This document shows positions 1 to 64,000 of a stretch of DNA of 64,000 nt, in pieces (position 1 is the first letter of the stretch; each line of letters starts with the position of its first letter). The position numbers were made by a program, and so were the translations under genes. Origin of the DNA: Dehalococcoidia bacterium (GTDB lineage Bacteria; Chloroflexota; Dehalococcoidia; Plut-88900). A model generated the notes under the pieces. That model made no database searches. It saw nothing but the letters and a program-made list of their open reading frames with translations, and was not told the origin of the DNA. The stretch spans positions 480,001 through 544,000 of the forward strand of contig OZ240219.1 of the NCBI GenBank assembly GCA_965197645.1, in the 5' to 3' direction.

Positions 1-49
1 GTCCTGAGAGCCATTTTCATCAATTTCTAAATTAACCATCAATAACCCC

Positions 50-78
50 TTGACAGGTTAGTTTGTCCGTCCTATACT
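50..78 (+). promoter_or_regulatory. sigma70-type promoter
   Basis: TTGACA (50-55), 17-bp spacer, TATACT (73-78), upstream of ORF 125. Confidence 0.75.
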
Positions 79-124
79 ATAACTATCAAAAGCATTATAG
101 CAGGTTAATGAAGGGAGGGTCAAT

Positions 125-385
125 ATGAGTGTACTAGCTGTCGAGAGGGCGCAGGGGGACCTACTCACCCCGCCAGCCGGAGCCAGGGAAGCTAGGACGG
201 CTGGGCAGAACGTTCTTAGAGGCATCCGGCCAGCAGCTTCGATGGCCGGGGGAGCACGTAGGATGCTGGCCCAAGGGTCCCGGATCATAGAACTGGCCGT
301 CTTGGGCCTGGTCTCCAGCATCCCGGGCGGACTGGAAGCGGTGTCCACCACTTCGAGTAGGACCGGAAATAAAGTGATTGGCTAG
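125..385 (+). CDS. small hypothetical protein (86 aa)
   Basis: ATG preceded by GGAGGG and a consensus promoter; no recognisable domain. Confidence 0.55.
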   Translation: MSVLAVERAQGDLLTPPAGAREARTAGQNVLRGIRPAASMAGGARRMLAQGSRIIELAVLGLVSSIPGGLEAVSTTSSRTGNKVIG

Positions 386-476
386 CTAACCATTCACCCG
401 GCGTCCAAAAAAATTTTGGCTCATAGGCTAACCTACAAAGCGTTATTAGAAGGTTAATGAAGTAAGGAGGAATCAG

Positions 477-806
477 ATGAAGGTAACAGCAACACAGCAG
501 GCGCAGACCCAGCAGGCAGAGACCCCTCTGCACATCATGCCGATACTGGAGGCACGTCAGAAGGAGATTGCGCTGGCTGACTCCACCGGCGCCGTCCGGA
601 AGGCCATCGAGACGGGCGTAACGGGACTGAGGATCGCTAGCCGGTTTGCCCTCTCCGTGGCGGGCGCAATTGGCCGGGCCGTCTTCTTCTCGGACGTCAA
701 CTCGCCTGTCCTGGGATACCAGGCCTCCAGCCGCCGGGTCTTCTCGGAAGCTGACGAAAAGCCCTGGCAGTCCGACTGGCAGCTCTACTCCCACGCTAGG
801 AGATAG
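477..806 (+). CDS. small hypothetical protein (109 aa)
   Basis: AAGGAGG SD before ATG; leader resembles that of ORF 125. Confidence 0.65.
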   Translation: MKVTATQQAQTQQAETPLHIMPILEARQKEIALADSTGAVRKAIETGVTGLRIASRFALSVAGAIGRAVFFSDVNSPVLGYQASSRRVFSEADEKPWQSDWQLYSHARR

Positions 807-936
807 TCCGACGAGCTAGGAAACAGCCGGGGACGATAGAGGCCTGCTCCCATCGCTGGCACGGTGGGAGCAGGCCTCGTGATATAATCGCCCACCTAAG
901 AACGTAGCCTTGAAAGGACCGAGAGGTGGACCAGCC

Positions 937-1974
937 ATGACGGAGCCGATTCGAATAGGCATAGTGGGGGCAGGCAAGAACACTCGCGATTTCCACATTC
1001 CCGGCTTCCAAGCCGCCGAGGACGTGGAGGTCGTGAGTGTGTGCAACAGGAGCCGGGAGTCCAGCCAGCGAGTAGCGGACCAGTTCGGCATCCCTCGCAT
1101 ACACGACAGCTGGCTCGACCTGGTTGAAGACCCCGATATCAACGCAGTATGCATCGGGACCTGGCCCTATCTCCACTGCCGAACCACCCTTGCCGCCCTG
1201 CAGGCGAACAAGCACGTGCTCTGCGAGGCCCGCATGGCTATGAATATCGATGAAGCCCGTCTCATGCTGGAGGCCTCTCGAGGGAAACCCCACCTGGTCA
1301 CACAGATCGTACCTTCGCCCTTCACCTTCGGGGTGGACGCCACGATAAAAGACCTGATCAACGAGGGCTTTGTCGGCGACCTCCTCGCCATCGACGTCAC
1401 CTTCAGCCCCCACAATTTCGTGAACAAAGAGGCTCCGCTGACGTGGCGCCAGGACAGGGACCTGAGCGGCAACAACATTCTGTACATGGGCATCTGGTAC
1501 GAGGCCCTCATACGATGGGTGGGTCATGCCACCGACGTGACGGCGATGACTTCGGTCAACGTACCTCTGCGTTCCAACGAAGAGGGAGAGCCCATCGCCG
1601 TAAGCGTGCCCGATCACGTGGACATTCTGTGCCGGATGGCATGCGGCGCCCAGGCCCGGCTCAGATTCAGCGACGTGACCGGCATCGGCCCCAAGGACTC
1701 GGTCTGGATCCACGGATCGGAGGGCACGCTGCATCTGGACCTGGATACATTGAAGCTGTATGGAGGCCGCAGGGGCGAAGACTCGCTCAAAGAGATCACC
1801 GTGCCCCCGGAGAAGCAGGGGTCTTGGAGGGTGGAGGATGAGTTCATCAACGCCATTCGCGGTCTGGAGAAGGTCCGTCTGACCAACTTCGAGGATGGTT
1901 ACAAGTACATGGAGCTCACCGAGGCCGTCGCCCTCAGCGCCTCGACGGGTCGGACCGTACACCTGCCCCTTTGA
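937..1974 (+). CDS. Gfo/Idh/MocA family oxidoreductase
   Basis: RIGIVGAG Rossmann motif, KHVLCEARMA motif; GAGGTGG SD before ATG 937. Confidence 0.9.
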   Translation: MTEPIRIGIVGAGKNTRDFHIPGFQAAEDVEVVSVCNRSRESSQRVADQFGIPRIHDSWLDLVEDPDINAVCIGTWPYLHCRTTLAALQANKHVLCEARMAMNIDEARLMLEASRGKPHLVTQIVPSPFTFGVDATIKDLINEGFVGDLLAIDVTFSPHNFVNKEAPLTWRQDRDLSGNNILYMGIWYEALIRWVGHATDVTAMTSVNVPLRSNEEGEPIAVSVPDHVDILCRMACGAQARLRFSDVTGIGPKDSVWIHGSEGTLHLDLDTLKLYGGRRGEDSLKEITVPPEKQGSWRVEDEFINAIRGLEKVRLTNFEDGYKYMELTEAVALSASTGRTVHLPL

Positions 1975-2182
1975 CGTCAGCCCTCTCAGTCGAGCCCACC
2001 GACAGCTATAGGCGCCGACTGTTCGACACTCAACAGGCTCCGTCGACTTAGCCGGATCATCCCCACACTGGAAGCGATAACATTGGAGTCCAACAAGGCC
2101 GCCGGCTTCGCCTGTAATCACCGTTCACCAGCAGACGGATGGCGGCGGCATCCCCAGACCAACGAACACGGGAGGTAGACCC

Positions 2183-2494
2183 TTGAAGGCACTGATGGTA
2201 ACCATAGACATCAAACCGGAGCACAAAGAGGAGTTCATGAGAGAGATGTTGCTGGACGCCCAGGGCTCCTCTCAGAACGAACCCGGGTGCCTCCGGTTCG
2301 ACATCCTCCAGGACGACGAGCATACGAACAGGATACATCTGTACGAAGTGTACAGGGACCAGTCCGCCATCGATGCGCACCTAGAGGCGCCCCACTTTCA
2401 GCGATGGATAAACGCCGTGGGGGACTGGTTCGACGGCGATAGGTCCCGCCGGGTTTGCACTACGGTCTTCCCCACCGACGACGCCTGGACATAG
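2183..2494 (+). CDS. ABM-domain (LsrG/quinol monooxygenase-like) protein
   Basis: EPGCLRFDI...LYEVY...AHLEAPHF pattern; GGAGG SD, TTG start. Confidence 0.85.
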   Translation: MKALMVTIDIKPEHKEEFMREMLLDAQGSSQNEPGCLRFDILQDDEHTNRIHLYEVYRDQSAIDAHLEAPHFQRWINAVGDWFDGDRSRRVCTTVFPTDDAWT

Positions 2495-2540
2495 CACCCG
2501 TTGAAACTCGCGCCCGGGAGCCGAAATAGACCGTCAGATG

Positions 2541-2709
2541 CTGTCTCAGAACCCCACTTCCAGGGAGTCCAGAGGGTTTTCTTCCCTCAAAGGCCGGTTG
2601 GAGTTCAGTGACACAGTCCACCGAGAACGCTGGAGCGTCCGCTTCCAAATTCCGGGGGGTTGGGGGATGTGCCCCCACTTACAGTACCGTTCCAGGGTGG
2701 GCGGGACAA
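2541..2709 (+). repeat. REP/MITE-like hairpin repeat, family A copy
   Basis: CTGTCTCAGAACCC..GAGTCCAGAGGG..CTTCCCTC..TGGGGGATGTGCCCCCA..AGGGTGGGCGGGAC matches the reverse complement of 10280-10388 and parts of 56750-57030. Confidence 0.75.
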
Positions 2710-2763
2710 AGACATCCAGCCCTTTGTGACACACTCGCTGGAGGAAGCTAGGTGGTCCCGAGC

Positions 2764-3948
2764 CTAATCGGCAGCGGTGAACATGGCAAAGGAGCTTGTG
2801 AACCCGTGGAGAAAGGTGGTGCCGCCCACGGGCCCGATCTCTCCGTTGCAAAAGAAACCGGTCAGCGCCACGTTGGAGACCTTCTCCTGGAACAGGTCTG
2901 AATCGTGGTTGGGCCGGCCGAAGAGGTGCTCGCCCCGGCCGAGGCACTGAAACAGGAGGGCCCCGGCAATCGGACTGGAGCCGTTCTCTGAAACGTACCG
3001 CTCCATCATCGCTTCCAGGTCGTCCGCCGCCGTTCGACCGTCTCGAACGTGAAACTGGACGACCTGACCCTCCCTCAACATCTCACCCACCACCAGCGCC
3101 CCCGTTTCCTGGTGCAGCCCCATCACGTTTCTGATCAGGAAGTCACCTCGCTGGAACTCCTCCTGCAGCGGGTCCATCACCACGCCGACGTGCAGCGCGG
3201 AGTTGATCAGCCGCCGGTCCTCCTCATTGGCTTCGGAAAAGATCGCCTGGAGGGCCTCCAGCGGCTTCTTGCCGTCCAGCTCGAAGAGGACGTTGCTTTC
3301 GCACCGGTCCACGACCATCGGCAGACCTATCGGGCGACATCCCTGGGCCACGATGGTCTCCACCTTGACGTTGCCGTGCAGGGAGATGCCCACCACGCCG
3401 GACCTGAACACCTCCTGCCCCATGAACAGTGCGTTGCCGCCGGGTCGCCGTCCACCACTGGCCAAACCGCCTATCTTGACGCTGCCGCTAAATGCGTAGT
3501 CCAGGCCCAGCAACAGATTGTCAGCGTGGATGGTGAAGGGGTCCGGCAGGATGACGAAGTGGGGTTTGTCGGAGGCGGTGACACCCACCAGGTCCTCCCA
3601 TGAGGCAGGCGGATCGTCCAGGGTCGGTAGGTCTTCGTCGGAGATGTGGAAAGGGGTCAACTGGACGTCGGGCAGAACACCCGCGGTCAGAGCGAAAGCG
3701 GGACTGTTCTCGACCTCTTTGCCGGCCCCTATTACCCCACCTCCCGAGCATCCGACTATTTCCCTCGCCCCGAGGTGCTTGCTGATTAGGCCCGGTACAT
3801 CGTCGTAGGCCTCGAAGTGCTGGTTGGACACAAAGGCCAGAGCCACGTCGACCGATTTCGTTCCCAGCTCGGACCTCACCTGCTTGGCGCACTCTTTGAC
3901 GGCCTTGTCCAACGATGAGCTTTCAGATATGGCTGATGCCCATTTCAT
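2764..3948 (-). CDS. FIST N/C domain protein
   Basis: GCSGGGVIG, GGLASGG, VAQGCRPIG, FLIRNVMG, FQCLGRG, GFFCNGEIGP motifs; start MKWASAIS. Confidence 0.9.
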   Translation of the reverse strand: MKWASAISESSSLDKAVKECAKQVRSELGTKSVDVALAFVSNQHFEAYDDVPGLISKHLGAREIVGCSGGGVIGAGKEVENSPAFALTAGVLPDVQLTPFHISDEDLPTLDDPPASWEDLVGVTASDKPHFVILPDPFTIHADNLLLGLDYAFSGSVKIGGLASGGRRPGGNALFMGQEVFRSGVVGISLHGNVKVETIVAQGCRPIGLPMVVDRCESNVLFELDGKKPLEALQAIFSEANEEDRRLINSALHVGVVMDPLQEEFQRGDFLIRNVMGLHQETGALVVGEMLREGQVVQFHVRDGRTAADDLEAMMERYVSENGSSPIAGALLFQCLGRGEHLFGRPNHDSDLFQEKVSNVALTGFFCNGEIGPVGGTTFLHGFTSSFAMFTAAD

Positions 3949-4039
3949 TTGTCCACCCCTTCCGGAGCCTTTCGGCCCAATAACGGTAGTGCCGGGGATC
4001 CATTTCTCGTCACTATTATACAGCCTGGTTGCCCCGTCT

Positions 4040-5221
4040 CTAACGCTTCTCTCCGACCAAAAGGTGTCCCGGACCGTCACTTCTCACGAGGCTCACCCCA
4101 CTCGAGTGTTTCTTGTGCGCAGTTCTGACCCCGTAGTCACTTTTGCCCTGTACCCACATGTAAGGGAATCGTTTTGAGAGACCGAACAAGGCCTCGTGAA
4201 CGGCACGATACGGAGATTCGAGGAACCGATGCCGTAGCTCGTCAGAGAACTTATCTTCCTTCTCGGCTCCGCGATTCACGTTGTCGCTACGGAGCAGAAT
4301 CTCAAAGGCGCTGGCAAGCGATTCGGCAAAGCGAGGTTCATTCCGGAATTCCGAAAGGTCGATGCTTGGGACGCTAACCCCCAACCGGTCGAGCTCTTCC
4401 AAGAAACTGTCGGCCGCGTCCTTGCCGAAGAAATCGGCGAACTCCCGACTCTTCTCTCGCTTCGCCTTTAGGTCGTTGAGGGAAGATATGCGCCGGCGCA
4501 CGTAGTCCTGATGTTGCTTCCACAGAGGGTTGTCGTCCCAGTCAATTTCGGCTATATCAAGCCAGCTCACGTGATTCGAACGCGGGAAGCTCTTGGCGAA
4601 CTTCTCGAATTCCTTGACTGAGTTTAGCGAGTCCGCCTCCTCACTTGCTCGTTCTCTATTGAATGGAGTGAGAAACGAAATCTCCACGGAGTCGGAGTGT
4701 TTGTCCTTGAGCCCCTTACGATACTTCTCCAGCTGGCCGGGATCGACCGAACCATCGCTGGTCTTGACTTCAATCCCCAGGATCCGGCGAGCCGGATGCT
4801 CTGTTCGTATCAAGATGTCTATCCGGCCAGCAATGGCATCCTCAGCGACTTCGGCCTCAGGAAAGACCGTTGCCTGCTCAGGGGTCTCCCAATCTTGCGG
4901 TGCAGCCAGCTCCCATACGGCATTGAACAACGAGCGGTCTCCCTTCAGGCTGTACTGCAGGGCCTCAGCCAGAAATCGGGAATGGTACGGTTCGATTCTG
5001 CGACTGACTCGTCCTATGGTCTCGAATATGTTCATGGAAGCTCCTCCCCCAGGCTCCGCGGAAGTCGAGACGTTAAGCAGAGCCTGGGTTACCAGCTCCC
5101 GCAGGAACTCGATCTGGGCTGCCGTAAAGGGCAGCAACCTGTTGGACGGGGCCAGGCCCAGAGCCTTGTCCATCGCCTCGTTTACCCCAGCCTCGACATC
5201 TTCGGCCGTGATCTCGTTCAT
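4040..5221 (-). CDS. PD-(D/E)XK nuclease family protein (alternative start at 5035)
   Basis: GRIDILIR...GIEVKT...QLEKY nuclease motif; N-terminal EPYHSRFLA segment typical of PDDEXK_4-like proteins. Confidence 0.75.
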   Translation of the reverse strand: MNEITAEDVEAGVNEAMDKALGLAPSNRLLPFTAAQIEFLRELVTQALLNVSTSAEPGGGASMNIFETIGRVSRRIEPYHSRFLAEALQYSLKGDRSLFNAVWELAAPQDWETPEQATVFPEAEVAEDAIAGRIDILIRTEHPARRILGIEVKTSDGSVDPGQLEKYRKGLKDKHSDSVEISFLTPFNRERASEEADSLNSVKEFEKFAKSFPRSNHVSWLDIAEIDWDDNPLWKQHQDYVRRRISSLNDLKAKREKSREFADFFGKDAADSFLEELDRLGVSVPSIDLSEFRNEPRFAESLASAFEILLRSDNVNRGAEKEDKFSDELRHRFLESPYRAVHEALFGLSKRFPYMWVQGKSDYGVRTAHKKHSSGVSLVRSDGPGHLLVGEKR

Positions 5222-5769
5222 ATGGCCTCACCTCCTGGCTGGGGTGACGTCGTCGCATCCTCCAGCGATATCTCTCGCAGACCTTCCAGGTAGGCGGGAA
5301 TCGCACCGACGTATCCCTCCTCGTCCGATTCCACGTACTTCCCCGGCGGAACGTCTCCCACAATGGCACCCGGCACTCCCATGACCATCTTTCCAGCCGG
5401 CACCCGGGCGCCGGGAGAGACCACTGCTCCGGCGGCCACGATGACCCGGTCCCCCAGCTCGGCCCGATCCAACACCACGGCGTTCATGGCCACCAACACG
5501 TCCTCTCCAAGAGTCGCTCCGTGCACTATCGCGCCGTGCCCCATATGGGTCCTGGCGCCCAGCACCGTTTCACCGTGTACCACGCAGTTGTCCTGGACGT
5601 CCGACCGAGGCCCGATTCTGATCTTGTGAAAGTCGGAGCGGATGGTAGTGTTGGGACCGATCCAGCATTTCCCGCCGATGACCACGTCTCCGATGATCAC
5701 CGCTGTGGGATGTATGTAGCAGTCCGGGCCTATTTCGGGCCTTTTCCCATCGAGTTCGTAGATGGGCAT
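5218..5769 (-). CDS. gamma carbonic anhydrase family (YrdA/CaiE-like) hexapeptide-repeat protein
   Basis: YIHPTAVIIGDV, QDNCVVH, GHGAIVHG with three His; AGGAGG SD before MPIYELDG. Confidence 0.9.
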   Translation of the reverse strand: MPIYELDGKRPEIGPDCYIHPTAVIIGDVVIGGKCWIGPNTTIRSDFHKIRIGPRSDVQDNCVVHGETVLGARTHMGHGAIVHGATLGEDVLVAMNAVVLDRAELGDRVIVAAGAVVSPGARVPAGKMVMGVPGAIVGDVPPGKYVESDEEGYVGAIPAYLEGLREISLEDATTSPQPGGEAI

Positions 5770-5783
5770 AAACTCCTCCTGAT

Positions 5784-6056
5784 TTACGTATTGCCGACTC
5801 GTAATCTCACGGACAGCACCTTGATAAGACCGATGATCGCCACCACGGTCCACGTCCCTTCCAGGATCACGAAGGGAAAGAACTCTATCAGCAGCGAGGC
5901 GGAGCAGGCCATGGCCGCTCCCACCAGGTTGAGAAGCAGGTATTTGTACGTCTGCCGAGCGATGAGGCCAAAGAGGTTCAGGAAGAAGGCGATGAGCAGC
6001 AGGGATACTCCCACCGTTCCTATCAGTTCCGATACGGATATGAAGCCCAAGTCCAT
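5784..6056 (-). CDS. small 3-TM membrane protein (CBU_0592-like)
   Basis: three hydrophobic helices; YLLLNLVGA and PFVILEGTW motifs. Confidence 0.75.
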   Translation of the reverse strand: MDLGFISVSELIGTVGVSLLLIAFFLNLFGLIARQTYKYLLLNLVGAAMACSASLLIEFFPFVILEGTWTVVAIIGLIKVLSVRLRVGNT

Positions 6057-6236
6057 GAGTTTCTACTTTCTTCTTTTCGGGATGGCGCCGCCGGCTGTAG
6101 GGGTCGCCGGTCGGTTTGGGCAATTATGAGACAACCCCATACCGTCTCGCAAACGCCGCCCCGGATGCTACAATGTCGCCGATTTTCCCGGGAGAGATGG
6201 CCTCGACCGGACACACGTTAAAGGAGACAACGCGAT

Positions 6237-7142
6237 ATGGAAATGAGGACTCTAGGCAGGACCGGACTGGAGGTCAGCCGCCTTGGCGCCGGCTGCTCGT
6301 GGATAGGCACCAAGCTCTCCCCGGAGGAGGTGAAGCAGGCAGGCGATGTTCTGAACGCGGCATTGGATGCGGGTGTCAACTTCTTCGACACTGCTGCCTG
6401 CTATGGGATCAGCGAAGAGATGATCGGCAGGACGGTTCCCCACAGGCGAGCCGAATTCTTTCTGGCCACCAAGTGCGGCCACGCTGGTCGAGGGTACACC
6501 GACGCCGATTGGACGGCTGACCTGGTCACCTACAGCATCGATCGGAGCCTCAGGGATATGAAGACCGACTACCTGGATATCGTCCAGCTCCACTCCTGTG
6601 AAGTGGACGTGCTGGAAAGAGGAGAGGTCACCCGGGCTCTGCTGGACGCGCAGAAGGCGGGCAAGACCCGGTTCGTCGGCTACAGCGGCGACAACGAGTC
6701 GGCCGCGTGGGCTATAAACAGCGGCATCTTCGATACCCTACAGACCAGCTACAGCATCTCCGACCAAGGGGCTCGCACCCGGCTGTTCCGGGCGGCCAAG
6801 GAGCAGAAGATGGGAATCATCGCCAAGCGACCCATCGCCAACGGGGCCTGGGGAGCAGCTTCCAGCCCCTCGGCATACGCCGACGAATACTTTAGACGTT
6901 ACCGGCTTATGGCCGAGGCAGGCCCCATACCCGGAGCTCCCGAAGACCGCTTTCTGCTGGCCCTGGGGTTCGTGTTCGAGCAGCCGGAGGTGGACACCAT
7001 CATAGTAGGCACCCAGAACCCGTCCCACATGCAGTCCAACATCGAGAAAGTGGCGAACGAACTCCCTATATCGCCCGAGGCTGTAAAGGAGCTGCAACGA
7101 AGATTCGATCAGCTGGACGACGGCTGGACTCAAGAGGTGTAA
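6237..7142 (+). CDS. aldo/keto reductase
   Basis: LGRTGLEVSRLG, FFDTAACYG, ATKCG, DYLDIVQLH motifs. Confidence 0.92.
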   Translation: MEMRTLGRTGLEVSRLGAGCSWIGTKLSPEEVKQAGDVLNAALDAGVNFFDTAACYGISEEMIGRTVPHRRAEFFLATKCGHAGRGYTDADWTADLVTYSIDRSLRDMKTDYLDIVQLHSCEVDVLERGEVTRALLDAQKAGKTRFVGYSGDNESAAWAINSGIFDTLQTSYSISDQGARTRLFRAAKEQKMGIIAKRPIANGAWGAASSPSAYADEYFRRYRLMAEAGPIPGAPEDRFLLALGFVFEQPEVDTIIVGTQNPSHMQSNIEKVANELPISPEAVKELQRRFDQLDDGWTQEV

Positions 7143-7166
7143 TGGGGTTCTGAAAACCCTTCCGAG

Positions 7167-7295
7167 ACCATCCCCCTGGCCCCCTTCCCGGCCAGGAAGG
7201 GGGGATAGAAACAGTATATGAGGGACACCCCTTCGGCGGGCTCAGGGCAGGCTCTCAGACTCCGGGCAAAGGGGCTTCGCCCCTCTGCACACCCC
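7167..7295 (-). repeat. REP/MITE-like hairpin repeat, family B copy
   Basis: reverse complement matches 32467-32575 (GGGGTGTGCAGAGGGGCGAAGCCCCTTTGCC..GGGTGTCCCTCA); carries an extra nested segment near 7228-7252. Confidence 0.75.
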
Positions 7296-7350
7296 TTGGT
7301 CTATCGACACGCTAATGGCGGTTAGGGAGGGGCACTCGATTCAAATCAGA

Positions 7351-8127
7351 CTAGGTTTCCAGCGGCAGGCCGCGGTCGGTCCAATCCTTGAAGGATCCGT
7401 CGTACAGGCTGACTTCGTAACCCAGCTCCTTCAGCACCATGTATCCGACGGCCGCCCGAGGACCAGTACGGCAGTAGGCGATGACCTGAGCGCCCGATGA
7501 CAGCCCGGCCCCGACGGCGACCCGGACCAATTCGGATTTGTCAGCATGGAAGCTGTTGTCCTTCCCCACCAGGTTGGACCACACCAAGTTGACGGCCCCC
7601 GGTATGTGCCCCCCCACTTCCTCGGGGCTCCGCGTCTCGCCTGCGTATTCTTCGGGGGTGCGGAAGTCCACCACTACCTTCGCCCCCGAGTCCTTCGCAG
7701 CTTGCCAGTCCGACCTCACCGCCTCGTTGGCTGACGGAGTGAAATTGGCTGACGTAGCGGAGACCGGTTTGTAGTACACGCCCCGGTCCTCCTTGACCCA
7801 CTGATCGTAGAAGACCTCCATGAGGTGAACGTCGGTCCGGCCGAGGTACTCCAGAATCCACGTGAGCATAGAGCTGTACTGGCCATCCAAGGAATCGTAC
7901 AGAACGGGAGTTACGTCATCTCCCAGGCCCGTAGCTCCTATCCAACCGGCCAGGTCGTCCACAGACCTGAGCCTCGTCTGAGCGTCGAAGGCTTTGTACA
8001 TTGGCAGATTTACAGCGCCCTTCAGGTGGCCCATCATGTATCTCATCGGCCGCCGAGGATCCAACAGCTTCACCCCCGGATCATCCAGATGCCGTTGCAC
8101 CCAGTCGGTGCTTACCCATGTAACCAA
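7351..8127 (-). CDS. tandem-domain rhodanese / sulfurtransferase
   Basis: GHLKGAV, GHIPGAV, active-site YCRTGPRA, LYDGSFKDW. Confidence 0.9.
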   Translation of the reverse strand: MVTWVSTDWVQRHLDDPGVKLLDPRRPMRYMMGHLKGAVNLPMYKAFDAQTRLRSVDDLAGWIGATGLGDDVTPVLYDSLDGQYSSMLTWILEYLGRTDVHLMEVFYDQWVKEDRGVYYKPVSATSANFTPSANEAVRSDWQAAKDSGAKVVVDFRTPEEYAGETRSPEEVGGHIPGAVNLVWSNLVGKDNSFHADKSELVRVAVGAGLSSGAQVIAYCRTGPRAAVGYMVLKELGYEVSLYDGSFKDWTDRGLPLET

Positions 8128-8173
8128 TTTCTCACTCCATGCTAGATTAGGTCTGACGATGCACCAGACGCCA

Positions 8174-8207
8174 AAGAATCCAGGGCTTACTGCAGCCCCG
8201 GATTCTT
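8174..8207 (-). terminator. intergenic hairpin (weak terminator or stability element) between OsmC and rhodanese genes
   Basis: AAGAATCCGGGGCT-loop-AGCCCTGGATTCTT on the minus strand with only a short T run. Confidence 0.4.
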
Positions 8208-8237
8208 AAGTGTTGCCGAGTAAAGAGGTTTGACCCG

Positions 8238-8762
8238 TTAGACCATCTCGAACTCGGGGATGATCGCCGTTTGACGGGAAACGGTCTGCGCTACGGGAGA
8301 GCCGTCCACCGCCGCCTGCCATATCTCCTTCAAGGTCTTCTCATCGGCGTCGGCGCTGACGTACACCTTGGCGTTTATCGAGCCGTAGCCCGGGTTGCCG
8401 TCGTCGCTCAGCCCCGCCCACTTCCAGATGTTGTCGAAGTGACCTTCCAGGGCTATCTCGAGATCGTTGATCTTGACGCCTCGCCTGGTGGCGTTGAGGA
8501 CGAAACCGACGGTCATGCAGCCGCCGACCGCCGACAGGACGTGCTCGTGAGCGCTGGCAGCGCTATCGTCGGCGTCCAAGCCCTCGGGCTCGTCCAGGTC
8601 GATGGTGTGGGTCCTGGTGTAGGCCTTGGCCTTGAACCCGGACTGCCATCTCACGCGGGAGCGCCAGGGCCCGCTGATCGCTTTCTTGTTATCCGGGTCC
8701 TCCAGCGAGGCGAGTATCTCCTCGATTTTATCTCGATTCAGGCCGTTCAACTCTTCAGCCAT
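8238..8762 (-). CDS. OsmC/Ohr family protein, single-Cys type
   Basis: DEPEGL...HEHVLSAVGGCMT; second Cys position reads DGSPV. Confidence 0.85.
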   Translation of the reverse strand: MAEELNGLNRDKIEEILASLEDPDNKKAISGPWRSRVRWQSGFKAKAYTRTHTIDLDEPEGLDADDSAASAHEHVLSAVGGCMTVGFVLNATRRGVKINDLEIALEGHFDNIWKWAGLSDDGNPGYGSINAKVYVSADADEKTLKEIWQAAVDGSPVAQTVSRQTAIIPEFEMV

Positions 8763-8785
8763 TACAACCTCCCTTAAGTGGAAAC

Positions 8786-9949
8786 TTAAGCGTATTCCTT
8801 CCTGAGGATTTCCGCTGCCTCCGACATTGATTTCAGCTTCTTGTAAGCGATGACCGGTGTGTTCACGGACCTTTCGGCAAAGGTCCCAAACCCGCAGTCC
8901 GGGTTGAGATATACCTGTTCGGGGTCGAAGTACTGGAGGGCTTCTTTGACACGCCCCACTATCGTCTCGGGCTCCTCTATCTCATCGGTCCTGGGATTGA
9001 CCACGCCGAGTCCGATCTCCTTCTCCCGTTGGTACTCCTTGAACACCTCCATCTCGCCGGCCCTGGGTGTGGCGTACTCCAGCACCAACTGGTCTATGTT
9101 CATCTCCATCAAGTAGGGAAGCATTGGCCCGTAGTTGCCCTGCAACAACACGTCTTCCTTCCGGCTCCAGTTGCCCCTGCACACGTGCACGCCGAACTTC
9201 ACGTCTTCAAACCCTTCGACGGTCCGGTTCATCAGCGACACGGCCTGCTCCAGCTCCTGGGTCGGGTCTCGCTGGGTGGCAAGGGCGGCGCACATGAAGG
9301 TCTCGGCGCTCTCATCTCCGTACACCACCTGGGAAAGAGTCGGCTCGTCCAGCTGGATGAAGTTGACCCCCTTGTCCTTGAGGGCGCTAATCTCGTCCCG
9401 CAGGATGTTGACGATGTCGTCGGCCAGGACGTTCTGGTCGGGATAGGCGGCATCGGAAAGGCCCTCGAAATAGCTTGATTTGGTGAGCAGGTACGGGCCG
9501 GGAAGGGGCACCTTGATCTGTCTATCGGTGTGCTCCGCCAGGTAGTCCACCTCGTCCAGCGAGAGGCCGTCCTTGGCCCCCAGCCTCTCGACGGCAATGG
9601 GGCTCTTGATAGCGAAGGCGGGCACGTCCAGCGCCCTCAACACCTCTTCGAAGCTGGCCCGGTCTTTCATGTAGTCCAGCAGTTCCGAGACTTTCTTCAA
9701 TGTCATGCCCGATAGCTTGTCCACGACGAAGGAGTAGAAGTTGTCTCTTCTCTGCTCCCCGTCGGTGATGATGTCAACCCCGGCGTCTTCCTGGTACTTG
9801 ATGGTAGCCAGCACCGCCTCGTCGGCGATCTCCCGGAACTCCTCATCGGAGATTTCACCCGCCTGCTTCTTTCGAAGGGCCTGGATAAGCCAGGGCGTCC
9901 TGGACCAGCTACCGACAACGGTGACGGGAAACAGCTTTGTCTCGGTCAT
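8786..9949 (-). CDS. cobalamin-independent methionine synthase II family (MetE C-terminal-only) protein
   Basis: VVGSW, TDGEQRR, IQLDEP, Zn ligands HVCRGN / LEY / PDCGF; single barrel of 387 aa. Confidence 0.9.
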   Translation of the reverse strand: MTETKLFPVTVVGSWSRTPWLIQALRKKQAGEISDEEFREIADEAVLATIKYQEDAGVDIITDGEQRRDNFYSFVVDKLSGMTLKKVSELLDYMKDRASFEEVLRALDVPAFAIKSPIAVERLGAKDGLSLDEVDYLAEHTDRQIKVPLPGPYLLTKSSYFEGLSDAAYPDQNVLADDIVNILRDEISALKDKGVNFIQLDEPTLSQVVYGDESAETFMCAALATQRDPTQELEQAVSLMNRTVEGFEDVKFGVHVCRGNWSRKEDVLLQGNYGPMLPYLMEMNIDQLVLEYATPRAGEMEVFKEYQREKEIGLGVVNPRTDEIEEPETIVGRVKEALQYFDPEQVYLNPDCGFGTFAERSVNTPVIAYKKLKSMSEAAEILRKEYA

Positions 9950-10279
9950 ACTCGGTTCTTTCCTCCCCTACCTGTGGGCAATGTTAGCCGACTTGTCAAA
10001 CGCGAGCGCCAACGCCTCTCCTCCGAGGGCAATCGCCGTAACATTATAACGCAAACCAGTAATTACGGATAATCCTTTTTTTTGAACCCTATAACAAGCT
10101 TCTATCCTGAGACTGCCTGAGGCCCCCGGTGAAGGGAATTCGTCCCTTTCCACGCTCCGTGGTTCTCCAGCCCATGAATGATAGGTGTGGGTTCGGGCTA
10201 CCAACCAGCTGCCGACAGACTCCTCTTCGTAGACAGAATGAAAGCAACTGAGCTTGTCTCATAAAGTACGGACGTCTTA

Positions 10280-10388
10280 GTCCCAACCACCCGCCCTCGG
10301 AAGGTTTTGTAGCTGGGGGAACATCCCCCAGGCCCCCGCCGGAGGGAAGTTTCCCTCTGGACTCTCTCAAAGCAGGGTTCTGAGACAG
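10280..10388 (-). repeat. REP/MITE-like hairpin repeat, family A copy
   Basis: reverse complement aligns with 2541-2709. Confidence 0.75.
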
Positions 10389-10492
10389 GCTCAACTCGAA
10401 AGAAGTAGGTAATCAGGGGAAGTATCGCTATCAGATGGAGGTATCCGTCCGGGCATGCCCAGTGTGGATAGGCCAGGGTTGTTGCAAAGGCG

Positions 10493-11443
10493 TTAGGTCT
10501 TGGGGACCCGTTCCAGTTTCTGGAAGGTCCTCATATGCTGGGGCGGGTCTCGGTGCTTGCCCACCATATTCCAGGACACCTCTGCCACGTAGACATCGCC
10601 ATGGGAGTCGGTAGCGATGCCGTGGGGCGCTACAAACTCTCCTTCGCCCTCGCCCAGCGTTGGCTCCCCGACACGAGTCACCAGGTCTCCGCCCAGAGTG
10701 TAGACGCTCACCCGGTGCCCCACGTCGGGAGCATCCACGAAGTAGGCCTCACCCATGAGCTCGGCTATGTAGAGGTTGCCGTCCGGGGCCAGCGAGATGC
10801 CGGCCGGCTTCCAGATATCGTGCCATATGTGCTGAAGCTTCCCGTCGGTGTCGAAGACCTGGATGCGATGGTTCTCTCGGTCGGCCACGTACACGTTGTC
10901 GTCCTTGTCAACCTCGATGTTGTGGGGAATGACGAACTGGCCCGGATCGATACCCGATGATCCCCACGACATGATGTGCTCTCCCTCCGGCGAGTACTTG
11001 TGCACCCGGGAGTTTCCGTAGCCGTCCGAAACGAACAGGTCTCCCGTTCTGGAGGATACGGCCAGATGGGTAGGCTGGTTGAACTCGTCGCCGCTCCACC
11101 TTGGCGCCGGGTTGTTGGCCGAACCCAAAGTGAGAAGCAGCCTGCCATCCGGGGTGAACTTTCGGACCGTGTGGTCTCCCATATCGGCGCAGTAGATCGA
11201 GTCATCGGGGCCGGTGCTGATGCCGTGCGGGAACCCGAAGACGCCTTCACCCCAGGAATCGACCACGTTGCCGTCCCTATCGAAAACGATGACGGGATGG
11301 TCCCCTCTGGTGAACACGTAGACCCTGTCTTTGGAGTCCACCGCCACCCCGGCGCACTCCAGGAAGGACCACCCTTCCGGCAGCTTCTCCCAACCTTCGA
11401 CAGCTTTGAAGGAGACCTGGTCTGCGCTCAGTAGTGTAGTCAT
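10493..11443 (-). CDS. NHL-repeat beta-propeller, peptidyl-alpha-hydroxyglycine alpha-amidating lyase-like
   Basis: FPHGI, FNQPTHLAV, SDGYGNSRVHKY, PHNI, VADRENHRIQVF repeats. Confidence 0.88.
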   Translation of the reverse strand: MTTLLSADQVSFKAVEGWEKLPEGWSFLECAGVAVDSKDRVYVFTRGDHPVIVFDRDGNVVDSWGEGVFGFPHGISTGPDDSIYCADMGDHTVRKFTPDGRLLLTLGSANNPAPRWSGDEFNQPTHLAVSSRTGDLFVSDGYGNSRVHKYSPEGEHIMSWGSSGIDPGQFVIPHNIEVDKDDNVYVADRENHRIQVFDTDGKLQHIWHDIWKPAGISLAPDGNLYIAELMGEAYFVDAPDVGHRVSVYTLGGDLVTRVGEPTLGEGEGEFVAPHGIATDSHGDVYVAEVSWNMVGKHRDPPQHMRTFQKLERVPKT

Positions 11444-11547
11444 GTCTCTCTCCCCTCGCCGATACTGCGGAACGGAACGAAATGGACTGCAGGCGCTTAC
11501 TATACTTGAGAACCGGGCGACGGCGCCACAATCTCCCCTCGAAATCG

Positions 11548-11627
11548 CTAAGGTCTACCTAAGGTCTAGCTATTGACACACTATCCGTCCCAATCTACAA
11601 TTGCCCTACATCTAAGAATATGCTTAG
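11548..11627 (+). promoter_or_regulatory. sigma70 promoter with upstream direct repeat and downstream palindrome
   Basis: CTAAGGTCTA twice (11548-57, 11559-68); TTGACA 11573-78, 17 bp, TACAAT 11596-601; CTAAG-N6-CTTAG 11612-27. Confidence 0.7.
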
Positions 11628-11656
11628 GTGCTTATCCAGCAGGAAGAGGTGGCCAT

Positions 11657-12748
11657 ATGACGATGTCTACAGAGTCCACTAAACCGACTCCCAAATACGG
11701 TGAGGACTACGAGCCTGGTCTGGACTGGATGGACAAGCGGGGCGAGTGGGGCATGAAGGCCCAGCCGAGCAAGCGGGGCCTTACCATGGAGGACATCCAG
11801 ATTGGGTCCTACGGCGAGCCGCCGGAAGAGAGTATCAATCGCTCCGGTCGTCCCAGAGGCTCCGTGGCTCGAGAGGGCGGATACCGAAGCGGCAACTACT
11901 CCATCACCTCCAAGCAGGACATCTGGCTGAAGAACGCGGCCGGCCTGTACGAAGAGGCGCTTCAGAGGCAGTGGAGCTCCGCCACCGATATCCCATGGGA
12001 GACCATCAAGCCCCTGCCCGACGACGTCGAAAGGGCGGCGAGCCAGTTCAACACCTTCCTCAGCGACATCGAGTTCGTGGCGGCGGACGTACCGGGCAAA
12101 TGGGTGGCCAACTCCAGCCCCGACTTCCTGGAGCCCCGCATGTACCTCATGACCCAGATGGTCGACGAAGCGAGGCATCTCGACGTCTTCCGCAAGCGGG
12201 CCCTGGCCAACGGCGGCGGTCTGATGATGCGGACCCAGGACACCATGGTTGGAGGCGTCGTCAGCATCGACCACGCCCGGGACTTCTCGGAGATGTCGGC
12301 ACGCCTGCACGTCATCGGAGAAGGACCCGTGCTGACGATCTTCCGCATCGGGGAGCTGATCGCCTACAACGAGGCGGAGAAGCGGATGTACCGCTTGGCC
12401 GCCCAGGACGAGTCCCGTCACGTGGCCTTCGGCGTGATGCACATGCGCTACGTGGGTGAGACCCAGCCGGAGCGGCGGGAAGAGATCCACTGCTACCTGG
12501 ACGAGGGGGAGGAATTCCTGTTCGTCGGCAGCTCCACCGCAGCCGGGGCGGGCGATACCAGCACCGAGTCGATGTCCATACTGCTGGGCGGCGGTAAGGA
12601 CAAGTATGACGAGGGCTTGAACCTCCTCATGGCGATCAACCGCCGTCAGATGAAAGAGTACATCCAGCGGGTCCACTCCGCCGGGTTCTCGGAGCGCTTC
12701 TACAACGGGCGCGCCCACCCTGAAATAGCAAAGCTAGCCCAGGAATAG
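11657..12748 (+). CDS. ferritin-like di-iron carboxylate protein, intact ligand set
   Basis: E (SDIEF), DEARH, E (IGEG), DESRH; GAGGTGG SD before ATG 11657. Confidence 0.85.
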   Translation: MTMSTESTKPTPKYGEDYEPGLDWMDKRGEWGMKAQPSKRGLTMEDIQIGSYGEPPEESINRSGRPRGSVAREGGYRSGNYSITSKQDIWLKNAAGLYEEALQRQWSSATDIPWETIKPLPDDVERAASQFNTFLSDIEFVAADVPGKWVANSSPDFLEPRMYLMTQMVDEARHLDVFRKRALANGGGLMMRTQDTMVGGVVSIDHARDFSEMSARLHVIGEGPVLTIFRIGELIAYNEAEKRMYRLAAQDESRHVAFGVMHMRYVGETQPERREEIHCYLDEGEEFLFVGSSTAAGAGDTSTESMSILLGGGKDKYDEGLNLLMAINRRQMKEYIQRVHSAGFSERFYNGRAHPEIAKLAQE

Positions 12749-12775
12749 GCCCGTCCGACACTTTCGGAAGTACTA

Positions 12776-12804
12776 CGCCGAGCCGGCTGTGAGCCGGCTC
12801 GGCG
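12776..12804 (+). other. perfect 13-bp intergenic hairpin
   Basis: CGCCGAGCCGGCT-GTG-AGCCGGCTCGGCG, no U tract. Confidence 0.7.
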
Positions 12805-12860
12805 CATACAATTAAAGAGCGCGTATCGCCTCTGTTCATCAGCCACATTGGAGATGCAGC

Positions 12861-13973
12861 ATGTCACCATCGACCCCCGATAAGTCCGGACCCAAGACAG
12901 GCACTGTAACCCGGCACCAGCGAGTGCTGAAAGAGCTTCGGGAACCAACCGAAGGGGAGCCGCTTCCGCCTCCTACCCTGGACTGGATGAACAAGAGCCT
13001 CCAGTGGGGCGTTCGGGTGAAGCCCGGCAAGAAGGGGCTCACCATGGGCTTGCTGAATGTCGGCATTTACGGAGAGATCCCTGACTTTTGGGAGGACAGG
13101 ACCCGGATGCTGCGCGGCTCCTACTCCACGGGCACATCTCCCCAGCTTCCCATCATGCTCCGCTACAAACACGAGCTATGGGCGGACAACGCCGCCGACC
13201 TGTATGAAGAGGCGATTCAACGGCGCTGGGTCCCCGCCACCGATGTTCCCTGGGCTACCCAGGAACCCCTGCCTGAAGACGTCGAGATAGCCATGTGCCA
13301 GCTCGCCACCGAGCTGTGCCAGCAGGCCAACGTGGAATCGGAGATAGTCGGTACCTGGCTCCAGCACATGTCCTACGGCTACCACGAAGTGAAGATATTC
13401 CTCGCTACAGAAGTGCTGGACGCTGCCCGGCACTTCGATGCATTTCGAAAGCGGGCCCTGTCCAACGGCGGCGGCCTGGGGCTGGAAAGCCGCGGCGAGC
13501 TCAACAGGGTCATCCTACAGAGCTTCGGGGACTGGTCCGAATGCAGCCTGTTTCTCCACGTAATGCGGGGGAGCTTCGCACTGACACTCTACCGGTTCGG
13601 CGAGGCCTTCGCCCACAACCCCGCCGAGAAAGAGATGTTCAGCCGCTGCCTGCAGGACAAGGGCCGTCACATGGCCTACGCCCTCGCCCATCTGCGCTAC
13701 GCCCTCAGCAAGAAACCGGACATGAACAGGGTCTTCAATAACATCCTGGGCATCGCCGAGTCCCAGATGGCCAGGGACCTGGAAGACCCCGTCCTCGTCG
13801 AGACGTTGGCCGTAATCATGGGCGGCGGCGTGGAGGGAGTCCGCACCGGCATGAGGAAGGCTACCCACGTGCTGGGCGATTTCGTCCGGCAGTACCTGAG
13901 CAACACCAAGTATATAGGCGTCGACCGGTCCCAGAATCTCCACTCGGACCTGGCGGCCTACCTGGAGTCTTAG
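12861..13973 (+). CDS. ferritin-like paralogue with degenerate metal site
   Basis: colinear with 11657 protein (LDWM..W, LYEEA.QR.W..ATD.PW, FRKRAL.NGGGL) but DAARH and DKGRH in place of ExxH. Confidence 0.85.
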   Translation: MSPSTPDKSGPKTGTVTRHQRVLKELREPTEGEPLPPPTLDWMNKSLQWGVRVKPGKKGLTMGLLNVGIYGEIPDFWEDRTRMLRGSYSTGTSPQLPIMLRYKHELWADNAADLYEEAIQRRWVPATDVPWATQEPLPEDVEIAMCQLATELCQQANVESEIVGTWLQHMSYGYHEVKIFLATEVLDAARHFDAFRKRALSNGGGLGLESRGELNRVILQSFGDWSECSLFLHVMRGSFALTLYRFGEAFAHNPAEKEMFSRCLQDKGRHMAYALAHLRYALSKKPDMNRVFNNILGIAESQMARDLEDPVLVETLAVIMGGGVEGVRTGMRKATHVLGDFVRQYLSNTKYIGVDRSQNLHSDLAAYLES

Positions 13974-14136
13974 GCCCGAATCCTTCCCTGTCGTAGCTAC
14001 CTGGATCGACCGCGCCACACACCTGGCAGCGCGTAATCTCCCTTTGACCTAGGATCTGTTCACGCTCCCGACCTCCAATGTCATCCCTGTAGATGTTAGG
14101 TAATTCGCTGACAGATTGGAGCAGGTAGCCCTAGGA

Positions 14137-14284
14137 TGCAAAGGCCGTAGAAAGGGACGACGCAGCGTCCCTCACACCTGTCGTTCCGAACGGGATGAGG
14201 AACCTAAGACCACTGCCCTCCAAGACAACGTCGATTCATGGCGAGACGTCTTTAGATTCTTCGCTGGCGCTCGGAATGACAGCT
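14137..14284 (+). repeat. palindromic repeat, family C copy
   Basis: matches the reverse complement of 23330-23478; ends AGATTCTTCGCTGGCGCTCGGAATGAC. Confidence 0.8.
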
Positions 14285-14478
14285 AAGTTGCATCGGTGGC
14301 ATGGTCTTAATGTGAACAGGCCCAAGTCACCGACCATGCGGCGGCGGGCGCTGATGCGACTTCCGGCACTCCGAGGGCTCCCAGCTGGCCCTAACCTCCC
14401 GCACTCTTCGTTTTCACCTTGACAACAGGCACGCCTGAACCCAACATATCGGCCTGTCGGTAACATGGAAAAGACCGG

Positions 14479-15717
14479 ATGACAGCAAGAGACAGGCCTG
14501 CCTATGGCTGGGTAGTCCTGATCACCTTCACCTTCAATTACGGGGCGATCGTCATCGTCTTCATGGCCCTTGGCCTGCTCCTGCCCGACATCTCCGAGGA
14601 GCTGTCCCTGTCACCATCGCAACAGGGTTGGCTGGCTTCCTCTCTTCTGTTCGGCAACCTAATCTTCGAGATCCCCATCAGCTGGTTCCTTTCCCGTTTC
14701 AAGCCGTGGAGAGTAGCCAGCCTCGCCTTTCTCGGCGCCACGGCAATGGTCGCCGTCCAGGGCTGGTCGCCCACGTTCGCCGTGCTGCTGATAGCCCGGG
14801 TGGTTATGGGCCTCTTCTATCTGTCAACCCAGCCTCCCCGGACGTTGGTGATACTTCAGTGGCTGCCCCGCAAGATCGCCCTGGCCAACGGGGTCATGTT
14901 CGGGTTCCTGGCCATCCTCGAAGGGGCTGGGTTCATGATAGTTCCCCTGATCCTGGTGCTCCTCGGTGATTGGAGGATGACCCTCTACGTATGGGCCGGG
15001 GTATGCCTTACCGTCACCATAGGTTGGATGATTATCGGAGGCGACAAAGACACCTCCGAATATGAAACCAAGTTGGAGGCCCAGGAGAAGACCCCCATAG
15101 CCAGCATCTTTCGATACAAGGAACCGTGGCTGATGGGTCTGGGCATCGCCGGCACCATAAGCGGCAGAATGGCCTTCGATACCTTCTGGCCCACTTTTAC
15201 CGGAACCCAGTTCGGCACCGACGTCACCATCGCCGGTGTGGTCATAGGGTTGATTTCGATGGGCGGCGCCCCGGTTATGCTCATCACCACGCTGGTACCT
15301 GCCTTTTCCCGGCACAAGTCGGTGATCCTGATGACCGGAGGGGTGGCCCTTGCGGGTTCGTACGTCGGCACCCTCTTCACTGGCTCGACACTACTGCTGC
15401 TTCTGCTGGGATTGGTCAATGGCTTCGGTTTCGGTTTCTTCCCCCTGATGATTGCTTCTCTTTACAACCTTCCGGGAATAAAACCCAGAGAGGTAGCCGT
15501 TGCGGTGGCCCTGGTGTACACGCTAATGTGGGGAGGCGCCGCCCTGGGGCCTCTCATCGCTGGGTTCGTCCAGGAGGCCACCGACGATCTCAGGCTGGCC
15601 CTGTTCATAACTTCGTTGGCCCCTCTGCTGCTCACAGTATCCGCCTTTACGCTGGCGGCCGGCAAGAAGAGGGAGCTGCCAAGTCCTGGTCCCCTTCCCG
15701 CCACAAGTTCTCACTAG
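14479..15717 (+). CDS. MFS transporter
   Basis: 412 aa, about 12 hydrophobic helices, LLPDISEELSLS and GPLIAGFV motifs. Confidence 0.88.
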   Translation: MTARDRPAYGWVVLITFTFNYGAIVIVFMALGLLLPDISEELSLSPSQQGWLASSLLFGNLIFEIPISWFLSRFKPWRVASLAFLGATAMVAVQGWSPTFAVLLIARVVMGLFYLSTQPPRTLVILQWLPRKIALANGVMFGFLAILEGAGFMIVPLILVLLGDWRMTLYVWAGVCLTVTIGWMIIGGDKDTSEYETKLEAQEKTPIASIFRYKEPWLMGLGIAGTISGRMAFDTFWPTFTGTQFGTDVTIAGVVIGLISMGGAPVMLITTLVPAFSRHKSVILMTGGVALAGSYVGTLFTGSTLLLLLLGLVNGFGFGFFPLMIASLYNLPGIKPREVAVAVALVYTLMWGGAALGPLIAGFVQEATDDLRLALFITSLAPLLLTVSAFTLAAGKKRELPSPGPLPATSSH

Positions 15718-15858
15718 CCGACCCGCAGCCCCAGTTCAGGGTGTCTCCCCTGGTGCTGTAGAATCAGCCCCACCCACAAGACGGGAAAACCTTCATCACA
15801 CCCGGCAATCGAATGGAAGACCAGCGTTCAAAGTCAAATAGCTTTCAGGAGGTGAAAT

Positions 15859-16608
15859 ATGGCCAGACAATTCGATGGAAAAGCGGCCCTGGTTACCGGC
15901 GGCAGCGGGGGAATCGGCCGGGACGCCAGCCTGGCCTTTGCCAGGCAGGGAGCCAACGTAGTCGTTGCCGACGTGCTTGTTGAGAACGGCCAGGAAACCG
16001 TCGACATGATTCGCGATGGGGGCGGGCAGGCTACCTTCGTCCACGCAGACGTATCCGTGGCCAGCGAGGTAGAAGCTCTGGTCGATACGGTCGTCCAGAC
16101 CTACGGCAGCATTGATCTCGCCTTCAATAACGCCGGCATCGAAGGTTACCTGGTCCACCTGGACGAGTACACCGAGGAGATGTGGGACCGGGTGATGAAC
16201 ATCAACCTCAAGGGCGTGTGGCTGTGCATGAAGTACGAGGTCCAACGGATGATGGCCCAGGGCGGTGGGGCCATCGTCAACACATCATCCATAGCCGGCG
16301 TGAGGGGCGGAGAGAACTGGTCCGTCTACACCGCCAGCAAACACGGCGTGGCGGGCCTGACCAAGTCGGCGGCCATCGAGTACGGGCCCAAGGGTATTCG
16401 TGTCAACGCCGTCTGCCCCAGCATCATACGCACCCCGATGTACGAAAGGGCGCTGTCCGGCGAAGAAGACCATTACATCAAAGCCCACCCCTTGAAACGG
16501 CTCGGTACTCCGGAAGACGTCGCCAACGTGGTGGTCTGGCTCTGCTCCGACTCCGCGTCCTTCGTCACCGGACAGGCGTTGCTGGTGGACGGAGGTCTGC
16601 TTTCATAG
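15859..16608 (+). CDS. SDR family oxidoreductase
   Basis: TGGSGGIG, NNAGI, YTASK, RVNAVCP, VDGG. Confidence 0.93.
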   Translation: MARQFDGKAALVTGGSGGIGRDASLAFARQGANVVVADVLVENGQETVDMIRDGGGQATFVHADVSVASEVEALVDTVVQTYGSIDLAFNNAGIEGYLVHLDEYTEEMWDRVMNINLKGVWLCMKYEVQRMMAQGGGAIVNTSSIAGVRGGENWSVYTASKHGVAGLTKSAAIEYGPKGIRVNAVCPSIIRTPMYERALSGEEDHYIKAHPLKRLGTPEDVANVVVWLCSDSASFVTGQALLVDGGLLS

Positions 16609-16643
16609 TAGGCTGAGGCTTCAACCCTACACAGGAGCTGACC

Positions 16644-17279
16644 ATGCGCGACATCGTCCGAGAAGATATCGAAGAGTACGCTTTCGAGCACACCAGCCGG
16701 CTCCCACCCGTCCTGGAAGAGCTGAAAGACTACACCTACGAGAATGTTGAGTATGCCGGCATGATCTCGGACAACCTGGTGGGCAGCCTCTTGCAGTCCC
16801 TCATATTCGCCTCGGGGGCGAAGAACGTACTGGAGCTGGGGATGTTTACGGGCTTCAGCGCCCTCATGATGGCCCACGCCCTGCCCGAAGACGGAACGGT
16901 GACCACCTGCGATATCGATCCCAAGGCCGAGGAGAGGGCCCGTCCCTTCTTCGACAAAACGCCCCACGGCAAGAAGATCAACGTGCGAATCGGCCCCGCG
17001 TTGAAAACCCTCGATAAGCTGACGGGCCCCTTCGACCTCGTCTTCATCGATGCGGACAAGGGCAACTACAGCAACTACTACGAGCGTTGCCTGGGCCTGC
17101 TTTCGCCCAAGGGGGTCATAGTAGTGGACAACGTGCTGTGGTCAGGCCAGGTGCTGTCTCCCAAGACCGGAGACGACCGGGCCATCGACTCCTTCAACAA
17201 GCACGTGACGGACGACCCGAGGGTGGACAACGTCCTGCTCACCATCAGGGACGGGTTGATGCTCATTCGGAAGAAGTAG
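16644..17279 (+). CDS. O-methyltransferase (caffeoyl-CoA/catechol OMT type)
   Basis: LELGMFTGFSA, FDLVFIDADK, DNVLWSG. Confidence 0.92.
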   Translation: MRDIVREDIEEYAFEHTSRLPPVLEELKDYTYENVEYAGMISDNLVGSLLQSLIFASGAKNVLELGMFTGFSALMMAHALPEDGTVTTCDIDPKAEERARPFFDKTPHGKKINVRIGPALKTLDKLTGPFDLVFIDADKGNYSNYYERCLGLLSPKGVIVVDNVLWSGQVLSPKTGDDRAIDSFNKHVTDDPRVDNVLLTIRDGLMLIRKK

Positions 17280-18492
17280 GCTCCGATGACGAGTAGACTC
17301 TCCCCCGCCACTGCCCACCCCGCCCTCGCCAGGTGCGCACCGCAGAGTCGACCGTCATCATCGTATAGAGGGCCGCCGTCAGCGGAAGCAGCAGGGAGTA
17401 CGCTATCGATGTCTCGTACCACCTGAGCATGGGCAGGTAGCTGCCGGCCATGAGCAGGCAGGCCGCACCTCCCGCCGCGGTCAACCATATGCTCAGCCCC
17501 GGCCCCGGTCCCAGTGACAGCGCCGTTACCCCGCCTGCCAACGCCAAAGGCGGCGCCAGGTAGACCAACACCATCCCCAGGACCGCGAAAGCAAGTGCCG
17601 CCGGCGAGAACCTCAGCTGGGCGTAGGCGCTTCTCGCCACCATGTTCCAGACGGAGGACAGGCCTTCGTACCTCCGGATGCTCTTCACGTCCCGGCTGAG
17701 CCCGAGCCATATCTTTGCTCCAGCCTCATCTTTAATCAGCTTGGCCAGGGTGCAGTCGTCGATAAGAGCGTTGCGGATGTTCTCGAGACCACCTGCTCGC
17801 TCCAGAGACTCCCTCCTCACCAACATGCATCCGCCGGCCGCAGCAGCCGTAGAACGGTCGGGGTCGTTGGCCCAGCGAAAGGGGTACAGCTTGCCGAAGA
17901 AGAAAACGAAACCGGGAATCAGCAGGCGTTCCCACACCGTGTCCACGCGAAGCCGCACCATTAACGAGGTCATGTCCAGGCGCTGCCGTTGGGCCTTGAG
18001 TACCAACCGTCGGAGAGCCTGCCTCGGATAGCTGATATCAGCGTCGGTGAAGAGGATGTAGTCGGTCGGTGGCGCTTCGGACGTGGATACGCCCTGGTGC
18101 ATGGCCCACACCTTTCCGGCCCATCCCTCGGGTAGTGGCGTGCCCTGTAGTACCTGAAGCCGGTCCGCGCAGCCCGTACTCTTTGCGATTCGGGCCGCCA
18201 TCTCACCCGTTCCGTCCTGGCTGACATCGTCCACCAGCACGATGCGGTACTCTCCGGGATAGTCCTGCTGGAGAAGCGTGGGCAACGTTTCGGGCAGCGT
18301 CTCCGCCTCGTTGCGGGCCGGGACTACAATGCGAACCGTCGGCCACTCGATATGCTCGTACTTGTCCTCCTGGCCATCCTCAAATCGCTGGTCGGCCAAC
18401 CAGAACCAACCCCGCATGAACATCAACCAGAGCCAGCTCATGAGGGACACGCTAGCGACGCTACCCGCAACCCATAGTAGAATGTACACCAC
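17263..18492 (-). CDS. hpnB: hopene-associated GT2 glycosyltransferase HpnB-like
   Basis: PARNE, GWAGKVWA, FTDADI, LIPGFVFFFGKLYPFRW, AAAAGGCML, ALIDDCTLA, WNMVARSAYAQL. Confidence 0.8.
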   Translation of the reverse strand: MVYILLWVAGSVASVSLMSWLWLMFMRGWFWLADQRFEDGQEDKYEHIEWPTVRIVVPARNEAETLPETLPTLLQQDYPGEYRIVLVDDVSQDGTGEMAARIAKSTGCADRLQVLQGTPLPEGWAGKVWAMHQGVSTSEAPPTDYILFTDADISYPRQALRRLVLKAQRQRLDMTSLMVRLRVDTVWERLLIPGFVFFFGKLYPFRWANDPDRSTAAAAGGCMLVRRESLERAGGLENIRNALIDDCTLAKLIKDEAGAKIWLGLSRDVKSIRRYEGLSSVWNMVARSAYAQLRFSPAALAFAVLGMVLVYLAPPLALAGGVTALSLGPGPGLSIWLTAAGGAACLLMAGSYLPMLRWYETSIAYSLLLPLTAALYTMMTVDSAVRTWRGRGGQWRGRVYSSSEPTSSE

Positions 18493-18536
18493 GGCATCCG
18501 AATTCTATCATCGGCCCGCCGTACAGGAGGTTGTCC

Positions 18537-20948
18537 ATGGCTCCTCTCATCTGCGAAGGCCTTCGAGTCCTAGACCTATCCATAAGCATGTCCGGTGCAC
18601 TGCCGACGATGATCATGTCCGACGCCGGCGCGGAAGTCATCAAGATCGAGCCGCCCGAAGGCGACCCAACGCGCAAGCATTACGCTCATCCCATGTGGCA
18701 CCGGGGCAAGAAGAGCGTTGTGCTGGACCTCAAGACCCGGGAAGGCCAGGGCCATCTTCACGATCTCGCCCGCCACAGCGACGTGCTGCTCACCACCTTC
18801 CGACCCGGCGTAGCCGAGCGGCTGGGAGCGGGATATGAGACCATCAAAGAGGTCAATCCGTCCCTGGTATACACCGCCATCTCCGGCTTCGGTCCTGTCG
18901 ATGAGTACAAGGAGATCAAGGCATACGACGGGATCGTGGCCGCTCTATCCGGCCGGGTCCACACTTTCGATCCCCAGACGGACAAGGATGGTCCCATCTT
19001 CTCAGCCCTTCCCGTGGCCAGCTTCGGAGCGGGCATGTACGCCCTACAGGGCACCATGGCCGCGCTGTACGTGAGGGAGAGGACCGGCCGGGGTCAGAAA
19101 GTGGAGACCAGCCTGCTGCAGGCCCTGGGCGCTTACGACTGGATGTCGCTGACCTGGCAACTGCGGCAACGGGGTGAAGACCCATTCAAGGGCCTTCCCA
19201 TGGAAGAGCCCAGCCCCCAGTACTTCGTCGCGCCGACCAAAGACGGCAAGTGGATCCAGATGGCCAACGCCATGGATCACCTTTTCATCAACTGGCTGGT
19301 GGGCATCGGCCTGGGAGGACTACTGGACGACCCCAGGTTCATCGAGCTTCCCCAGGTCGTCACTGGAGAGGCCAACGAAGAGCTCTACCGTCTGATGTTT
19401 TCCAGGATGGCCGAGAAGACACTGGACGAATGGATGCACCTGTTCATGACGGAGGTCGACACCGCATCCGAGCCCTTCCTTCATACTCAACAGGGTCTGA
19501 GTCATCCCCAGGTCCTGCATAACGGCAGCACTGTGAGGCTGTACGACGACCGGGTCGGCGAGACCTTGCAGCTCGGTCCCGTGGCCAAATTCACCGAGAC
19601 TCCCCTCCAACCCCACGGCCCCGCACCGAGCCTGGGCCAGCACACCGCCGAGGTGATCGCCCAATCGAGAAACGGGCACGGATCGAGCTCGCGCTCCGGC
19701 AACGGCCGGATGCCGGGAGCCCCGCTGGAGGGAGTCACCCTGGTGGAGTTCGCCAGCTGGTTTGCCGTTCCCTTCGCACCGGCCATTCTGGCCGACCTGG
19801 GCGCGAGGGTCATCAAGGTAGAACCTACCGGCGGAGACCCCTGGCGCGGTTTTGGGCCGATGGGCTACCGCACACTCCAGGGCAAAGAGGCCGTCGCCAT
19901 AGACCTGCGCACCGAGAAGGGTCAAGAGATCGGCGCCGAGCTGATGGCCGAAGCGGACCTGATAGTGCACAATCTCCGGCCGGGAGTGCCCCAGAAGCTG
20001 GGCATAGACTACGAAAGCGCGAAACAGGTCAACCCGTCGGTCATCTACCTGTATGGTGGCGGATACGGCTCTACCGGGCCCTATTCCCATCGGCCCGCTA
20101 TGCACCCCGTCCCAGGCGCCGTGTGCGGAGGTGCCATGTACCAGGCCGGACGGGGCATGCCCCCTCCTCCTGACGCCGACCTGAGCTACGAGGAAGTACG
20201 AAAGGTCGCTCGGTGGCTTGGTGCTGCAAATGAGGGCAACCCGGACGTCAGCTCCTCCATGGTCAACGCCTCGACTCTCCTCATGGCCCTCTACGCCCGG
20301 GAGAAGACCGGCCTCGGCCAGTACATCGAGACTTCGATGCTCTGCTCCAACCTCTACGCCAACTCCGACGACGCTCTGCAGTACGAGGGTAAGCCGGAGC
20401 GTCTTCTGCCCGACCCCGATCTGAACGGCCTGCATGCCCTGTACCGCTTCTACAAGGCCAAAGACGAATGGGTCTTCCTGGCTTGCACCACCGACGTCGA
20501 GTGGGAACACCTGTGCACAGCCATCGACCGCGGTGCCCTGGCAACCGATCCCCGTTTTCTCACCGAATCGAACCGCTTGGACCATGAACTCGAGCTCGCC
20601 GACCTGCTAGAGCCCATCTTCGCCCAGCGTACTGCGGGAGAGTGGCAAGAGTACCTGACCCGGCGGAACGTAGCCTGTGTGGAGGTGTTCCCCGCCGATA
20701 TCTGCGAGTTCGCCAACACCAGCCCCCTGATGTGGAAGTACGGGCTGTCCGTAGAGCGGGAACATCCCTCCTTCGGCAAGTTCATGAGGTATGGCCGGGT
20801 AGTGGATTTCTCGAAGACGTCGGCAACCACCTTCGGACCCTTCACGTTCATCGGGGAGCACACCGGGCCAGTGCTGAAGGAGCTGGGCTACACCGATGAT
20901 CATGTACGAGAGTTGGAAGAGCAGAAGATCGTAGTCTGCCACCGCTAA
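18537..20948 (+). CDS. two-domain class III (CaiB/BaiF) CoA-transferase
   Basis: two GAxVIKxE motifs, FRPG and NLRPG, two APxLG[QE]H-type ends; catalytic Asp only in the second domain (GNPDV). Confidence 0.9.
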   Translation: MAPLICEGLRVLDLSISMSGALPTMIMSDAGAEVIKIEPPEGDPTRKHYAHPMWHRGKKSVVLDLKTREGQGHLHDLARHSDVLLTTFRPGVAERLGAGYETIKEVNPSLVYTAISGFGPVDEYKEIKAYDGIVAALSGRVHTFDPQTDKDGPIFSALPVASFGAGMYALQGTMAALYVRERTGRGQKVETSLLQALGAYDWMSLTWQLRQRGEDPFKGLPMEEPSPQYFVAPTKDGKWIQMANAMDHLFINWLVGIGLGGLLDDPRFIELPQVVTGEANEELYRLMFSRMAEKTLDEWMHLFMTEVDTASEPFLHTQQGLSHPQVLHNGSTVRLYDDRVGETLQLGPVAKFTETPLQPHGPAPSLGQHTAEVIAQSRNGHGSSSRSGNGRMPGAPLEGVTLVEFASWFAVPFAPAILADLGARVIKVEPTGGDPWRGFGPMGYRTLQGKEAVAIDLRTEKGQEIGAELMAEADLIVHNLRPGVPQKLGIDYESAKQVNPSVIYLYGGGYGSTGPYSHRPAMHPVPGAVCGGAMYQAGRGMPPPPDADLSYEEVRKVARWLGAANEGNPDVSSSMVNASTLLMALYAREKTGLGQYIETSMLCSNLYANSDDALQYEGKPERLLPDPDLNGLHALYRFYKAKDEWVFLACTTDVEWEHLCTAIDRGALATDPRFLTESNRLDHELELADLLEPIFAQRTAGEWQEYLTRRNVACVEVFPADICEFANTSPLMWKYGLSVEREHPSFGKFMRYGRVVDFSKTSATTFGPFTFIGEHTGPVLKELGYTDDHVRELEEQKIVVCHR

Positions 20949-21116
20949 AGCCAAGACCTCGATGACCGATTGACGAGAGCGAGCGCACCCCAGGTGGACA
21001 GGTAAGAGAATCGGTGGCGTCCTTACCTTGGATTCTGTAGACTGGGCCTCGCAGAACGTACGAGGTGGATGGACTTATCGGAATCTGTAGAGGACCACTA
21101 TCAAGGAGGAGCAGTT

Positions 21117-21407
21117 ATGATAACCCTGATCGCAGACCACTGGGTCAAGCCGGATTTCATGGATGGCGCCATGAAGGCCTTCCAGGACAACACCGATAAG
21201 GGCACCCACGTCCATAGGCTGGTCCTCAGGTCTCAGGACGATCCATCCAAGATAACCACCGTGACCACCTGGGAGACCCAGGAGGAGTACCAGAAGTTCA
21301 TGGACCGCCTGAAGGAGATATACGCCAAGCAGGACCCCGACGCTCCGAAGGCCATGAACGGCGAGCGGCTGGAGGGCTTCGAAGTCCTCATTAGCAAATC
21401 TTCTTGA
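21117..21407 (+). CDS. ABM-like dimeric alpha/beta barrel protein
   Basis: AAGGAGGAG SD; VKP...DDPSKITTVTTWETQE pattern. Confidence 0.7.
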   Translation: MITLIADHWVKPDFMDGAMKAFQDNTDKGTHVHRLVLRSQDDPSKITTVTTWETQEEYQKFMDRLKEIYAKQDPDAPKAMNGERLEGFEVLISKSS

Positions 21408-21506
21408 GCTCCTTGGCCGAACTCTTACCGGGCCGCTAGCCGCTCCCGGGCCCGCGCCCCGATACGAATGGCTGAGGTCCTCCATTGCGCCGCAGAGGAG
21501 ACCCTT

Positions 21507-22511
21507 TTGAAGTTCAGCTTCCCGCTGCCCACCTGCATGGAGGGGTTGAACCAGCCTCCCGGGTTCGGAAGCGCAGAGGACCTGGTGAGGATCGCTGAGA
21601 CGGCGGAAGCCCTGGGCTTCTACGCTGTATGGGCCAACGATCATGTGGCGCCCTGGCCCAGGCTCCGAGCGGCTGCCAAGCAGCCTCTCAACTGGTACGA
21701 CTCCCTGATCTCCTCCAGCTACTGTGCCGCGGTTACCAGCACCATAAGGCTGGGACTTGGGGTCCTGGTCGTGCCCTTCCGGGACCCGGTCATCCTGGCC
21801 AAGCAGGTAGCAACACTGGACCAGTTCAGCGGCGGCAGGATCGTGATGGGGGTGGGCGTCGGCACACCAAGGGACGAGTTCGCTACGCTGAGGCCTAGAG
21901 ATGTCCGATCCAATCGGGGCGAGATGGTGGATGAGCTACTGGAGGCCATCGACCTGCTGTGGAACCGGCCGGCCGCCGCCTTCAACGGCAAGTACTATCA
22001 GTTCGAAGAGCTTGAGGCCTACCCCAAACCGGTACAGAGTCCGTTGCCCATCTACGTCTCCGGCGGGGCGCCCGCAACCCTGAAGCGAGTAGCCAGGTAC
22101 GGCTCAGGCCTGCTGATGTCTTCCGGGCCTATCGATAGCATGAGGAGCAGGGTCGACGACCTGGAGAGGGAGCTGGCACAGGCAGGCCGGGACATATCGG
22201 AGGTCGACGTAGCAGTGTCCTTCGCCGTGAGCCTCGCTTCTACCTCCGAAAAAGCCCAAGAACGGTTCTTCGATTCCCACGTCGGCCATCGTTTCATGAG
22301 CTGGACTACCGACGAGGAGACGGTCGAGGGTATGATCAGTAGGAACCTCGTCGGCACACCGGAGGAGGCGGCACAGCACATCAGGCAGCGGGCCGAGGCG
22401 GGCATGACCCATTGCGCACCCCAGCACATCGCCGCCGAAAGCGTTGACGAGATGATCGAGCAGATGCACATCTACGCAGAGGAGGTTGTGCCGTTGTGCG
22501 CCGGCCTCTAG
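21507..22511 (+). CDS. LLM class (probably F420-dependent) oxidoreductase
   Basis: AEALGFYAVWANDH, PVILAKQVATLDQFSGGR, PKPVQSPLPI; GAGGAG SD before TTG. Confidence 0.9.
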   Translation: MKFSFPLPTCMEGLNQPPGFGSAEDLVRIAETAEALGFYAVWANDHVAPWPRLRAAAKQPLNWYDSLISSSYCAAVTSTIRLGLGVLVVPFRDPVILAKQVATLDQFSGGRIVMGVGVGTPRDEFATLRPRDVRSNRGEMVDELLEAIDLLWNRPAAAFNGKYYQFEELEAYPKPVQSPLPIYVSGGAPATLKRVARYGSGLLMSSGPIDSMRSRVDDLERELAQAGRDISEVDVAVSFAVSLASTSEKAQERFFDSHVGHRFMSWTTDEETVEGMISRNLVGTPEEAAQHIRQRAEAGMTHCAPQHIAAESVDEMIEQMHIYAEEVVPLCAGL

Positions 22512-22534
22512 CAGACCGATAGGAGGAGTAGAGA

Positions 22535-23197
22535 ATGATCGAACACAAGGGACGTCAGATACCTGAGACTTTCGAGGAGATAGTGGACCCCAAGCACACC
22601 GCCTTCATCGTCCATGAGCTGTTGAACGATTTCTGTGCCGAAGGCGGCGCCTTCGACCAGATGGGCATGAGGATCGATGCGTCGGAGATCGTAGCCCCGG
22701 TGGCCAAGATGCTGGACGCCGCGCGGGCCAACAACGTCAGAGTGATCTACGTCAGGTACACTATGAACGCCGACCAGAGCTCTTTGACCGACCTGGACGT
22801 GTGGAGGTCCCGAGACGCGGACCCGAACGTCGAGCGGGTCCCCGCGGTGGTAGACGGGACGTGGGGATGGCAGAATCTGCCAGGGGTCGAGCCTCTGCCC
22901 GAGGAGCTGATCGTCCGAAAATACAAGGTGGACGCCTTCTTCGAGTCGCCGTTGGATGCCCTGCTCCGTTGGAACGGCATCAAGACCTTCGTCATAGTGG
23001 GCATCGGCGCCGAGGTGGGCGTGGTGCCGACGGTGATACATGGAGGATGCCTGGGCTACTTCTCGGTAGCCGTGGAAGACTGTCTGCGGGGTACGGTTGC
23101 CGCCAGGCTGGATGGTGCGATGACGGCCATCGCCGACTGGTCGATAGTCAAGAACCACCAGGAGGTCATCGACGCCTGGAACGCCAGCGGCGGATGA
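22535..23197 (+). CDS. isochorismatase/cysteine hydrolase fold protein lacking the catalytic Cys
   Basis: ELLNDF, KYKVDAFFES.LDALLR, GIGAEVGV, VEDC. Confidence 0.85.
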   Translation: MIEHKGRQIPETFEEIVDPKHTAFIVHELLNDFCAEGGAFDQMGMRIDASEIVAPVAKMLDAARANNVRVIYVRYTMNADQSSLTDLDVWRSRDADPNVERVPAVVDGTWGWQNLPGVEPLPEELIVRKYKVDAFFESPLDALLRWNGIKTFVIVGIGAEVGVVPTVIHGGCLGYFSVAVEDCLRGTVAARLDGAMTAIADWSIVKNHQEVIDAWNASGG

Positions 23198-23329
23198 TAT
23201 TGGCCCCAGACTCACGGTAGCCTGCCCGCAGCGCCGCTCCACCGGGCCCCGAATCGAGGCTGGATCGAGTGGACTAACATTCTTGTATTGAGAATGCTCA
23301 GACCGCATAGCCTCGGGCCACCTGCTCCA

Positions 23330-23478
23330 AGCTGTCATTCCGAGCACCAGCGAGGAATCTAAAAACGTCTCGCCATGAATCGACGGCGTCCTAGAGGGCA
23401 GCGGTCTTAGGTTCCTCACTCCGTTCGGAACGACAGGTGTGGGGTGCGCTGCGTTGCCGCCCCTTGCTACGGCCTGCA
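23330..23478 (-). repeat. palindromic repeat, family C copy
   Basis: GTCATTCCGAGCACCAGCGAGGAATCT...; inverted copy of 14137-14284. Confidence 0.8.
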
Positions 23479-23544
23479 CGACCCCGTCGGGCTAACCCTC
23501 ATCTCAATGATTTCTGACCACTGGAGCTCGGGTGCCCCAGCCAT

Positions 23545-25080
23545 CTAGGGGTGAATCGTGATGGGTTGGGCAACTATCCACAGGCTGACGACTGTGTACC
23601 CCACCATGAGCACCAGCATCGGGTACTGGCTCCTCAGTGTCCGCGCCCTCGTTCTCATCGTCCGTACGGCTATCAGGTGGGACAGGTAGACGGCAACTAT
23701 GTGCCCGACCACGATGGCGCCCACTCCCACGAACCATACCGCTCGGGCGTTGATAATCGAGATGTTGGGACGATGGTCGACCGTACCGAACAGGTCCCAA
23801 TCCCATCCAAAAGGATTGGAGAGCAGCGGGACGATCAGCTGTCCGGATAACACGATGAAGGAGAAGAAGTGGGCCAGATTGTAGGCGATGGCTATAGGTA
23901 TAAGCGAGTAGACGAAAGTCCGAGCTACCCGCCCGGTCGTCCACTCACCCCCCACCAATCTCGATATTACGTGCGAGATGAGCAGGAATGCGGCCACAAA
24001 CAGGCATGGGAAGGCCAGCAGACCCAACGTCATCCCCAGGCTGTTCTCGTAGAAGGTCTGGGTCGGCAGCACCCGGTCCAGGATATCGACCCACAAAGGG
24101 GTCTCCTGAAACCCATCGAAGGTGACCAGCGATAGCGCCAAGACCACCAGTACCACTTCCGAGGTGTGGACCCGCTCCGAAACGGCCAGCCCAACAGCCG
24201 GCGGCCTGAGGTTCAGCTCCCTGTTCCTTCCCGCTTTCTCATAGCATTCGTAACAGTCTATGCACTCCCCGTCCTCGGCACCGCAGGCCCTGGAGCAGTG
24301 CCGGCACAGCTCTCCGTTGGCCACCCTCACTTCGCTGGGGGAGAACTTGCTGATGAACCTGTAGAGTACTGAGAAGGCTTCACCGTAGTGAAGCCAGGCG
24401 TGCCGTCCATAGACGAACATTCCTACCCAGGTAATGGCCGTGTAGACGATCACCATGGCCCCCACGTGCCTGGGGGTGATGGCCTCAACGTATACGTTCT
24501 CGATCCAGGAAAAAGCGAAGAGCAGGACTATCGCCGACGTGACCCCGATCTCGGCAGGGTAGGACTTTCCCAGTCCGAACCGTCTTCCGGACGTGAGGAC
24601 GGCGTACAGCTTCTCGGCCCATCGAAAGGCGACAGCCCAGGGGTTCAGGAATGCCCAGAAGTTACCCACGAAAGCGACCACGAACCCAAAACCCACCCAC
24701 CAGATCACCCAGATGAAGACCACCGAGAAGTTCAGCAGCGGCGCTCGGCTCCCCCAGAACGCGGTAGCGACCACCAGGCCCAGAAGCGCCACGGACGCGG
24801 CTTGCAGCAGATTGACCAGTACGGGATGGCCAATCCACGGCCTGATGAGTCTGTTCGCCAGCAGGTTGTATCTTGGATAGTCTCCCCGGTCCGAGCTCGT
24901 CCTCAGAAACCAGCCGACGACGACAAAGGACAGGAGTACGGTGGCCCCGGCCCCGTACAGATAGAGCCACAGGGGCACGGGTAGATCGTACCGCTCGCCA
25001 AAGCCGTGGGCAGCCGCCGCTCCGGTGGCCAGAGGCAGGGAGAGGACGGCCGACAGGACAACGAGGAAGAATCGTCTCAT
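23545..25080 (-). CDS. polytopic membrane protein (family often labelled fenitrothion hydrolase) with Cys-rich loop
   Basis: signal peptide then HGFGERYDLPVPLWLY; many TM helices; AYNLAHF, VGHIVAVYLSH; CRHCSRAC..CIDCYEC. Confidence 0.75.
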   Translation of the reverse strand: MRRFFLVVLSAVLSLPLATGAAAAHGFGERYDLPVPLWLYLYGAGATVLLSFVVVGWFLRTSSDRGDYPRYNLLANRLIRPWIGHPVLVNLLQAASVALLGLVVATAFWGSRAPLLNFSVVFIWVIWWVGFGFVVAFVGNFWAFLNPWAVAFRWAEKLYAVLTSGRRFGLGKSYPAEIGVTSAIVLLFAFSWIENVYVEAITPRHVGAMVIVYTAITWVGMFVYGRHAWLHYGEAFSVLYRFISKFSPSEVRVANGELCRHCSRACGAEDGECIDCYECYEKAGRNRELNLRPPAVGLAVSERVHTSEVVLVVLALSLVTFDGFQETPLWVDILDRVLPTQTFYENSLGMTLGLLAFPCLFVAAFLLISHVISRLVGGEWTTGRVARTFVYSLIPIAIAYNLAHFFSFIVLSGQLIVPLLSNPFGWDWDLFGTVDHRPNISIINARAVWFVGVGAIVVGHIVAVYLSHLIAVRTMRTRARTLRSQYPMLVLMVGYTVVSLWIVAQPITIHP

Positions 25081-25102
25081 ACTGCAGACTTGGGACCCTG
25101 AC

Positions 25103-25549
25103 CTACCTGGGGCTTACCTCCAGGGACCCTATTCTGATCTCTTCCTGTTCTTCCTGCTCCTCTTCCTCGCGGTAATCGTCCTCGGAGGCCGCGGCTTGCC
25201 CATGCTCCTCTCCACCACTCTCCAAGGGATGAATGGTTATTGGAAATCCCCCTTCAGCGCTAGCCGCGAAGGTTAGCTCGACGGTAGCTTCGGGATCGGT
25301 CATCACCGTATGGTCCAAGACGTGTACGTGGAACTCGGCAGTAACGTCGGAGGTGATCCTCAGTACCACCTGGTCGTCCCTCTTGACCCTGAGCACCGGG
25401 TCCTCCGCGGTGAGGGCTCCCTGGCTGATCTCCAGGTCGAACACCCGGGTCTCCGGCTCGGAGTCGCTCGAGCAGGCCGCCGCAGTTAGGATTACCAGAA
25501 TACCAATAACCACTACCAAGGATAATCGCCGTAAGTTGCTCCATGACAT
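25103..25549 (-). CDS. lipoprotein with cupredoxin-like fold
   Basis: lipobox TAAAC; VKRDDQVVLRITSD..EFHVH..FPITIH; acidic tail. Confidence 0.7.
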   Translation of the reverse strand: MSWSNLRRLSLVVVIGILVILTAAACSSDSEPETRVFDLEISQGALTAEDPVLRVKRDDQVVLRITSDVTAEFHVHVLDHTVMTDPEATVELTFAASAEGGFPITIHPLESGGEEHGQAAASEDDYREEEEQEEQEEIRIGSLEVSPR

Positions 25550-25590
25550 AAACTTCTCCTGGCCATACGGTTTCCTCTACGTTAACGATG

Positions 25591-26202
25591 CTAAGCATCT
25601 GTAGGTTGCCTTGATCTTCGCCACCTCAGCCAAACCCATAAGACTATCAGAAACGCGGGAAACGCCAGCGTGACTATCAGTATGGTAAAGATCGCGCTGT
25701 CTCGGGCGGTAACGCTCAGTGCCAGGCTGGTCTCCGCCCGTCCCAACGCTCCTTCGACAGAGGCCTCGATCCCCCAATCCCCCACCACCTCCACCGGCAA
25801 GGTGACATCATAGTTGTCCGGGTTGGACTGGGACTGGGAGACGGGGTAGGAGATGGTCTCAAGTCCGGAATCCGGCGGCGGGGTCACCTTGATAGCTATG
25901 GCCGCATCCCTGATCGAGGCCGTCCGCTCCCCGTCCATCAGCACAAAGGTCAGGTGCACACTGCCAACCCTGGGCCTGCCCGGCTCAGCAATTACGACAA
26001 GATAGTAGGGACCGGTCTGCTCGGACAGTACGGTCCGACTGCCGCTTCCACCATTAGCGTGCACCGGAATCGGGCCCGACCCGGCCTGGAGCAGCAGGCC
26101 CGTAACCGCTACCAGCATTCCAATGACCAGAGCCTTGCCGGGCCGGAGTATGCCGTGAGAGCCGCCGAGCGACCTACGCACCTTCGCCCAAGCAGTCCTC
26201 AC
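25591..26202 (-). CDS. membrane-anchored YtkA/FixH-like Ig-fold protein
   Basis: signal ending PVHA, P..P.VG, YDVTL...VGDWGIEASV, C-terminal TM helix; true start uncertain. Confidence 0.55.
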   Translation of the reverse strand: MRTAWAKVRRSLGGSHGILRPGKALVIGMLVAVTGLLLQAGSGPIPVHANGGSGSRTVLSEQTGPYYLVVIAEPGRPRVGSVHLTFVLMDGERTASIRDAAIAIKVTPPPDSGLETISYPVSQSQSNPDNYDVTLPVEVVGDWGIEASVEGALGRAETSLALSVTARDSAIFTILIVTLAFPAFLIVLWVWLRWRRSRQPTDA

Positions 26203-26272
26203 GCTCAGTACCCTGGCTCCGAGTTCCCGCCGGGCCTGGTCCCCGGGCGCGATTGCCTGGTCCCCATGACAC

Positions 26273-26434
26273 CTACGGGCCGAGGCCGGAGGTGAAGGTG
26301 ACCTCTTCCAGGGAACCGCCGCAATCGGGGCATTTTCGGGTCTGGTACAACTTTACCGTGGCATCTATGTCCATGTACTCCTTGTCCCGGGGCACCTTGC
26401 TCCAGAGCACATCGCACTTATTGCACAGCAACAT
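26273..26434 (-). CDS. 53-aa zinc-ribbon microprotein (not in ORF track)
   Basis: hand translation MLLCNKCDVLWSKVPRDKEYMDIDATVKLYQTRKCPDCGGSLEEVTFTSGLGP; GGGAG SD; two CxxC. Confidence 0.75.
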   Translation of the reverse strand: MLLCNKCDVLWSKVPRDKEYMDIDATVKLYQTRKCPDCGGSLEEVTFTSGLGP

Positions 26435-26645
26435 CGCCTAGCTCCCTGGCATCCTGACTACCGGTTTTCGCATCGAGGTGGATCGACCCTGGAATTATAG
26501 CCCAGCCGGCGGCCCTCGGGTCTGGGCGACTTTGTTCACGGGCTGGGCAGCATGGGGTAGAATACAGCGGGTGCCGATATTGACTCCCCACTGCATCCAT
26601 GGGTTATAGTATAGATATAGACTGCATATATCGCACCGATAGACT

Positions 26646-27515
26646 ATGGCCACAGCAACAAAGCCCAAACCCTCCGAGCGGCGTCCCCCTTGGCTGAAGG
26701 TCCGGTTCAAGGCGGGCCCGAACTTCGTAGAACTCAAGTCGCTCATGCGGAAGCGGTCTCTTCACACCGTGTGTGAGGAGGCCCACTGTCCCAACATATT
26801 CGAATGCTGGGAGAACCGCACCGCTACATTCATGATCCTGGGCGACGTCTGCACCCGGGCCTGCCGCTTTTGCGCCGTCACCAGCGGCAAACCCACCTGG
26901 AACGATACCCTGGAACCGGACCGGGTGGCCAAAGCCACATCCGAGATGAACCTGGCCCACGTGGTGGTAACCTCGGTGGCCAGGGACGACCTGGAAGACG
27001 GTGGCGCCGGCATCTTTGCCCGGACCATCGACCGGATACGAGAGCGCAACCCCGACACGAGAATCGAGGTGCTCATCCCCGACTTCCAGGGCTCCGAACC
27101 GTCGTTGGACTCCGTTCTAAACGCCGGGCCGGATATTCTCAACCACAACATCGAGACCGTCGAGCGGCTGCAGCGGACGGTCCGCTCCCGTGCCGAGTAC
27201 CACAGGTCGCTGAAGGTGCTGGATTACTCCAAACGGCGGTCTCCGAACGTCCTGACCAAGTCTGGAATGATGATGGGCGTAGGCGAAGAGTGGGACGAGG
27301 TCCTGCAGGCCATGGCCGACCTGCGGGCCGTAGCCTGCGACATTCTGACCATCGGTCAGTACCTGCGCCCTTCCCAGAAGCACCTTCCCATTGTCCGTTA
27401 CTACACCCCCGAAGAGTTCCAGGAGCTCAAGCAGGAGGGTTTGAGGTTGGGTTTCAAGCACGTGGAATCCGGCCCCCTGGTGAGAAGCTCCTACCACGCG
27501 CACACCCAGGTCTAG
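26646..27515 (+). CDS. lipA: lipoyl synthase
   Basis: CEEAHCPNIFEC, CTRACRFC, RSSYHA. Confidence 0.97.
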   Translation: MATATKPKPSERRPPWLKVRFKAGPNFVELKSLMRKRSLHTVCEEAHCPNIFECWENRTATFMILGDVCTRACRFCAVTSGKPTWNDTLEPDRVAKATSEMNLAHVVVTSVARDDLEDGGAGIFARTIDRIRERNPDTRIEVLIPDFQGSEPSLDSVLNAGPDILNHNIETVERLQRTVRSRAEYHRSLKVLDYSKRRSPNVLTKSGMMMGVGEEWDEVLQAMADLRAVACDILTIGQYLRPSQKHLPIVRYYTPEEFQELKQEGLRLGFKHVESGPLVRSSYHAHTQV

Positions 27516-27535
27516 ACAAGGAATCCGTCCCATAC

Positions 27536-28918
27536 ATGGAGAAGTACGATCTAGTAGTTGTTGGAGGCGGTCCAGGAGGTTACGTGGCCGCCATCCGCGC
27601 AGCGCAGCTCGGCCTGCGGGCCGCAGTCGTCGAAGAAGAGGAGGTCGGAGGCCTGTGCCTCAACTGGGGTTGCATACCCAGCAAGGCGCTCCTCCGCAAC
27701 GCAGAGGTCCTCCAGCTGGTACGGCGGGCCGGCGAGTTCGGGATCTCCTATGACAACCTCACCTTCGACTATTCCAAAGCCGTAGACAGGAGCCGCCAGG
27801 TGGTCCGCCGCATCGTCGGCGGGTTGAAGTCGCTGCTCAAGAAGAACAACGTCGAGGTCTACTCCGGCCGGGGCATAGTGACTTCCTCGGGCACGGTGGA
27901 GGTCGCGGGCTCGGGAGACACACTCCAGGCCGATAACATCGTCATCGCTACCGGAGGGGTAAACAAGGAACTGCCCTCCCTTCCCGTCGATGGCCGGAAG
28001 ATCATCTCGACGAGGGAGGCCCTGCAGCTCACCGATCTGCCCTCCCGAGTAGCCATCGTCGGCGGCGGCGCTGCCGGCGTCGAGTTCGCCTACCTGTGGG
28101 CTGCCTACGGCGTCCAGATAACGGTTATCGAGCTGCTGCCTCACCTGGTGCCCAACGAAGAGGAGGAGATCAGCCAGGTCCTGGAGAAGGCTTTCGACAA
28201 GCAGGGTATACGGGTCATGGCCGGCTCCCGAGTAGAGGATGCCGACTGGAGCAACGGCATCGGCACCCTCACCGTCTCCAACCAGGAAGGACAGGAGGAC
28301 GTCGAGTGTGACGCCGTGCTGGTGGCGGTGGGCATGAACGCCAACGTCGAAGGCCTGGGCACCGAATCCCTGGGTGTCGAGCTCAGCAACGGATTCATCA
28401 CGATCAACGAGACGATGCAGACCAACGTACCCGGCATCTACGCCGTGGGCGACGTCACCGGCCATTCTCTACTGGCCCACACCGCCTTCGCACAGGGCAC
28501 CATCGCCGCCGAGACTATAGCCGGACGGCCCACCGGGCAACTCTCCTACGAGAAGATCCCCCGCGCTACCTATTGCCAGCCCCAGGTCGCCAGCGTCGGA
28601 CTTACGGAGGCCCAGGCGCGAGAGGCCGGATACGACGTGAAGGTGGGGCGGTTCCCCTTCATGGCCAGCGGCAAGGCCGTCGCCATGGGCGAAAGGGAGG
28701 GGATGGTCAAGGTGGTGGCGGACTCCGAGTACGGCGAGCTTCTGGGCACCCACATGATAGGTCCCGACGTAACTGAGCTTCTGGGCGAGGTGGCCGTAGC
28801 CCAATCGCTGGATGCGACCATAGAGGACCTGGGCGGCGCCGTGCACCCCCACCCCACCCTATCGGAAGCGCTGAAGGAGGCGGCCCTGGCTGCCGGAGGG
28901 GAAGCGGTACATATCTAG
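27536..28918 (+). CDS. lpdA: dihydrolipoyl dehydrogenase (E3)
   Basis: GGGPGGY, GGLCLNWGCIPSK, HPHPTLSE; real start MEKYD at 27536. Confidence 0.96.
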   Translation: MEKYDLVVVGGGPGGYVAAIRAAQLGLRAAVVEEEEVGGLCLNWGCIPSKALLRNAEVLQLVRRAGEFGISYDNLTFDYSKAVDRSRQVVRRIVGGLKSLLKKNNVEVYSGRGIVTSSGTVEVAGSGDTLQADNIVIATGGVNKELPSLPVDGRKIISTREALQLTDLPSRVAIVGGGAAGVEFAYLWAAYGVQITVIELLPHLVPNEEEEISQVLEKAFDKQGIRVMAGSRVEDADWSNGIGTLTVSNQEGQEDVECDAVLVAVGMNANVEGLGTESLGVELSNGFITINETMQTNVPGIYAVGDVTGHSLLAHTAFAQGTIAAETIAGRPTGQLSYEKIPRATYCQPQVASVGLTEAQAREAGYDVKVGRFPFMASGKAVAMGEREGMVKVVADSEYGELLGTHMIGPDVTELLGEVAVAQSLDATIEDLGGAVHPHPTLSEALKEAALAAGGEAVHI

Positions 28919-29008
28919 CACTAACTCATTTTTTCTAGCCTTTCGAGGAACCCGGGACGGAGACCATACCCCGGCGACCCGACGGCCGTCACGAAACAGG
29001 ACAACCAA

Positions 29009-29998
29009 ATGAAAGCAGTCACAGAACCAGCCATCGATAAAGAGAAATTTCTGGACCTTCTTCGCACCATGCTCCTCATACGCAGGTTCGAAGAGAAGTC
29101 CGCCGAGATGTACATGCGAGGCAAAATCGGCGGGTTTCTGCACCTGTACATCGGTGAGGAGGCCATAGCAACCGGCGTCATGGCTACTCTGCAGCCCCAG
29201 GACTACATCGTCAGCCACTACCGGGAGCACGGGCACGCCTTGGCTCGCGGCGTAGAGCCGGACCGGATAATGGCCGAGCTCTTCGGCAGGTCCACCGGTA
29301 CCAGCAAGGGCAAGGGCGGCTCCATGCACCTGTTCGACGCCTCTCGGGGCTTCCTCGGCGGCTACGCCATAGTGGGCGGCATGATGCCGGTCGCCACGGG
29401 CTTGGGCCTCGCCTCCCAGATGCGGAAAGAGGACCGGGTGGTCATGTGCTTCTTCGGCGAAGGGGCCGTCAACGAGGGGGAGTTCCACGAGTCCCTCAAC
29501 CTGGCGGCCCTTTGGGACCTGCCCGTCGTCTTCTTCTGCGAGAACAACGGCTACGGCATGGGCACACCCGTAGACAAGACCTTCTCGGGGAGCGACATAT
29601 CCCGGCTGGCCGAGCGCTACGATATGTTCTGCAGCGACAAGGTGGACGGTATGGACGTCTTCGACGTGATCCGCACCACCCAGACCGCTGTTGATAGGGC
29701 CCGCAACGGCGAAGGGCCCTCCTTCATCGAGGCCATCACCTACCGGTTCCGGGGTCACTCCATGGCCGACCCCCTGGAGTATCGAAACAAGTCGGAGGAA
29801 GCTTATTGGCGGGAGAAGGACCCCATAATTACATTTCGCGCCTGGCTGGAGTCTCAGGGCCTCGTCACCGGGGATGAGCTGGAAGCCATGGAGTGGGAAG
29901 TGGACGAGGTGGTGGAGGAATCGGTGCGCTTCGCCGACGAAAGCCCCGTACTGCCCGAAGAGGCGGTCTTCGAAGATATCTACGCAACAGAGGCCTAG
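29009..29998 (+). CDS. pdhA: pyruvate dehydrogenase E1 alpha
   Basis: IGGFLHLYIGEEA, GKGGSMH, GEGA..EGEFHE..ENN, YRFRGHSMADP. Confidence 0.93.
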   Translation: MKAVTEPAIDKEKFLDLLRTMLLIRRFEEKSAEMYMRGKIGGFLHLYIGEEAIATGVMATLQPQDYIVSHYREHGHALARGVEPDRIMAELFGRSTGTSKGKGGSMHLFDASRGFLGGYAIVGGMMPVATGLGLASQMRKEDRVVMCFFGEGAVNEGEFHESLNLAALWDLPVVFFCENNGYGMGTPVDKTFSGSDISRLAERYDMFCSDKVDGMDVFDVIRTTQTAVDRARNGEGPSFIEAITYRFRGHSMADPLEYRNKSEEAYWREKDPIITFRAWLESQGLVTGDELEAMEWEVDEVVEESVRFADESPVLPEEAVFEDIYATEA

Positions 29999-30000
29999 CC

Positions 30001-30972
30001 ATGACGGAAATCACCTACAGAGCGGCAATCAGCCAGTCTCTACAAGAGGCCCTTCGGCAGGACGATAGAGTATTCATGCTGGGCGAGGACATCGGCGGCT
30101 ACGGTGGGGCCTACGCGGTCACCAAGGGCCTCCTGGAGGAGTTCGGGCCCGAACGGATCAAGGACACGCCCATCTCCGAATCAGCGATAGTGGGAGCTGG
30201 GATAGGGGCGGCGATGGGCGGCATGCGGCCCATAGTCGAGATTATGAGCATCAACTTCGCCCTTCTGGCCATGGACCAGATCGTCAACGCCGCCGCCAAG
30301 CTGCGGTACATGTCGGGCGGACAGCTGACGGTGCCCCTGGTCATCAGGACCGTGAGCGGCGGAGGCAACCAGCTGGCCGCTTCTCACTCCCAGAGCCTGG
30401 AGGGATGGTTCGCCCACGTTCCGGGCTTGAGGGTAGTGGCCCCTTCGGATCCCTACGACGCTCGCGGCCTGTTCCAGTCGGCACTTGCCGACCCGAACCC
30501 GGTGATATATGTCGAGCACTCCCTGCTCTACACCCTGAAGGGAGAGGTGCCCGAGGAGGACTACACCGTCCCCATCGGACTGGCCGACGTCAAGCGAAAG
30601 GGCAGCGACGTAACTATAGTCGGCTACTCCCGTATGTTCCAGGTGGCCTTGAACGCCGCCGAGACCCTGGCCGGCGAGGGAATAGACGCCGAGGTGATAG
30701 ACCTGCGCAGCCTTCGGCCCCTCGACACCGGCACAGTAATCGAATCGATAAAGAAGACCAACCGGGCGGTGGTGGTGGAAGAGGGGTGGAGGTCGATGGG
30801 GATCGGCGCTGAGGTCGTTGCCAGCGTACAGGAAGAGGCCCTGGAGTATCTGGACGGGCCTATCCAGCGAGTATCCGGCGCGGACGCTCCAACACCCTAC
30901 TCCCGGCCCCTGGAGCTGGCCACCATCCCCAACGAGACCAAGATCATCGACGCCGTCCACCGGCTCTTCTAG
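30001..30972 (+). CDS. pdhB: pyruvate dehydrogenase E1 beta
   Basis: GEDIG, DTPISE, HSQSLE, IDLRSLRPLD. Confidence 0.93.
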   Translation: MTEITYRAAISQSLQEALRQDDRVFMLGEDIGGYGGAYAVTKGLLEEFGPERIKDTPISESAIVGAGIGAAMGGMRPIVEIMSINFALLAMDQIVNAAAKLRYMSGGQLTVPLVIRTVSGGGNQLAASHSQSLEGWFAHVPGLRVVAPSDPYDARGLFQSALADPNPVIYVEHSLLYTLKGEVPEEDYTVPIGLADVKRKGSDVTIVGYSRMFQVALNAAETLAGEGIDAEVIDLRSLRPLDTGTVIESIKKTNRAVVVEEGWRSMGIGAEVVASVQEEALEYLDGPIQRVSGADAPTPYSRPLELATIPNETKIIDAVHRLF

Positions 30973-31095
30973 GGTCACGGGTGATGCCGTCGGCGTTTCA
31001 CTGCCGAGCGTTCCGATGTATTCTCTCGACAATCTACTAACGTCATCCTCTCCACCGGCAAGGGAGAGACGGAGCAACGAGGTGAGGGTTAACGC

Positions 31096-32340
31096 ATGCC
31101 TACTGAAGTGATAATGCCCCAGATGGGCTTCGACATGGTCGAGGGCACCGTGATACGTTGGCTCAAAGCCGAAGGCGACGAGGTAGCCCGGGGTGAGCCC
31201 ATCGTCGAGATCGAGACCGACAAGGCCACCGTCGAGGTTGAGGCCTTCGCATCGGGTGTCCTGCGCAAGATAGCGGCGGAAGAGGGCAGCACCGTTCCCG
31301 TCGGCCAGATTATCGGGATCATCGCCTCGGTGGGCGAAGATATACCCGAGGTCGAGACCCCCGTCACCGTACCCTCAACCATCGACAAACCGACCGTGGT
31401 CAAAGCCCCGTCCGAACCAGCGGGTGACAAAGAGGCCCCGGCCGTGGACGCTCCAGCCGAGGCTGAGGCTAAAGAGGACAGAGTGCTGGCATCCCCCATC
31501 GCACGGCGCCTCGCAGAGGAGAAGGGGATAGACTTGGCCCTGGTATCGGGCACCGGTCCCCGGGGAAGAATCACCAAAGAGGACATCCTCGCCTTCGAAA
31601 GTGCTCCTGAGGCCGCTCCAACGGCGCCTCCCCCAACCGCGCCGGCGCCGTCCGGCGAGGTCCAGAACATAGAGCTTTCCAGGATGCGCAAGACCATCGC
31701 CCGGCGCATGACCCAGAGCAAGCAGGAGATGCCTCATTTCTACGTCACCTCCAGCATCGATATGGGCCGTGCAGTGGCCATGCGCCAGGAGCTCATCGAG
31801 CTGTGGGAGGGGGACGTGCGGGTCACCGTCAACGATCTCATCGTCAAAGCCACCGCCCTGGCTCTTCAAAGGCACCCCAACCACAATGCCTACTACGATG
31901 ATGGGGTGATCAAGCAGAACTCGGTGATCAACGTGGGTATCGCCGTGGCCCTGGACGATGGTCTGATCGCCCCTGCTATCCTCGATTGTGGAAACAAGAG
32001 CCTGAAGGAGATAGCCCTGGCGAGCCGCGACCTGGTCAGCCGCGCCAAGGGCGGGGTGCTCAAGCCGGAAGAGTACACCAGCGCCACCATAGCCGTGAGC
32101 AACCTGGGCATGTTCGACGTCGATAGCTTTATCGCCATCATCAACCCGATGCAGTGTGCCAGCGTAGCCGTGGGCAGCGTTCAGGAGCAGGCCGTGGTGC
32201 TAGATGGCGAGATCGTCGTCGCAAACATCATGCAAGCGACCATTTCCGCCGACCACCGGGTGGTCAACGGCGCCGAGACCGCCCAGTTCCTCAACGAGAT
32301 CAAGGGCTTCCTCGAGCGTCCCTCCAGCCTCCTGGCCTAG
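31096..32340 (+). CDS. pdhC: dihydrolipoamide acetyltransferase (E2)
   Basis: lipoyl ETDKA, ASPIARRLA..GTGPRGRITKED, DHRVVNGA. Confidence 0.93.
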   Translation: MPTEVIMPQMGFDMVEGTVIRWLKAEGDEVARGEPIVEIETDKATVEVEAFASGVLRKIAAEEGSTVPVGQIIGIIASVGEDIPEVETPVTVPSTIDKPTVVKAPSEPAGDKEAPAVDAPAEAEAKEDRVLASPIARRLAEEKGIDLALVSGTGPRGRITKEDILAFESAPEAAPTAPPPTAPAPSGEVQNIELSRMRKTIARRMTQSKQEMPHFYVTSSIDMGRAVAMRQELIELWEGDVRVTVNDLIVKATALALQRHPNHNAYYDDGVIKQNSVINVGIAVALDDGLIAPAILDCGNKSLKEIALASRDLVSRAKGGVLKPEEYTSATIAVSNLGMFDVDSFIAIINPMQCASVAVGSVQEQAVVLDGEIVVANIMQATISADHRVVNGAETAQFLNEIKGFLERPSSLLA

Positions 32341-32466
32341 ACATCCTGCAGACCCTCTGCCAGAGGCAGGGCGAGGCCCTGCACCCACAACATGAGAGAA
32401 GATAGGGCTGGCCTATATCAAAGGGGCAACGGGTCCGGATAGGGTGTTGACAGGCCGATGGAACTC

Positions 32467-32575
32467 GGGGTGTGCAGAGGGGCGAAGCCCCTTTGCCGGG
32501 AGCCTGAGGGTGTCCCTCAGAACTTAACCCTTACTCTTTCCCCTTCCTGGTCAGGGAGGGGACTAAGGGAATGGT
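32467..32575 (+). repeat. REP/MITE-like hairpin repeat, family B copy
   Basis: inverted copy of 7167-7295. Confidence 0.75.
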
Positions 32576-32680
32576 CGCGAAAGGAGATGCTCGCATGCCT
32601 CCACAAACCCTTGATGCCCTTCACCCTCCGTGCTACAGTAACACCCGCTCAATCCAGTCCGTGGTCAACGAGGTGTATTC

Positions 32681-33787
32681 ATGCAGACCAGCATCGCTCC
32701 GGTCATAACCGTCCGGGGAGACCCCTTCAGCAGAGGCCGCCAGCTGGGGGAACAGGCCGGCGAGCAGGTTCGTCGCGGCATCAACTTCTACCTCGATCTC
32801 TGGCAGGACAACAAGGGGATGTCCCGGGACTACGTTCTGGGTCAGGCTGCCGAGTTCGCCGCCATCATCCAGGACTACGATCCCGATATCTTAGACGAGC
32901 TGAAGGGCATCTCCCAAGGCGCAGGCTGCTCCCTGGACGAGCTGATAGCCCTCAACGCTAGGTACGAGTTCATCTGGGCCGAGATGCAGGACCCCGAAAA
33001 GCGGCCCGGCGAATGCACCGCTTTCGGCATACAGCCCCGCAAGGCGACCGGTGGACACACCCTCATAGCGCAGAACTGGGACTACCTCTCAGCGGTCGAT
33101 GAGAACTGCGTCATCACCGAGATCTATCAGGACGATAAGCCCAACGTTGTTTTTCACGGCGAGGCGGGTATCATCGGTCAGAAGGGGATGAACTCGGCCG
33201 GGTTGGGCCTGTGCGTCAACGCCCTCATCTCGGAGCACGATGGATTCCGGCCCGCCGTCCCCTTCTTCACCATCGCCAGGGCAGTGCTGAACTCGTCGAC
33301 CATCGACGAGGCGCAAGCCGCGGTAGCCAGGGCCCAAAAGTCCGTCTCCGGCAACATGCTCATCGGCAGCGATTCCGGAGATATGGTCGACCTGGAGTTG
33401 ACTCCCGTGGACGTGGCTTCCATCGACCCGGACGACGACGGCCTCACCCACGCCAACAACTTCCAGGCCCTTGGCGCCGATAGGGACGTCACCGACAAGT
33501 GGGACCGGCTGATTCCAGAGATGAAGGCCCGTCCGGCCCGCGCCCGGACACTGCTGAGCGACAGCGGCGCAGCCCTGGAGGCCGACTCCCTAAAGACCTT
33601 CCTGAGTGACCACGAGACGGGGCCCCACTCCATCTGCGCCCACGATAGGGCCTCGGACCCGGACCACGTCCGCAGCAAGACCCTGGCATCGGTGATCTTC
33701 GATCTGGATGAACGCTCGATGCTCATCGCCGAAGGGCCGCCATGCAGCAATCCGTACCGCCACTACACCTTCGATAGCCTGTCATGA
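32681..33787 (+). CDS. peptidase C45 / isopenicillin-N acyltransferase-like Ntn hydrolase
   Basis: LNARYE, GECT autocleavage Cys, AQNWD, GMNSAG, THANNF. Confidence 0.88.
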   Translation: MQTSIAPVITVRGDPFSRGRQLGEQAGEQVRRGINFYLDLWQDNKGMSRDYVLGQAAEFAAIIQDYDPDILDELKGISQGAGCSLDELIALNARYEFIWAEMQDPEKRPGECTAFGIQPRKATGGHTLIAQNWDYLSAVDENCVITEIYQDDKPNVVFHGEAGIIGQKGMNSAGLGLCVNALISEHDGFRPAVPFFTIARAVLNSSTIDEAQAAVARAQKSVSGNMLIGSDSGDMVDLELTPVDVASIDPDDDGLTHANNFQALGADRDVTDKWDRLIPEMKARPARARTLLSDSGAALEADSLKTFLSDHETGPHSICAHDRASDPDHVRSKTLASVIFDLDERSMLIAEGPPCSNPYRHYTFDSLS

Positions 33788-35589
33788 TAGATCCCGTCAC
33801 CCTGGAGGTCATCCGCAACCGGCTCAAGTCCATCGCCGACGAGATGGAGATGACCCTCCTCAAGAGCTCCTACTCCAGCATCATCAAGGAGGGCCTGGAC
33901 GCCTCAACCGCTATCTTCGACACCAAAGGCGAGACCATAGCGCAGGGCAACTCCATCCCCATCCACCTCGGCAGCCTGGTACCCGCCACGCGGGCCATCC
34001 TGGATGAGTTCCCGCCTGCCGTCATGAAAGACGGCGACGCCTATATCCTCAACAACCCCTACCAGGGCGGCACTCACCTGCCGGACGTAACCATCATTGT
34101 CCCGGTGTTCCATGAGGGCGAACCCGTGGCCATGGGATGCACCATCGCCCACCATCAGGACCTGGGGGGCAAGACCCCGGGCAGTGTGCCCCCCGATGCC
34201 ACCGAGATCTTCCAGGAGGGCCTCATACTCCCTCCTCTCAAGCTCTACGACGCCGGCGAGCCCAACCATACCCTCCACCAGATTATTAGAAACAACGTCC
34301 GCATACCGGACATAGTCATCGGAGATATGCGCGCCCAGCTTGCGGCGGGACACGTGGCCAAGACCAGGGTTGCCGCCGTCTGCGATGAGTACGGCCGGGA
34401 GACGGTCATCGAGGCGATGAACGCCCTCCTGGACCATGCCGAAGCGGTGACCCGCAAAGAGCTGGAACGAGTACCCGACGGCATTTACGCCTTCGCCGAC
34501 TACATCGATAACGATGGAATCGAGATGGACCTGAGGCGCAAGATCCAGGTACAGATCACCGTCAAAGGTTCAGACATCACCTTCGATTTCACCGGCTCCA
34601 GCCCGCAGGTGAAGGGTCCCTTCAACTCGCCTCCGGCCTCGACTATATCCACCGCCTACTACACCGTCCGAGCTGTGACGGGCTCCTCCATCCCCAACAA
34701 CTCGGGGTGTTTCCGGCCGATAAAGGTGATCCTCCCGGAGTCCAGCATCGTCAATCCCAGTCCTCCCGCTCCCGTCAACTCCAGGACAGCGACGGTCAAG
34801 CGCATTACGGACGTGCTCCTGGGCGCCATGGTACAGGCGGTGCCCGATAGGCTTTCGGCGGCCTCCAGCGGGCAGCTTCTCGTCATGGCCCTGGGCGGCA
34901 TCGACCCCCTGACCAAACGGGCCTACGTAACCAGCGAGCTGGGGGCGGGGGGCATGGGTGCTCGGCCTACCGCCGACGGCATCGACGCCGTCGAGACCGA
35001 TGTCTCCAACTGCATGAACATTCCCGCCGAGGCCATCGAGATGGACCATCCCATCCGCATCATCAAAAGCAAACTTTGGAACGGTTCGGGCGGGGCCGGC
35101 AAGTTCCGCGGCGGGCTCGGCTTGGAGAAGGTCTTCGAGGTTGCGCGGGGAGAGGCGACCGTCACCTATCGAGGGGAGCGACACACCCTTCCGCCATGGG
35201 GCGTTTTCGGGGGGCATCCGGGCAACCAGGGAATGGCCCGGATCCACCGGCGTTCCGGCGAGATAGAAGAGGTGCCGGCCAAAGCCACACTGCGGCTGGG
35301 CGAGGGCGACCAGCTCCGCGCGTTTACCGCCGGTGGCGCCGGCTACGGCGACCCCCTGGAACGAGACTCCGACCGCGTGCTTGAGGACCTCCTCGACAGC
35401 AGGGTCTCACCCGAATCGGCCCTGGAGGACTATGGGGTCGTAATAGACCTCAAGACCAAGACCGTCGATGAAGACAAGACAAGTAGCACCCGCCAATCTC
35501 GTCGTGAGTCCCGCGGCGAAGTTACCTGGACATACAACCTGGGACCGGAGCTGGGCCTGGCCCGGTCTGAGACCTTCCAACGTGGCTGA
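33784..35589 (+). CDS. hydantoinase B / oxoprolinase family subunit
   Basis: DPVTLEV, NNPYQGGTHLPD, HHQDLGG, EIFQEG, GGAGYGDP. Confidence 0.93.
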   Translation: MIDPVTLEVIRNRLKSIADEMEMTLLKSSYSSIIKEGLDASTAIFDTKGETIAQGNSIPIHLGSLVPATRAILDEFPPAVMKDGDAYILNNPYQGGTHLPDVTIIVPVFHEGEPVAMGCTIAHHQDLGGKTPGSVPPDATEIFQEGLILPPLKLYDAGEPNHTLHQIIRNNVRIPDIVIGDMRAQLAAGHVAKTRVAAVCDEYGRETVIEAMNALLDHAEAVTRKELERVPDGIYAFADYIDNDGIEMDLRRKIQVQITVKGSDITFDFTGSSPQVKGPFNSPPASTISTAYYTVRAVTGSSIPNNSGCFRPIKVILPESSIVNPSPPAPVNSRTATVKRITDVLLGAMVQAVPDRLSAASSGQLLVMALGGIDPLTKRAYVTSELGAGGMGARPTADGIDAVETDVSNCMNIPAEAIEMDHPIRIIKSKLWNGSGGAGKFRGGLGLEKVFEVARGEATVTYRGERHTLPPWGVFGGHPGNQGMARIHRRSGEIEEVPAKATLRLGEGDQLRAFTAGGAGYGDPLERDSDRVLEDLLDSRVSPESALEDYGVVIDLKTKTVDEDKTSSTRQSRRESRGEVTWTYNLGPELGLARSETFQRG

Positions 35590-35592
35590 TCG

Positions 35593-37668
35593 ATGTCCAT
35601 CTCAATAGGTGTCGACATAGGAGGGACCTTCACCGATGTAGTCTCCGTCGACGCGGCCTCGAGCCGGCTGCTGCACACCAAGGTCAGCTCCACACCTCCC
35701 GATCTGGTCAGAGGTTTCATCCACGGCATTGACCAGGCGCTGGACCTAACCTCCGCACCCTACGGCGAGGTCTCCCGCATTGTTCACGGCACCACGGTGG
35801 GCACCAACGCCATCCTGGAGGCCAAGGGAGCGCCCATCGGGATCCTGGTGACTGATGGATTTGAAGACGTTCTCACCATCGGCCGCCAGAAGCGCTCCGA
35901 CATGTACGATGTCTTCATCACCGCCGAGACTCCCATCTTCCTGACCCCTCGAAGGCGCATCTTCGGCATCCAGGAGCGGCTCTACCACGATGGGACTATA
36001 GACGTTGCGCTGAACGAGGAACAGGTTGCGCAGGCGGTCAAGACCCTGGTCGATGAGCACGATGTGCAGGCCATCGCCGTCTGCTACCTCTTCTCCTTCG
36101 CTAACCCCCAGCACGAGCAACGGACCCGCGATTTGATACTGGAAGAGCACCCGGACCTGAGGGTCTCTCTTTCCTCGGACCTGGACCCCCGATTTCGGGA
36201 GTACGAGCGGCTCTGCCTCACCGCCTTTGACGCCTATCTGCGACCGGTGATGGAACGGTACCTTGGGCAGGTGCAGACCCAGCTTGCCGAACGCGGCGCC
36301 GATACCCGGTTTCACGTAATGCACTCCCGTGGAGGCGTCACCAGCGACGAGGCCATCCTTAGCAACACCGTATCCACCGTCCTATCCGGCCCGGCGGCGG
36401 GAGTGGTGGGAGGCATACACGCCGCCCGCCTATCGGGCATCGAGGACTCCATCACCCTGGACATGGGCGGCACCAGCTGCGACGTCGCCCTGGTGGAGAA
36501 GGGCAAGCCCATCCTTTCCAGCGAGGGCAAGATCGCCAAGTACCCCCTCCGGCAGCCGATGCTGGACATCAACACCATCGGCGCGGGTGGAGGCAGCATA
36601 GCCTGGCTGGATGCCGGGGGCGCCCTGAGAGTAGGGCCTAGAAGCGCCGGTGCCGTTCCGGGGCCTGCATGCTACGATGCGGGCGGACAGGAGCCCACCG
36701 TCACCGATGCCAGCCTCGTACTGGGCTATCTCAATCCCGACTATTTCGCCGGCGGCGCCAGGACTCTTTCCAGACCCCTGGCCGAGAGAGCCATAGAGAG
36801 GACCATCGCCGGCCCCCTTGGCATGTCTGTCCCCGAGGCGGCTCAGGGCATACACACTATCGTCAACAGCAACATGGCCGACGAGGTCAGGTTGGTCTCC
36901 GTCAACCGGGGCTACGATCCTCGAAACTTCGCCCTGGTGCCGGTGGGCGGCGCCGGCCCGGTCCACGCTGGACGGCTGGCCCTGCAGACCCACATCACCA
37001 AGGTGCTGGTGCCGCGAAACCCGGGCGTCCAGTCCGCCTTCGGACTGCTGGTTGCCAACCTGGAGCATGAGCGGGCCAGGACGTTTCGCACCAAGGCCAC
37101 CGAGGTAAATTCCGACGACCTCGCCCGCGCCTTCCGGGAGCTGGAGCAGGTGTGCCAGGCCCAGATGGACCGAGACAAGTTGGAGCATGAGCCAGTATCC
37201 ACCCGCCGTTCTATGGAGTTTCGATACATCGGCCAGTCCTACGAGCTGGAGATCCCCTTCACTGCCGGACAGATAGACGCCGAGTCCGTTGTTTCGGCCA
37301 TCGGCTCCTTTCACGAGCTCCACGAGCGGGTATACGGGCACAGAGACGCGGATGACCTGGTGGAGATCGTAACCCTCCGGGTCATCCTCTCCCAGTCGCC
37401 GCCTGCCATGGTGGAGGTGGATAAGACGGGAGAAGCCCAGTCCGTCGCCGCAGACCCCGTCTCAGCCCGAAAAGGGGTCCGGTCCGCCTACTTCACCGAG
37501 TCCAACGGCTACGTCGACACACCTATATACAGTCGGGAGGCGTTGAAGCCGGGCATGGCGTTCGAAGGCCCCGCCATAATCGAGCAGGAAGACACCACCA
37601 CCGTGGTGTATCCGGGGCACGTTGCTCGAGTAGACCATAACGACAACATCGTTGTCGAAATCGAATGA
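35593..37668 (+). CDS. hydantoinase A / oxoprolinase family subunit
   Basis: GVDIGGTFTD, HGTTVGTN, SGPAAG, DMGGTSCD, GAGGGSIA, PGPACY. Confidence 0.93.
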   Translation: MSISIGVDIGGTFTDVVSVDAASSRLLHTKVSSTPPDLVRGFIHGIDQALDLTSAPYGEVSRIVHGTTVGTNAILEAKGAPIGILVTDGFEDVLTIGRQKRSDMYDVFITAETPIFLTPRRRIFGIQERLYHDGTIDVALNEEQVAQAVKTLVDEHDVQAIAVCYLFSFANPQHEQRTRDLILEEHPDLRVSLSSDLDPRFREYERLCLTAFDAYLRPVMERYLGQVQTQLAERGADTRFHVMHSRGGVTSDEAILSNTVSTVLSGPAAGVVGGIHAARLSGIEDSITLDMGGTSCDVALVEKGKPILSSEGKIAKYPLRQPMLDINTIGAGGGSIAWLDAGGALRVGPRSAGAVPGPACYDAGGQEPTVTDASLVLGYLNPDYFAGGARTLSRPLAERAIERTIAGPLGMSVPEAAQGIHTIVNSNMADEVRLVSVNRGYDPRNFALVPVGGAGPVHAGRLALQTHITKVLVPRNPGVQSAFGLLVANLEHERARTFRTKATEVNSDDLARAFRELEQVCQAQMDRDKLEHEPVSTRRSMEFRYIGQSYELEIPFTAGQIDAESVVSAIGSFHELHERVYGHRDADDLVEIVTLRVILSQSPPAMVEVDKTGEAQSVAADPVSARKGVRSAYFTESNGYVDTPIYSREALKPGMAFEGPAIIEQEDTTTVVYPGHVARVDHNDNIVVEIE

Positions 37669-37713
37669 TCCGGCTCCGCTGATCTCCTGAGGTCGGATGC
37701 CGGCCACCTGAAT

Positions 37714-38484
37714 ATGTTAACCACTCCGGCCCAGCTGCAGCACATCTACCTCGATGGCCGTCACTATGACGAGGCCTACAGGGAGTTCGCGGAAGACGTT
37801 CCCTTCTGGCTGGCTCAGGCCGACAGATACGGCGGACCGATTCTCGAGCTGGCCTGCGGTACGGGACGCATCGCACTGCCCCTGGCCAGGCGTGGATTCG
37901 AGGTGGTTGGCATCGACCTTGCCGGCTCAATGCTGGACCAGGCGTGCAGGATGTCTTCCAAGGAGAACCTCTCGATACAGTGGGTCAGGGCCGACATGAG
38001 GGACTTCCGCCTGGATAGGCGATTCAACCAGGTCATAGTACCCTCTCAAAGCATCTCTCGGCTCCTGGCTAGGCCGGACATGGAGCGGTGCCTCTCGTGC
38101 GTCAAAGCGCATCTCGATCCGCGCGGCAGGTTCATCATAGAGCTGTACAACCCTTCGCTTGAGCTCCTGAGCCAGGACGAAAATGAGAGTTACCCGTTTC
38201 TGGAGTACCCTCACCCCAGCGGCGAGGGCACTGTTACTGTCACCTACAGCGGCGCCTACGATAGGGCGACCCAGGTGCAGCACCTCACCCTGCATTACTC
38301 TCTGCCCGGCTCCAGTGAACCTGTAATCGAGCAGCTCAGCATGCGTATGTACTTCCCCCAGGAGATGGAAGAGCTGCTCAGCTACAACGGGTTTGACGTT
38401 GAGGCCAAGTTCGGAGATTATGATGCCAAGCCCTTCGATGCTGACGATCAGCTGCAGATTCTCGTCTGCCGTAGGGCCGATTAG
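37714..38484 (+). CDS. class I SAM-dependent methyltransferase
   Basis: LELACGTGR, GIDL, ADMRDF. Confidence 0.9.
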   Translation: MLTTPAQLQHIYLDGRHYDEAYREFAEDVPFWLAQADRYGGPILELACGTGRIALPLARRGFEVVGIDLAGSMLDQACRMSSKENLSIQWVRADMRDFRLDRRFNQVIVPSQSISRLLARPDMERCLSCVKAHLDPRGRFIIELYNPSLELLSQDENESYPFLEYPHPSGEGTVTVTYSGAYDRATQVQHLTLHYSLPGSSEPVIEQLSMRMYFPQEMEELLSYNGFDVEAKFGDYDAKPFDADDQLQILVCRRAD

Positions 38485-38510
38485 CGCTCACAGCTAGAAA
38501 CGAGGCCAAA

Positions 38511-39461
38511 ATGGCAACCGTCAACTCCGTGCTCGGACCCATCGACACCGCGGACATGGGCTTCACCCTGTCCCACGAACACGTCCTCGTCGGTTCAGCC
38601 GGCATTCAGTACGTCTACCCCGAGTTCATAGCACGGGACGCCATAATCGAAAGGGGAATTCGGGACTTGAAGGAGGCCTACGACGAGGGCCTGCGCACAA
38701 TCATCGACGTGACCACCATCGATCTCGGTCGGGACATCCGCCTGCTTGAGGAGGTCTCCCGGGGCTCCGGCGTCCAGATCATCTGCGCCACCGGCACCTG
38801 GCGAGACATCCCCAGAGTCTTCTGGAGCGCCGACCCCGACGACATCGCTCCTCTGTACATCCGGGAGATCGAGGAGGGGGTCGAAGGCACGGGAATCAAG
38901 GCCGGCGTCATCAAGGTGGCCAACGACGTGGGTGGCGTCACCCCCGAGGGCGAGATAATCCTGCGGGCGGCAGCCCGTGCCCATAAGGCAACGGGCGCTC
39001 CCATATCAACTCACACCTGGGCGCCTGAACGCGTGGGTGAGCAGCAGGTGCGCATCTTCGAGGACGAGGGCGTCGATCTCACGAGGGTATATGTCGGTCA
39101 CAGCAACGACACCACCGACACCGATTACCTCATCGGCCTGCTGGAGAAGGGGGTCTGGATCGGACTGGACCGCTACCCCGGGGGCTGGGACGAAGTCACT
39201 CCCGATTGGAAGGGCAGGACGGAAACAGCCAAGAAGCTCATCGATGCCGGCTTCGCCCACAAGATCATGCTCAGCCACGACTGGGCCATCCCCGAGACAT
39301 GGACCAGCCAGGAGGCCCAGCAGATGCAGGACATCAATCCCCACGGCTACCTGTTCATCTCCAGGGTGGTCCTGCCCGCTCTCAGCGAGATGGGCGTCCC
39401 TGACGAGACCATCAAACAGATCATGGAGGAGAACTCCGGGCGCTTCATGGCAGGCGCTTAG
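38511..39461 (+). CDS. phosphotriesterase-family lactonase/hydrolase
   Basis: TLSHEH, GRDI, GVIKVA, STHT, GHS, LSHD. Confidence 0.9.
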   Translation: MATVNSVLGPIDTADMGFTLSHEHVLVGSAGIQYVYPEFIARDAIIERGIRDLKEAYDEGLRTIIDVTTIDLGRDIRLLEEVSRGSGVQIICATGTWRDIPRVFWSADPDDIAPLYIREIEEGVEGTGIKAGVIKVANDVGGVTPEGEIILRAAARAHKATGAPISTHTWAPERVGEQQVRIFEDEGVDLTRVYVGHSNDTTDTDYLIGLLEKGVWIGLDRYPGGWDEVTPDWKGRTETAKKLIDAGFAHKIMLSHDWAIPETWTSQEAQQMQDINPHGYLFISRVVLPALSEMGVPDETIKQIMEENSGRFMAGA

Positions 39462-39473
39462 AAAGCCGGGAGT

Positions 39474-40727
39474 ATGGTACAGACCTCATACCAGGGATTC
39501 GTAAACGCCCACACCCATAGCAACTCCATCCCCTACAAGGGCGCCAGCGCATCCACCCCCTTCGAGCTGTGGCTAACGAACAGGCTGTCGACGCGGATCG
39601 GTGCAATGACCCCCGAGGAACAGGCAGCCTGTGCACTGGTGTGCGGCCTGGAGAACCTGGAGGCTGGCGCCGTAGGCGTGATGGACCACATCTACTGCGA
39701 CCTGACCGAGGAGCACGTCCACGGCGTAGCCGAGGCCTACGAAGCCCTGAGCATGCGGGCCTGGGTGTTCCCAAATATCGATGATCTGCCCATGCTCTGC
39801 TATACCAAAGAGGCCTACCCCAACTATCCGAATGCCATTCCCCTGGACGAGCTGCCCGAGGAGATTCGCACGGCGATGCAGCCGCGCCCTTTCGAAGACC
39901 GGGTGGGAAAATCGAAGGAGCTTATCAAGAACTGGAAGGGCCGCAGGGTCCAGATGGGCTTTGCCCTAGGCAACCCCGTCTGGTGCAGCGATGAGTTGCT
40001 GCAGTCCGCCTCCGAAGCGCTCAGGGAGCTGGATGTTCCGCTGGAGGTACACGCCGAAGAGTCTCCGGTGCAGCGAGAGGTCTCGCTGGCCCAGTGGGGC
40101 ATGAGCGGCGTCCAGCGGCTGGACAAGTACGGCCTCCTCTCGCCCAGGACTATCGTCGCCCACTGCGTCCAGGCCAGTGACGAGGACATCGCCATACTGG
40201 GCGATCGGGGCTGCTCCGTGTCTCACAACCCGCTGAGCAACCTCAAGCTTCACAACGGCATCGGCCCCGTGGGCAAGCTGCTGAAGGCCGGAGTCAACGT
40301 CTGCCTCGGCAGCGACGGCCCCAACGCATGCGACGAGCAAAGCCTGTTCCCGGTCATGCGCATCACCGCCGCATTGGCCCGCCTCAACGGAATCCAGGAC
40401 CGCACCGATTACATCGAGTCCCAGGTCGTTCACCTGGCATCCAGCCACGGCCACCGCCTCTGGTTCCCCGGTTCGATATCCGACGACCAGGTCGAGTACG
40501 GTCAGCCGGTGGACCCAATCCGGCTGGTGTGGACGGACATGGCCGCCTCCATTAGCGAGGTGTACGTCGAGGGGCAGCCCATCCTCGAGCAGGCCAGGGC
40601 GGTGGTTGAAGAGAGCGGGGCACGGGAGCAGGTAGCCCGGCTGGCCGAGCCTCCCGATGATACCGAGTCCTCCACCATTTCCCAGCAGCTACAGTCCCTA
40701 CTCAAGAGGTACGCCCGGTCGATATGA
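39474..40727 (+). CDS. amidohydrolase (MTA/SAH deaminase-AtzA-like), short N-terminus
   Basis: GFVNAHTH, HAEES, AHCV, HNPLSN, GSDG. Confidence 0.85.
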   Translation: MVQTSYQGFVNAHTHSNSIPYKGASASTPFELWLTNRLSTRIGAMTPEEQAACALVCGLENLEAGAVGVMDHIYCDLTEEHVHGVAEAYEALSMRAWVFPNIDDLPMLCYTKEAYPNYPNAIPLDELPEEIRTAMQPRPFEDRVGKSKELIKNWKGRRVQMGFALGNPVWCSDELLQSASEALRELDVPLEVHAEESPVQREVSLAQWGMSGVQRLDKYGLLSPRTIVAHCVQASDEDIAILGDRGCSVSHNPLSNLKLHNGIGPVGKLLKAGVNVCLGSDGPNACDEQSLFPVMRITAALARLNGIQDRTDYIESQVVHLASSHGHRLWFPGSISDDQVEYGQPVDPIRLVWTDMAASISEVYVEGQPILEQARAVVEESGAREQVARLAEPPDDTESSTISQQLQSLLKRYARSI

Positions 40728-41074
40728 AGTGGACCCTCTACTACGATGGCGGATGCGGACTTTGCACCAGGACCATCGGATGGCTCTCCAGGCTGGACCT
40801 GTTTGGCAGCATCGTCTGGGTTCCCAGTCAATCGCTCAGCGAGCCGCCGGGCGGGTTGTCTTTCAAGGACTTGGAGCGGTCCACCTACCTGGAAACCGGC
40901 AACGGCCGCCTGCACGAGGGTTTCTATGCCATCAGGATGCTCACCCTCCGGCTCCTTCCGTTGATGCCGCTGGCCCCCCTCCTATGGCTCCCTGGCATAC
41001 ACCTTCTGGGAGTCCCCGCCTACCGATGGGTGGCCAGGAACCGCCGCTCCACTTCCTGCCTCCCGACGACATGA
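40724..41074 (+). CDS. DCC (DUF393) thiol-disulfide oxidoreductase family
   Basis: YDGGCGLC, YRWVARNR. Confidence 0.85.
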   Translation: MKWTLYYDGGCGLCTRTIGWLSRLDLFGSIVWVPSQSLSEPPGGLSFKDLERSTYLETGNGRLHEGFYAIRMLTLRLLPLMPLAPLLWLPGIHLLGVPAYRWVARNRRSTSCLPTT

Positions 41075-41237
41075 GCCGGACCAAGAAGGGCCGTTGATTT
41101 TTACTGGCGCCCCATACGTGGTGTAAGATAGTGGTAGACCTGATGGGGCTGGCGAAGCAGATATCCACGGTAGTCTACGGTTGTACTTGGATCCTTGTAA
41201 CCGCGGTTCGAGTTTATCAGGGTGAGGTAAGTTTACG

Positions 41238-41936
41238 ATGTCCGCTTTAGCTGTAGACCGGCAGAAACAACCCTGGTTCCGCCGACTATTCCTGCCATCT
41301 TACAAGATATCCGAAGTCGCGCTGTATACCGGCGCTCATTCGAACACCATAGCGAATTGGCATTATCGGGGCAAACCGGTTTTGCCAGGGCGGGAACCCA
41401 AGAAACCCTTAAATTATCTGGAGTTGGTCGAGGTCGCTTTCGTCGCCTTTTTCCGGTCGCTAGGGTTGTCAATGAAGAGAATCCGGGCAGCGCGTGATTA
41501 TGTTGCGCAGAATTTCACGGCTGAATACCCGTTGGCGGAGAATCGGTTCAAGACCGAAGGTATGTACATCTTGATGGAATACCATAAGGTAGATCCCGAT
41601 CCACGGCTTGGGCAGATTATTGTTGCAGACCAGGGAGGACAACTGGCGTGGGCCGATTTCCTTGGGGACAAGTTTGAGTGCTTCGACTATGAATATGAGC
41701 TTGCCTTACGTTGGCATCCAGCAGGGAGGGATAGCCTTGTGGTGATCGACCCTCGGGTTTCATTCGGTGCCCCCATCGTCTACGGGCTCCCGACCTGGGT
41801 GGTCAAGGGTCGATGGAACGCCGGTGAATCGATAGATGAAATCTCTTATGACTTCGAGATTCCAAAAGAAGCCGTACAGGATGCGCTGGCTTTCGAGCGG
41901 GTTCCGATCAACAACGGAGATTCATCAACATTTTGA
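41238..41936 (+). CDS. VapB45-like antitoxin (HTH + DUF433)
   Basis: YKISEVALY..W HTH, LNYLELVE, IDPRVSFGAP..GESIDEI..DF..AVQDALAFE. Confidence 0.8.
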   Translation: MSALAVDRQKQPWFRRLFLPSYKISEVALYTGAHSNTIANWHYRGKPVLPGREPKKPLNYLELVEVAFVAFFRSLGLSMKRIRAARDYVAQNFTAEYPLAENRFKTEGMYILMEYHKVDPDPRLGQIIVADQGGQLAWADFLGDKFECFDYEYELALRWHPAGRDSLVVIDPRVSFGAPIVYGLPTWVVKGRWNAGESIDEISYDFEIPKEAVQDALAFERVPINNGDSSTF

Positions 41937-42343
41937 CGTTGTTTTGGGACAAGAACACCCCCAAGACTATCCCCCAGGTATTACTGAAGTTGAACCTTCC
42001 TATAGGTATCGAGCATTATCTCAAGCACTTTCCCCGTAGTGATTTCGAGCGTGAAAGAGGTGATGACAAATGGTTTTCTCAAGTTGCTGCTTGGGGATGG
42101 ACGACTATTGTCAGCCAGGATTACAACTTCCACACCAAACAGAATGAAAGATTCGCCTTGCGGCAGCATAACTTGGGATGCTTCTATCTTTGGGGCGCCA
42201 CAGAACCCAAGTGGGAAATACTTCGGTGCTTTGCACGAGCTTATGACAAGATTGTGAAAGCAGCGGAAACTACTCCTCGTCCCTTTGTTTTCCGGGTTAC
42301 CCGCATGGGCAACCTAGTACCAGTGGTGATCCCGGGACCGTAG
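41933..42343 (+). CDS. VapC45-like PIN toxin
   Basis: FWDKN, DDKWF...GWTTIVSQD..ERFAL; overlaps the antitoxin stop (TTGA). Confidence 0.75.
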   Translation: MTLFWDKNTPKTIPQVLLKLNLPIGIEHYLKHFPRSDFERERGDDKWFSQVAAWGWTTIVSQDYNFHTKQNERFALRQHNLGCFYLWGATEPKWEILRCFARAYDKIVKAAETTPRPFVFRVTRMGNLVPVVIPGP

Positions 42344-42468
42344 GTGCGCAAAACAGCCTATTGCCATACATGAACAGAACAGGACTTTCAACCTGGGGAA
42401 CTTTCAGGTGTTGACCAGATAGGACGACATCGACGGAAGCTCCCCAATCTCCTAAGGAGGCTTTGCAA

Positions 42469-43758
42469 ATGGACAAACAAGCGGACGTAGCAGTGATCGG
42501 CGGAGGTATCGCGGGCAGTGCCATCGCCTACCACCTGGCCAAACGTGATGCCAAGGTGGTTCTCCTCGAAAAGGGCCAGATCGGCGATGAGCAGTCCGGC
42601 CGGGCCTGGGGCTTCGTTCGCCAGCAGGGTCGCAGCCCGCGGGAACTGCACCTGATGATGGAGTGCAACAAGATGTGGCAGACCCTCTCCGAGGAGCTGA
42701 ATGCCGACATCGAGTGGGTGCAAGGCGGCAACCTGGCTGTCGCCTACGACGAGACCAGGATGGGGGAGCTGGAGGAGTGGTGCCGGATGGGTCAGGAGCA
42801 CGGCCTCGAAGTCGAGATGCTGACGGGCCAGCAGGTCCACGACATGGTCCCCCAGGCCAGCGGCGTCTTCGCCGGAGGCATGTACACCCCGTCCGATGGC
42901 CATGCCGAGCCTATCAAAGCCACCACGGCCCTCGCCAGGGCTGCCCAGGAGAACGGCGCCGAAGTTATCACCAACTGCGCCGTGGAGGGCATCGAGACCA
43001 GAAACGGCGAGGTCACGGGAGTGGTCACCGAACAGGGGTTGGTGAGGGCGCCTGTCGTTGTGTGTGCGGCCGGGGCATGGTCGCCCAAAGTGGCGAGAAT
43101 GGTCGGCCTCTCCCTGCCCTATCGAGTGGTCAGGGCTACCGTCACCGAGACCACCCCCACGGACCCGATCAGCGACGTAGGCTATTGGGCCCCCGGCCTA
43201 TCCTTCCGCCAGCGACCCAACGGCAGTCTGTACGTGGCCTCCGCCGCCCGGTCCGACTACGACGTGGACCTGGAGTCCTTCCGGGACATTGGCATGTTCT
43301 TGCCCAACTTCCTCAAGAACAGGCAGCATTTCAAGATAAACGTCGGCAATGAGCTGGTGCAGGACGTCCTTCGCTCCATGCCCTGGTCCCCGTCCAAAAA
43401 ACACCCGTTCGCCCACACGGTCGGGGTCGAGCCAACGCCGAATCAGAGCACCGTAACCACGACCATGCGAAGGTTCCACAAGCTGTTCCCCTCGCTGGAG
43501 TCCGTAGGCGTCCAGAGGATCTGGGCGGGAAGGATCGATGCCACCGCCGACGCCGTACCCATCATGGGCGAAGTCAACACGCCCAAGGGGTTCATCTTCG
43601 CCACCGGGTTCAGCGGACACGGCTTCGCCATGGGGCCGATAGTCGGAAAGGTCACCTCGGAGCTGATCCTGGATGGCAAGTCCTCGCTGGACCTCCATCC
43701 CCTGCGCTACAGTCGGTTCAAAGAGGGCGATATGGACCAACCCAAGGCCGTCCTCTAG
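42469..43758 (+). CDS. FAD-dependent oxidoreductase (DAO/sarcosine oxidase beta-like)
   Basis: VIGGGIAG, EQSGRAWG, WAGRID, TGFSGHGFAMGP. Confidence 0.92.
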   Translation: MDKQADVAVIGGGIAGSAIAYHLAKRDAKVVLLEKGQIGDEQSGRAWGFVRQQGRSPRELHLMMECNKMWQTLSEELNADIEWVQGGNLAVAYDETRMGELEEWCRMGQEHGLEVEMLTGQQVHDMVPQASGVFAGGMYTPSDGHAEPIKATTALARAAQENGAEVITNCAVEGIETRNGEVTGVVTEQGLVRAPVVVCAAGAWSPKVARMVGLSLPYRVVRATVTETTPTDPISDVGYWAPGLSFRQRPNGSLYVASAARSDYDVDLESFRDIGMFLPNFLKNRQHFKINVGNELVQDVLRSMPWSPSKKHPFAHTVGVEPTPNQSTVTTTMRRFHKLFPSLESVGVQRIWAGRIDATADAVPIMGEVNTPKGFIFATGFSGHGFAMGPIVGKVTSELILDGKSSLDLHPLRYSRFKEGDMDQPKAVL

Positions 43759-43889
43759 CCAGGCTTCTGCCCGTCATACTCCTTGGGCGTAGTCCAATCC
43801 GACGTGGCCGTCTGTCTCGAGCCGGTCGTACTCCTCCTCGGAGACGCCCAACAGCTCCTTGTACACATAGGGGTTGTGCTCACCCAGGC
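43507..43889 (+). repeat. 383-bp direct repeat, copy 1
   Basis: aligns with 45241-45623 at offset 1734. Confidence 0.92.
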
Positions 43890-44034
43890 TACGTTGGCTT
43901 AGAGGAATGCTTACCGCAGTTTAGGGGCATGCTTACCGTCTCGCCGAGATGCACCCACGTGACCTCCCGCCTGCATTGGCCACATACGAAGAGCGGTATA
44001 CCCTCGAAAGTACGATCCGAAAACTCGACTTGTG

Positions 44035-44304
44035 TCACGATGTGCAGGGGGTGTTTGGCCATTTCAGCACAACTCCTTTAGGGCCGCGTTGCTCGGGTAG
44101 GGCATACCGCCCCTCTACAATCCGTATTAGTTGACCTGCGTCTGTCATGTCAGAAGCAATACCGCGGACCGTGTGTTTGAACCGTACCGCCCTCCATGAG
44201 GACTTGCGCTGGGCTCTCTCGGAAAGGTCTATCATTGCTGCAATCTAGCCATCAATATCTGCCGGGGTCCGCCTCTCCGCCTGGGGCCAGAGTGCATTTT
44301 TCAT
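44035..44304 (-). pseudogene. possible decayed winged-helix (Mrr N-terminal-like) gene with in-frame TAG
   Basis: ATG 44304 in frame with ORF 44035-44235 across one TAG; IAAMIDLSE..RFKHTVR..MTDAGQL..EGRYAL loosely resembles Mrr_N. Confidence 0.3.
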
Positions 44305-44370
44305 GGCTTGACGCCAAAAGCCCGCCAGGCTTCGATTAGGCATCGATCAAGGCCTTCATGGGTGACACTT

Positions 44371-45171
44371 CTAACGGCACTCGGAGAAGTTCTGAGTCGC
44401 AAACACCGTCTCGTGTATCCACTTTCCTTCTTGAGACTCTTGAATGGCAATGCCAACTCCGATTCTACGGGCGAAAGGATCCAAGATGTTCTCTTTGTGC
44501 CCCGGGCTGTTCATCCATCCTTCGACCAAACCTTGTGCTAGGGTCTGTGAATCCTCGATATACTCTGCGGGCTTCCCAGTGTCCCAACTGCTTATCAGCC
44601 TGGGGAATTCATAGATATTCTCACTCAATCCGTACGTATAGGAACCGTCGGAGCGTTGGGCTTCGCAAGTGTACCCTGCGTCAAGTGCCCGGTCAGTCGG
44701 GTCCTTTCCCTGAATCTCGTGAAACATTCCGAACTGGACCATGTTCTCGCTGTGCCCCGTTGCTATGGCACCAATCGCGGGATCGTGGATCAGTTCGGGC
44801 ATATTAGCTGCCTTCCGTTCCTTGTTCGTATAATGCATGACCCATGTGGCGATCTCTCCCGCTTTCAACGGTTCGTCACCAGGGTATCGGATGATCTGTT
44901 CACGGTCCGATTCCGGTATCCCAAACCATACCACTGCCCCCACAATACCGGCTAGGAGAACCGCCATCAGTAAGAAAAGTGAGGTTGGGAACCCGGACTT
45001 TGACCGGTTTATAGGCTGCGGCCGACGCCGGGGATTTCGGGAAGGCGGAGAAGGTTGCGGGGAAAGTTCTGCTCCCGCTTTCACCATAGACAGTCGCCGT
45101 TGCGTACATTCCTGACAGGTGCAGTAAGGAGGGTGTTCGTCACGGTTCCACTCGTCTGCTCGCCTAGTCAA
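44371..45171 (-). CDS. membrane-anchored CAP (SCP-like) domain protein
   Basis: TNKER, IATGHSENM, SENI, GWMNSPGHKENIL, IGVG, ATQNF; one TM helix; N-terminal HPPYCTCQEC. Confidence 0.88.
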   Translation of the reverse strand: MTRRADEWNRDEHPPYCTCQECTQRRLSMVKAGAELSPQPSPPSRNPRRRPQPINRSKSGFPTSLFLLMAVLLAGIVGAVVWFGIPESDREQIIRYPGDEPLKAGEIATWVMHYTNKERKAANMPELIHDPAIGAIATGHSENMVQFGMFHEIQGKDPTDRALDAGYTCEAQRSDGSYTYGLSENIYEFPRLISSWDTGKPAEYIEDSQTLAQGLVEGWMNSPGHKENILDPFARRIGVGIAIQESQEGKWIHETVFATQNFSECR

Positions 45172-45240
45172 ATCCCTCCCTCGATGAATCTATGCTGGAG
45201 GTGGGATTGTACACCATCAATTCGAGGACTTCAAAACGTG

Positions 45241-45623
45241 GGCGTCCAGAGGATCTGGGCGGGAAGGATCGATGCCACCGCCGACGCCGTACCCATCATG
45301 GGCGAAGTCAACACGCCCAAGGGGTTCATCTTCGCCACCGGGTTCAGCGGACACGGCTTCGCCATGGGGCCGATAGTCGGAAAGGTCACCTCGGAGCTGA
45401 TCCTGGATGGCAAGTCCTCGCTGGACCTCCATCCCCTGCGCTACAGTCGGTTCAAAGAGGGCGATATGGACCAGCCCAAAGCCGTCCTCTAGCTGGGCTC
45501 CTGCCTGTTACACGCCCTGCGCGTAGTCGAATCCGACGTGCCCGTCTGTCTCGAGCCGGTCGTACTCCTCCTCGGAGACGCCCAACAGCTCCTTGTACAC
45601 ATAGGGGTTGTGCTCACCCAGGC
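45241..45623 (+). repeat. 383-bp direct repeat, copy 2 (includes orphan 3' fragment of the FAD oxidoreductase)
   Basis: aligns with 43507-43889. Confidence 0.92.
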
Positions 45624-46821
45624 ACGGCGCCGGATATCGGATGGTGGCATCGGCTCGACCGATCCGCCCTATCACACCGGGGTACCTGTAGGTGCCAGCC
45701 TCCCGATGAGTCACTTCCTGGAAGAAGCCCAGGGCCTCCAGCTGAGGGTCCGCCGATGTTTCGGCCTCATCCATTACGACCCCTGCCGCCACTCCCTCGC
45801 TCTGAAGCGCGTCCATCACCTCCCATGCGTCCCGTACAGCCGTCCACTGCTCGATGTGCCGGTCCAGCTCGTCCTGGTTCCGCCACCGGCTGAGCACGTT
45901 GTCGAACCGGGCGTCGGCGGCCCATTCAGGGTCGCACATGACGCGCCTGAGGCGCTCCCAGTCCTCATCCGAGGAGACGGAGATCGTGACCCATCTGTCG
46001 TCCCCCTTGCACCGGTAGCACCCCTGGGGCGCCATCGAAGTATCCCTGTTGCCCATCGCTGCCTGCACCCGCCCGTTCATCGTGTAGTCCAAGGTCATCT
46101 CGCTCAGGAGGGGAATCAGTCCCTCGGCGAGCGCCACGTCGATCAGCTGGCCCTGGCCGGTTATGTCCCGATGCCTGAGGGCCGCCACCGTCGAAAACGC
46201 GGCAGTTACACCTCCCATGGCATCCGAGGGGTACACGTCCTCTTTCATCGATTGGTCCACGTCCTCGTAACCCCGGACCCAGGTGTGTCCTATCAACCCC
46301 TCGATGTGGGATCCCCAGGCCCGGTAGCTACTGTAAGGCCCGGTCAGCCCGTAGGCCGGCATTCTGACCATTATCAGGTCAGGCCTGATCTTCGCCAGCG
46401 CGTCGTACCCCAGCCCGAGCCTGTCCATCAGGTCCGAGGAGTTGTTCTCGATCACTACGTCGGACACCTGCACCAGCTCTTTGAAACAGGCCGCTCCCTC
46501 GGGCCGTCTCAGATCGACCGTCACCCCCAGTCTGTTTCGACTGAAGCTGTTGAACAGTGCCGTACGGTTGTAGGGCCGCTCTCCCGGTTCCCACCCGGGA
46601 TAGGCCCACGACCAGATGCGCTGGTCATCCGGTACCGTCTTCGGATGGGGCGTCATACCCCTGTGGCCGGGATGAAAGAGCTGCCTTGATTCGACCAAGA
46701 TAACCTCGGCGCCCCAGTCGGCCAGCAGCAACGCGCCGTAAGGTCCAGCCCATGCCTGCGTCAGATCGATTACCCTGATTCCGCTCAGGGGCAACACGTC
46801 GCTCTCTCCCTTCGATGTCAT
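45508..46821 (-). CDS. class III CoA-transferase, Asp-containing subunit
   Basis: IDLTQAWAGP, GAEVILVES, YPSDAMGG, APCLGEHN. Confidence 0.9.
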   Translation of the reverse strand: MTSKGESDVLPLSGIRVIDLTQAWAGPYGALLLADWGAEVILVESRQLFHPGHRGMTPHPKTVPDDQRIWSWAYPGWEPGERPYNRTALFNSFSRNRLGVTVDLRRPEGAACFKELVQVSDVVIENNSSDLMDRLGLGYDALAKIRPDLIMVRMPAYGLTGPYSSYRAWGSHIEGLIGHTWVRGYEDVDQSMKEDVYPSDAMGGVTAAFSTVAALRHRDITGQGQLIDVALAEGLIPLLSEMTLDYTMNGRVQAAMGNRDTSMAPQGCYRCKGDDRWVTISVSSDEDWERLRRVMCDPEWAADARFDNVLSRWRNQDELDRHIEQWTAVRDAWEVMDALQSEGVAAGVVMDEAETSADPQLEALGFFQEVTHREAGTYRYPGVIGRIGRADATIRYPAPCLGEHNPYVYKELLGVSEEEYDRLETDGHVGFDYAQGV

Positions 46822-46824
46822 TTT

Positions 46825-48060
46825 CTAGATCACCCCGGTCTGCCGCAGCCGCTGCAGCTCCTTGGTACTAAACCCCAACACGCCGCAGTAGACCTCCCGG
46901 TTGTGCTGTCCCAGCGTCGGCGCCGGGCGGCTCACCTGCCACGGAGTCCCACTCATGATTCCCGGCCTGCCCGGCTGCCTCACCGGACCAGTAACCGGAT
47001 GCTCCACGTCGACCCATACCGAGCGGGCCCGGGTATGAGGATTCTCCACGCTGTCCGCCGGTGTGTTGATGGGGCCGGACAACAGTTTGTTGGCGTTGGC
47101 CGCCGCCACCACTTCCGACGTCGGGCGGCTCAACACCCACTCCAACACGTATTGCTGGAGAAGGAGCATGTTCTCGTCCCTGTATCTCTTGTCGGGGTCG
47201 TTGAACCTGGGGTCCGCCTTCAACTCGGGACGGCCTATCATGTCCAGGATCCCTTGACGCCTGCCGCCATAGGACGGGTTGAGCATGTTCACGTAACCAT
47301 CCGCGGTGGGGTAGATACCGACACCGAAGGTATAGCTAGGCGGCTGTCTGCGCGATGTCTCGCCCGTATATGCATATGCGCCCAGCATAGGCATCCACCT
47401 GTCGATGCTTCCGGCCTGGGTCTCCATAATCGATACGTCGACGTGCCGGCCTGCGTCGCGCCCTCCCAGACCGGCCAGCGCCACCGAAGTGAGCAACGCC
47501 GCCACCGCGCCCGTCTGGTAGAGGACTATGCGGCCGCCCATCTTGACCGGCGATCTGTCGGGGTGCCCCGTGACCCGGAGGGGCCCGCCCATGCCAAAGC
47601 TCACCAACTCCGACGATCTGTAGTCCCGGTAAGGCCCCTTCCGGCCGAAGTTGCTCACGGATGTCATCACTAGGCCCGGACTGATCTCTTTCAGGGCGTC
47701 GTACTCAATGCCCAGCCTCTCCATCACGCCGGGCCTGAAATTCTCCACCACCACGTCTGCACCGCTTACCATGCCCTTGAGTATGTCCACGCCCATCGAG
47801 GACTTGAGGTTCAGGGTGACACCCCTCTTGTCGGCGTTCAGGTAGCCGAACAGCCCGCTCTTTTCGGGGTGAGCGTCGTCCCGATGGAAAGGGCCGAGCC
47901 GTCTGGCCGGGTCTCCGCCCCAGGGCCGTTCCACCTTGATCACATCGGCGCCCATGCCGGCCAGCATCCGGGTGCAGAACGGACCTGCTTGATGATGGGT
48001 GAGGTCTACGACCATTATGTCGGAGTAGGGACGACTTACTGGAGGAAGCATCGCTTGCAA
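46825..48060 (-). CDS. class III CoA-transferase, Asp-less subunit
   Basis: GADVIKVE, NADKRG, ENFRPG, IVLYQTG at the catalytic Asp position, APTLGQHN; AGGAG SD before TTG. Confidence 0.9.
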   Translation of the reverse strand: MQAMLPPVSRPYSDIMVVDLTHHQAGPFCTRMLAGMGADVIKVERPWGGDPARRLGPFHRDDAHPEKSGLFGYLNADKRGVTLNLKSSMGVDILKGMVSGADVVVENFRPGVMERLGIEYDALKEISPGLVMTSVSNFGRKGPYRDYRSSELVSFGMGGPLRVTGHPDRSPVKMGGRIVLYQTGAVAALLTSVALAGLGGRDAGRHVDVSIMETQAGSIDRWMPMLGAYAYTGETSRRQPPSYTFGVGIYPTADGYVNMLNPSYGGRRQGILDMIGRPELKADPRFNDPDKRYRDENMLLLQQYVLEWVLSRPTSEVVAAANANKLLSGPINTPADSVENPHTRARSVWVDVEHPVTGPVRQPGRPGIMSGTPWQVSRPAPTLGQHNREVYCGVLGFSTKELQRLRQTGVI

Positions 48061-48068
48061 GCGGCTCC

Positions 48069-48116
48069 TGTCCCCGCCTTCTAGTACAGCTGCCCGATGA
48101 GTTGGGTGTTGCCCAT
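48069..48116 (+). repeat. 48-bp direct repeat, copy 1 (orphan 3' end of GrdE-like gene)
   Basis: matches 49579-49626 with 4 mismatches. Confidence 0.85.
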
Positions 48117-48143
48117 GTACACTCTCGACATACCGATGGAGGG

Positions 48144-48344
48144 TTAGTCTTCCTTAGCGTTGTACCGAGAGTCGGAGTCGTCTGGGGACATGGTGGTAAT
48201 CTTGATGGCATCGATGATTGCCCACACGCCAAGCCCACCAATGGTGAGCACCTTTGCGATGCCCTTCCCCGGCTGACCCAAGTAGAATTCGAGTGCGGGC
48301 CAGAAGATCCACGCCAAGACGATTGCGGTCGTCCTATTCTTCAT
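48144..48344 (-). CDS. TM2-domain small membrane protein
   Basis: KNRTTAIVLA..FYLG..GKGI..LTIGGLGVWAIID; GAGGAGG SD. Confidence 0.85.
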   Translation of the reverse strand: MKNRTTAIVLAWIFWPALEFYLGQPGKGIAKVLTIGGLGVWAIIDAIKITTMSPDDSDSRYNAKED

Positions 48345-48400
48345 CGTGATTCCTCCTCAGCCTTGCTAAATTCTGAATTTTGGTCGGCACCTATTTGTTA

Positions 48401-49189
48401 TTATAGGTCAAGTCCTCCTCCAGCTAGACGAACCAGGTCATCAGCAGACACGAGGTTTATCGGCTTGTCCCTGACAAAGCGCCTCACGCTGCTGGTGAAA
48501 CCTCCGGTGCAAACCAGGATGGCTGCATCTGCCTTGAAATGCACCATGCTCCCGTAGAGCGCCCTGACGATCTCCGGTGAAACCCGGCCTTTGTAGCCCT
48601 TGCTCTGGAGGACAGTGGTCTTCCCCTCCTTTTCCAGGAATAGATCGACTCCGTCATCCCCTGATACCGGCGTCGTGCTTACCTGGTAACCCAACCGCTT
48701 GTATAGCTGTGCCAGCTCCCGTTCCAGCTCAACGTCCTTCAAAGACATCCAGTAGTCATGACGTTTGCGAATCTCCGCCCGCTCAGCCTCTTGGCGCGCA
48801 TTCTCGGCTTCTCTAGCCCACCTCTCATACGCTGCCACATCTTCTTTGTACATCTCGACCCAGAAGGCAACGTGGCTTTTAACCAACTGCCGTTTATGGA
48901 ATGCCCCCCAGATCAACATGACAATGATCAAAGACATAAACAAAGCGACCACTCCGGGAAAAAAGGCGAGTACCCATTCTTCCTCAATGACGGCCCAGAC
49001 AGCGAGAGCTACCGCTCCGCAGTAGCTGACGGCGAAGACCGTTATTAGTGCTCTGTCGTAGTCGCCAGTATCAGATATGAAGTCATCATACTGCTTCTGT
49101 GTAAGCCCGTAGTCCTGAAGCACAGGTGCCTTACGGGGGACATCGGACGCCTTCTCGGGACTTACCCACGGGTCCGAACGTGTCATCAC
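48401..49189 (-). CDS. membrane-anchored Mrr-like (type IV) restriction endonuclease domain protein
   Basis: two TM helices, coiled segment, GYQV..TPVSGDDGVDL..LQSK..VRALYGS..CTGGFT. Confidence 0.85.
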   Translation of the reverse strand: MMTRSDPWVSPEKASDVPRKAPVLQDYGLTQKQYDDFISDTGDYDRALITVFAVSYCGAVALAVWAVIEEEWVLAFFPGVVALFMSLIIVMLIWGAFHKRQLVKSHVAFWVEMYKEDVAAYERWAREAENARQEAERAEIRKRHDYWMSLKDVELERELAQLYKRLGYQVSTTPVSGDDGVDLFLEKEGKTTVLQSKGYKGRVSPEIVRALYGSMVHFKADAAILVCTGGFTSSVRRFVRDKPINLVSADDLVRLAGGGLDL

Positions 49190-49207
49190 TCCTCCCGATA
49201 CGTCAGG

Positions 49208-49423
49208 TCAACGCAGCCTTCCTGAGTGTTCGTCCTCTTGGACGTCATCCACCAAGTAGTACCATGGGTAACCTTGCCAGAGTGCGGCATAGGCCTTGAC
49301 GCCAGCTTGGTCTAGATCGAACCCTGCATCCCTAATCATCCGGAAAAAGAGAACGAGCATGTCAGTGTCAACGAACCGCCCATCGATTATCATGTTTGGT
49401 CCATCAAGAATCGTATAGGGCAT
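49208..49423 (-). CDS. small hypothetical protein (71 aa)
   Basis: GAGGAGG SD before MPYTILDG. Confidence 0.5.
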   Translation of the reverse strand: MPYTILDGPNMIIDGRFVDTDMLVLFFRMIRDAGFDLDQAGVKAYAALWQGYPWYYLVDDVQEDEHSGRLR

Positions 49424-49578
49424 GACACCCCTCCTCGGTGGTTCTCTGGATAAATCGGTTGTCAAATAGTCGGCATTTTGCTGGGAATCTCTCCGCCGCC
49501 ACAGCCTTTGCAAACGCTTCCGCCTCTCGCTCACCACCACGTTATGTTCAGATTGTAGTACCACCGGAGGCGTGGAAG

Positions 49579-49626
49579 TGTCCCCGCCCTCTAGTACAGC
49601 CGCCCGATGAGCTGGGTTTTGCCCAT
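49579..49626 (+). repeat. 48-bp direct repeat, copy 2
   Basis: matches 48069-48116. Confidence 0.85.
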
Positions 49627-50898
49627 AGGGCCTGTCGCTCCGTACAGCTTCCTTACATCCAGCTCGATGGGGCCGGCGGCGGGCACGTCGGAGTTGAGGA
49701 TCCTGCTTCCCCCGATAACCCTATCGACGGCGGGCAGGTCTACGTTGAGGTTGATATCACCGGGGTTTACGATGGCGTCGGCCTCCGGGACCCAATAGGT
49801 GAACCCTGGATCGCCCCGGCTTGCCGTCATTTCCGCGGCCGCAAGTGCGGTGCTGATGCCCGCCTCCTCGCAGGCTCGAATGGTCAGCATGTGTCCCACC
49901 GAGGGATGCCCGTCGCTCAGCGGGGCCACCACCGCCCCGTCCACCTCCAGCCGGCGAGCGCTCTCCACTACCGCGTCGGCCTCCGCCTGCTTCTCCTCCA
50001 GGGTGTAGCCGAATCCGTTGAACAGTATCACGCCCCTGAAGTCCAGGTCCCGGCCGTGTCGTTGATACAGCTCCTCTATCAGGGCGTTGTTCTGGTACAT
50101 GTACGCCGCGCTTCTCCAGTTTGCGCCGAGCCAGAACAGGGAACCGGTCATCGCTCCATCCAGGACCTCGTTGGGATGCAGCGTACGTCCCGAGCTCTCA
50201 GAGGGGTCCATCGAGCCGTAGACGGCGGCGCCCATGGCCTGCATGACGTAGGCGATTTTCGGCAGCCCCTCGTCTACAGGCGTCAGCTCATACACCTGGG
50301 AGCTGTCTGGGGTCTGTCCCCTGACCGATTCGGCGATGAAGCTGGCCGCCTTATAGCACAACCCCCGCGTGGACTCCATCAGGGCCGAGGCCTCGTCGGT
50401 CTTGCTATCCACGACAAAATTGAGCCTGTCGACCGGGTCCAGTTTTTCACGTGCCGGTTTGGGTACGAAGGTCAGCACGATGTTTATGGTCTTGGAAAAT
50501 GGTGAGTAGGCCGCTCCGGGGCCGCTCATATCGATGACTGCCTCCCGAGCGTACCAGTACTCCTCTCCGGCCAAGGGCTCGGCTACACCCATGACTGCCA
50601 CACCGGCCAACCTGCCGGCCCTCCCTTGCCCAGCCTTTCCAACGGGACCCGTCACACCCGGAAAGAGCGCCTCGGGCCCCGAGTCTTTGAGCCGGGGCTC
50701 CACTACATCGAGAGCGTGGACTATCCTGACCGACTCCCCCGGCCGGGCGATATCGATCTCGATATCCGCAAACAGCGACCCTTCCAGTAGATGCCGGCGG
50801 AGCGTGTCTCGGTCGATCGTCAGCGTTCCGTCCTTTAGCTGTGTCTCAGGGCCAAAGACAGCGTCGCCGACATGGTGAGTCCCTACTTCTAACCGCAT
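49591..50898 (-). CDS. glycine/sarcosine/betaine reductase component B proprotein-like (GrdE/GrdG/GrdI family)
   Basis: MRLE, ARPGESVRI..LDVVEPR.K, IDMSGPGAAYSPFSKTIN, LHPNEVLDGA, QNN.LIEELY.RHG, PEADAIV. Confidence 0.85.
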   Translation of the reverse strand: MRLEVGTHHVGDAVFGPETQLKDGTLTIDRDTLRRHLLEGSLFADIEIDIARPGESVRIVHALDVVEPRLKDSGPEALFPGVTGPVGKAGQGRAGRLAGVAVMGVAEPLAGEEYWYAREAVIDMSGPGAAYSPFSKTINIVLTFVPKPAREKLDPVDRLNFVVDSKTDEASALMESTRGLCYKAASFIAESVRGQTPDSSQVYELTPVDEGLPKIAYVMQAMGAAVYGSMDPSESSGRTLHPNEVLDGAMTGSLFWLGANWRSAAYMYQNNALIEELYQRHGRDLDFRGVILFNGFGYTLEEKQAEADAVVESARRLEVDGAVVAPLSDGHPSVGHMLTIRACEEAGISTALAAAEMTASRGDPGFTYWVPEADAIVNPGDINLNVDLPAVDRVIGGSRILNSDVPAAGPIELDVRKLYGATGPMGKTQLIGRLY

Positions 50899-50917
50899 TG
50901 GCGCCCTTTCATATCCT

Positions 50918-52216
50918 TCAATGCAACCTGCCCCTCAACCTGCTCGGTCCCAGGGGGTTGGTTGCTCCGTAGATAGCCTTCAGCTGCAGCTCGAGCGGGC
51001 CTCCGGCTTCCTCGTTCGTGCCCAGCACCCGCGAGCCACCCACCACCTTATCAGCGGCGGGAAGGGAAACTACAACACTATCGTCACCGGGAATCGCTAT
51101 CGCGTCGGCCTCGGGCACCAGGTGACTGAAGCCGGGATCATCGTGGGTCGTGGAGAGCTGGCCCGCACCGATCACCGTCCTGATCCCGACTCGTTCGCAC
51201 TTCTGGCACACCGTCATGTGGGTAACGCTGCTGTGTCCGGGCCGGATGGGGGTGAGGACCGCTCCGTCGGCGCCCAGCATACGAGCAATCTTCACGACGC
51301 TATCGCTCTCCCGCTCTTTGTCCTCCAGCGTTCCGCCGTACCCGTTGCACAGGATCACTCCCAGGAAGTTCAGGTCCACTCCGTGCCGGCTGTATAGCTC
51401 ATCGACCACGGCGTTGTTCTGGTAGAAGTAGGTCGCGTCTCGAAGTGCACCGTCCACCCAGCGAAAGGAGTTGACCACCGCTCCGTCCATCAGCTCGTTG
51501 GGATGCAGCAGGACACCGACGTCGTTGGTAAAGTCGTGGGAGCCGTACACGCCGGCAGCGATATTGGTGTGTATGTACACGATGCGGGGCAGTTCCGCCG
51601 GGACCGTCGACAGCTCGTAGTGCCGCACCGAGTCCGGCTCCAGACCCTCGACAGCCGACGCCAGGTATTCCGCCGCCTTCAGGCACATCCACCGGGCGGC
51701 CCTGGTCCTGGCCGCAGACTCTTCCGTCTGGGAACCCACCATGTAGTTGGTCATTTCGGAGGTCTCCTCGTCCTGGCCACTCCTGAACACCAGGACCAGG
51801 TTTATGGTGCTGGAAAAGGGAGTGAGATCGGCGCCGGGCCCCCACATGTCCACCACGGCCTCTCGCCCGTACCAGGCGGTCTCCCCGGCGAAGGGCTCCG
51901 AGGCGCCAACCACCGCCACACCTCCCAATCGATGCGTTCTCCCTTCCCCGACCGTCCCCGGCCTACCCAGCACCCCGGGAAACACGCATCCGGGCCCCGA
52001 TACCTTCACCCTGGGCTCGGCCACGTCCAGCGCGTGGACTATCCGGGTCCGCTCTCCCGGTCGAACGATCTCGACGTCTACGGAGTCGAAGAGCGTCCCC
52101 GCCGAGATGTGCTCCAGCAGACCGTCCTCGCTGAGGCGAAGCGTCCCGTTGGTATACTCGGTCGTGTCGGAAAATAGCAGCTCGCGGACGGGAAAGGAGC
52201 CCAGTTCCAGCCTCAT
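50918..52216 (-). CDS. second GrdE-family proprotein-like paralogue
   Basis: MRLELG, RPGERTRI..LDVAEPRVK, VDMWGPGA..PFS, LHPNELMDGA; GGAGGG SD before ATG 52216. Confidence 0.85.
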   Translation of the reverse strand: MRLELGSFPVRELLFSDTTEYTNGTLRLSEDGLLEHISAGTLFDSVDVEIVRPGERTRIVHALDVAEPRVKVSGPGCVFPGVLGRPGTVGEGRTHRLGGVAVVGASEPFAGETAWYGREAVVDMWGPGADLTPFSSTINLVLVFRSGQDEETSEMTNYMVGSQTEESAARTRAARWMCLKAAEYLASAVEGLEPDSVRHYELSTVPAELPRIVYIHTNIAAGVYGSHDFTNDVGVLLHPNELMDGAVVNSFRWVDGALRDATYFYQNNAVVDELYSRHGVDLNFLGVILCNGYGGTLEDKERESDSVVKIARMLGADGAVLTPIRPGHSSVTHMTVCQKCERVGIRTVIGAGQLSTTHDDPGFSHLVPEADAIAIPGDDSVVVSLPAADKVVGGSRVLGTNEEAGGPLELQLKAIYGATNPLGPSRLRGRLH

Positions 52217-52278
52217 CCGACGCCCTCCACTCCTCGAGTAAAGCTGGCGAATTATAGCACGCATCCTTCGTCCTTTTG

Positions 52279-52307
52279 TTGACAGCCTTCCGCGCCCTGA
52301 TTAACAT
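52279..52307 (+). promoter_or_regulatory. sigma70-type promoter
   Basis: TTGACA 52279-84, 17 bp, TAACAT 52302-07; ATG at 52319. Confidence 0.65.
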
Positions 52308-52318
52308 TGAGACGCCCT

Positions 52319-52960
52319 ATGCCGGTTCGACTCAAAATCTACTCGGACTATCTCTGACCCTGGTGCTACATCGTGGCCGTGCGCCTGCGTCGAGTGGAGG
52401 AACAGTACGGGGACTCGGTGGTCACTGAGTGGATCGGCTATCCGCTGGTGCCCGGCGAGGTTCCCAGCAGGCCAATCACCCAGCACAGCATCGACTCCAG
52501 AGCCGAGGCCGACCAGGAGGAGCCTCACGCCCTTTTCGGCGAGTGGGACGTCTCGCAGAACTACCCCAACACCAGCATGCGGGCCCTTGAAGCGGCCAAG
52601 TGTGCGGCGCTGCAGGGCGACGATGCCTTCGACAGATATCACCGGCAGCTGTTCCTCTCCTTCTTCGCCGAAGGCAACAACATCAGCGACCCGATGGTGC
52701 TGGTCCAGATCGCCCAGGCGGCGGGCCTGAACGTCGAGGCCTTCGCCAGTGAGTTCGCCGGCTGCTTCCAGCGAGAGGCAGTCCTGGACGATTTCAGGCA
52801 AGCCGTGGTCGACAACGACATCAATGCACTGGGCCTGCCCGTAGTCATTGCCAACGACGAATTTCGGATTGTGGGCGCCGCTCCCGCCGAGTCCTACTCC
52901 CAACTGATAGACCACTACCTCTCCAAACAGGTGTCCAGTGACCCCGCCAACTCGAGGTAA
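52319..52960 (+). CDS. DsbA/FrnE family selenoprotein (UxxC)
   Basis: MPVRLKIYSDYL-TGA-PWCY in frame with ORF 52373; TGA 52355-57 occupies the first Cys of D-x-x-C-P-W-C-Y; later GLP..I.GA motif. Confidence 0.8.
52355..52400 (+). promoter_or_regulatory. putative bacterial SECIS hairpin
   Basis: CGUGGC-[CGUGC]-GCCUGCG stem with bulged U; G-containing loop starts about 21 nt after UGA; folded by eye. Confidence 0.5.
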
Positions 52961-52966
52961 CCCCTA

Positions 52967-54178
52967 ATGTTCAACATGGCCCTGGAAGGCGTTCGGGTCC
53001 TGGACCTGACCCACTACATAGCCGGGCCCTACAGCACCAAGCTCCTGGCCGACTACGGCGCCGACGTCATCAAGATAGAGCGGCCGGGGAGCGGCGACCC
53101 GGCGCGCAGGCTGGGCCCCTTCCACGACGACTACCCTCACCACGAAAAGAGCGGCCTCTTCCTTCACCTGAACGCCAACAAACGCGGCGTCACCCTCAAC
53201 CTCAAGGTGCCCTCGGGCCAGGTCATGCTCAAGGAGCTGGTCAAGGAGACCGATATCCTGATCGAAAACTTCAGCCCCCGGGTGATGCCTTCCTGGGGCC
53301 TGGACTACGATACCCTTGTCAAGATCAATCCCAAGCTGGTGGTGACTTCCATCAGCAACTTCGGTCAGACGGGCCCTTATCGAGACTACAAGGCTTCGGA
53401 GCTGGTCCTGTTCGGCATGGGCGGCGAAATGCACTCCATCGGCATGGAGGGCCGAGCGCCGATGAAGGAGGGGGGCAGCGTGGTCCAGTTCGAGGCCGGC
53501 ACCGTCGCCGCCGACGCCACCATGGGGGCCCTGTTCGCCGCCGAACGGGACGGAGAGGGGGAACACATAGACATCTCCATTATGGAGACCCAGCTGGCAG
53601 GCGTCGATCGCAGGCAGGCCTCCCTCTTGGCCTATCAGTACGCCGGTGAGCTGAGCCTGCAGGTCCCCGGCATGCCCCTGGGCATCGCATCCGGCACCTT
53701 CCCCTGCAAGGACGGCTACATAGAGATCGCCGGCGGCGGGCCGCTCTTTGCCAGGATCATCAAGATGCTGGGGGAGCCCGATTTCCTCCAGGACCCGAAA
53801 TGGCGGGACCCCGCCCTGGACCGAAACCCGGAGCTGGTGGAGGAGTTCAACGCCTACTTCATCGGTTGGCTGATGGACCGGACCAAAGAGGAGATATGGG
53901 AGGCGGGGCAAAAGGCCCGGGTCCTCTGCGGACCCCTCTACACCACCGCCGATCTACTGAAGGACGCCCACTTCGCTGGCCGGGGCTTCTGGGACGAGCT
54001 TGAGCATCCCTTTACCGGCCCAGTCAGCTACCCGGGCGCTCCCTTCCGCATGTCCGAGACGCCTCGGCAGGTACGACGCCCCGCGCCCCAGTTAGGCGAG
54101 CACAACGAGCAGGTGTACGGCCACATCGGCTACTCAAAGGACGATCTTGTGCGACTCAGAGAGCGAGGAGTGATCTAG
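52967..54178 (+). CDS. class III CoA-transferase, Asp-less subunit
   Basis: LEGVRVLDL, GADVIKIE, NANKRG, VVQFEAG at the Asp position, APQLGEHN. Confidence 0.9.
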   Translation: MFNMALEGVRVLDLTHYIAGPYSTKLLADYGADVIKIERPGSGDPARRLGPFHDDYPHHEKSGLFLHLNANKRGVTLNLKVPSGQVMLKELVKETDILIENFSPRVMPSWGLDYDTLVKINPKLVVTSISNFGQTGPYRDYKASELVLFGMGGEMHSIGMEGRAPMKEGGSVVQFEAGTVAADATMGALFAAERDGEGEHIDISIMETQLAGVDRRQASLLAYQYAGELSLQVPGMPLGIASGTFPCKDGYIEIAGGGPLFARIIKMLGEPDFLQDPKWRDPALDRNPELVEEFNAYFIGWLMDRTKEEIWEAGQKARVLCGPLYTTADLLKDAHFAGRGFWDELEHPFTGPVSYPGAPFRMSETPRQVRRPAPQLGEHNEQVYGHIGYSKDDLVRLRERGVI

Positions 54179-54179
54179 C

Positions 54180-55484
54180 ATGCCCAAGCTTCCCCTCGAA
54201 GGAGTCAGGGTCCTGGACCTGTGCATCGTGTGGGCCGGGCCCTTCGGCACCCAGATCCTCGCCGATCTCGGTGCGGAGGTGATCAAGGTCGAGAACGTCC
54301 ATCACTGGCAGACCATGGCCCGTGGCTTCATGGCTCGCCCACCCAAAGCCTGGCTCGACTCCCAGGTCCCCATGGTCGGCGCCTACCCCGACAAGGAGCC
54401 GGGGGAACGCCCATGGAACCGGTGTCCCACCTTCAACAACGTGCTTCGCAACAAGAAGAGCATGACCGTCGATATTCGCAATGCACAGGGGATGGACATA
54501 CTGAAGCGATTGATCCAGGCCAGCGACGTGGTCTACGAAAACAACGTCACCGAGACCATGGACAAGCTGGGCATTACCTACGACTTTCTCAAGGAGATCA
54601 ACCCCGAGATAATCTTCATCCGGGTCCCCGCCTACGGCAACGAGGGACCATATCGGAACTTCCGCGCTCTGGGCGTCCACCTGGAGTCGGTCATCGGCCA
54701 CTCCCTGCTGCGAGGCTATACGGACTCCGATCCTTCGACCAACAGCGGCGTCTTCATGGGCGATTACGCCGCCGGCGCCATGGGAGCCTTCGCCGTGATG
54801 GCCGCCCTCTACCACAGAAAGAGGACGGGCAAAGGTCAGCTAATCGAACTGGCCCAGGCGGAGACGGCCATAGGTTTCCTGGCCGACGCCGTAACGGACT
54901 ATACCCTCAACGGTAGGGTCCAGAGCACGCTGGGCAACCGGGACATGTTCGGGTCCGCCCCCTGCGGAGCGTTCCGCGCCAGCGGCGATAACCGATGGAT
55001 CGCTATCACCGTCACCAACGACACCGAGTGGAACGGCCTGTGCGACGCCATGGGCAACCCGGACTGGTGCAAAGAGGACCGGTTCGGGGACCAGTTCAGC
55101 CGGTGGCAGAACATCGACGAGCTGGAGGGCCTGCTCAACGAGTGGACCTCTCAGCACGACACATACGACCTCTTTCACCTGCTGCAGAAGCACGGTGTCC
55201 CCTCCGGGCCCATCATGCATGCCGCCGACGCCTACTCCGACCCGCACGTCGAGGAGCGGGACTTCTTCAAAGAACTGACCCACGCCGATGCCGGCACCCA
55301 CCGGTATCCGGGCCTGATGTTCAAGATGTCCCGGTCTCCGGTGGAGGTCAAGACCCCGCCGGCCCGCCTCGGCGAGCACAACGAGTACGTCTACAAAGAG
55401 GTCCTCAAGTTCTCCGACGAAGAGTACGCCCAGCTGGAGAGCGACGGACACATCGGCACGGACTTCGATCCCGATATTCCATAG
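54180..55484 (+). CDS. class III CoA-transferase, Asp-containing subunit
   Basis: WAGPF, GAEVIKVE, RNKKS, FMGDYAAG, ARLGEHN. Confidence 0.9.
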   Translation: MPKLPLEGVRVLDLCIVWAGPFGTQILADLGAEVIKVENVHHWQTMARGFMARPPKAWLDSQVPMVGAYPDKEPGERPWNRCPTFNNVLRNKKSMTVDIRNAQGMDILKRLIQASDVVYENNVTETMDKLGITYDFLKEINPEIIFIRVPAYGNEGPYRNFRALGVHLESVIGHSLLRGYTDSDPSTNSGVFMGDYAAGAMGAFAVMAALYHRKRTGKGQLIELAQAETAIGFLADAVTDYTLNGRVQSTLGNRDMFGSAPCGAFRASGDNRWIAITVTNDTEWNGLCDAMGNPDWCKEDRFGDQFSRWQNIDELEGLLNEWTSQHDTYDLFHLLQKHGVPSGPIMHAADAYSDPHVEERDFFKELTHADAGTHRYPGLMFKMSRSPVEVKTPPARLGEHNEYVYKEVLKFSDEEYAQLESDGHIGTDFDPDIP

Positions 55485-55599
55485 CTTCCAGCCCGGTCCT
55501 AGACTGCTCCCGATGACACCTGTCATGCACCAGCACATCCACAGAACCGAAAGCGCTTACCCTCAGAATCAAGTTCGAACGATCAACAGGAGGTCCTAG

Positions 55600-56499
55600 G
55601 TGGCGAACAAAGAGCGAGTCGGAGTTGTAGGACTGGGCATCATGGGCAAACCGATGGCCGCCAACCTCATGAAGGCCGGATTCTCGGTGACGGTCTATAA
55701 CCGGACCGCCGCCAAAGCCGAGGAGCTCCGCTCGGAGGGCGCCAACGTAGCATCATCTCCGAAGGAGGTCGCCGAGAACAGCGATGTCACCATAACCATG
55801 GTAAGCGACTCCCCCGACGTTGAAGAGGTCATCCTCGGCCCCAACGGCGTCATCCACGGGGTCGGCCGGGGCGCAGTGGTCATAGATATGAGCACCATCT
55901 CTCCCCAGGTCACCCAGACCATAGCGGCGGAGCTGTCCAGCAAGGGCGGGCACATGCTCGATGCCCCGGTCAGCGGCGGCTCGTGGGGAGCGATCCAGGG
56001 CACCCTCTCCATCATGGTGGGCGGCGAGAAGGAGACCTTTGACAGGTGCATGCCCGTCTTCGAGGCCATGGGCAAGAACATAATCTACACCGGGGGCCAC
56101 GGCATGGGCCAGGTGACCAAGCTGGTGAACCAGATAATGGTCGGCGGCACGCTGGCCGCCGTCTGCGAGGGCCTGCTGTTCGGGGCCAAGGCCGGCATCG
56201 ATCTCAACCCGGTGTTTCAGGCTGTAACCGGAGGAGCGGCCAACTCCTGGCAGCTGGAGAACCTGGGCTCTCGCATTCTGAAGAGAGACTTCGACCCCGG
56301 TTTCATGATCAAGCTGATGCACAAGGACCTCAGGCTCATCACCGAAGCCGCCCGAGATATGGAGCTGCCGCTACCGCTCATCTCCCTCGCCCAGCAGTTC
56401 TACCACGTCCTTCAGCACGACGGCCTCGGCGAAGAGGGTACCCAAGCCTACGTCAAGGCCCTGGAGAAGCTGGCCGGGGTCCAGGTCCAAGCCGACTAG
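55600..56499 (+). CDS. beta-hydroxyacid dehydrogenase (2-hydroxy-3-oxopropionate reductase / HIBADH family)
   Basis: GLGIMG, DMSTISP, DAPVSGG, KLVNQ, KDL. Confidence 0.92.
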   Translation: MANKERVGVVGLGIMGKPMAANLMKAGFSVTVYNRTAAKAEELRSEGANVASSPKEVAENSDVTITMVSDSPDVEEVILGPNGVIHGVGRGAVVIDMSTISPQVTQTIAAELSSKGGHMLDAPVSGGSWGAIQGTLSIMVGGEKETFDRCMPVFEAMGKNIIYTGGHGMGQVTKLVNQIMVGGTLAAVCEGLLFGAKAGIDLNPVFQAVTGGAANSWQLENLGSRILKRDFDPGFMIKLMHKDLRLITEAARDMELPLPLISLAQQFYHVLQHDGLGEEGTQAYVKALEKLAGVQVQAD

Positions 56500-56540
56500 A
56501 AGAATTGTGGCTGAGGGACGCACTCAGTTTTACGGTTGCC

Positions 56541-57030
56541 GTCGTTGCGAGCAAGGGGGGAGCTCGTCCTGTGGGAGGTCGAAGAGAGCGAAGCAATCTG
56601 GGGCGGAGGGGTATACAACTCTGCCGGATGATGACCTAACCTGAGATTGCCACGCCCCGACTTCGTCGGGTCTCGCAATGACGAAGGTACGGATCCAGAC
56701 GTTGCCCTCTCTTCTGTCATGCTATGGGTGCAGGGCCCGCCCTGCCTCCGGTAGGGGGTCTGGGGGATGTGCCCCCAGATACGAAACGTCTCAGGGCGGG
56801 CGGGTGGGCAGAATCCCCTTTGGTGGGGAGGGGTATACAACTCTGCCGGATGATGACCTAACCTGAGATTGCCACGCCCCGACTTTGTCGGGCCTCGCAA
56901 TGACGAAGGTACGGATCCAGACGTTGCCCTCTCTTCTGTCATGTTATGGGTGCAGGGCCCGCCCTGCCTCCGGTAGGGGGTCTGGGGGATGTGCCCCCAG
57001 ATACGAAACGTCTCAGGGCGGGCGGGTGGG
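56541..57030 (+). repeat. composite palindromic repeat with 204-bp tandem duplication (period 222)
   Basis: 56605-56808 vs 56827-57030 nearly identical; contains AGATTGCCACG..CTCGCAATGAC and family A GGGGGATGTGCCCCCA modules. Confidence 0.88.
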
Positions 57031-57078
57031 ACAATCGACCTCAGTGTAGCCCAACCGTCAGGCAAGTACCACGCACTC

Positions 57079-57726
57079 TCATAGCAGCTTCGGCTGGTGG
57101 ACGGACTCGATACCTGAGAAGGGTTCCTCCCCGAGTTCCATTATTCGGTCCATCCGCATCCTGTCCCGGCGAGCAGGCCTGAAGCCCTTGCGCCGCTCCG
57201 TCCGTCGCCTCTGAGCGGACGCCTGGGCCCAACCCTCTAAGAGCAGCAACCTTTCCTTGACGGCCAGCCCGCCGCCAAAGCCGGTGAGAGCGCCATCTCC
57301 GGCAACCACCCGATGACACGGCACGCTGATGGCGAAGGGGTTGGATCCGACCGCCTGGCCGACGGCCCTCGCGCCCCCCGGGCTGCCAACCTCCGCGGCC
57401 ACCTGCCCATAGGTGCGCACCTCGCCCCTCGGTATCTTTTGCAGGACCTCCCAGACCGATCGCTGGAACGGTGTAGCGCCGTCGGTATCGAGGGGCCAGT
57501 CCAAGGATACGTCTTCGCCGCGAGCATAGCCCTCGAAGGAACGAGCCAGCTTGGTAAGGGACTTGTCGTCTTCGGCCAGGTCGCCGAATAGCTCTCGGCT
57601 TTCCTCCTCTACAGTGTTCCGGGTCGCCTCGGGCCCAATCACGGCCTTCAACCCCAGGTTGGACGCCACCAGCCCTATCCAGCCAAGCTCAGTCTCGAAG
57701 ATTATCCGACGGTCAGCGTCCGCCAT
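57079..57726 (-). CDS. ogt: methylated-DNA--protein-cysteine methyltransferase
   Basis: TPFQRSVW, TYGQVA, ARAVG, NP..ISVPCHRVV, GFGGG..KERLLLLE. Confidence 0.93.
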   Translation of the reverse strand: MADADRRIIFETELGWIGLVASNLGLKAVIGPEATRNTVEEESRELFGDLAEDDKSLTKLARSFEGYARGEDVSLDWPLDTDGATPFQRSVWEVLQKIPRGEVRTYGQVAAEVGSPGGARAVGQAVGSNPFAISVPCHRVVAGDGALTGFGGGLAVKERLLLLEGWAQASAQRRRTERRKGFRPARRDRMRMDRIMELGEEPFSGIESVHQPKLL

Positions 57727-57735
57727 AGATCTCTC

Positions 57736-60480
57736 TTAGCTTCCCGGCACCGCTGCCGCCTTCTTGCGCGCCCTTCTTGCCTCGACCACATCCTTGCGGA
57801 GCACCCGAACGGCGCATACCTTGTACTCCGGTATCTTGGAATCGGGGTCGAGGACGGAGTTGGTCAGGAAGTTGGCCGCCGAATCCTTCAGCCTTACGAA
57901 GGGCACGAAGATCTCTCCCTCCCTCACTGCATCCGTGACCAGCGCCCGTCCCTCCAGCTCCCCGCGGCGAGACATGACCACGACCTCGTCGCCGTCGGAC
58001 ACCTGGGAAGATGAAGCGTCGTTCGGGTGAACGGCCACCTGGAGCTCCGGGGCACGGGCCAGCAGTCCTTCCACCCTCCGTGTCAGAGTACCACCGTGCC
58101 AGTGGTACAGTACCCGGCCGGTGTTCAGGATCAACGGGAACTTCCTATCGGGCATCTCGGCGGCGGGCTCTTCCTGGGTTACGGGGTGAAACTTACCCAG
58201 TCCACGAGGGAAACTGTCTCCGTAAAGATAGGGTGTGCCTGGGTGGTCTGGGGCTGGACAAGGCCACTGGATTCCGCCCTCCGCATCCAGCCGTTCGTAG
58301 GAGATGCCGCCGATTATCGGTGTGAGACGGGCCATCTCGTCGAAGATCTCGGAAGGGTGGTCATACTGGAACTGGTCTTGAGAGAGGCCCAGTTTGCGGC
58401 TCACCCGGCGGGCTAGATCCGAAGTGATGCTCCAGTCCGGCCTGCTCTGACCTACCGGCTCGATGGCCTTTCGCACCCGCTGGACCCGACGTTCGCTGTT
58501 GGTGAAGGTGCCGTCCTTCTCGGCGAAACTGGTGGCCGGCAGAACGACGTCCGCGATCTCGGCCGTCTCCTGCATGAAGATGTCCTGGACAACGATGAAG
58601 TCCAGCTTCTCCATGGCCTGGCGAGCATGGGTAAGATTTGGCTCGCCCAGCAGAGGGTTCTCTCCAACTATGTACATCGCCTTGAGGGCCCCTGTGTTGG
58701 CCTCTTCGATCATCTCGGTTGCGACCATCCCTTCCTCACTGGGCAGGGCGCCGCCCCAGGCATCTGAAAACTTGGACAGTGCGTCCGAAGCCAGCACCTG
58801 GTAGCCGGGCAGCGAGTTGGGGACACACCCGGCGTCACCGCACCCCTGGACGTTGTTCTGGCCGCGCAGTGGGGATATGCCGTTTCCCGGCTTGCCCATC
58901 TGACCCGCCAGCAGCGCCAGGTTCAGTACGGCGTAGCAATTGGACGTCCCGTTGGTGTGCTGGGTCAGCCCCATCCCCCAAACGAAGCAGGAGCCGCTGA
59001 AGGGTGGCTGAGCGTAGAGCCTGGCCGCCTCCATCATAAGCTCTTGGGGCACTCCCGTCAGGTGCTCCACGTAGTCCGGGGTGTAGGGCTCCAGCGATTT
59101 TACCCACTCTTCGAAACCTTCTGTCCGGTTGGCGACGAAGTTACGGTCCCACAGGCCCTCGTCCAGGATCACCTTGGCCATTCCGTTGAACAGGGCGATA
59201 TCGGTGCCCGGCCGCTCTCGAAGCCATATGTGAGCGTAGTCGCAGAGCTCGATACGTTTGGGGTTGATGACGATGAGCTTGGCGCCACCCTCGTCCACCG
59301 CCTTTCGAAAGCGGGTGGCGACCACGGGATGGTTGGAGCTGGCATCGGAGCCGGCAATGACAATACAGCCGGCGTTTTCGTAGTCCAGATATGAGTTGCT
59401 GGTGGCGCCGCTGCCCAGCGACGCCAGCATCGCCTCCACCGACGGGGCGTGACACAGACGCGTGCAGTGATCGATGTTGTTGGTGCCCAGCACCAGGCGC
59501 ATGAATTTCTGGACGACGTAGCCGTCCTCGTTGGTGGCCTTGGCCGATGCCAGGGCGGCGGTGACCCCTCGGTATTGGACGAATTTGTCGGCCACCAGGT
59601 CCAGCGCCTCGTCCCAGCTTGCCGGTTGAAGCGAGCCGTCCTTTCTGATCAACGGAGTGGTGAGCCTGTCGGAGTGGTTCACGAACGTGGTGCCGAACCG
59701 TCCCTTGACGCACAACCTGCCCTGGCTCGATTCGTTGTTCGGGTCGTCGTCGGTCCACAGGATCTTGTCTTTGTCGTTGGTGTTCAGGACGATGCCGCAC
59801 CCGACGCCGCAGTAGGGACACACGGTGGAGGTCTTCTTGATGATGTTCTCCGGGGTCAGCGTCGGCACTATGGCGCCGGTGGGGCACGCCGCCACGCAGG
59901 ACCCACAGGAGGTGCAGATCGACTCGGCGATGGGTTGGTCGTCGAAGGCGCCTATGAACGCCTCCTGACCTCTCTCCAGCACGGAGATGGCGCCGATCTC
60001 CTGGAGGGTCTGGCAAGCCTCTGTGCACCGGGCGCACAGGATGCAGTCGTCCATGTTCACTGCAAAGAAGGGGTTGCTTTCGTCCACGTGCTTCCGTTCG
60101 CGGGGCGAGTACGTGGGGGTCTCGATGCCGTGATGCTCCGCCGCCGTGGTCAGCTCCTTGTGCTCCGATAGCCGGTCTCCCGGCTGCTCCGAGGGGAGCA
60201 TACCCAGGGTGAGCTCAAGTACGCCCTGCCGGATGCGGCGAACCTCGTCGCTGTCGGTGTGGACTACCATCCCGTCCTGGACCGGGGTGTGGCACGAGGC
60301 CGGGAACCCCCTGCGTCCCTCGATGCTCACCAGGCACGTCCGGCACGCCCCGATGGCGTTCATCCCCGGGTCCTTGCAGAGCTGTGGGATGTAGGTCCCC
60401 GACCGGTTCACGGCCTGGAGGATGGCGGACCCTTCCTCGGCCTCTACCTGCTGGTCGTTTATGGTGATGGTGACGGTCAT
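57736..60480 (-). CDS. fdhF: formate dehydrogenase alpha subunit (Cys type) with NuoG-like N-terminus
   Basis: [2Fe-2S] GACRTC, two ferredoxin motifs, CPYCGVGC, NNIDHCTRLCH, LRGQNNVQG, PEYK. Confidence 0.92.
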   Translation of the reverse strand: MTVTITINDQQVEAEEGSAILQAVNRSGTYIPQLCKDPGMNAIGACRTCLVSIEGRRGFPASCHTPVQDGMVVHTDSDEVRRIRQGVLELTLGMLPSEQPGDRLSEHKELTTAAEHHGIETPTYSPRERKHVDESNPFFAVNMDDCILCARCTEACQTLQEIGAISVLERGQEAFIGAFDDQPIAESICTSCGSCVAACPTGAIVPTLTPENIIKKTSTVCPYCGVGCGIVLNTNDKDKILWTDDDPNNESSQGRLCVKGRFGTTFVNHSDRLTTPLIRKDGSLQPASWDEALDLVADKFVQYRGVTAALASAKATNEDGYVVQKFMRLVLGTNNIDHCTRLCHAPSVEAMLASLGSGATSNSYLDYENAGCIVIAGSDASSNHPVVATRFRKAVDEGGAKLIVINPKRIELCDYAHIWLRERPGTDIALFNGMAKVILDEGLWDRNFVANRTEGFEEWVKSLEPYTPDYVEHLTGVPQELMMEAARLYAQPPFSGSCFVWGMGLTQHTNGTSNCYAVLNLALLAGQMGKPGNGISPLRGQNNVQGCGDAGCVPNSLPGYQVLASDALSKFSDAWGGALPSEEGMVATEMIEEANTGALKAMYIVGENPLLGEPNLTHARQAMEKLDFIVVQDIFMQETAEIADVVLPATSFAEKDGTFTNSERRVQRVRKAIEPVGQSRPDWSITSDLARRVSRKLGLSQDQFQYDHPSEIFDEMARLTPIIGGISYERLDAEGGIQWPCPAPDHPGTPYLYGDSFPRGLGKFHPVTQEEPAAEMPDRKFPLILNTGRVLYHWHGGTLTRRVEGLLARAPELQVAVHPNDASSSQVSDGDEVVVMSRRGELEGRALVTDAVREGEIFVPFVRLKDSAANFLTNSVLDPDSKIPEYKVCAVRVLRKDVVEARRARKKAAAVPGS

Positions 60481-60589
60481 GTTGGTCCGTTCGATCCAGA
60501 TGAATGGTGGAGATGATATTCTACCATCAGATTCCACCTCATTGGTGGAATTTGCCCGCAAGGTTTCCGTATCGGGCGCCTCTTGATCC

Positions 60590-62161
60590 CTACGATCTCG
60601 AGAATGCCTGCCCAAAGTGCTTCAGGCCGCTGCGGATGGGACCGGGCGCCATCTGACCCAGGCCGCACAGCGAGCCGAACTGGACAACGTCGCTGAGATA
60701 GTCCAGATCGTTCAAATCGGAGTCCGTGCCGCGTCCCTCGGAGAGGCCGTCCAGGATGTCCAGCATCCGCTTGGTGCCCTCCCGGCAGGGGGTACACTTG
60801 CTGCACGACTCGTCGGCATTGTAGGCTGCCAGCCGGCGCACGACGTCGAGGATGGATACCGTATCGTCCAGCACGGTGATCCCCCCCGATCCCAGGACCG
60901 CCCCGGACTCGTCCAGCATGCCCGGCCCGATGGGAGTGTCCAGCATGGACGCCGGCAACAGCCCGCCTGAAGGGCCACCGGCGACCACTCCAATGACCTG
61001 GTGTCCATCCGGCGGGCCGCCACCTACACCGTTCACGATCTCTCCGATGGTAGTTCCCATCTCCACCTCCACCAGCCCAGGTCTCCGTACTCGACCGCTC
61101 AGCGATATGAGCTTGGTGCCCTTGGAAGCTTCGGTGCCCATCTCCGGGTAGTCAGAATGATCGGGCTTGAAGATGCCGGGGAGGTTGGCCAGGGTCTCGA
61201 CGTTGTTGATGACGGTGGGCTGGCCCCACAGGCCAGACTCCACGGGAAAGGGAGGCCTGGTCCGGGGCACGTTGCGCTGGCCCTCTATGCTGTTCATCAG
61301 GGCGCTCTCCTCGCCCAGCACGTAGCCCCCCGCACCCCGCCGCACGTCTACGCGGAACCCGAACTCGGTGCCCAGTATCCCATCTCCTATTAGGTCATCA
61401 GCCTCGGCCCGTGCCAGCGCCTCCTCGACCCGCTTGGCGGAGAGGTGCGCCTCTCCATTGATATACAGGTGCGCTGTCTCCGCTCCGATGGCGTAAGCAG
61501 CAATGGCGATCCCTTCCAGCAACCGGTACGGGTCGCCCTCCATGATGTGGCGGTCTTTGTAGATGCCGGGCTCCCCCTCCTCGGCGTTGATGATGAGGTA
61601 GCGAGGACTCCTGCCGGTGTCCCGAGCGCCCCGCCACTTGACGGCTGCCGGGAAGTAGGCGCCACCCCGCCCCCTCAGGTCCAGCTCCGTCACCTTGTCG
61701 ATGACTTGCTCCGGAGACATCGTACTCAGCACGGCGTCCAGGGCCGAGTACCCTCCCAGCGCTACGTACTCGTTCAGATCGGTAGCATCGATGCGGCCCA
61801 CGTTCCGGAGCACCAGCCTGGACTGCCCCTCCCAGCCAGCCTTCCACTCCAAGCCCGGCTCGGGTTGTCCATCCAAGAAGCTCTTAACGAGATTGGGGAG
61901 ATTCTCGGGGCGCGTGTTGGGCAGGCGGTACACGGCGCCGTCTTCGGTCTCGATGATCACCACCGGGGCCTGATAGCACGCCCCGTCGCATCCGGCTACA
62001 ACCAATGACGGTTGCGGATTACCTTTGACTATCTCCTCCCGGAGGTGATCGACGATAGCGGCTGCTCCGACCGATCGACTACAGCCCCCGACCTGCACTA
62101 TCACCCTTGGATAGGAGGGCGCGGCGGCATCGGCCCGACTCTTCAGCTCGGCGTAGTTCAC
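60590..62161 (-). CDS. NuoF/HydB-like NAD(H)-binding flavoprotein subunit
   Basis: N-terminal thioredoxin-like [2Fe-2S] (GCDGAC), LRGRGGAYFP, NAEEGEPG, GEESAL, ESCSKCTPCREG..SLCGLG; GTG start overlaps upstream stop. Confidence 0.9.
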   Translation of the reverse strand: MNYAELKSRADAAAPSYPRVIVQVGGCSRSVGAAAIVDHLREEIVKGNPQPSLVVAGCDGACYQAPVVIIETEDGAVYRLPNTRPENLPNLVKSFLDGQPEPGLEWKAGWEGQSRLVLRNVGRIDATDLNEYVALGGYSALDAVLSTMSPEQVIDKVTELDLRGRGGAYFPAAVKWRGARDTGRSPRYLIINAEEGEPGIYKDRHIMEGDPYRLLEGIAIAAYAIGAETAHLYINGEAHLSAKRVEEALARAEADDLIGDGILGTEFGFRVDVRRGAGGYVLGEESALMNSIEGQRNVPRTRPPFPVESGLWGQPTVINNVETLANLPGIFKPDHSDYPEMGTEASKGTKLISLSGRVRRPGLVEVEMGTTIGEIVNGVGGGPPDGHQVIGVVAGGPSGGLLPASMLDTPIGPGMLDESGAVLGSGGITVLDDTVSILDVVRRLAAYNADESCSKCTPCREGTKRMLDILDGLSEGRGTDSDLNDLDYLSDVVQFGSLCGLGQMAPGPIRSGLKHFGQAFSRS

Positions 62162-62622
62162 CCGCCGGCCCCGATCAGGCCTCGGAGCCTGGCGAGTGCA
62201 ACTTCCCGCGTCATTCTGCCGGCCACGTGCCCATCCCACTCGATTGCCGGGGCCAAGGCGCAGTCGAAGACACACGGCGTCTCCTCGAGGGTGAACTGGC
62301 CATCAGGAGTAGTCTCACCGACTCGGACGCCAAGATCGTGGGCCAGCGCCTCCAGTCCTTCTTCAGCCCCGTTCAGATGGCATTGAAGCCCGGTGCATAC
62401 CTTGACGATGTGCCTGCCCGGTTCGTCAAAGCGGAGCTCGGGATAGGACGAGGCCACACCATGGATCTCGCTTTTCGGTACCCGGAGATACGCTCCTATC
62501 TCCTCCATGGCCCAGCTCGGGAGATATCGGACCTCTTCCTGCACCGCTTGAAGGGCGGGCAACAGGTAGGTCCTACGGCGAGGGAACCTCCCCAGGACCT
62601 CCTTGATCCCTTCCCTATCCAC
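62158..62622 (-). CDS. NuoE/HydC-like [2Fe-2S] subunit
   Basis: LLPALQAVQ..YLP, VCTGLQCHLNG, PCVFDCALAP. Confidence 0.88.
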   Translation of the reverse strand: MDREGIKEVLGRFPRRRTYLLPALQAVQEEVRYLPSWAMEEIGAYLRVPKSEIHGVASSYPELRFDEPGRHIVKVCTGLQCHLNGAEEGLEALAHDLGVRVGETTPDGQFTLEETPCVFDCALAPAIEWDGHVAGRMTREVALARLRGLIGAGG

Positions 62623-64000
62623 CGGCGCCACCTGGAACAGACGATGAAACCGGGTCGGTGTCCAGCAGGTCCAAGATGTCCAGCTGGCGGAGCTTCTCCC
62701 GGGGAATCCTGCCGTCGGCGGTCCAGCCCCGGTCCCGATAGTAGTCGTCCACCATCGCATCCAGCTCGGTCCGGGCGAGCTGACGGCCGTCCTGGGATGC
62801 TTCGAAGATTCGGGGTGGAAGAGTGTCATCGGCCCGTGTCCAGCCCTGGCGAAGGTTGAACGCCTTCCTCAGGTTGTTTATCCGCTCCCCTACCCTTCGA
62901 AGCTGTTCGCCCGAGGTCTCCCAGCCGGTAACCAGCTCGTAGATGTGGGCCGCCTCCGAGTGAAAATCGGTAAAGCAGTTGCGCAGAAACTTGGACAGGA
63001 TCAGAGAGTCCAGGACAGCCGAGAAGTCCTCGCCCTGGGCTGCGAGCGTCCCTCGGTTGAGTTTGGAGTGTCCCCGCCCGTGAAGCGTAGAATGGCTTTG
63101 ATCCTTCAGATCGTAGTCGTAGGCCGATGACCTGTTGTGGCAAGCGCCCCTGGCGCTGACCGCTATGCCCAGGGCCAGGGTCTTGAGAGACCTGGGGTCA
63201 TATCCCGGCATCTCCAGCCCCTTTACGTTCATGGCCCAGTTCTCCGAGCCTTCGCCCATCGTCTCGGCGGCCCGTTTGCTCCCTTCCGCCAGCAGCTCTC
63301 CGATTCCCTCTCTCCTGCCGATGAGCTCGATGACCGATAGCAGGGCCTCGCCGTTGCCGAATCGCAGCTCGATGCCGTTGGTGTCCGAGGTGCTCAGCAG
63401 TCCCCGCTCGAAGGACTCCATGGCCCAGGCGACGGTCCCACCTGTGCTGATGGTGTCCATGCCCAGAGTGTCGCACAGGGCGGTGGCTCTGATTATGGCG
63501 TCCGGGTCGTCGATGCCACAGAGAGGGCCGAGGGCGAACAGGCTCTCATACTCCACCCGGTTCTTGACCTTGGTCCCGTTCTTGTCCCTGGCGCCGAAGA
63601 CGTGCTCCCAGTCCCGGAGGGCGCCGTTTCCTTCTCCGCCATCGACGAGGCGTTTCTGGAGGCTGTGGCCGCTGATGGAGGCCTCTCCCTCGAAGCTGGA
63701 GCGCTGAAAGTTGTACGAGGGCAGGGCCAAAACCTCGTTCAGGATGGAAAGGTTGGCCACCGTCCCCGGCCCACGATACTTGGCCGTGGGGAGACCCCTA
63801 CTCAGATCCTCTATGCGCTCGGCGACCTCAGCCAGCTCATCGGGGTGAGCAACGGTGGTGCTCTCGGTGCCCTTGAGGGCGATGGCCTTGAGGTTCTTGG
63901 ACCCCATCACAGCCCCGGCGCCGGTCCTGCCTGCCTGGCGTCCGCCGCTGGTAATGCAAGCGAACCGCACGAGGGCCTCACCGGCCGGGCCTATAGAGAT
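62615..64000 (-). CDS. aldehyde:ferredoxin oxidoreductase (AOR/WOR) family protein, 5' end outside window
   Basis: GRTGAGAVMGSKNLKAI, EYESL, CDTLGMDTIS, VKGLEMPGYDPR, RGACH, DDTLPPR, DYYRDRGW. Confidence 0.9.
   Translation of the reverse strand: MSIGPAGEALVRFACITSGGRQAGRTGAGAVMGSKNLKAIALKGTESTTVAHPDELAEVAERIEDLSRGLPTAKYRGPGTVANLSILNEVLALPSYNFQRSSFEGEASISGHSLQKRLVDGGEGNGALRDWEHVFGARDKNGTKVKNRVEYESLFALGPLCGIDDPDAIIRATALCDTLGMDTISTGGTVAWAMESFERGLLSTSDTNGIELRFGNGEALLSVIELIGRREGIGELLAEGSKRAAETMGEGSENWAMNVKGLEMPGYDPRSLKTLALGIAVSARGACHNRSSAYDYDLKDQSHSTLHGRGHSKLNRGTLAAQGEDFSAVLDSLILSKFLRNCFTDFHSEAAHIYELVTGWETSGEQLRRVGERINNLRKAFNLRQGWTRADDTLPPRIFEASQDGRQLARTELDAMVDDYYRDRGWTADGRIPREKLRQLDILDLLDTDPVSSSVPGGAGG

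Follow-up and report, generated by a model that had tools for sequence, protein, structure and literature searches.

Among the closest described counterparts of the enzyme at the center of this locus is MesD, a methionine synthase that consists of one MetE-type barrel, lacks the folate domain, carries a zinc site together with a Ser/Glu/Asp homocysteine site, and depends on an accessory protein, its partner MesX (DUF1852), rather than on folate or B12 (Price et al. 2021, PMC7857596; structure 3RPD). In that study, retention of the zinc- and homocysteine-binding residues was the criterion for a core methionine synthase, and MesD calls were made at scores of at least 390–560 bits to ACIAD3523. 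1YPX, a structure of the YxjG/YxjH-type short "B12-independent methionine synthase family" proteins, is the best solved relative of the protein considered here. The function of the YxjG/YxjH-type family is unsettled, and we know of no sulfur-carrier partners for it. A second point of comparison is provided by the TusA/DsrE/rhodanese persulfide relays, in which a chain of single-Cys proteins ends at an enzyme; the locus resembles them in its intact CRxGxR rhodanese loop and in the TusA domains fused to sister MetE-like proteins. The end points of known relays are tRNA thiolation, molybdenum cofactor synthesis, or Dsr/sHdr sulfur oxidation. Our literature search found neither a relay that ends at a zinc enzyme of the MetE fold nor one with an OsmC-fold member, and it returned no published account of the gene triad described below.

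The window, a stretch of 64,000 nucleotides of DNA from a Dehalococcoidia bacterium, contains a minus-strand run of MetE-like, OsmC-like, and rhodanese genes, an NHL-repeat gene, and two divergently transcribed ferritin-like paralogues (FerA and FerB), all at the places given by a preliminary description that joined the six into one sulfur-handling system (Table 1). The unit in the window is smaller: three of the six genes flagged, MetE-like, 1-Cys OsmC, and rhodanese, in that order from 9949 down to 7351. That this triad is a unit independent of the ferritin-like pair and the NHL gene we regard as very probable. The OsmC-like gene starts 23 nt past the MetE-like stop codon. All three genes are covered by RNA-library contigs with 0–8 mismatches (four runs, one study), and these contigs extend to position 10027, 78 nt upstream of the MetE-like start codon; none of the 32 listed contig pieces bridges a junction between triad genes. 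A TATAAT-like hexamer can be read in the leader, where a consensus promoter scan called no promoter.

Table 1. Features of the locus (window coordinates)
Feature	Coordinates	Strand	Family match or relation to triad
Two-domain rhodanese, 258 aa, third gene of triad	7351..8127	-	PF00581, two stretches, E 4.5e-30
1-Cys OsmC-like protein, 174 aa, second gene of triad	8238..8762	-	PF02566, E 1.6e-13
Single-barrel MetE-like zinc enzyme, 387 aa, first gene of triad	8786..9949	-	PF01717, E 2.4e-33
Triad 5' leader and probable promoter region (inferred)	9950..10060	-	
NHL-repeat beta-propeller	10493..11443	-	PF01436, E 5.6e-30; lineage-specific neighbor, outside triad
FerA, ferritin-like, complete E/ExxH/E/ExxH ligand set	11657..12748	+	Separate from triad
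FerB, degenerate FerA paralogue (33% identity)	12861..13973	+	Separate from triad

Synteny was counted from the MetE side, at the loci of the best 80 of 177 relatives. An OsmC gene is present at 76 of these 80 loci, on the same strand and no more than 1.5 kb downstream in 74, and a rhodanese gene at 73, directly after OsmC in 71 of the 73 loci having both. Some of the loci lie in MAGs labelled Binatia, Proteobacteria, Deltaproteobacteria, and Acidimicrobiaceae, and the synteny of 74 of 80 loci across phyla supports the triad as a widely conserved functional unit. Unbiased clustering of open reading frames from the 80 loci and the window gave the same answer, with the three triad families in 81, 76, and 74 of 81 loci as the only broadly conserved ones and the next real family in 18. 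The preliminary description had suggested that this FMCxAL subfamily of MetE-like proteins co-occurs with OsmC and with similar ferritin-like proteins in other bacteria; the first half of that suggestion is borne out, whereas ferritin-like genes occur at none of the 80 loci. The partner set is flexible: four orthologous loci (L173–L175 and L177, 53–59% identity) keep OsmC, with no adjacent rhodanese seen with the query used, and three loci (L053, L076, and L077) have neither partner within 9 kb of downstream sequence. At five related loci (L011 and L013–L016), the divergent upstream position is taken by a generic MetE-like paralogue.

The MetE-like protein has the zinc ligands H255 (9185–9187) and C257 (9179–9181) of an HVC motif, E291 (9077–9079), and C352 (8894–8896) of a PDC motif, as well as an extra cysteine, Cys220 (9290–9292), in the sequence TFMCAAL; reading the codons one by one confirmed each of these residues as first described. 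HMMER alignment to 1YPX, 3RPD, and 1XPG places the homocysteine site at S14, E65, and D201. The residues of the zinc and homocysteine sites vary little or not at all, with H255, C257, and C352 kept in 84 of 84 MetE-like sequences, and Cys220 is kept in 79 of 79 orthologues. The protein has the His/Cys/Glu/Cys ligands and the Ser/Glu/Asp site expected of MetE (TIGR01371), but as a 387-residue single barrel it scores 98.4 bits against this two-barrel model, whose cut-off is 929.95. All NCBIfam equivalog cut-offs are missed, the best match being NF003317 at 220.6 bits versus 406.

MesD has the same zinc and Ser/Glu/Asp site in the same single barrel, and the MetE-like protein appears to share its dependence on accessory proteins. 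The two differ in their partners, DUF1852 for MesD and OsmC with rhodanese, or TusA, for the clade described here, and Cys220 is absent from MesD in the alignment. The match to the MesD structure 3RPD is 85 bits (E 5e-23), far short of the scores on which MesD calls were based in that study; taken against 3RPD and not against ACIAD3523, this score tends to speak against membership in MesD. PF08908, the MesX (DUF1852) family, has no match in the genome, although the control likewise matched 0 of 14 reference genomes. 1YPX (E 5.9e-27) is of similar length and has HxCRGN, LEY, and PxCGF in common with the MetE-like protein but, unlike it, has no cysteine at the position of Cys220.

Cys220 lies within an insertion of about 8 residues that is absent from generic single-barrel MetE-like proteins. 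When the insertion columns were removed, the 8 Cys-loop rows still fell within a 10-row group (SH-aLRT 99), so that in this tree the insertion marks one MetE-like clade. In the AlphaFold2 model (pLDDT 89.4, pTM 0.91), the sole low-confidence loop, residues 211–228 (pLDDT 57–65), is the one that holds Cys220. Barrel topology would place this loop on the catalytic face, directly after the strand ending at D201, and this inserted loop is probably a mobile lid. Among 12 longer or close MetE-like relatives scanned, 6 carry an N-terminal TusA domain (PF01206), and the fused domains share a conserved cysteine in LDCGxGLLL. One relative, P0257, combines TusA-like, OsmC-like (E 5e-14), and MetE-like (E 8e-68) regions in one reading frame. 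The TusA-fused sister proteins appear to lack OsmC and rhodanese neighbors, and a 1-Cys OsmC was not detectable in five genomes with the fused form only, which suggests that partners in trans give way to a carrier in cis. Another relative, P0281, ends in ...RTFM, exactly before the Cys220 position, where a selenocysteine is possible.

The OsmC-like protein shares its fold (PF02566, 51.4 bits versus a cut-off of 27.5) and its first, peroxidatic-position cysteine with the OsmC/Ohr hydroperoxide reductases, which have a second, resolving cysteine. Here Cys82 (8517–8519) is the single cysteine, and Ser155 (8298–8300, in GSPV) occupies the second position; the codons agree with the original reading that only the first cysteine is retained. 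Because the second cysteine is a serine, the usual two-cysteine cycle cannot run. Cys82 is found in 74 of 74 orthologues, the serine is found in all of them, and columns are on average 76% identical across 32 sequences. The nearest solved relative, 2OPL, has the same cysteine and SPV, and thus the same replacement, and is likewise uncharacterized, with no assigned function. The third protein is a tandem rhodanese, with two domains and an active-site cysteine loop, C219-R-T-G-P-R (7456–7473), whose CRTG stretch is intact at the codon level, as had been reported; Cys219 occurs without exception (73 of 73 orthologues). A CRxGx[R/T] loop is the rule for thiosulfate sulfurtransferases. All NCBIfam equivalog cut-offs are missed by the rhodanese.

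The synteny, an invariant cysteine in each of the three proteins, and the TusA fusions on sister MetE-like proteins make a cysteine or persulfide relay plausible, and to this extent the earlier idea that OsmC and rhodanese pass sulfur along survives, without the di-iron input that was proposed for it. Judging from sequence, we consider it fairly likely that a cysteine relay of sulfur or selenium is part of catalysis. The best overall explanation, to which we would give an even chance, is a three-gene cysteine relay to or from a homocysteine-type substrate at the MetE-like enzyme. Cys219 of the rhodanese, in its thiosulfate-type CRxGxR loop, would accept sulfane sulfur, or possibly selenium, and the atom would be handed, directly or via Cys82 of the OsmC-like protein, to Cys220 on the mobile lid. 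At the zinc site, it could then be joined to or removed from a homocysteine-type amino acid. In the version we prefer, the lid persulfide would attack an activated four-carbon amino acid to give an enzyme-bound homocysteine disulfide, which a second relay cysteine would resolve, as in other persulfide-dependent thiolations; as a specific net reaction, this is a tentative suggestion at best. Read in this way, the triad would couple a zinc enzyme that resembles methionine synthase to proteins carrying sulfur (or selenium) on cysteine, in a unit that has gone unstudied.

The genome of the window encodes a cystathionine-gamma-synthase-like PLP enzyme and thus shows no clear need for another way to make homocysteine. 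A separate idea, which tied the triad to a gap in sulfur assimilation, did not hold up: this genome lacks sulfite reductase (NIR_SIR), but 17 of the 22 triad carriers have it, as do 9 of 9 further genomes from the family of the window genome.

The MetE-like protein might instead be a conditional core methionine synthase that methylates homocysteine with a non-folate donor, as in MesA–D, while OsmC and rhodanese protect or repair the oxidation-prone zinc-thiolate site and Cys220. The fully retained zinc and homocysteine sites are just the pattern to be expected of an ordinary core methionine synthase, and the high conservation of the protein (74–80% identity across >100 clusters of 387-aa proteins) fits a core enzyme; its gene is nonetheless patchy, occurring in 32 of 201 genomes of the class. 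Neither a full-length MetH nor a two-barrel MetE is found in the genome of the window, and the same holds for 15 of 22 triad carriers sampled from the class. Against this, the genomes of the remaining 7 carriers have the triad gene together with MetH (2) or two-barrel MetE (5), the TusA-fused form coexists with MetH in 10 of 10 genomes, and the genome of the window has other genes that could make methionine, namely eight with a stand-alone homocysteine S-methyltransferase domain and another MetE-like one. Among non-carriers, about 110 of 169 lack both enzymes too, and the phylogenetic profile does not tell the readings apart. No riboswitch, SAM and B12 types included, was found with Rfam in the leader in the window or at nine orthologous loci. 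A protective role for OsmC would suit a family known for hydroperoxide reductases, as noted in a preprint (10.64898/2026.10.01.755906), but the triad member is without the second catalytic cysteine. TusA, moreover, is a dedicated sulfur carrier, and a protective role would not easily account for its fusion to sister enzymes. We consider a core synthase unlikely.

A relay of selenium rather than sulfur is, in our estimate, quite unlikely. The cysteines of the rhodanese, the OsmC-like protein, and the lid would then carry Cys-S-Se, and the MetE-like enzyme would build or break down a seleno-amino acid (selenohomocysteine or selenomethionine, for example) and might in this way feed or buffer the selenophosphate pathway. 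The genome of the window has a SelD gene with an in-frame TGA and therefore makes selenoproteins; in no MetE-like gene matched across 201 + 251 + 5 genomes, however, was an in-frame TGA found. SelD occurs in 32 of 32 class-sample carriers versus 120 of 169 non-carriers, in 4 of 4 carriers of a second phylum, and in 3 of 4 additional carriers, but base rates are high (152 of 201 and 229 of 251) and kin are not independent, so this enrichment is weak; one carrier, the 1.5-Mb MAG G205, shows no SelD. The sole NCBIfam match of the OsmC-like protein, NF041052 "OsmC-related (seleno)protein," points toward selenium at 44.6 bits, under the 95-bit cut-off, as does P0281, which stops right where Cys220 would be. 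Against selenium, the rhodanese has an ordinary thiosulfate-type loop, and the triad does not lie near selD in the genome (0.94 Mb versus 0.49 Mb).

The ferritin-like pair had been taken for two di-iron proteins. FerA has its ligands complete, with motifs DEARH and QDESRH, but FerB (DAARH and QDKGRH) is, as read from its motifs, without both ExxH glutamates, and only FerA is ligand-complete. Pfam gives no family match for either protein. Both match the NCBIfam R2-like ligand-binding oxidase model weakly, FerA with E 7e-9 and 35.3 bits versus 194, and FerB with E 3e-3 and 17 bits. The best solved relative of FerA is the VlmB homologue 6D9F (E 0.003), ahead of R2lox (E 0.18). FerA shares the E/ExxH/E/ExxH pattern with R2lox and ferritin-like dimetal proteins but, unlike R2lox, carries about 100 aa of extra, conserved sequence at its N terminus and forms an obligate tandem with a ligand-degenerate paralogue.

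In the six-gene reading built on the preliminary description, a ferritin-like di-iron oxygenase would activate a substrate that the MetE-like, OsmC, and rhodanese proteins process, with NHL as an accessory, by analogy with an epoxyalkane:CoM-type pathway of di-iron monooxygenase and MetE-like enzyme. Adjacency and divergent orientation in this one window and RNA-library contigs over all six genes speak for such a system, but neighborhood counts with the MetE-like and FerA queries, which uphold the triad, leave it highly improbable, and we reject it: FerA and FerB occur at 0 of 80 triad loci, the MetE-like, OsmC, and NHL genes each occur at 0 of 55 FerA loci, and the co-occurrence on which the proposal was staked, including that of a dimetal protein with the MetE-like enzyme, is absent. 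The NHL gene is found at 2 of 80 triad-related loci, where it lies downstream on the opposite strand. Six ferritin-like paralogues are encoded in the genome, and triad- or NHL-type neighbors were seen at none of the five copies that lie elsewhere.

FerA and FerB are their own cassette, a fixed tandem unrelated to the triad. FerB follows FerA at 35 of 35 metagenome loci with room for it, the 17 FerA-only loci ending no more than 687 nt from FerA, and the conserved partners of the pair elsewhere are a protein of about 146 aa and a four-Cys zinc-ribbon protein. In the window, an RNA-library contig (12406–12978) bridges the two genes, and a promoter-like TTGACA-17-TACAAT at 11573–11601 supports the ATG at 11657 as the start of FerA.

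The single-barrel MetE-like protein, the single-cysteine OsmC-like protein and the two-domain rhodanese, encoded one after another on the minus strand, form a real conserved module. The preliminary description had joined this triad with an NHL propeller gene and a divergent ferritin-like pair, FerA and FerB, into one system, and its six-gene order is confirmed by the ORF list and by Pfam and NCBIfam scans (see table). A codon-by-codon check also upheld the residues it had assigned to the triad. The MetE-like protein has H255-V-C257, E291 and P-D-C352 together with an extra cysteine, C220, in TFMCAAL; the OsmC-like protein keeps the first cysteine only, Cys82 being its sole Cys and Ser155 standing at the second-Cys position; and the rhodanese loop is intact (C219-R-T-G-P-R). 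The genome that carries these genes (G000) is 3.21 Mb in a single contig and 94% complete, and close relatives of its proteins carry the source labels Dehalococcoidia or Chloroflexi.

Coordinates of the features discussed; positions are those of the window unless preceded by G000:C1 (the genome that contains it)
Feature	Position	Strand	Evidence or remark
Two-domain rhodanese	7351-8127	minus	ORF list, Pfam + NCBIfam scans
OsmC-like protein	8238-8762	minus	ORF list, Pfam + NCBIfam scans
Single-barrel MetE-like protein	8786-9949	minus	ORF list, Pfam + NCBIfam scans
NHL propeller	10493-11443	minus	ORF list, Pfam + NCBIfam scans
FerA	11657-12748	plus, divergent	no Pfam family; weak NCBIfam R2-like ligand-binding oxidase, E 7e-9
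FerB	12861-13973	plus, divergent	no Pfam family; weak NCBIfam R2-like ligand-binding oxidase, E 3e-3
FerA/FerB-family copies	11657-13973; G000:C1:2586318-2588510, 2941383-2942501, 2946014-2947168
Homocysteine S-methyltransferase-domain genes	G000:C1:2453775-2456756 and five other places		three in tandem
SelD gene	G000:C1:941844-942767		one in-frame TGA; outside the window
Promoter-like site	11573-11601		TTGACA-17-TACAAT, strong
GC-rich hairpin	7226-7302	minus	just past the rhodanese stop
393-aa ORF	4040-5221	minus	no Pfam match

Gene-neighbourhood profiling bears out the proposed co-occurrence of the three families. The best 80 of 177 MetE-like relatives (69–77% identity) were taken with up to 9 kb of flank on each side, and all 80 loci were searched with every window protein. 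OsmC was found in 76 of them, in 74 on the same strand and no more than 1.5 kb downstream (median gap 82 nt). The rhodanese was found in 73; of the 73 loci with both genes, 71 have it directly 3′ of OsmC (median gap 6 nt). Among the loci lacking a rhodanese, the sequence of L012, L026 and L078 stops 460–1479 nt past the MetE-like gene and L029 leaves 1.2 kb of room; the true exceptions are L053, L076 and L077, which have 9 kb of downstream sequence and neither OsmC nor rhodanese. When the 5,252 ORFs of the 80 loci and the window were clustered all against all without bias, the same picture emerged: MetE (81/81), OsmC (76/81), rhodanese (74/81) and antisense shadow ORFs of these are the only broadly conserved clusters, and the next real ORF family, luciferase-like, reaches 18/81. 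Orthologues at 53–59% identity (L173, L174, L175 and L177) likewise have OsmC adjacent, and no rhodanese was seen in these four loci with the window query.

The 80 loci come mostly from Dehalococcoidia, Chloroflexota or SAR202 MAGs, and other record titles name Binatia/Binataceae (L019, L042, L083), Proteobacteria (L028, L029), Deltaproteobacteria (L010), Acidimicrobiaceae (L078) and, in one record, Enterobacteriaceae (L009). The MetE-like enzyme is 70–80% identical between phyla, and the flanks outside the triad depend on lineage: L028 and L083 carry an MFS transporter, L042 has an ABC transporter, and L009 and L019 have GcvH/PyrF/ProS together with an AhpD-like CMD gene. Comparison of the flanks of loci in other phyla gave no universal neighbour beyond the triad. 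In both L009 (11589-12092) and L019 (8257-8586), which are non-Dehalococcoidia, the AhpD-like CMD gene is convergent and lies just past the rhodanese, with GcvH about 3 kb upstream; a preprint presents the AhpD-like CMD and GcvH lipoyl-protein families as known redox partners of OsmC/Ohr-type proteins (10.64898/2026.10.01.755906). In five closely related genomes (L011, L013–L016), the place that the NHL gene has in the window, ~1.1 kb upstream of the triad, is taken by a divergently transcribed generic MetE-like paralogue with 29–30% identity and no Cys loop.

The remaining three genes are bystanders to the triad, and the ferritin pair is a separate unit. FerA and FerB, put forward as partners of the MetE-like protein, occur in 0/80 MetE-like loci, and the supposed NHL member was seen in 2/80 (L064 and L067), where it lies downstream in the opposite orientation. 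Conversely, MetE-like, OsmC, NHL and MFS genes each occur in 0/55 metagenome loci found with FerA, where the single rhodanese match is 20% identical and about 5 kb away. FerB follows FerA in 35 of these 55 loci, and the 17 loci with FerA only all break off no more than 687 nt from it, so that FerB is present wherever it could be seen. The 3.2-Mb genome has six FerA/FerB paralogues, among them a second A+B pair (2.586–2.588 Mb), and the other five have no MetE, OsmC or rhodanese neighbour in this genome; the neighbours of the six include amidohydrolase-like and luciferase-like genes. Clustering of ORFs from 58 sequences, the 55 loci and three regions of this genome, revealed a ~146-aa protein with no Pfam match in 31/58, usually in two copies, and a ~93-aa four-Cys protein with a Zn_ribbon_8 match in 22/58; neither adjoins the window pair or the other copies inspected in this genome.

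The designation of FerA and FerB as a di-iron pair fits the ligands of one subunit only. FerA keeps DEARH and QDESRH, whereas FerB has DAARH and QDKGRH, as does its B-type counterpart in the second pair; the ligand set is therefore complete in one subunit and degenerate in the other. Among solved structures, the family profile comes closest to the VlmB homologue 6D9F (E 0.003) and R2lox (E 0.18). Because the promoter-like site overlaps an upstream TTG, the start of FerA is most likely the ATG at 11657.

What does the MetE-like protein of the triad do? The metabolism of sulfur amino acids counts as well mapped, and one reading is that the protein is a plain methionine synthase. Price et al. (2021, PMC7857596) give four zinc ligands and three homocysteine-binding residues as the marks by which core methionine synthases are recognised. 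All seven residues are present in the MetE-like protein, invariant or nearly so. A sequence search of the PDB placed 1YPX (E 5.9e-27) and 3RPD, the structure of MesD (E 5.1e-23), nearest to it among solved proteins, and it scores below every curated NCBIfam equivalog (best NF003317, 220.6 bits vs a cut-off of 406). The extra cysteine sits in an insertion of about eight residues, and generic single-barrel relatives do not have it. In a tree built without the insertion columns, from which six frameshifted, intein-bearing, partial or degenerate rows were excluded, all eight Cys-loop rows fall within a ten-row group (SH-aLRT 99), and the remaining two rows of that group have the loop without the Cys. 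One 736-aa relative, P0268, has a weak mid-protein Hint match (E 4.9e-4) that may represent an intein inserted in the barrel.

The AlphaFold2 model of the MetE-like protein (pLDDT 89.4, pTM 0.91) is of lower confidence at residues ~211–228 (57–65), which directly follow the strand ending at D201. Given this position and TIM-barrel topology, the Cys loop would be on the catalytic face, beside the H255/C257 strand.

Fusion proteins give independent evidence for a cysteine relay. A search for MetE-like relatives returned 5,134 matches at E up to 0.001 (50%-identity representatives), and 12 of the longer or close ones were scanned for domains. Six of the 12 (P0244, P0255, P0283, P0254, P0338 and P0384) have an N-terminal TusA sulfur-carrier domain that retains the Cys in LDCG(S/N)GLLL; the FMC motif of the lid loop is present in P0244, P0254 and P0255, is absent from P0283 and falls in a gap in P0338. 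Another protein, P0257, combines a TusA-like N-terminus, an OsmC-like segment with its Cys (E 5e-14) and a MetE-like part with TFMCAALA (E 8e-68), but parts of its sequence appear frameshifted, so that it may reflect read-through across neighbouring genes instead of a true fusion. The TusA-fused form in the class sample has 38–42% identity and open frames of 508–553 aa; it is the sole form in family f6 (10/10 genomes) and occurs alongside the triad form in genus g2. The neighbours of the fused genes are variable, tblastn found no OsmC near them, and the 1-Cys OsmC was not detected in five fused-form genomes that are 92–96% complete. This distribution suggests that one system comes in two architectures, with stand-alone OsmC + rhodanese or with fused TusA. 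The OsmC-like protein itself has 76% mean column identity, and its best solved relative, 2OPL, is uncharacterised and shares the single Cys and the SPV; no longer fused form of it was found at 306 aa or more (E up to 1e-10), which is weak evidence, and fusions of ~260–300 aa would be shorter than this limit.

Because TusA is fused to sister enzymes, each triad protein has an invariant single cysteine, and the Cys loop is confined to a single clade, we favour, from these sequence features, a Cys-based relay to the lid cysteine over a plain methionine synthase. Sulfane sulfur (or selenium) would be delivered by this relay to the lid cysteine above the homocysteine-binding zinc site. As the net reaction, we prefer attack of the persulfide on an activated C4 amino acid, which would be followed by disulfide resolution. 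The full proposal, which we consider rather unlikely, is that the Cys-loop clade constitutes a new relay-dependent zinc enzyme class in which a persulfidated lid Cys (Sec in some lineages) is the nucleophile, its load coming from rhodanese and OsmC in trans or from a fused TusA in cis.

The distribution of other methionine synthases does not discriminate between the relay and the plain methionine synthase. This genome has no full-length MetH and no two-barrel MetE; it has one further MetE-like gene (32% identity) and eight stand-alone homocysteine S-methyltransferase-domain genes of ~290 aa, none over an NCBIfam equivalog cut-off. A Cys-loop-type gene is present in 32/201 class genomes, 22 of the triad type and 10 of the fused type only. 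MetH occurs in 2/22 triad carriers and 10/10 fused-only carriers, and two-barrel MetE in 5/22 triad carriers; 15/22 triad carriers have neither, compared with about 110/169 non-carriers.

A role for selenium in the relay fits the SelD profile, yet the link is weak because SelD base rates are high. The SelD gene of this organism, with its in-frame TGA, indicates that it most likely makes selenoproteins, SelD itself being one. In the class sample, SelD is present in 32/32 Cys-loop carriers vs 120/169 non-carriers (152/201 overall); in a second phylum it is present in 4/4 carriers against a base rate of 229/251, and in 3/4 further carrier genomes. The only Sec hint seen is P0281, which ends exactly before the Cys220 position, and no in-frame stop was found in the MetE-like genes of 201 class genomes, 251 second-phylum genomes and 5 further genomes. 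A role of the module as a substitute for sulfite reduction was considered and rejected: this 94%-complete genome has no NIR_SIR-type sulfite or nitrite reductase, but other carriers do not share that absence, with NIR_SIR in 17/22 triad carriers and in 9/9 other sampled genomes of the same family. No sulfur-assimilation gap accompanies the module.

A full-text literature search found no paper describing a MetE-like + OsmC + rhodanese gene set. Despite the well-mapped field, here is a highly conserved enzyme that has the active site of a methionine synthase and whose fixed partners are of the cysteine-carrier type. If the full proposal is true, a C–S (or C–Se) bond of homocysteine or methionine would be made or unmade independently of PLP and cobalamin, and an OsmC-fold protein would for the first time be a relay member instead of a peroxidase. 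If the relay reading is right, persulfide (or selenium) trafficking would gain a new end point and the MetE fold a new chemistry, and the automatic "methionine synthase" annotation of thousands of database entries would be corrected. The triad with three single-Cys-to-Ser variants makes a simple bench-test system.

Four "sponge metagenome" metatranscriptome runs from one study contain 29–43% of the sampled words of the triad. With the caveat that RNA libraries may contain DNA, contigs that match with 0–8 mismatches lie on parts of all six genes and extend to 78 nt before the MetE-like start. A single contig spans FerA–FerB; among the 32 pieces listed (349 further pieces exist), none bridges MetE–OsmC or OsmC–rhodanese. 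No riboswitch was found near the triad, where the sole Rfam match at E up to 1 is a sub-threshold, sRNA-like one downstream of the rhodanese, and nine orthologous loci gave no Rfam match at gathering score. Visual comparison of 78 loci showed no shared 5′ leader element, with promoter-like similarity at clade level only. The sub-threshold match, to Clostridiales-2 sRNA (24.8 bits vs 58.6, E 0.019), falls on the GC-rich hairpin, which may be a terminator without a T-tract; a terminator scan called nothing there. Within the hairpin span, the RNA-library contigs carry G>C at 7264. Elsewhere in the window, the 393-aa ORF shares ~40 nt with the start of the upstream ORF 2764-4080.

Follow-up and report, generated by a model that had tools for sequence, protein, structure and literature searches.

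The closest described systems are the Grd reductases and a benzylsuccinate CoA-transferase. GrdI, the partner of the selenoprotein GrdH in betaine reductase, belongs to PF09338 and has an HPNExxDG motif but no cleavage Cys; according to Andreesen and co-workers it is reportedly not processed. GrdE and GrdG, of glycine and sarcosine reductase, have the same domain and are proproteins in which Cys242 gives rise to the pyruvoyl group, as stated in a section of PMC9908766, and a section of PMC9321204 names GrdHI as betaine reductase. BbsEF, the succinyl-CoA:(R)-benzylsuccinate CoA-transferase (PDB 9fn0), has two adjacent paralogous subunits, and its chain A lacks the Asp at the CaiB column in the printed alignment.

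The locus analyzed here has components that resemble each of these, and it lies in a stretch of 64,000 nucleotides (the window) from a Dehalococcoidia genome. Its two GrdE-like proteins, E1 and E2, have the domain and length of GrdE and GrdG, and they share with GrdI the family, the motif, and the missing Cys. Unlike GrdI, they have no adjacent GrdB/H-type gene, they form a diverged pair or triplet, and they are co-transcribed with a CoA-transferase. Compared to GrdE and GrdG, they lack Cys242 and an adjacent GrdB-type gene, and their scores are far under the family cut-off. The CoA-transferase pairs A/B and C/D are adjacent paralogues like BbsEF, and each has one Asp-less subunit. Identity to BbsEF is modest, however, no bbs genes for beta-oxidation lie nearby, the partners are GrdE-like, and the heteromer is putative. 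With the GrdABCDE system of Clostridia the genome shares GrdA (with TGA), three GrdB, GrdC, and tRNA-SeC, but no GrdD and no GrdE paralogue with the Cys were found in it, and the genes are dispersed in the sister genus (g2).

Organization of the locus

The features of the locus are the following.

42463..43758, + strand: DAO-family flavoprotein, last gene of a convergent hydantoinase-amidohydrolase-DAO operon
43827..45236, - strand: second inserted cassette, between 324-nt repeats, with a CAP-domain gene (44371-45171)
45508..46821, - strand: CoAT_D, family-III CoA-transferase (PF02515), Asp kept
46825..48060, - strand: CoAT_C, family-III CoA-transferase (PF02515), Asp-less subunit type
48069..48116, no strand: 48-nt repeat that duplicates the 3' end of E2 (repeat comparison)
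48117..49578, - strand: inserted cassette with Mrr_cat, between the 48-nt repeats
49579..49626, no strand: 48-nt repeat, true E2 3' end (repeat comparison)
49591..50898, - strand: GrdE-like E2, PF09338; basis includes D2, D6, and D7 at spacing 1327
50918..52216, - strand: GrdE-like E1, PF09338; the ORF extends to 52264, with Met17 (MRLELG) as the likely start, in line with its homologues
52319..52960, + strand: Sec-containing DsbA-like gene, U-P-W-C, TGA at 52355-52357
52967..54178, + strand: CoAT_A, PF02515, Asp-less subunit type
54180..55484, + strand: CoAT_B, PF02515, Asp-bearing subunit
55600..56499, + strand: HIBADH-family dehydrogenase (Pfam match), near 2-hydroxy-3-oxopropionate reductase

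The functional core is best explained as an operon of E1, E2, CoAT_C, and CoAT_D that is split in the present strain by a defence-like cassette. The gap from the E1 stop to the E2 start is 19 nt, and that from the CoAT_C stop to the CoAT_D start is 3 nt. The 1.5-kb cassette lies between direct repeats that are identical at 44 of 48 positions, each consisting of the last 11 codons and stop of the GrdE-like gene plus 12 nt. It encodes a membrane-anchored protein with an Mrr_cat nuclease domain (48401-49189, PF04471, 4.1e-23) and a 118-aa ORF (49208-49564) to which the family search assigned no family. The initial annotation predicted that removal of the cassette would restore the operon, with 20 bp between the duplicated stop and the next start. 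The distance to the TTG start of CoAT_C (48060) is exactly 20 nt, and the restored operon occurs naturally. Logan contigs from three runs (X3, X5, and X7; studies P2 and P3) join 48065/48066 to 49583 with only 5-6 extra letters, and one X3 contig of 6852 nt spans 45237-48065 and 49583-53050. Since these contigs come from two other studies and lack the cassette, cassette-free operons exist in nature. The cassette is a strain-specific insertion into the E2/CoAT_C operon.

The 324-nt repeats (43503-43826 and 45237-45560) are 95.7% identical and duplicate the 3' end of the DAO gene, the fragment at 45237-45560 being the duplicate. The convergent DAO-like flavoprotein reported earlier is a real gene, and it is kept as a neighbour in all nine loci of the sister genus.

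GrdE-like proteins

E1 and E2 are best explained as diverged duplicates of a non-pyruvoyl, GrdI-like substrate-binding subunit. PF09338 covers their full length (1e-83 for 49591-50898 and 1e-90 for 50918-52264), the two proteins are about 49-50% identical, and the AF2 model of E1 has a pLDDT of 86.2. Their best NCBIfam match is sarcosine reductase GrdG, at 203.9 and 230 bits against a cut-off of 780, and their FarE scores are 140.3 and 110.9 bits against a cut-off of 675.

The pyruvoyl Cys is missing from both proteins. After HPNExxDGA the sequence is VVNSFRW in E1 and MTGSLFW in E2, while canonical homologues have (I/V)VSGN-C at the same place, with the Cys at residue 242. The SGN(Y/C) stretch is missing altogether; SGN-Y is found in many GrdB-linked homologues, including the four loci L093, L098, L101, and L102, which are recorded under the names Dorea, Coprococcus, or Lachnospiraceae. 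The initial annotation had read these motifs correctly, but the missing Cys is not the oddity it seemed. It is absent from all six PF09338 paralogues of the genome, three of which adjoin grdB, and most of the GrdB-linked homologues surveyed have Tyr at this position. A Ser-derived pyruvoyl group had been offered as a substitute and is unlikely: orthologues have Ala, Phe, Leu, or Tyr in place of the Ser, and this lack of conservation argues against it.

In a tree of 88 rows, the E1 clade of 11 rows and the E2 clade of 13 rows group with their closest paralogue, the gene G000:2854763 beside grdB, in a single clade (SH-aLRT 100). E1 carries a CxxC motif (VCQKCE); a CxxC is present in 24 of the 25 rows of this clade and also in some GrdB-linked PF09338 members. 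The 24 CoA-transferase-linked rows retain 45 of the 52 family columns, defined as those at least 90% conserved in 53 other PF09338 members, which favors the use of GrdB in trans. Against such use, G334, G341, D348, and E369, which are otherwise conserved, are altered in the E1/E2 clade, and 20 columns are specific to it.

CoA-transferases and the DsbA-like protein

Both CoA-transferase pairs consist of an Asp-less and an Asp-bearing subunit. The four genes match PF02515 at 7e-93 to 8e-102. At the position aligned with Asp169 of E. coli CaiB, which we take to be the catalytic residue, CoAT_A has Gln and CoAT_C has Leu, while CoAT_B and CoAT_D have Asp, in agreement with the pairing first proposed. 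The g2 orthologues have the identical pattern, with Gln in both Asp-less subunits. The best solved matches of CoAT_A and CoAT_B are chains A and B, respectively, of benzylsuccinate CoA-transferase 9fn0 (7e-59 each). The 3.2-Mb genome has about 54 family-III CoA-transferase-like loci, including 17 adjacent pairs, so that lying next to one says little by itself.

CoAT_A, CoAT_B, and the dehydrogenase form an autonomous neighbouring module. The dehydrogenase scores 332.4 bits, below the TIGR01505 cut-off of 340.75 for 2-hydroxy-3-oxopropionate (tartronate semialdehyde) reductase. The Sec-DsbA gene and second CoA-transferase pair are present divergently at 52319-55484 as described. In the related genome G083, the module stands alone, with neither a PF09338 gene nor a full-length GrdB; CoAT_A and CoAT_B are kept there, and a clear CoAT_D orthologue was not found.

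The DsbA-like ORF from 52319 reads YSDYL-U-PWC (PF01323, 1.2e-10), with an in-frame TGA at the first CxxC position. The candidate SECIS hairpin predicted after the UGA has an energy of -18.9 kcal/mol and a z-score of 0.28 against shuffles. The gene ends 6 nt upstream of CoAT_A and is the first gene of that operon. It is found in the locus in close relatives from two other studies, but within the cluster it is limited to the present genus and is absent from all ten other cluster genomes. The family is multi-copy and scattered, with three or four mostly Sec-bearing matches per genome (in-frame TGA in 34 of 38 matches across 12 genomes), and the other copies do not adjoin GrdE or CoA-transferase genes. 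This distribution shows that the protein is no conserved substitute for GrdA or thioredoxin, the role that had been supposed for it. Both the Sec-DsbA gene and the cassette with Mrr_cat are best explained as later insertions.

Conservation and Grd genes elsewhere in the genome

The order E1-E2(-E2')-CoAT_C-CoAT_D is conserved in 11 genomes from three genera of one family of uncultured Dehalococcoidia. It is found in all nine g2 loci, in contigs of G171 (genus g4), and in the present genome, and two collection scans found it nowhere outside that family. The proteins have diverged to 44-59% identity, yet gene order is kept, and in the relatives about 20-50 nt separate E2 from CoAT_C. None of the 11 clusters includes grdA, grdB, or grdC. 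In g2 there is another GrdB-less GrdE pair, among genes for acyl-CoA synthetase, CoA-transferase, acyl-CoA dehydrogenase, and SDR proteins, which hints at CoA-ester chemistry without GrdB.

Whole-genome family searches agree with the initial annotation that GrdA, GrdB, GrdC, and a PF00085 thioredoxin are absent from the window. Outside the window, the genome has a grdA that contains an in-frame TGA, grdB in three full-length versions, and a grdC equivalog (658.7 bits, cut-off 450). The PF07355 (GrdB) matches are at 256545, 401324, and 2856093, with two weak ones in addition; GrdA and GrdC are encoded at 253-261 kb, and the genome encodes tRNA-SeC. Searches with PF02504 and NF040747 detected no GrdD in this single-contig, 94% complete genome, so no complete glycine reductase set was found; nor did GrdD turn up in four of four g2 genomes or in G024. 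The initial annotation would have given up its model if a complete grd set lay elsewhere and the linkage to the CoA-transferases was not conserved. The first ground applies, with grdA, grdB, and grdC elsewhere and only grdD not found, but the second falls away because the linkage to the CoA-transferases is conserved.

The distribution of PF09338 and GrdB genes bears on whether the two work together. In a sample of 401 genomes of the class, PF09338 occurs in 42 genomes, each of which also has PF07355 (full-length in 40, partial in G012 and G326), and G083 is without PF09338, a full-length GrdB, and a clear CoAT_D orthologue at once. Both observations favor GrdB in trans; the co-occurrence counts are all from closely related genomes and lack independence. 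On the other side, PF09338 genes outnumber full-length grdB genes, by 6 to 3 here and by 7-9 to 2 in g2. The trans arrangement is normal in g2: across five of its genomes, no PF09338 gene lies within 15 kb of any full-length grdB. In G137, the orthologue of GrdB_C (64% identical) stands without an adjoining GrdE gene, and the sole members of the matching GrdE clade in that genome are the CoA-transferase-linked genes.

Discussion

We tentatively prefer, at somewhat less than an even chance, the view that E1 and E2 are an extra GrdI-like specificity module that uses GrdB in trans and is coupled to a heteromer of the benzylsuccinate CoA-transferase type. The two proteins, perhaps as a heteromer, would bind a carboxylic acid substituted at the alpha position and hand it over to a GrdB selenoprotein whose gene lies elsewhere. 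GrdB_C (G000:2856087) would be the likeliest partner, because the gene adjoining it is the closest E1/E2 paralogue, and GrdA and GrdC from the 253-261 kb locus would complete the reduction. CoAT_C and the catalytic, Asp-bearing CoAT_D would form a two-subunit enzyme that may turn either the substrate or the product set free into its CoA thioester and back. The kept gene order, the tree, the grdA, grdB, grdC, and tRNA-SeC genes of the genome, and the match to benzylsuccinate CoA-transferase speak for this view. Besides the absence of Grd partners from the cluster, it speaks against this view that we know of no family-III CoA-transferase step in Grd chemistry. The same absence, together with the conserved CoA-transferase operon, the excess of PF09338 genes, the second GrdB-less pair, the near-constant CxxC, and the clade substitutions (including N344 to H and the loss of D348), would fit a GrdB-independent enzyme in which E1 and E2, possibly a heteromer using the CxxC, act directly on a CoA thioester made and recycled by CoAT_C/D. 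We consider this doubtful, though with a real chance of being right, since no genome of the class sample has PF09338 without PF07355, most family-wide columns are retained, the closest paralogue adjoins GrdB, and CxxC also occurs in GrdB-linked members. To our knowledge, no member of PF09338 works alone.

A further possibility, which appears unlikely, is that the substrate is cleaved reductively while it is a CoA thioester. Here, CoAT_C/D would load an alpha-substituted acid onto CoA with acetyl-CoA as donor, and the E1/E2 CxxC with a selenol or thiol donor (GrdB/GrdA, or Sec-DsbA in the present genus) would cleave the C-X bond. The acetyl-CoA released would prime the next round, so that protein C with its missing GrdD is bypassed. 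Chance adjacency, with shared order due to common descent within one family, is improbable. The genome is rich in CoA-transferase genes, the architecture was seen in one family only, and the region tolerates repeated cassette insertions, but order has outlasted sequence divergence, the gaps are operon-like (19-20 nt here), and G083 has kept CoAT_A/B without E1/E2 or a clear CoAT_D. The original model of self-contained reductive C-N cleavage, with Sec-DsbA in place of GrdA/thioredoxin and CoA-transferases in place of GrdC/D, is very improbable, even if restricted to this genus. It draws on the position of Sec-DsbA at the head of the CoAT_A operon in this strain and its close relatives, on an E1 CxxC that could be reduced by a thiol/selenol oxidoreductase, and on the failure to find grdD. 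However, DsbA is missing from the other clusters, the CoA-transferases co-transcribed with it persist in G083 without any GrdE, and grdA, three grdB, and grdC are present elsewhere, so Grd is not replaced here by a self-contained system.

Overall, one family of Dehalococcoidia has a conserved operon of a GrdE pair and CoA-transferases, with the putative selenoprotein partners encoded elsewhere in the genome. If CoAT_C/D carry out the interconversion proposed in the view that we prefer, they would tie the reductase to CoA-dependent catabolism. With a GrdB-independent enzyme, the PF09338 fold would have gained a new activity in CoA-dependent organic-acid catabolism. Reductive cleavage of a CoA-bound substrate would give the Grd family a new catalytic logic and, for the first time, a role for a CoA-transferase.

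Organization of the gene cluster

The source genome (G000) is a single contig of 3.21 Mb with 61% G+C, and its nearest database proteins carry Dehalococcoidia names. Within the window, the two GrdE-like genes E1 and E2 share the minus strand with the CoA-transferase genes CoAT_C and CoAT_D, and a second CoA-transferase pair, CoAT_A and CoAT_B, is on the plus strand:

Genes of the cluster (window coordinates, strand, description)
E1: 50918-52264, likely start 52216; minus; full-length PF09338 protein
E2: 49591-50898; minus; full-length PF09338 protein
118-aa ORF: between E2 and the Mrr_cat gene; minus; open reading frame
Mrr_cat protein: between the 118-aa ORF and CoAT_C; minus; domain match
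CoAT_C: 46825-48060; minus; PF02515
CoAT_D: 45508-46821; minus; PF02515
DsbA-like ORF: 52319-52960; plus; contains UGA
CoAT_A, then CoAT_B: 3' of the DsbA-like ORF; plus; PF02515
HIBADH-family dehydrogenase: 3' of CoAT_B; plus; family match

E1 and E2 match PF09338 with E-values of 1e-83 and 1e-90, and none of E1, E2, and the four CoA-transferases reaches an NCBIfam equivalog cut-off. CoAT_D faces a convergent set of genes for hydantoinase A, an amidohydrolase, and DAO, both in the window and at nine of nine loci in the sister genus g2. A DUF433 and PIN_10 pair (41238-42343), likely a toxin-antitoxin system, separates the amidohydrolase gene from the DAO gene; the two are directly adjacent in g2. 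Two 180-nt direct repeats (56599-56778 and 56821-57000, 97% identical, spacing 222) lie 3' of the dehydrogenase gene, a site at which the contigs of other samples stack up and show rearrangements.

At the position aligned with CaiB Asp169, an Asp is present in CoAT_B and CoAT_D, Gln takes its place in CoAT_A, and Leu does so in CoAT_C. The g2 orthologues are divided in the same way, except that both of their Asp-less subunits carry Gln. Chains A and B of benzylsuccinate CoA-transferase (9fn0) are the best matches of CoAT_A and CoAT_B, respectively, at 7e-59 each. From this pattern and these matches, each pair resembles a heteromer in which a single subunit is catalytic, an architecture that is already known.

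Conservation in related genomes

Matches to the E1 sequence at E <= 1e-60 occur in 15 of the 401 genomes sampled from the class, and in ten of the eleven other members of the family (f1). All nine g2 genomes have the dehydrogenase, CoAT_B, and CoAT_A on one strand and E1, E2, CoAT_C, and CoAT_D on the opposite strand, with proteins 44-79% identical to those of the window. Four of them have a third E copy after E2, one copy being broken. Two contigs of a genome from genus g4 show the same order over the extent they reach. In a scan of genome contigs (68 loci), the CoA-transferase-linked form was confined to loci of family f1. It was not found in a scan of metagenome contigs (80 loci; best identity 45%), where GrdB was present at 61 loci and a distant CoA-transferase (29%) lay 3 kb away at two. 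Both scans used short peptide patterns, which can miss relatives. None of the 10 runs listed for the sequence is an RNA run.

One relative, G083, defines which genes vary together. It is a single contig, 94% complete, in which no PF09338 gene, no full-length GrdB, and no clear CoAT_D orthologue were found. It keeps an isolated operon of CoAT_A (69% identity), CoAT_B (73%), and the dehydrogenase (81%). The co-varying unit is therefore E1-E2-CoAT_C-CoAT_D, and the CoAT_A/CoAT_B-dehydrogenase operon is autonomous.

A further GrdE-like pair without GrdB is present in g2 (L072:10004-12754 and neighbours). Its neighbours include an acyl-CoA synthetase, a CoA-transferase, two SDRs, a 2-hydroxyacid dehydrogenase, two NIPSNAP genes, an acyl-CoA dehydrogenase, a molybdenum hydroxylase subunit, and luciferase-like monooxygenases.

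Insertions in the operon

The 1.5-kb Mrr cassette lies between 48-nt repeats that agree at 44 of 48 positions. They copy the final 11 codons and stop of E2, with a gap of 20 nt from the copied stop to the start of CoAT_C. The initial annotation had reconstructed an uninterrupted operon by removing this cassette. Contigs from three runs of two other studies fuse 48065/6 directly to 49583 and extend through E2, E1, and the DsbA region, so close relatives do have the cassette-free operon. The Mrr_cat protein has only weak PADLOC matches (PDC-S02, ZorD nuclease domain). A CAP-domain gene (44371-45171) forms a second cassette, with the same insertion signature as the Mrr cassette. It is flanked by 324-nt direct repeats (43503-43826 and 45237-45560, 95.7% identical) that copy the 3' end of the DAO gene. 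A contig from one run, X3, starts to match precisely at 45237, and its strain is therefore likely to lack the CAP-domain cassette as well.

Three of the nine g2 loci carry an insert of 1.4-2 kb at the CoAT_C/CoAT_D junction that differs from the cassette of the window:

Inserts between CoAT_C and CoAT_D in g2
L047:6705-8060
L049:6307-8093
L052:13660-15446

The two inserts that were scanned (L047 and L049) both encode an N6/N4 DNA methyltransferase, and in L049 and L052 the insert includes a further ORF, about 200 aa long, with no family match. Different lineages carry different defence-type cassettes in the same operon, and small cassettes have entered this region time and again. In the g2 genome G137, a PIN-domain pair (L142:7917-8701) is inserted inside a triplet of GrdE-like genes; the triplet corresponds to the grdE-grdE-grdB-grdC-grdA locus of the source genome and is unlinked from grdB in G137.

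Features of E1 and E2

GrdI of betaine reductase is not known to be processed, and E1 and E2 resemble it in being predicted to be of the non-pyruvoyl kind. Comparison with canonical homologues, which read HPNE..DGA(I/V)VSGN-C with Cys at residue 242, bears out the initial observation that both proteins lack the pyruvoyl Cys. The suggestion of a Ser-derived pyruvoyl group is rejected because the Ser is replaced by Ala, Phe, Leu, or Tyr in orthologues. The non-pyruvoyl assignment follows from the absent Cys and the unconserved Ser. The Cys is also missing from the four other PF09338 paralogues of the source genome, including three beside grdB, and from every CoA-transferase-linked copy surveyed in family f1. 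Among 94 PF09338 ORFs (68 genome loci plus the source genome), SGN-C occurs at only six loci, and most GrdB-linked members have Tyr at the Cys position. In C. difficile GrdE, Cys242 was shown to become the pyruvoyl group (PMC9908766).

A CxxC motif (VCQKCE) is found at residues 353-356 of E1 (window 51199-51210). It persists in 24 of the 25 rows that make up the E1/E2 clade together with the GrdE paralogue at 2854763, which adjoins one of the full-length grdB genes, and some GrdB-linked members have it too. The E1 and E2 clades share the form C-Q/R-x-C-E with this paralogue. E2 of the window has Ile at the first position, and canonical SGN-C proteins mostly retain the first Cys alone. AF2 models E1 with confidence (pLDDT 86.2, pTM 0.89), and no informative solved relative was found for it. 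No PDB sequence matched at E up to 1, Foldseek against the PDB gave nothing at E <= 0.001, and the best VIA-align (wide) result (Z 8.8) covered only residues ~220-448, with generic flavodoxin/Rossmann-like matches. The ESM Atlas returned PF09338 clusters and nothing else.

Other components of the Grd system

The genome search proposed in the initial annotation found one grdA, which has a TGA in frame, three grdB genes of full length, and grdC (equivalog, 658.7 bits). There are six PF09338 genes and a tRNA-SeC. The tRNA-SeC gene (214533-214631) is 150 nt from the best thioredoxin (PF00085) match (214783-215079). Near two small GrdB-like ORFs (2775899 and 2793834), neither a CoA-transferase nor a GrdE gene was matched over about 10 kb. 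GrdC is present in the two genomes checked, G000 and G137. Searches with PF02504 and NF040747 found no GrdD in G000, four g2 genomes (G137, G102, G020, G187), or G024. Family f1 has 6-9 copies of the substrate-binding subunit compared with 2-3 full-length selenoprotein B genes.

Possible roles of the GrdE-like pair

Our tentative preference is that E1 and E2 serve as an additional specificity module of the GrdI kind, coupled to a CoA-transferase of the BbsEF type. The module would draw on GrdB, GrdA, and GrdC encoded elsewhere. Pairing with GrdB in trans is plausible on the following grounds, all from related genomes. On the tree, the paralogue at 2854763, which lies beside a grdB, groups with the E1 and E2 clades with an SH-aLRT of 100; no PF09338 gene lies within 15 kb of either full-length grdB in g2; in G137 one grdB adjoins grdC, and the other, the orthologue of the grdB at 2856087, has no GrdE neighbour; and PF07355 is also present in all 42 class-sample genomes with PF09338. 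Nearly as likely, and likewise doubtful, is a GrdB-independent enzyme acting on CoA esters. The CoA-transferase-linked clade retains 45 of 52 family-conserved columns, with four changed, and has 20 clade-specific ones.

Two other explanations have to be weighed against this module acting in trans. The source genome has about 54 family III CoA-transferase-like loci in 3.2 Mb, including 17 adjacent pairs, and this very large expansion weakens any argument from adjacency alone. A chance neighbourhood of GrdE-like and CoA-transferase genes is improbable. In family f1, one GrdE-like pair consistently shares an operon with a heteromeric-type CoA-transferase. The initial annotation had the Sec-DsbA protein replace GrdA/thioredoxin; such a Sec-DsbA-driven system is unlikely, the least probable of the four. 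The DsbA-like ORF has the motif U-P-W-C, and an in-frame TGA in 34 of 38 family matches (12 genomes, three or four matches each) makes its predicted selenoprotein nature a sound reading. The hairpin 3' of the UGA is not distinctive by folding energy. In the genus of the window, the CoAT_A operon begins with Sec-DsbA, which contigs of close relatives also contain. No DsbA match was found at any g2 or g4 cluster locus examined, and relatives elsewhere are not adjacent to GrdE or CoA-transferase genes. Two paralogues in the source genome, at 545312-545932 (1.3 kb past the window end) and 2211908-2212516, are 44% and 31% identical. Overall, the initial observation of the gene set is confirmed, and its interpretation is supported in part.

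To our knowledge, the reductases for glycine, sarcosine, betaine, and proline have been described almost solely from fermenting Firmicutes, as fixed sets of subunits. Family f1 departs from this pattern in its imbalance of E and B copies, its Cys-less copies, the lack of a detected GrdD, and the operon that joins one subunit pair to a CoA-transferase. Literature listings contained no paper joining GrdE with a CoA-transferase or with Chloroflexi; one listed paper names SAR202 and glycine reductase together. If GrdB is still used, one selenoprotein would serve several swappable specificity modules in family f1, and reductive amine or onium cleavage would be tied to CoA-ester catabolism. If it is not, the PF09338 fold would have a second activity. 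Under either reading the operon is a concrete set of four genes for expression and assay.

Follow-up and report, generated by a model that had tools for sequence, protein, structure and literature searches.

The 64-kb window analysed here, to which all coordinates refer, comes from a Dehalococcoidia genome that is 94% complete and assembled as one contig (G000), and it ends inside a minus-strand gene of the AOR/WOR family. Positions 62615..64000 hold the C-terminal 461 codons and the stop of this gene; the reading frame runs past the window end, with its first 160 codons outside, and the complete gene (G000:C1:542615-544480, window-equivalent end 64480) has a TTG start and encodes 621 aa, with an N-terminus, MYGYHG, resembling that of Pyrococcus furiosus AOR. 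The window part carries the Pfam domains AFOR_N and AFOR_C (PF01314, E 4.4e-106; PF02730), and the protein aligns to 1AOR over residues 1-604 (HMMER, E 2.2e-99). An AlphaFold model (pLDDT 77, pTM 0.82) confirms the fold, with the cofactor loops at low confidence, and Foldseek matches it at TM 0.81-0.83 to five solved AORs, including 9mqx_D, 1aor_A and 8c0z_A. Its domains and three-domain AOR fold place the protein in the AOR/WOR family, and we confirm that it is a full-length member with other residues at all four [4Fe-4S] cysteine positions (hereafter the cluster-less AOR).

The gene lies in an operon with formate dehydrogenase genes on the same strand. Its TAG stop (62617-62615) sits within GTGGATAG, which also holds the GTG start (62622-62620) of the NuoE-like gene fdsG (62158..62622, 154 aa), giving an overlap, already noticed in the initial annotation, that amounts to 8 nt; FdsG of relatives starts at the same residue. 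The fdsG stop is overlapped in turn, as GTGA, by the NuoF-like fdsB (60590..62161, 523 aa from GTG), and fdsA (57736..60480, 914 aa from the ATG at 60480) encodes the alpha subunit of a formate dehydrogenase, NuoG-like at its N-terminus. FdsA scores 762 bits against TIGR01591 (cut-off 666), its closest solved chains being 7e5z_A (E 3.5e-211) and 6tg9_A (E 1.6e-189), and all four [2Fe-2S] cysteines of FdsG are kept, Cys76, 81, 117 and 121 being invariant. The alpha-subunit equivalog and the NuoE- and NuoF-like subunits with their cluster and FMN domains (Pfam) identify an FdsGBA-type NAD-linked formate dehydrogenase, the kind of operon in which the AOR gene had been placed at the outset.

The order mobA-AOR-fdsG-fdsB-fdsA recurs in every one of the 12 complete genomic copies of the cluster-less gene, and the same operon is found in a sister clade of cysteine-bearing Dehalococcoidia AORs. 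Across the Dehalococcoidia AOR stays linked to formate dehydrogenase genes, as it is in 51 of the 80 metagenome loci that hold related AORs. Some relatives have unrelated genes between fdsB and fdsA. The AOR operon contains no polyferredoxin or FAD subunit. Between AOR and fdsG, the sister-clade loci have no conserved gene, whether for a ferredoxin, a small subunit or anything else, and co-loss of a ferredoxin gene with the cluster was rejected on that ground. An Rfam scan of the operon, covering the Moco riboswitch among others, gave a single match, a chance-level miRNA (E 0.09). FdhD/FdsC (PF02634) was not found in G000, G002, G005, G009, G042 or G044 in a search whose control matched 8 of 14 known genomes; as genomes of the cluster-less and the sister clade both lack it, we rejected its absence as a clue to a chaperone. 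A predicted complex of FdsG (A3) with the AOR protein (A2) scored 0.00, a value that reads neither way on binding. Contigs from one RNA library match stretches of the AOR gene, of fdsB and of mobA without a difference, which is no proof of transcription; the parts that these contigs leave uncovered carry no meaning.

The loop that holds CxxCxxxC in other family members reads E-G-N-G-A-L-R-D-W-E-H here (E283..H293, minus strand, 63602..63634). In the alignment to 1AOR, the query segment gegngalrdwehvfgar stands opposite KPCYACPIGCGR of that chain, and DSLILSKF stands opposite DSAGLCLF. Read from the DNA, the former ligand positions are G284 (63631-63629), A287 (63622-63620), W291 (63610-63608) and Ser496 (TCC, 62993..62995), the last at the site of P. 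furiosus Cys494, so that neither the CxxCxxxC motif nor the fourth cysteine is present. The initial annotation had described both replacements, the serine codon at exactly these positions and the loop one base off, at 63603-63635, and the ligands that it had given for P. furiosus AOR are those of the 1AOR alignment. In P. furiosus AOR, this [4Fe-4S] cluster is the electron exit route.

The replacement is shared. None of 53 clade members has a cysteine at any of the four ligand positions, and the new residues are nearly uniform (C291 to W in 53 of 53, G290 to E or D in 52, I289 to R in 51). At the fourth-ligand site the cluster-less clade has serine in 53 of 53 sequences, whereas the sister clade has cysteine in 68 of 68; for the preceding residue the contrast is leucine against tryptophan, again in 53 of 53 and 68 of 68. 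The motifs S-R-[DE]-W-E-H and DSLxLSKF are common to 53 of the 121 closest database proteins, and recurrence of the same four substitutions in so many makes the loss more than chance. A comparison of conserved cysteines across the clade and cluster-bearing AORs revealed no substitute cysteine set for the cluster.

The cofactor-binding and catalytic parts of the protein are preserved. On the minus strand, the conserved GSKNLKA cofactor-binding loop (residues 193-199) is encoded at 63884..63904, E310-Y311-E312 at 63545..63553, the first pterin-binding motif, D337-S345 (D-T-L-G-M-D-T-I-S), at 63446..63472, and R444-G-A-C-H448 at 63137..63151; by the 1AOR alignment, E312 and H448 correspond to P. 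furiosus Glu313 and His448. All four motifs that had been reported intact, with DTIS at 63457-63446, can be read in the DNA. Among the residues that bind the bis-pyranopterin, D337, D342, D491, R181 and R185 are invariant in the 53 sequences and K76 is kept in 52; in the second pterin motif the Cys/Asp position is occupied by serine. The available text of one source (PMC13328260) names Thr243, Glu313, Tyr427 and His448 of P. furiosus AOR as second-shell catalytic residues of aldehyde-oxidising members, and here T240, E312 and H448 are found in 53 of 53 sequences, with position 427 divided among 43 Y, 9 F and 1 W. We infer from this pattern of residues that the protein probably binds tungsten or molybdenum with pterin and may be catalytic.

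Phylogenetically, the cluster-less copies form one clade (29 rows, SH-aLRT 99) that adjoins the cysteine-bearing Dehalococcoidia clade. Each of the 11 other genomes in the window's family has a copy, incomplete in one of them, and so does a single genome from a second family; the frames are intact in all 12 genomes. The clade is deep, with internal paths of more than 0.7 changes per site, and dN/dS lies between 0.09 and 0.19 in all 36 pairs of nine AOR genes from one genus (g4). In a scan of the genome collection the cluster-less motif pair appeared in 0 of the 80 relatives' loci that were kept, a figure that speaks of those loci only. Given the shared replacement in 53 of 121 proteins, the single clade, the same operon in 12 copies and the low dN/dS, the sequence comparisons indicate that the clade keeps the cluster-less AOR under selection and that the gene is not decaying. 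The proposal of a selected cluster-less variant is in this way supported: a Cys-less clade with conserved fdh synteny exists, and of the two outcomes named beforehand as refuting it, close orthologues that retain the cysteines and an alternative cysteine set, neither was seen.

Within the clade, constraint is unevenly distributed. No gene of the operon evolves faster than AOR, whose median divergence relative to FdsA is 1.81, as against 1.13 in the sister clade, where AOR evolves about as slowly as FdsA. Mean pairwise identity of residues 271-300 is 30% in the cluster-less clade and 62% in its sister, that of residues 451-480 (minus strand, 63041..63130) is 29% and 75%, and that of residues 61-90 is 58% and 84%. 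The stretch containing GSKNLKA (residues 181-210) is, by comparison, equally conserved in the two (78% and 73%), and conservation of the core at residues 301-420 equals that of the cluster-bearing clade. These identities suggest that constraint is relaxed about two-fold only near the old cluster loop and in neighbouring segments, with the pterin and active-site core spared. In-frame indels were also observed within residues 451-480 in a contig of one relative.

Loss of the cluster is not confined to this clade: among the best 150 of about 16,000 library relatives, at least two further lineages of the formate dehydrogenase-linked AOR subfamily have lost it independently. A second, independent ligand-less clade (P0149, P0374, P0375) keeps its catalytic residues, and one of its members has a class-III aminotransferase, a kind of enzyme that yields aldehydes, immediately upstream. 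In P0126 the whole ligand loop is deleted; its next matches are at most 48% identical, and in its alignment 104 of 106 rows keep the four cysteines, the exceptions being P0126 itself and the query (P0001). The P0126 variant may be a one-off.

The wider genome offers some context on oxygen and metals. G000 has a heme-copper oxidase; COX1 was detected in G000, G002 and G009, while G042 (77% complete) and G049 gave no match. Since it is present in sister-clade G044 too, an aerobic lifestyle was rejected as a discriminator between the clades. TupA/TupB-like transporter genes are present, both scoring under the NCBIfam cut-offs, and the genome gave no match to ModA.

Two roles had been proposed for a selected variant, a tungstopterin carrier or storage protein and an enzyme with a different acceptor, and the evidence leans towards the latter, because the pocket matches that of the sister clade in conservation and the relaxed stretches are all cluster-related. 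We favour, at slightly less than an even chance, a pterin-only enzyme in which no internal cluster carries electrons on to a partner protein, a reading suggested by the loss of the cluster together with the segments for electron hand-over; a family enzyme retained under selection in this state would work in a manner not yet described for the family. The protein would be a working catalytic subunit that binds a bis-pyranopterin metal, probably tungsten, and retains the aldehyde-oxidising pocket, having lost along with the cluster the segments that would serve hand-over to a protein partner. Neither a ferredoxin nor an iron-sulfur wire could then be its electron route, and re-oxidation (or re-reduction) of the metal centre would have to take place within the active site. 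O2 or another small acceptor of two electrons could bring this about, as could an oxo-transfer co-substrate, or the reaction might be redox-neutral. Co-transcription and translational coupling with mobA and FdsGBA would provide a common cofactor supply and probably a common pathway, which might run from aldehyde to acid or formate and on to CO2.

The second ligand-less clade with its kept catalytic residues, the heme-copper oxidase, the TupA/TupB-like genes without a ModA match and the RNA-library contigs also speak for this explanation. Against it count the presence of COX1 in a sister-clade genome, the lack of a characterised cluster-free family member in the texts consulted, and the fastest rate of evolution in the operon, since demotion to a non-catalytic role would give the same pattern. 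Such a role could be that of a carrier, store or maturation factor that binds the bis-pterin W/Mo cofactor made with MobA and buffers it or supplies it to the formate dehydrogenase or to the genome's two cluster-bearing AOR paralogues. The place that the gene takes between mobA and fdsGBA in all 12 copies, a constraint relaxed about two-fold relative to FdsA, the retained pterin-binding residues and the failure to find an FdhD/FdsC-type maturation protein in G000 and five relatives all suit this idea, but a store would not need invariant E312, H448 and T240 or so conserved a core at residues 301-420. Nor does position imply a chaperone, because the cluster-bearing sister clade occupies the same place, also without FdhD; and the cofactor is deeply buried in the AOR fold, as the 1AOR structure illustrates, which would make hand-over awkward. 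We consider a carrier rather unlikely. Some of the relaxed evolution would equally be expected of a slowly decaying pseudo-enzyme kept by operon inertia or as a scaffold: of the operon's proteins, AOR shows the lowest conservation in this clade, and isolated loop-deleted variants without close kin, such as P0126, exist elsewhere. Against decay stand the intact frames in 12 of 12 genomes, the dN/dS range, the depth of the clade and the invariance of W291 and S496 (53 of 53 each), which together leave this the least probable of the explanations weighed.

Two further proposals would preserve an electron path or a metal. If the protein docked on FdsG, FdsB or FdsA, electrons could pass directly from the pterin to a partner cluster and on through FMN to NAD+, making its own cluster redundant. 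Translational coupling through the overlaps of AOR with fdsG and of fdsG with fdsB, the linkage across Dehalococcoidia and the 51 metagenome loci, and the cluster motifs kept by all three Fds proteins are consistent with such a wired subunit; we nevertheless judge it improbable, as the segments beside the lost ligands are free to vary where a docking or electron-transfer surface should do the opposite, FdsG, FdsB and FdsA have no extra domains, the operon supplies no polyferredoxin adaptor, and fdsB and fdsA are separated by unrelated genes in some relatives. Another metal site might instead have taken the place of the cluster, for example one formed by Cys81 and Cys175 or by the triad E/D290-E292-H293. 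Conservation of Cys81 and Cys175 is 98% within the clade and 0% in its sister, C321 stands at 100% against 37%, and E292 and H293 are conserved beside W291. Of the five cysteines conserved in the clade, however, C175, C321, C336 and C447 are also found in many four-ligand AORs, C81 and C175 are absent from the other ligand-less lineages, and the conserved R289 next to E/D290 looks more like a salt-bridge plug, so that a replacement site seems highly unlikely.

Returning to the pterin-only enzyme, we propose, a little more tentatively still, that with this clade the AOR/WOR family gains its first pterin-only branch: an aldehyde converter of aerobic Dehalococcoidia with a bis-pterin site for tungsten (or molybdenum) and no iron-sulfur relay, in which O2 or a two-electron oxo-acceptor would react at the metal, the cluster having been lost independently at least three times in the formate dehydrogenase-linked subfamily. 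Such repeated loss would make the cluster dispensable for the enzyme's task beside FdsGBA. A conserved, selected, cluster-free clade indicates that the AOR fold can be used differently, and it provides a test case for bis-pterin tungsten turnover without a one-electron relay and for the acceptor involved. A cluster-free, possibly oxygen-tolerant AOR would also be of interest where these enzymes are applied to reduce acids or convert aldehydes, and the findings sharpen the question of why, in several phyla, AOR genes are tied to operons for NAD-linked formate dehydrogenase.

The closest cluster-bearing counterparts, the SAR202-type AORs of the sister clade, are 52-56% identical to the cluster-less AOR, share its operon position in six loci (L003, L004, L005, L008, L009, L116), and differ in keeping C-A-N-C-T-I-G-C and DSLIWCKF in 68 of 68 sequences; taken together, the two clades have 178 positions with conservation of at least 97%, among them every pterin and catalytic residue. 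Homology to the solved AOR/WOR subunits (1AOR, 9MQX_D, 9G7J, 8C0Z_A and 1B25) is full-length (E 2.2e-99 to 1.1e-73), and yet the solved members, as described in the accessible parts of reviews, have a [4Fe-4S] cluster beside the pterin, while the cluster-less AOR lacks cysteines at all four ligand sites. Tungsten-enzyme reviews, in the portions consulted, pair the metal-pterin site of every member with at least one nearby Fe4S4 cluster (PMC12096430), and in the available text of a classification from 2026 that covers over 4,000 WORs the cluster defines even the simplest class (PMC13328260). Neither of these texts, as far as they were accessible, contains a characterised cluster-free member, and the literature covered, which excludes supplements, gives no account of a cluster-less AOR/WOR; Supplementary Dataset 1 of PMC13328260 may list the clade. 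Class I WORs are described in the same partial text as a lone WorL with a [4Fe-4S] cluster, ferredoxin-linked and without neighbouring WorS, WorN or WorABC (PMC13328260); the lone large subunit fits the cluster-less AOR, but the absent cluster and adjacent NuoE/NuoF-like genes do not, and the protein does not belong to this class.

Among bacterial systems, the AorABC-type enzyme of Aromatoleum aromaticum (8C0Z) belongs to the same family and, like the cluster-less AOR, is tied to an NAD-linked electron module, as is the genome's own AorA-AorB-AorB-AorC-like operon. The two AorB-like paralogues encoded there are 35-38% identical to the cluster-less AOR and keep CxxCxxxC...C, and their electron outlet is a polyferredoxin and an FAD subunit, whereas the cluster-less AOR has neither. 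Pterin enzymes of other folds offer a parallel: Rhodobacter DMSO reductase, TorA and BisC do without their family's FS0 cluster, and plant sulfite oxidase, which has no heme domain, uses O2. All are likewise pterin lineages that have no internal one-electron relay and exchange electrons near the metal site; they belong to other families with known acceptors, and their likeness to the cluster-less AOR is an analogy of mechanism, not of membership.

The AOR/WOR-family gene occupies 62615..64000 on the minus strand, with its frame open to the end of the window (G000:C1:480001-544000); in the whole genome it extends to G000:C1:544480, comprising 621 codons from a TTG start and encoding an N-terminus, MYGYHG, that resembles that of Pyrococcus furiosus AOR. 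The part within the window matches the Pfam family AFOR_C (E 4.4e-106) and the end of AFOR_N, and nine solved AOR/WOR chains match the whole protein, the best being 1AOR (E 2.2e-99, residues 1-604). In the 1AOR alignment, gegngalrdwehvfgar of the query is paired with KPCYACPIGCGR and DSLILSKF with DSAGLCLF, and therefore all four ligands of the P. furiosus AOR cluster are replaced. Read from the DNA, the former cluster loop (E283..H293) lies at 63634-63602 and Ser496 (TCC), at the fourth ligand position, at 62995-62993, both on the minus strand, and the motifs GSKNLKA, EYE, DTIS and RGACH are found. The TAG stop is contained in GTGGATAG, whose GTG is the start of fdsG. The initial annotation, which had reported EGNGALRDWEH, the TCC codon, the pterin motifs and a stop overlapping a NuoE-like start, was off by no more than one base.

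Of 7,721 relatives scored at E <= 1e-20 in a word-indexed search, the best 120 were aligned with the query, and the ligands proved to be missing in 53 of these 121 proteins; like the other counts here, this one is drawn from the top-scoring portion of a very large result set. These 53 share a signature of conserved S-R-[DE]-W-E-H and DSL[VI]LSKF, while the remaining 68 read C-A-N-C-T-I-G-C-E and DSLIWCKF. A maximum-likelihood tree built from 68 rows unites the ligand-less sequences in one group (29 rows, SH-aLRT 99) adjoined by a cysteine-bearing Dehalococcoidia group (26 rows, SH-aLRT 98), hereafter the sister clade. The Cys-less clade that the initial annotation had proposed to seek by alignment thus exists and is monophyletic, and the query is a member of it, not a broken copy. 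All 11 other genomes of the window's GTDB family carry the gene at E <= 1e-100, as ten complete copies and one cut by a contig end, all of them ligand-less, and the copy in G042, a genome of a second family, is ligand-less too. When 401 genomes of the class were sampled, the DNA pattern DS-L-[IV]-L-S-K-F, which G042 escapes by reading DSMILSKF, matched in 11, every one of them in the window's family. The operon is also covered by contigs from two other studies, which differ from it at 177 of 5,743 and at 232 of 6,524 letters (about 97 % identity); the gene is no artefact of assembly. Three contigs of one metatranscriptomic library, labelled as sponge metagenome, match parts of mobA, fdsB and the AOR gene (window 62958-63143) without a single difference, which hints at transcription of the operon.

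Ligand loss is not confined to this clade. A profile run against 1.84 billion representatives returned 15,996 relatives; the best 150 were aligned together with P0001, the query, and P0013 from the sister clade, and 12 of the 152 rows depart from C-C-C-C at the four ligand positions. Two belong to the query's clade (P0001 and P0018), six differ at a single ligand, and four (P0149, P0126, P0131 and P0224) lack three or four ligands and fall outside the query's clade in a FastTree phylogeny. P0126 is an orphan; P0149 has two relatives, P0374 and P0375 (58-59 % identity), which are likewise without the ligands, with the catalytic residues retained, and belong with it to a second, independent ligand-less clade. 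Ligands have therefore been lost more than once in the subfamily. The P0374 gene (L132:1488-3272) lies 80 nt downstream of a gene (L132:23-1408) that, judged by eye from its sequence, is class-III aminotransferase-like; the contig stops 43 nt past the AOR stop codon, and a formate dehydrogenase (FDH) gene may lie beyond its end.

The AOR gene is the second of a minus-strand operon that begins outside the window with mobA (G000:C1:544543-545157), about 30 nt upstream of which is a promoter-like site. Downstream follow the NuoE-like fdsG, overlapping the AOR stop by 8 nt, the NuoF-like fdsB, joined by a GTGA overlap, and fdsA, which scores 762 bits against TIGR01591 (cut-off 666) and has as closest solved chains the tungsten formate dehydrogenase 7e5z_A and Rhodobacter capsulatus FdsA, 6tg9_A. 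The synteny of the Cys-less AOR with fdh, likewise proposed there as a check, is borne out: each of the 12 complete ligand-less copies taken from genomes keeps the order mobA-AOR-fdsG-fdsB-fdsA. It recurs in six cysteine-bearing sister-clade loci (L003, L004, L005, L008, L009 and L116), with mobA-AOR alone visible in L007, L012 and the short contig L010; this gene order is therefore the ancestral state, within which loss of the cluster took place. Cysteine-bearing metagenome relatives at a greater distance (L136-L207) are FDH-linked too, in the order mobA-AOR-fdsA-fdsG-fdsB, and in a set of 80 metagenome loci that includes many short ones an FdsA-like neighbour is present in 51 and a MobA-like one in 46.

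Several relatives in genus g4 carry foreign genes between fdsB and fdsA, with AOR-fdsG-fdsB remaining contiguous: two ORFs of 334 and 247 aa on the operon strand (L107:6333-8152), by eye a putative methyltransferase-like and restriction-enzyme-like pair, and a 419-aa gene on the opposite strand (L114:7948-9207). In the window, fdsA is succeeded by a co-oriented Ogt/MGMT-like gene (57079-57726; TIGR00589, 110 bits), which was not found downstream of fdsA in the relatives' loci. The gap beyond it holds two direct repeats of 210 nt, 98 % identical (56599-56808 and 56821-57030); blastn gives 19 matches across the genome, and a core of about 45 nt is common to most of them. The repeats look like a small dispersed intergenic repeat.

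With residues numbered through the 1AOR alignment, the pterin-binding positions and the catalytic ones, the latter as listed in PMC13328260, are retained: T240, E312, H448, D337, D342, D491, R181 and R185 are conserved in all 53 ligand-less proteins and K76 in 52, and position 427 is Y in 43, F in nine and W in one. At the old ligands, C284 has become G/A, C287 M/V/A, C291 W (53/53) and C496 S (53/53), and nearby W495 is replaced by L (53/53), I289 by R (51/53) and G290 by E/D (52/53), a pattern that suggests a cavity rebuilt and filled, not drift. Five cysteines are conserved in the ligand-less clade. C336 and C447 are common to both clades; C321 (window 63518-63520; 100 % vs 37 % in the sister clade) and C175 (63956-63958; 98 % vs 0 %) are frequent in cluster-bearing representatives; and C81, beyond the window at the equivalent of 64238-64240, occurs in 98 % of the clade vs 0 % of its sister and is absent from every other representative examined, C81 and C175 being a paired gain.

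Constraint on the protein is relaxed locally. The AOR is the least conserved operon protein in the ligand-less clade and among the best conserved in its sister, with an AOR/FdsA divergence ratio of median 1.81 (36 pairs, FdsA < 90 % identity; 2.2-3.5 in closer pairs) against 1.13 (15 pairs), figures that are descriptive and not tests because the pairs share ancestry. Between nine deep ligand-less pairs and 15 sister pairs, identity is 30 % vs 62 % over residues 271-300 (the old cluster loop), 29 % vs 75 % over 451-480 and 58 % vs 84 % over 61-90, which includes K76 (P. furiosus Arg76); residues 181-210 (78 % vs 73 %) and 301-420 (59-75 % vs 53-77 %) are conserved to an equal degree. From their place in the sequence, the relaxed segments may be the partner-facing surface around the cluster.

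The host genome encodes two further AFOR_C proteins with normal CxxCxxxC...C motifs, 59 % identical to each other, and the bis-pterin AOR cofactor is therefore presumably made by the organism. TupA/TupB-like genes (G000:C1:969480-972290), whose best NCBIfam matches fall under equivalog cut-offs, adjoin a molybdopterin-biosynthesis-like gene; ModA (TIGR01256) had no match in the genome, and a heme-copper oxidase is encoded. FdhD/NarQ (PF02634) was not found in six genomes from both clades (G000, G002, G005, G009, G042 and G044), all encoding an FdsGBA-type formate dehydrogenase, in a search whose control was positive in 8 of 14 known genomes.

With the pocket constrained at the sister level while the cluster and the segments next to it have been given up, the most economical interpretation is a pterin-site enzyme without electron hand-over to a protein, and we tentatively favor it, at somewhat under even odds. 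The metal-pterin site would be kept in use and electron transfer to a protein partner abandoned, the site being re-oxidised in place by O2 or a two-electron oxo-acceptor, unless the reaction were redox-neutral. A cofactor carrier or maturation factor, encoded beside mobA and retaining the catalytic residues, is a distinctly less probable alternative, and a subunit wired directly to FdsGBA, encoded in the same operon, is less probable again. A new metal site, for which the gained C81 and C175 would be candidate ligands, is very doubtful; the cysteine census of the clade revealed no replacement four-Cys site. Slightly more improbable still is a relic; the protein evolves faster than FdsA, yet dN/dS is 0.090-0.188 in 36 of 36 Nei-Gojobori comparisons among nine genus-g4 genes.

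According to published accounts, every tungsten enzyme has one or more Fe4S4 clusters close by (PMC12096430), and the ligands of cluster and pterin show very little variation within the family (PMC13328260). Our searches of article texts found no report of a cluster-less AOR/WOR member. The second AOR system of the same genome (G000:C1:1601739-1608107, outside the window) has an AorABC-like layout of a 164-aa polyferredoxin, the two cluster-bearing AOR paralogues in tandem (613 and 612 aa) and a 462-aa FAD oxidoreductase. Other pterin families offer precedents for the reading favored here, in DMSO reductase, TorA and BisC, which lack FS0, and in plant sulfite oxidase, which lacks heme.
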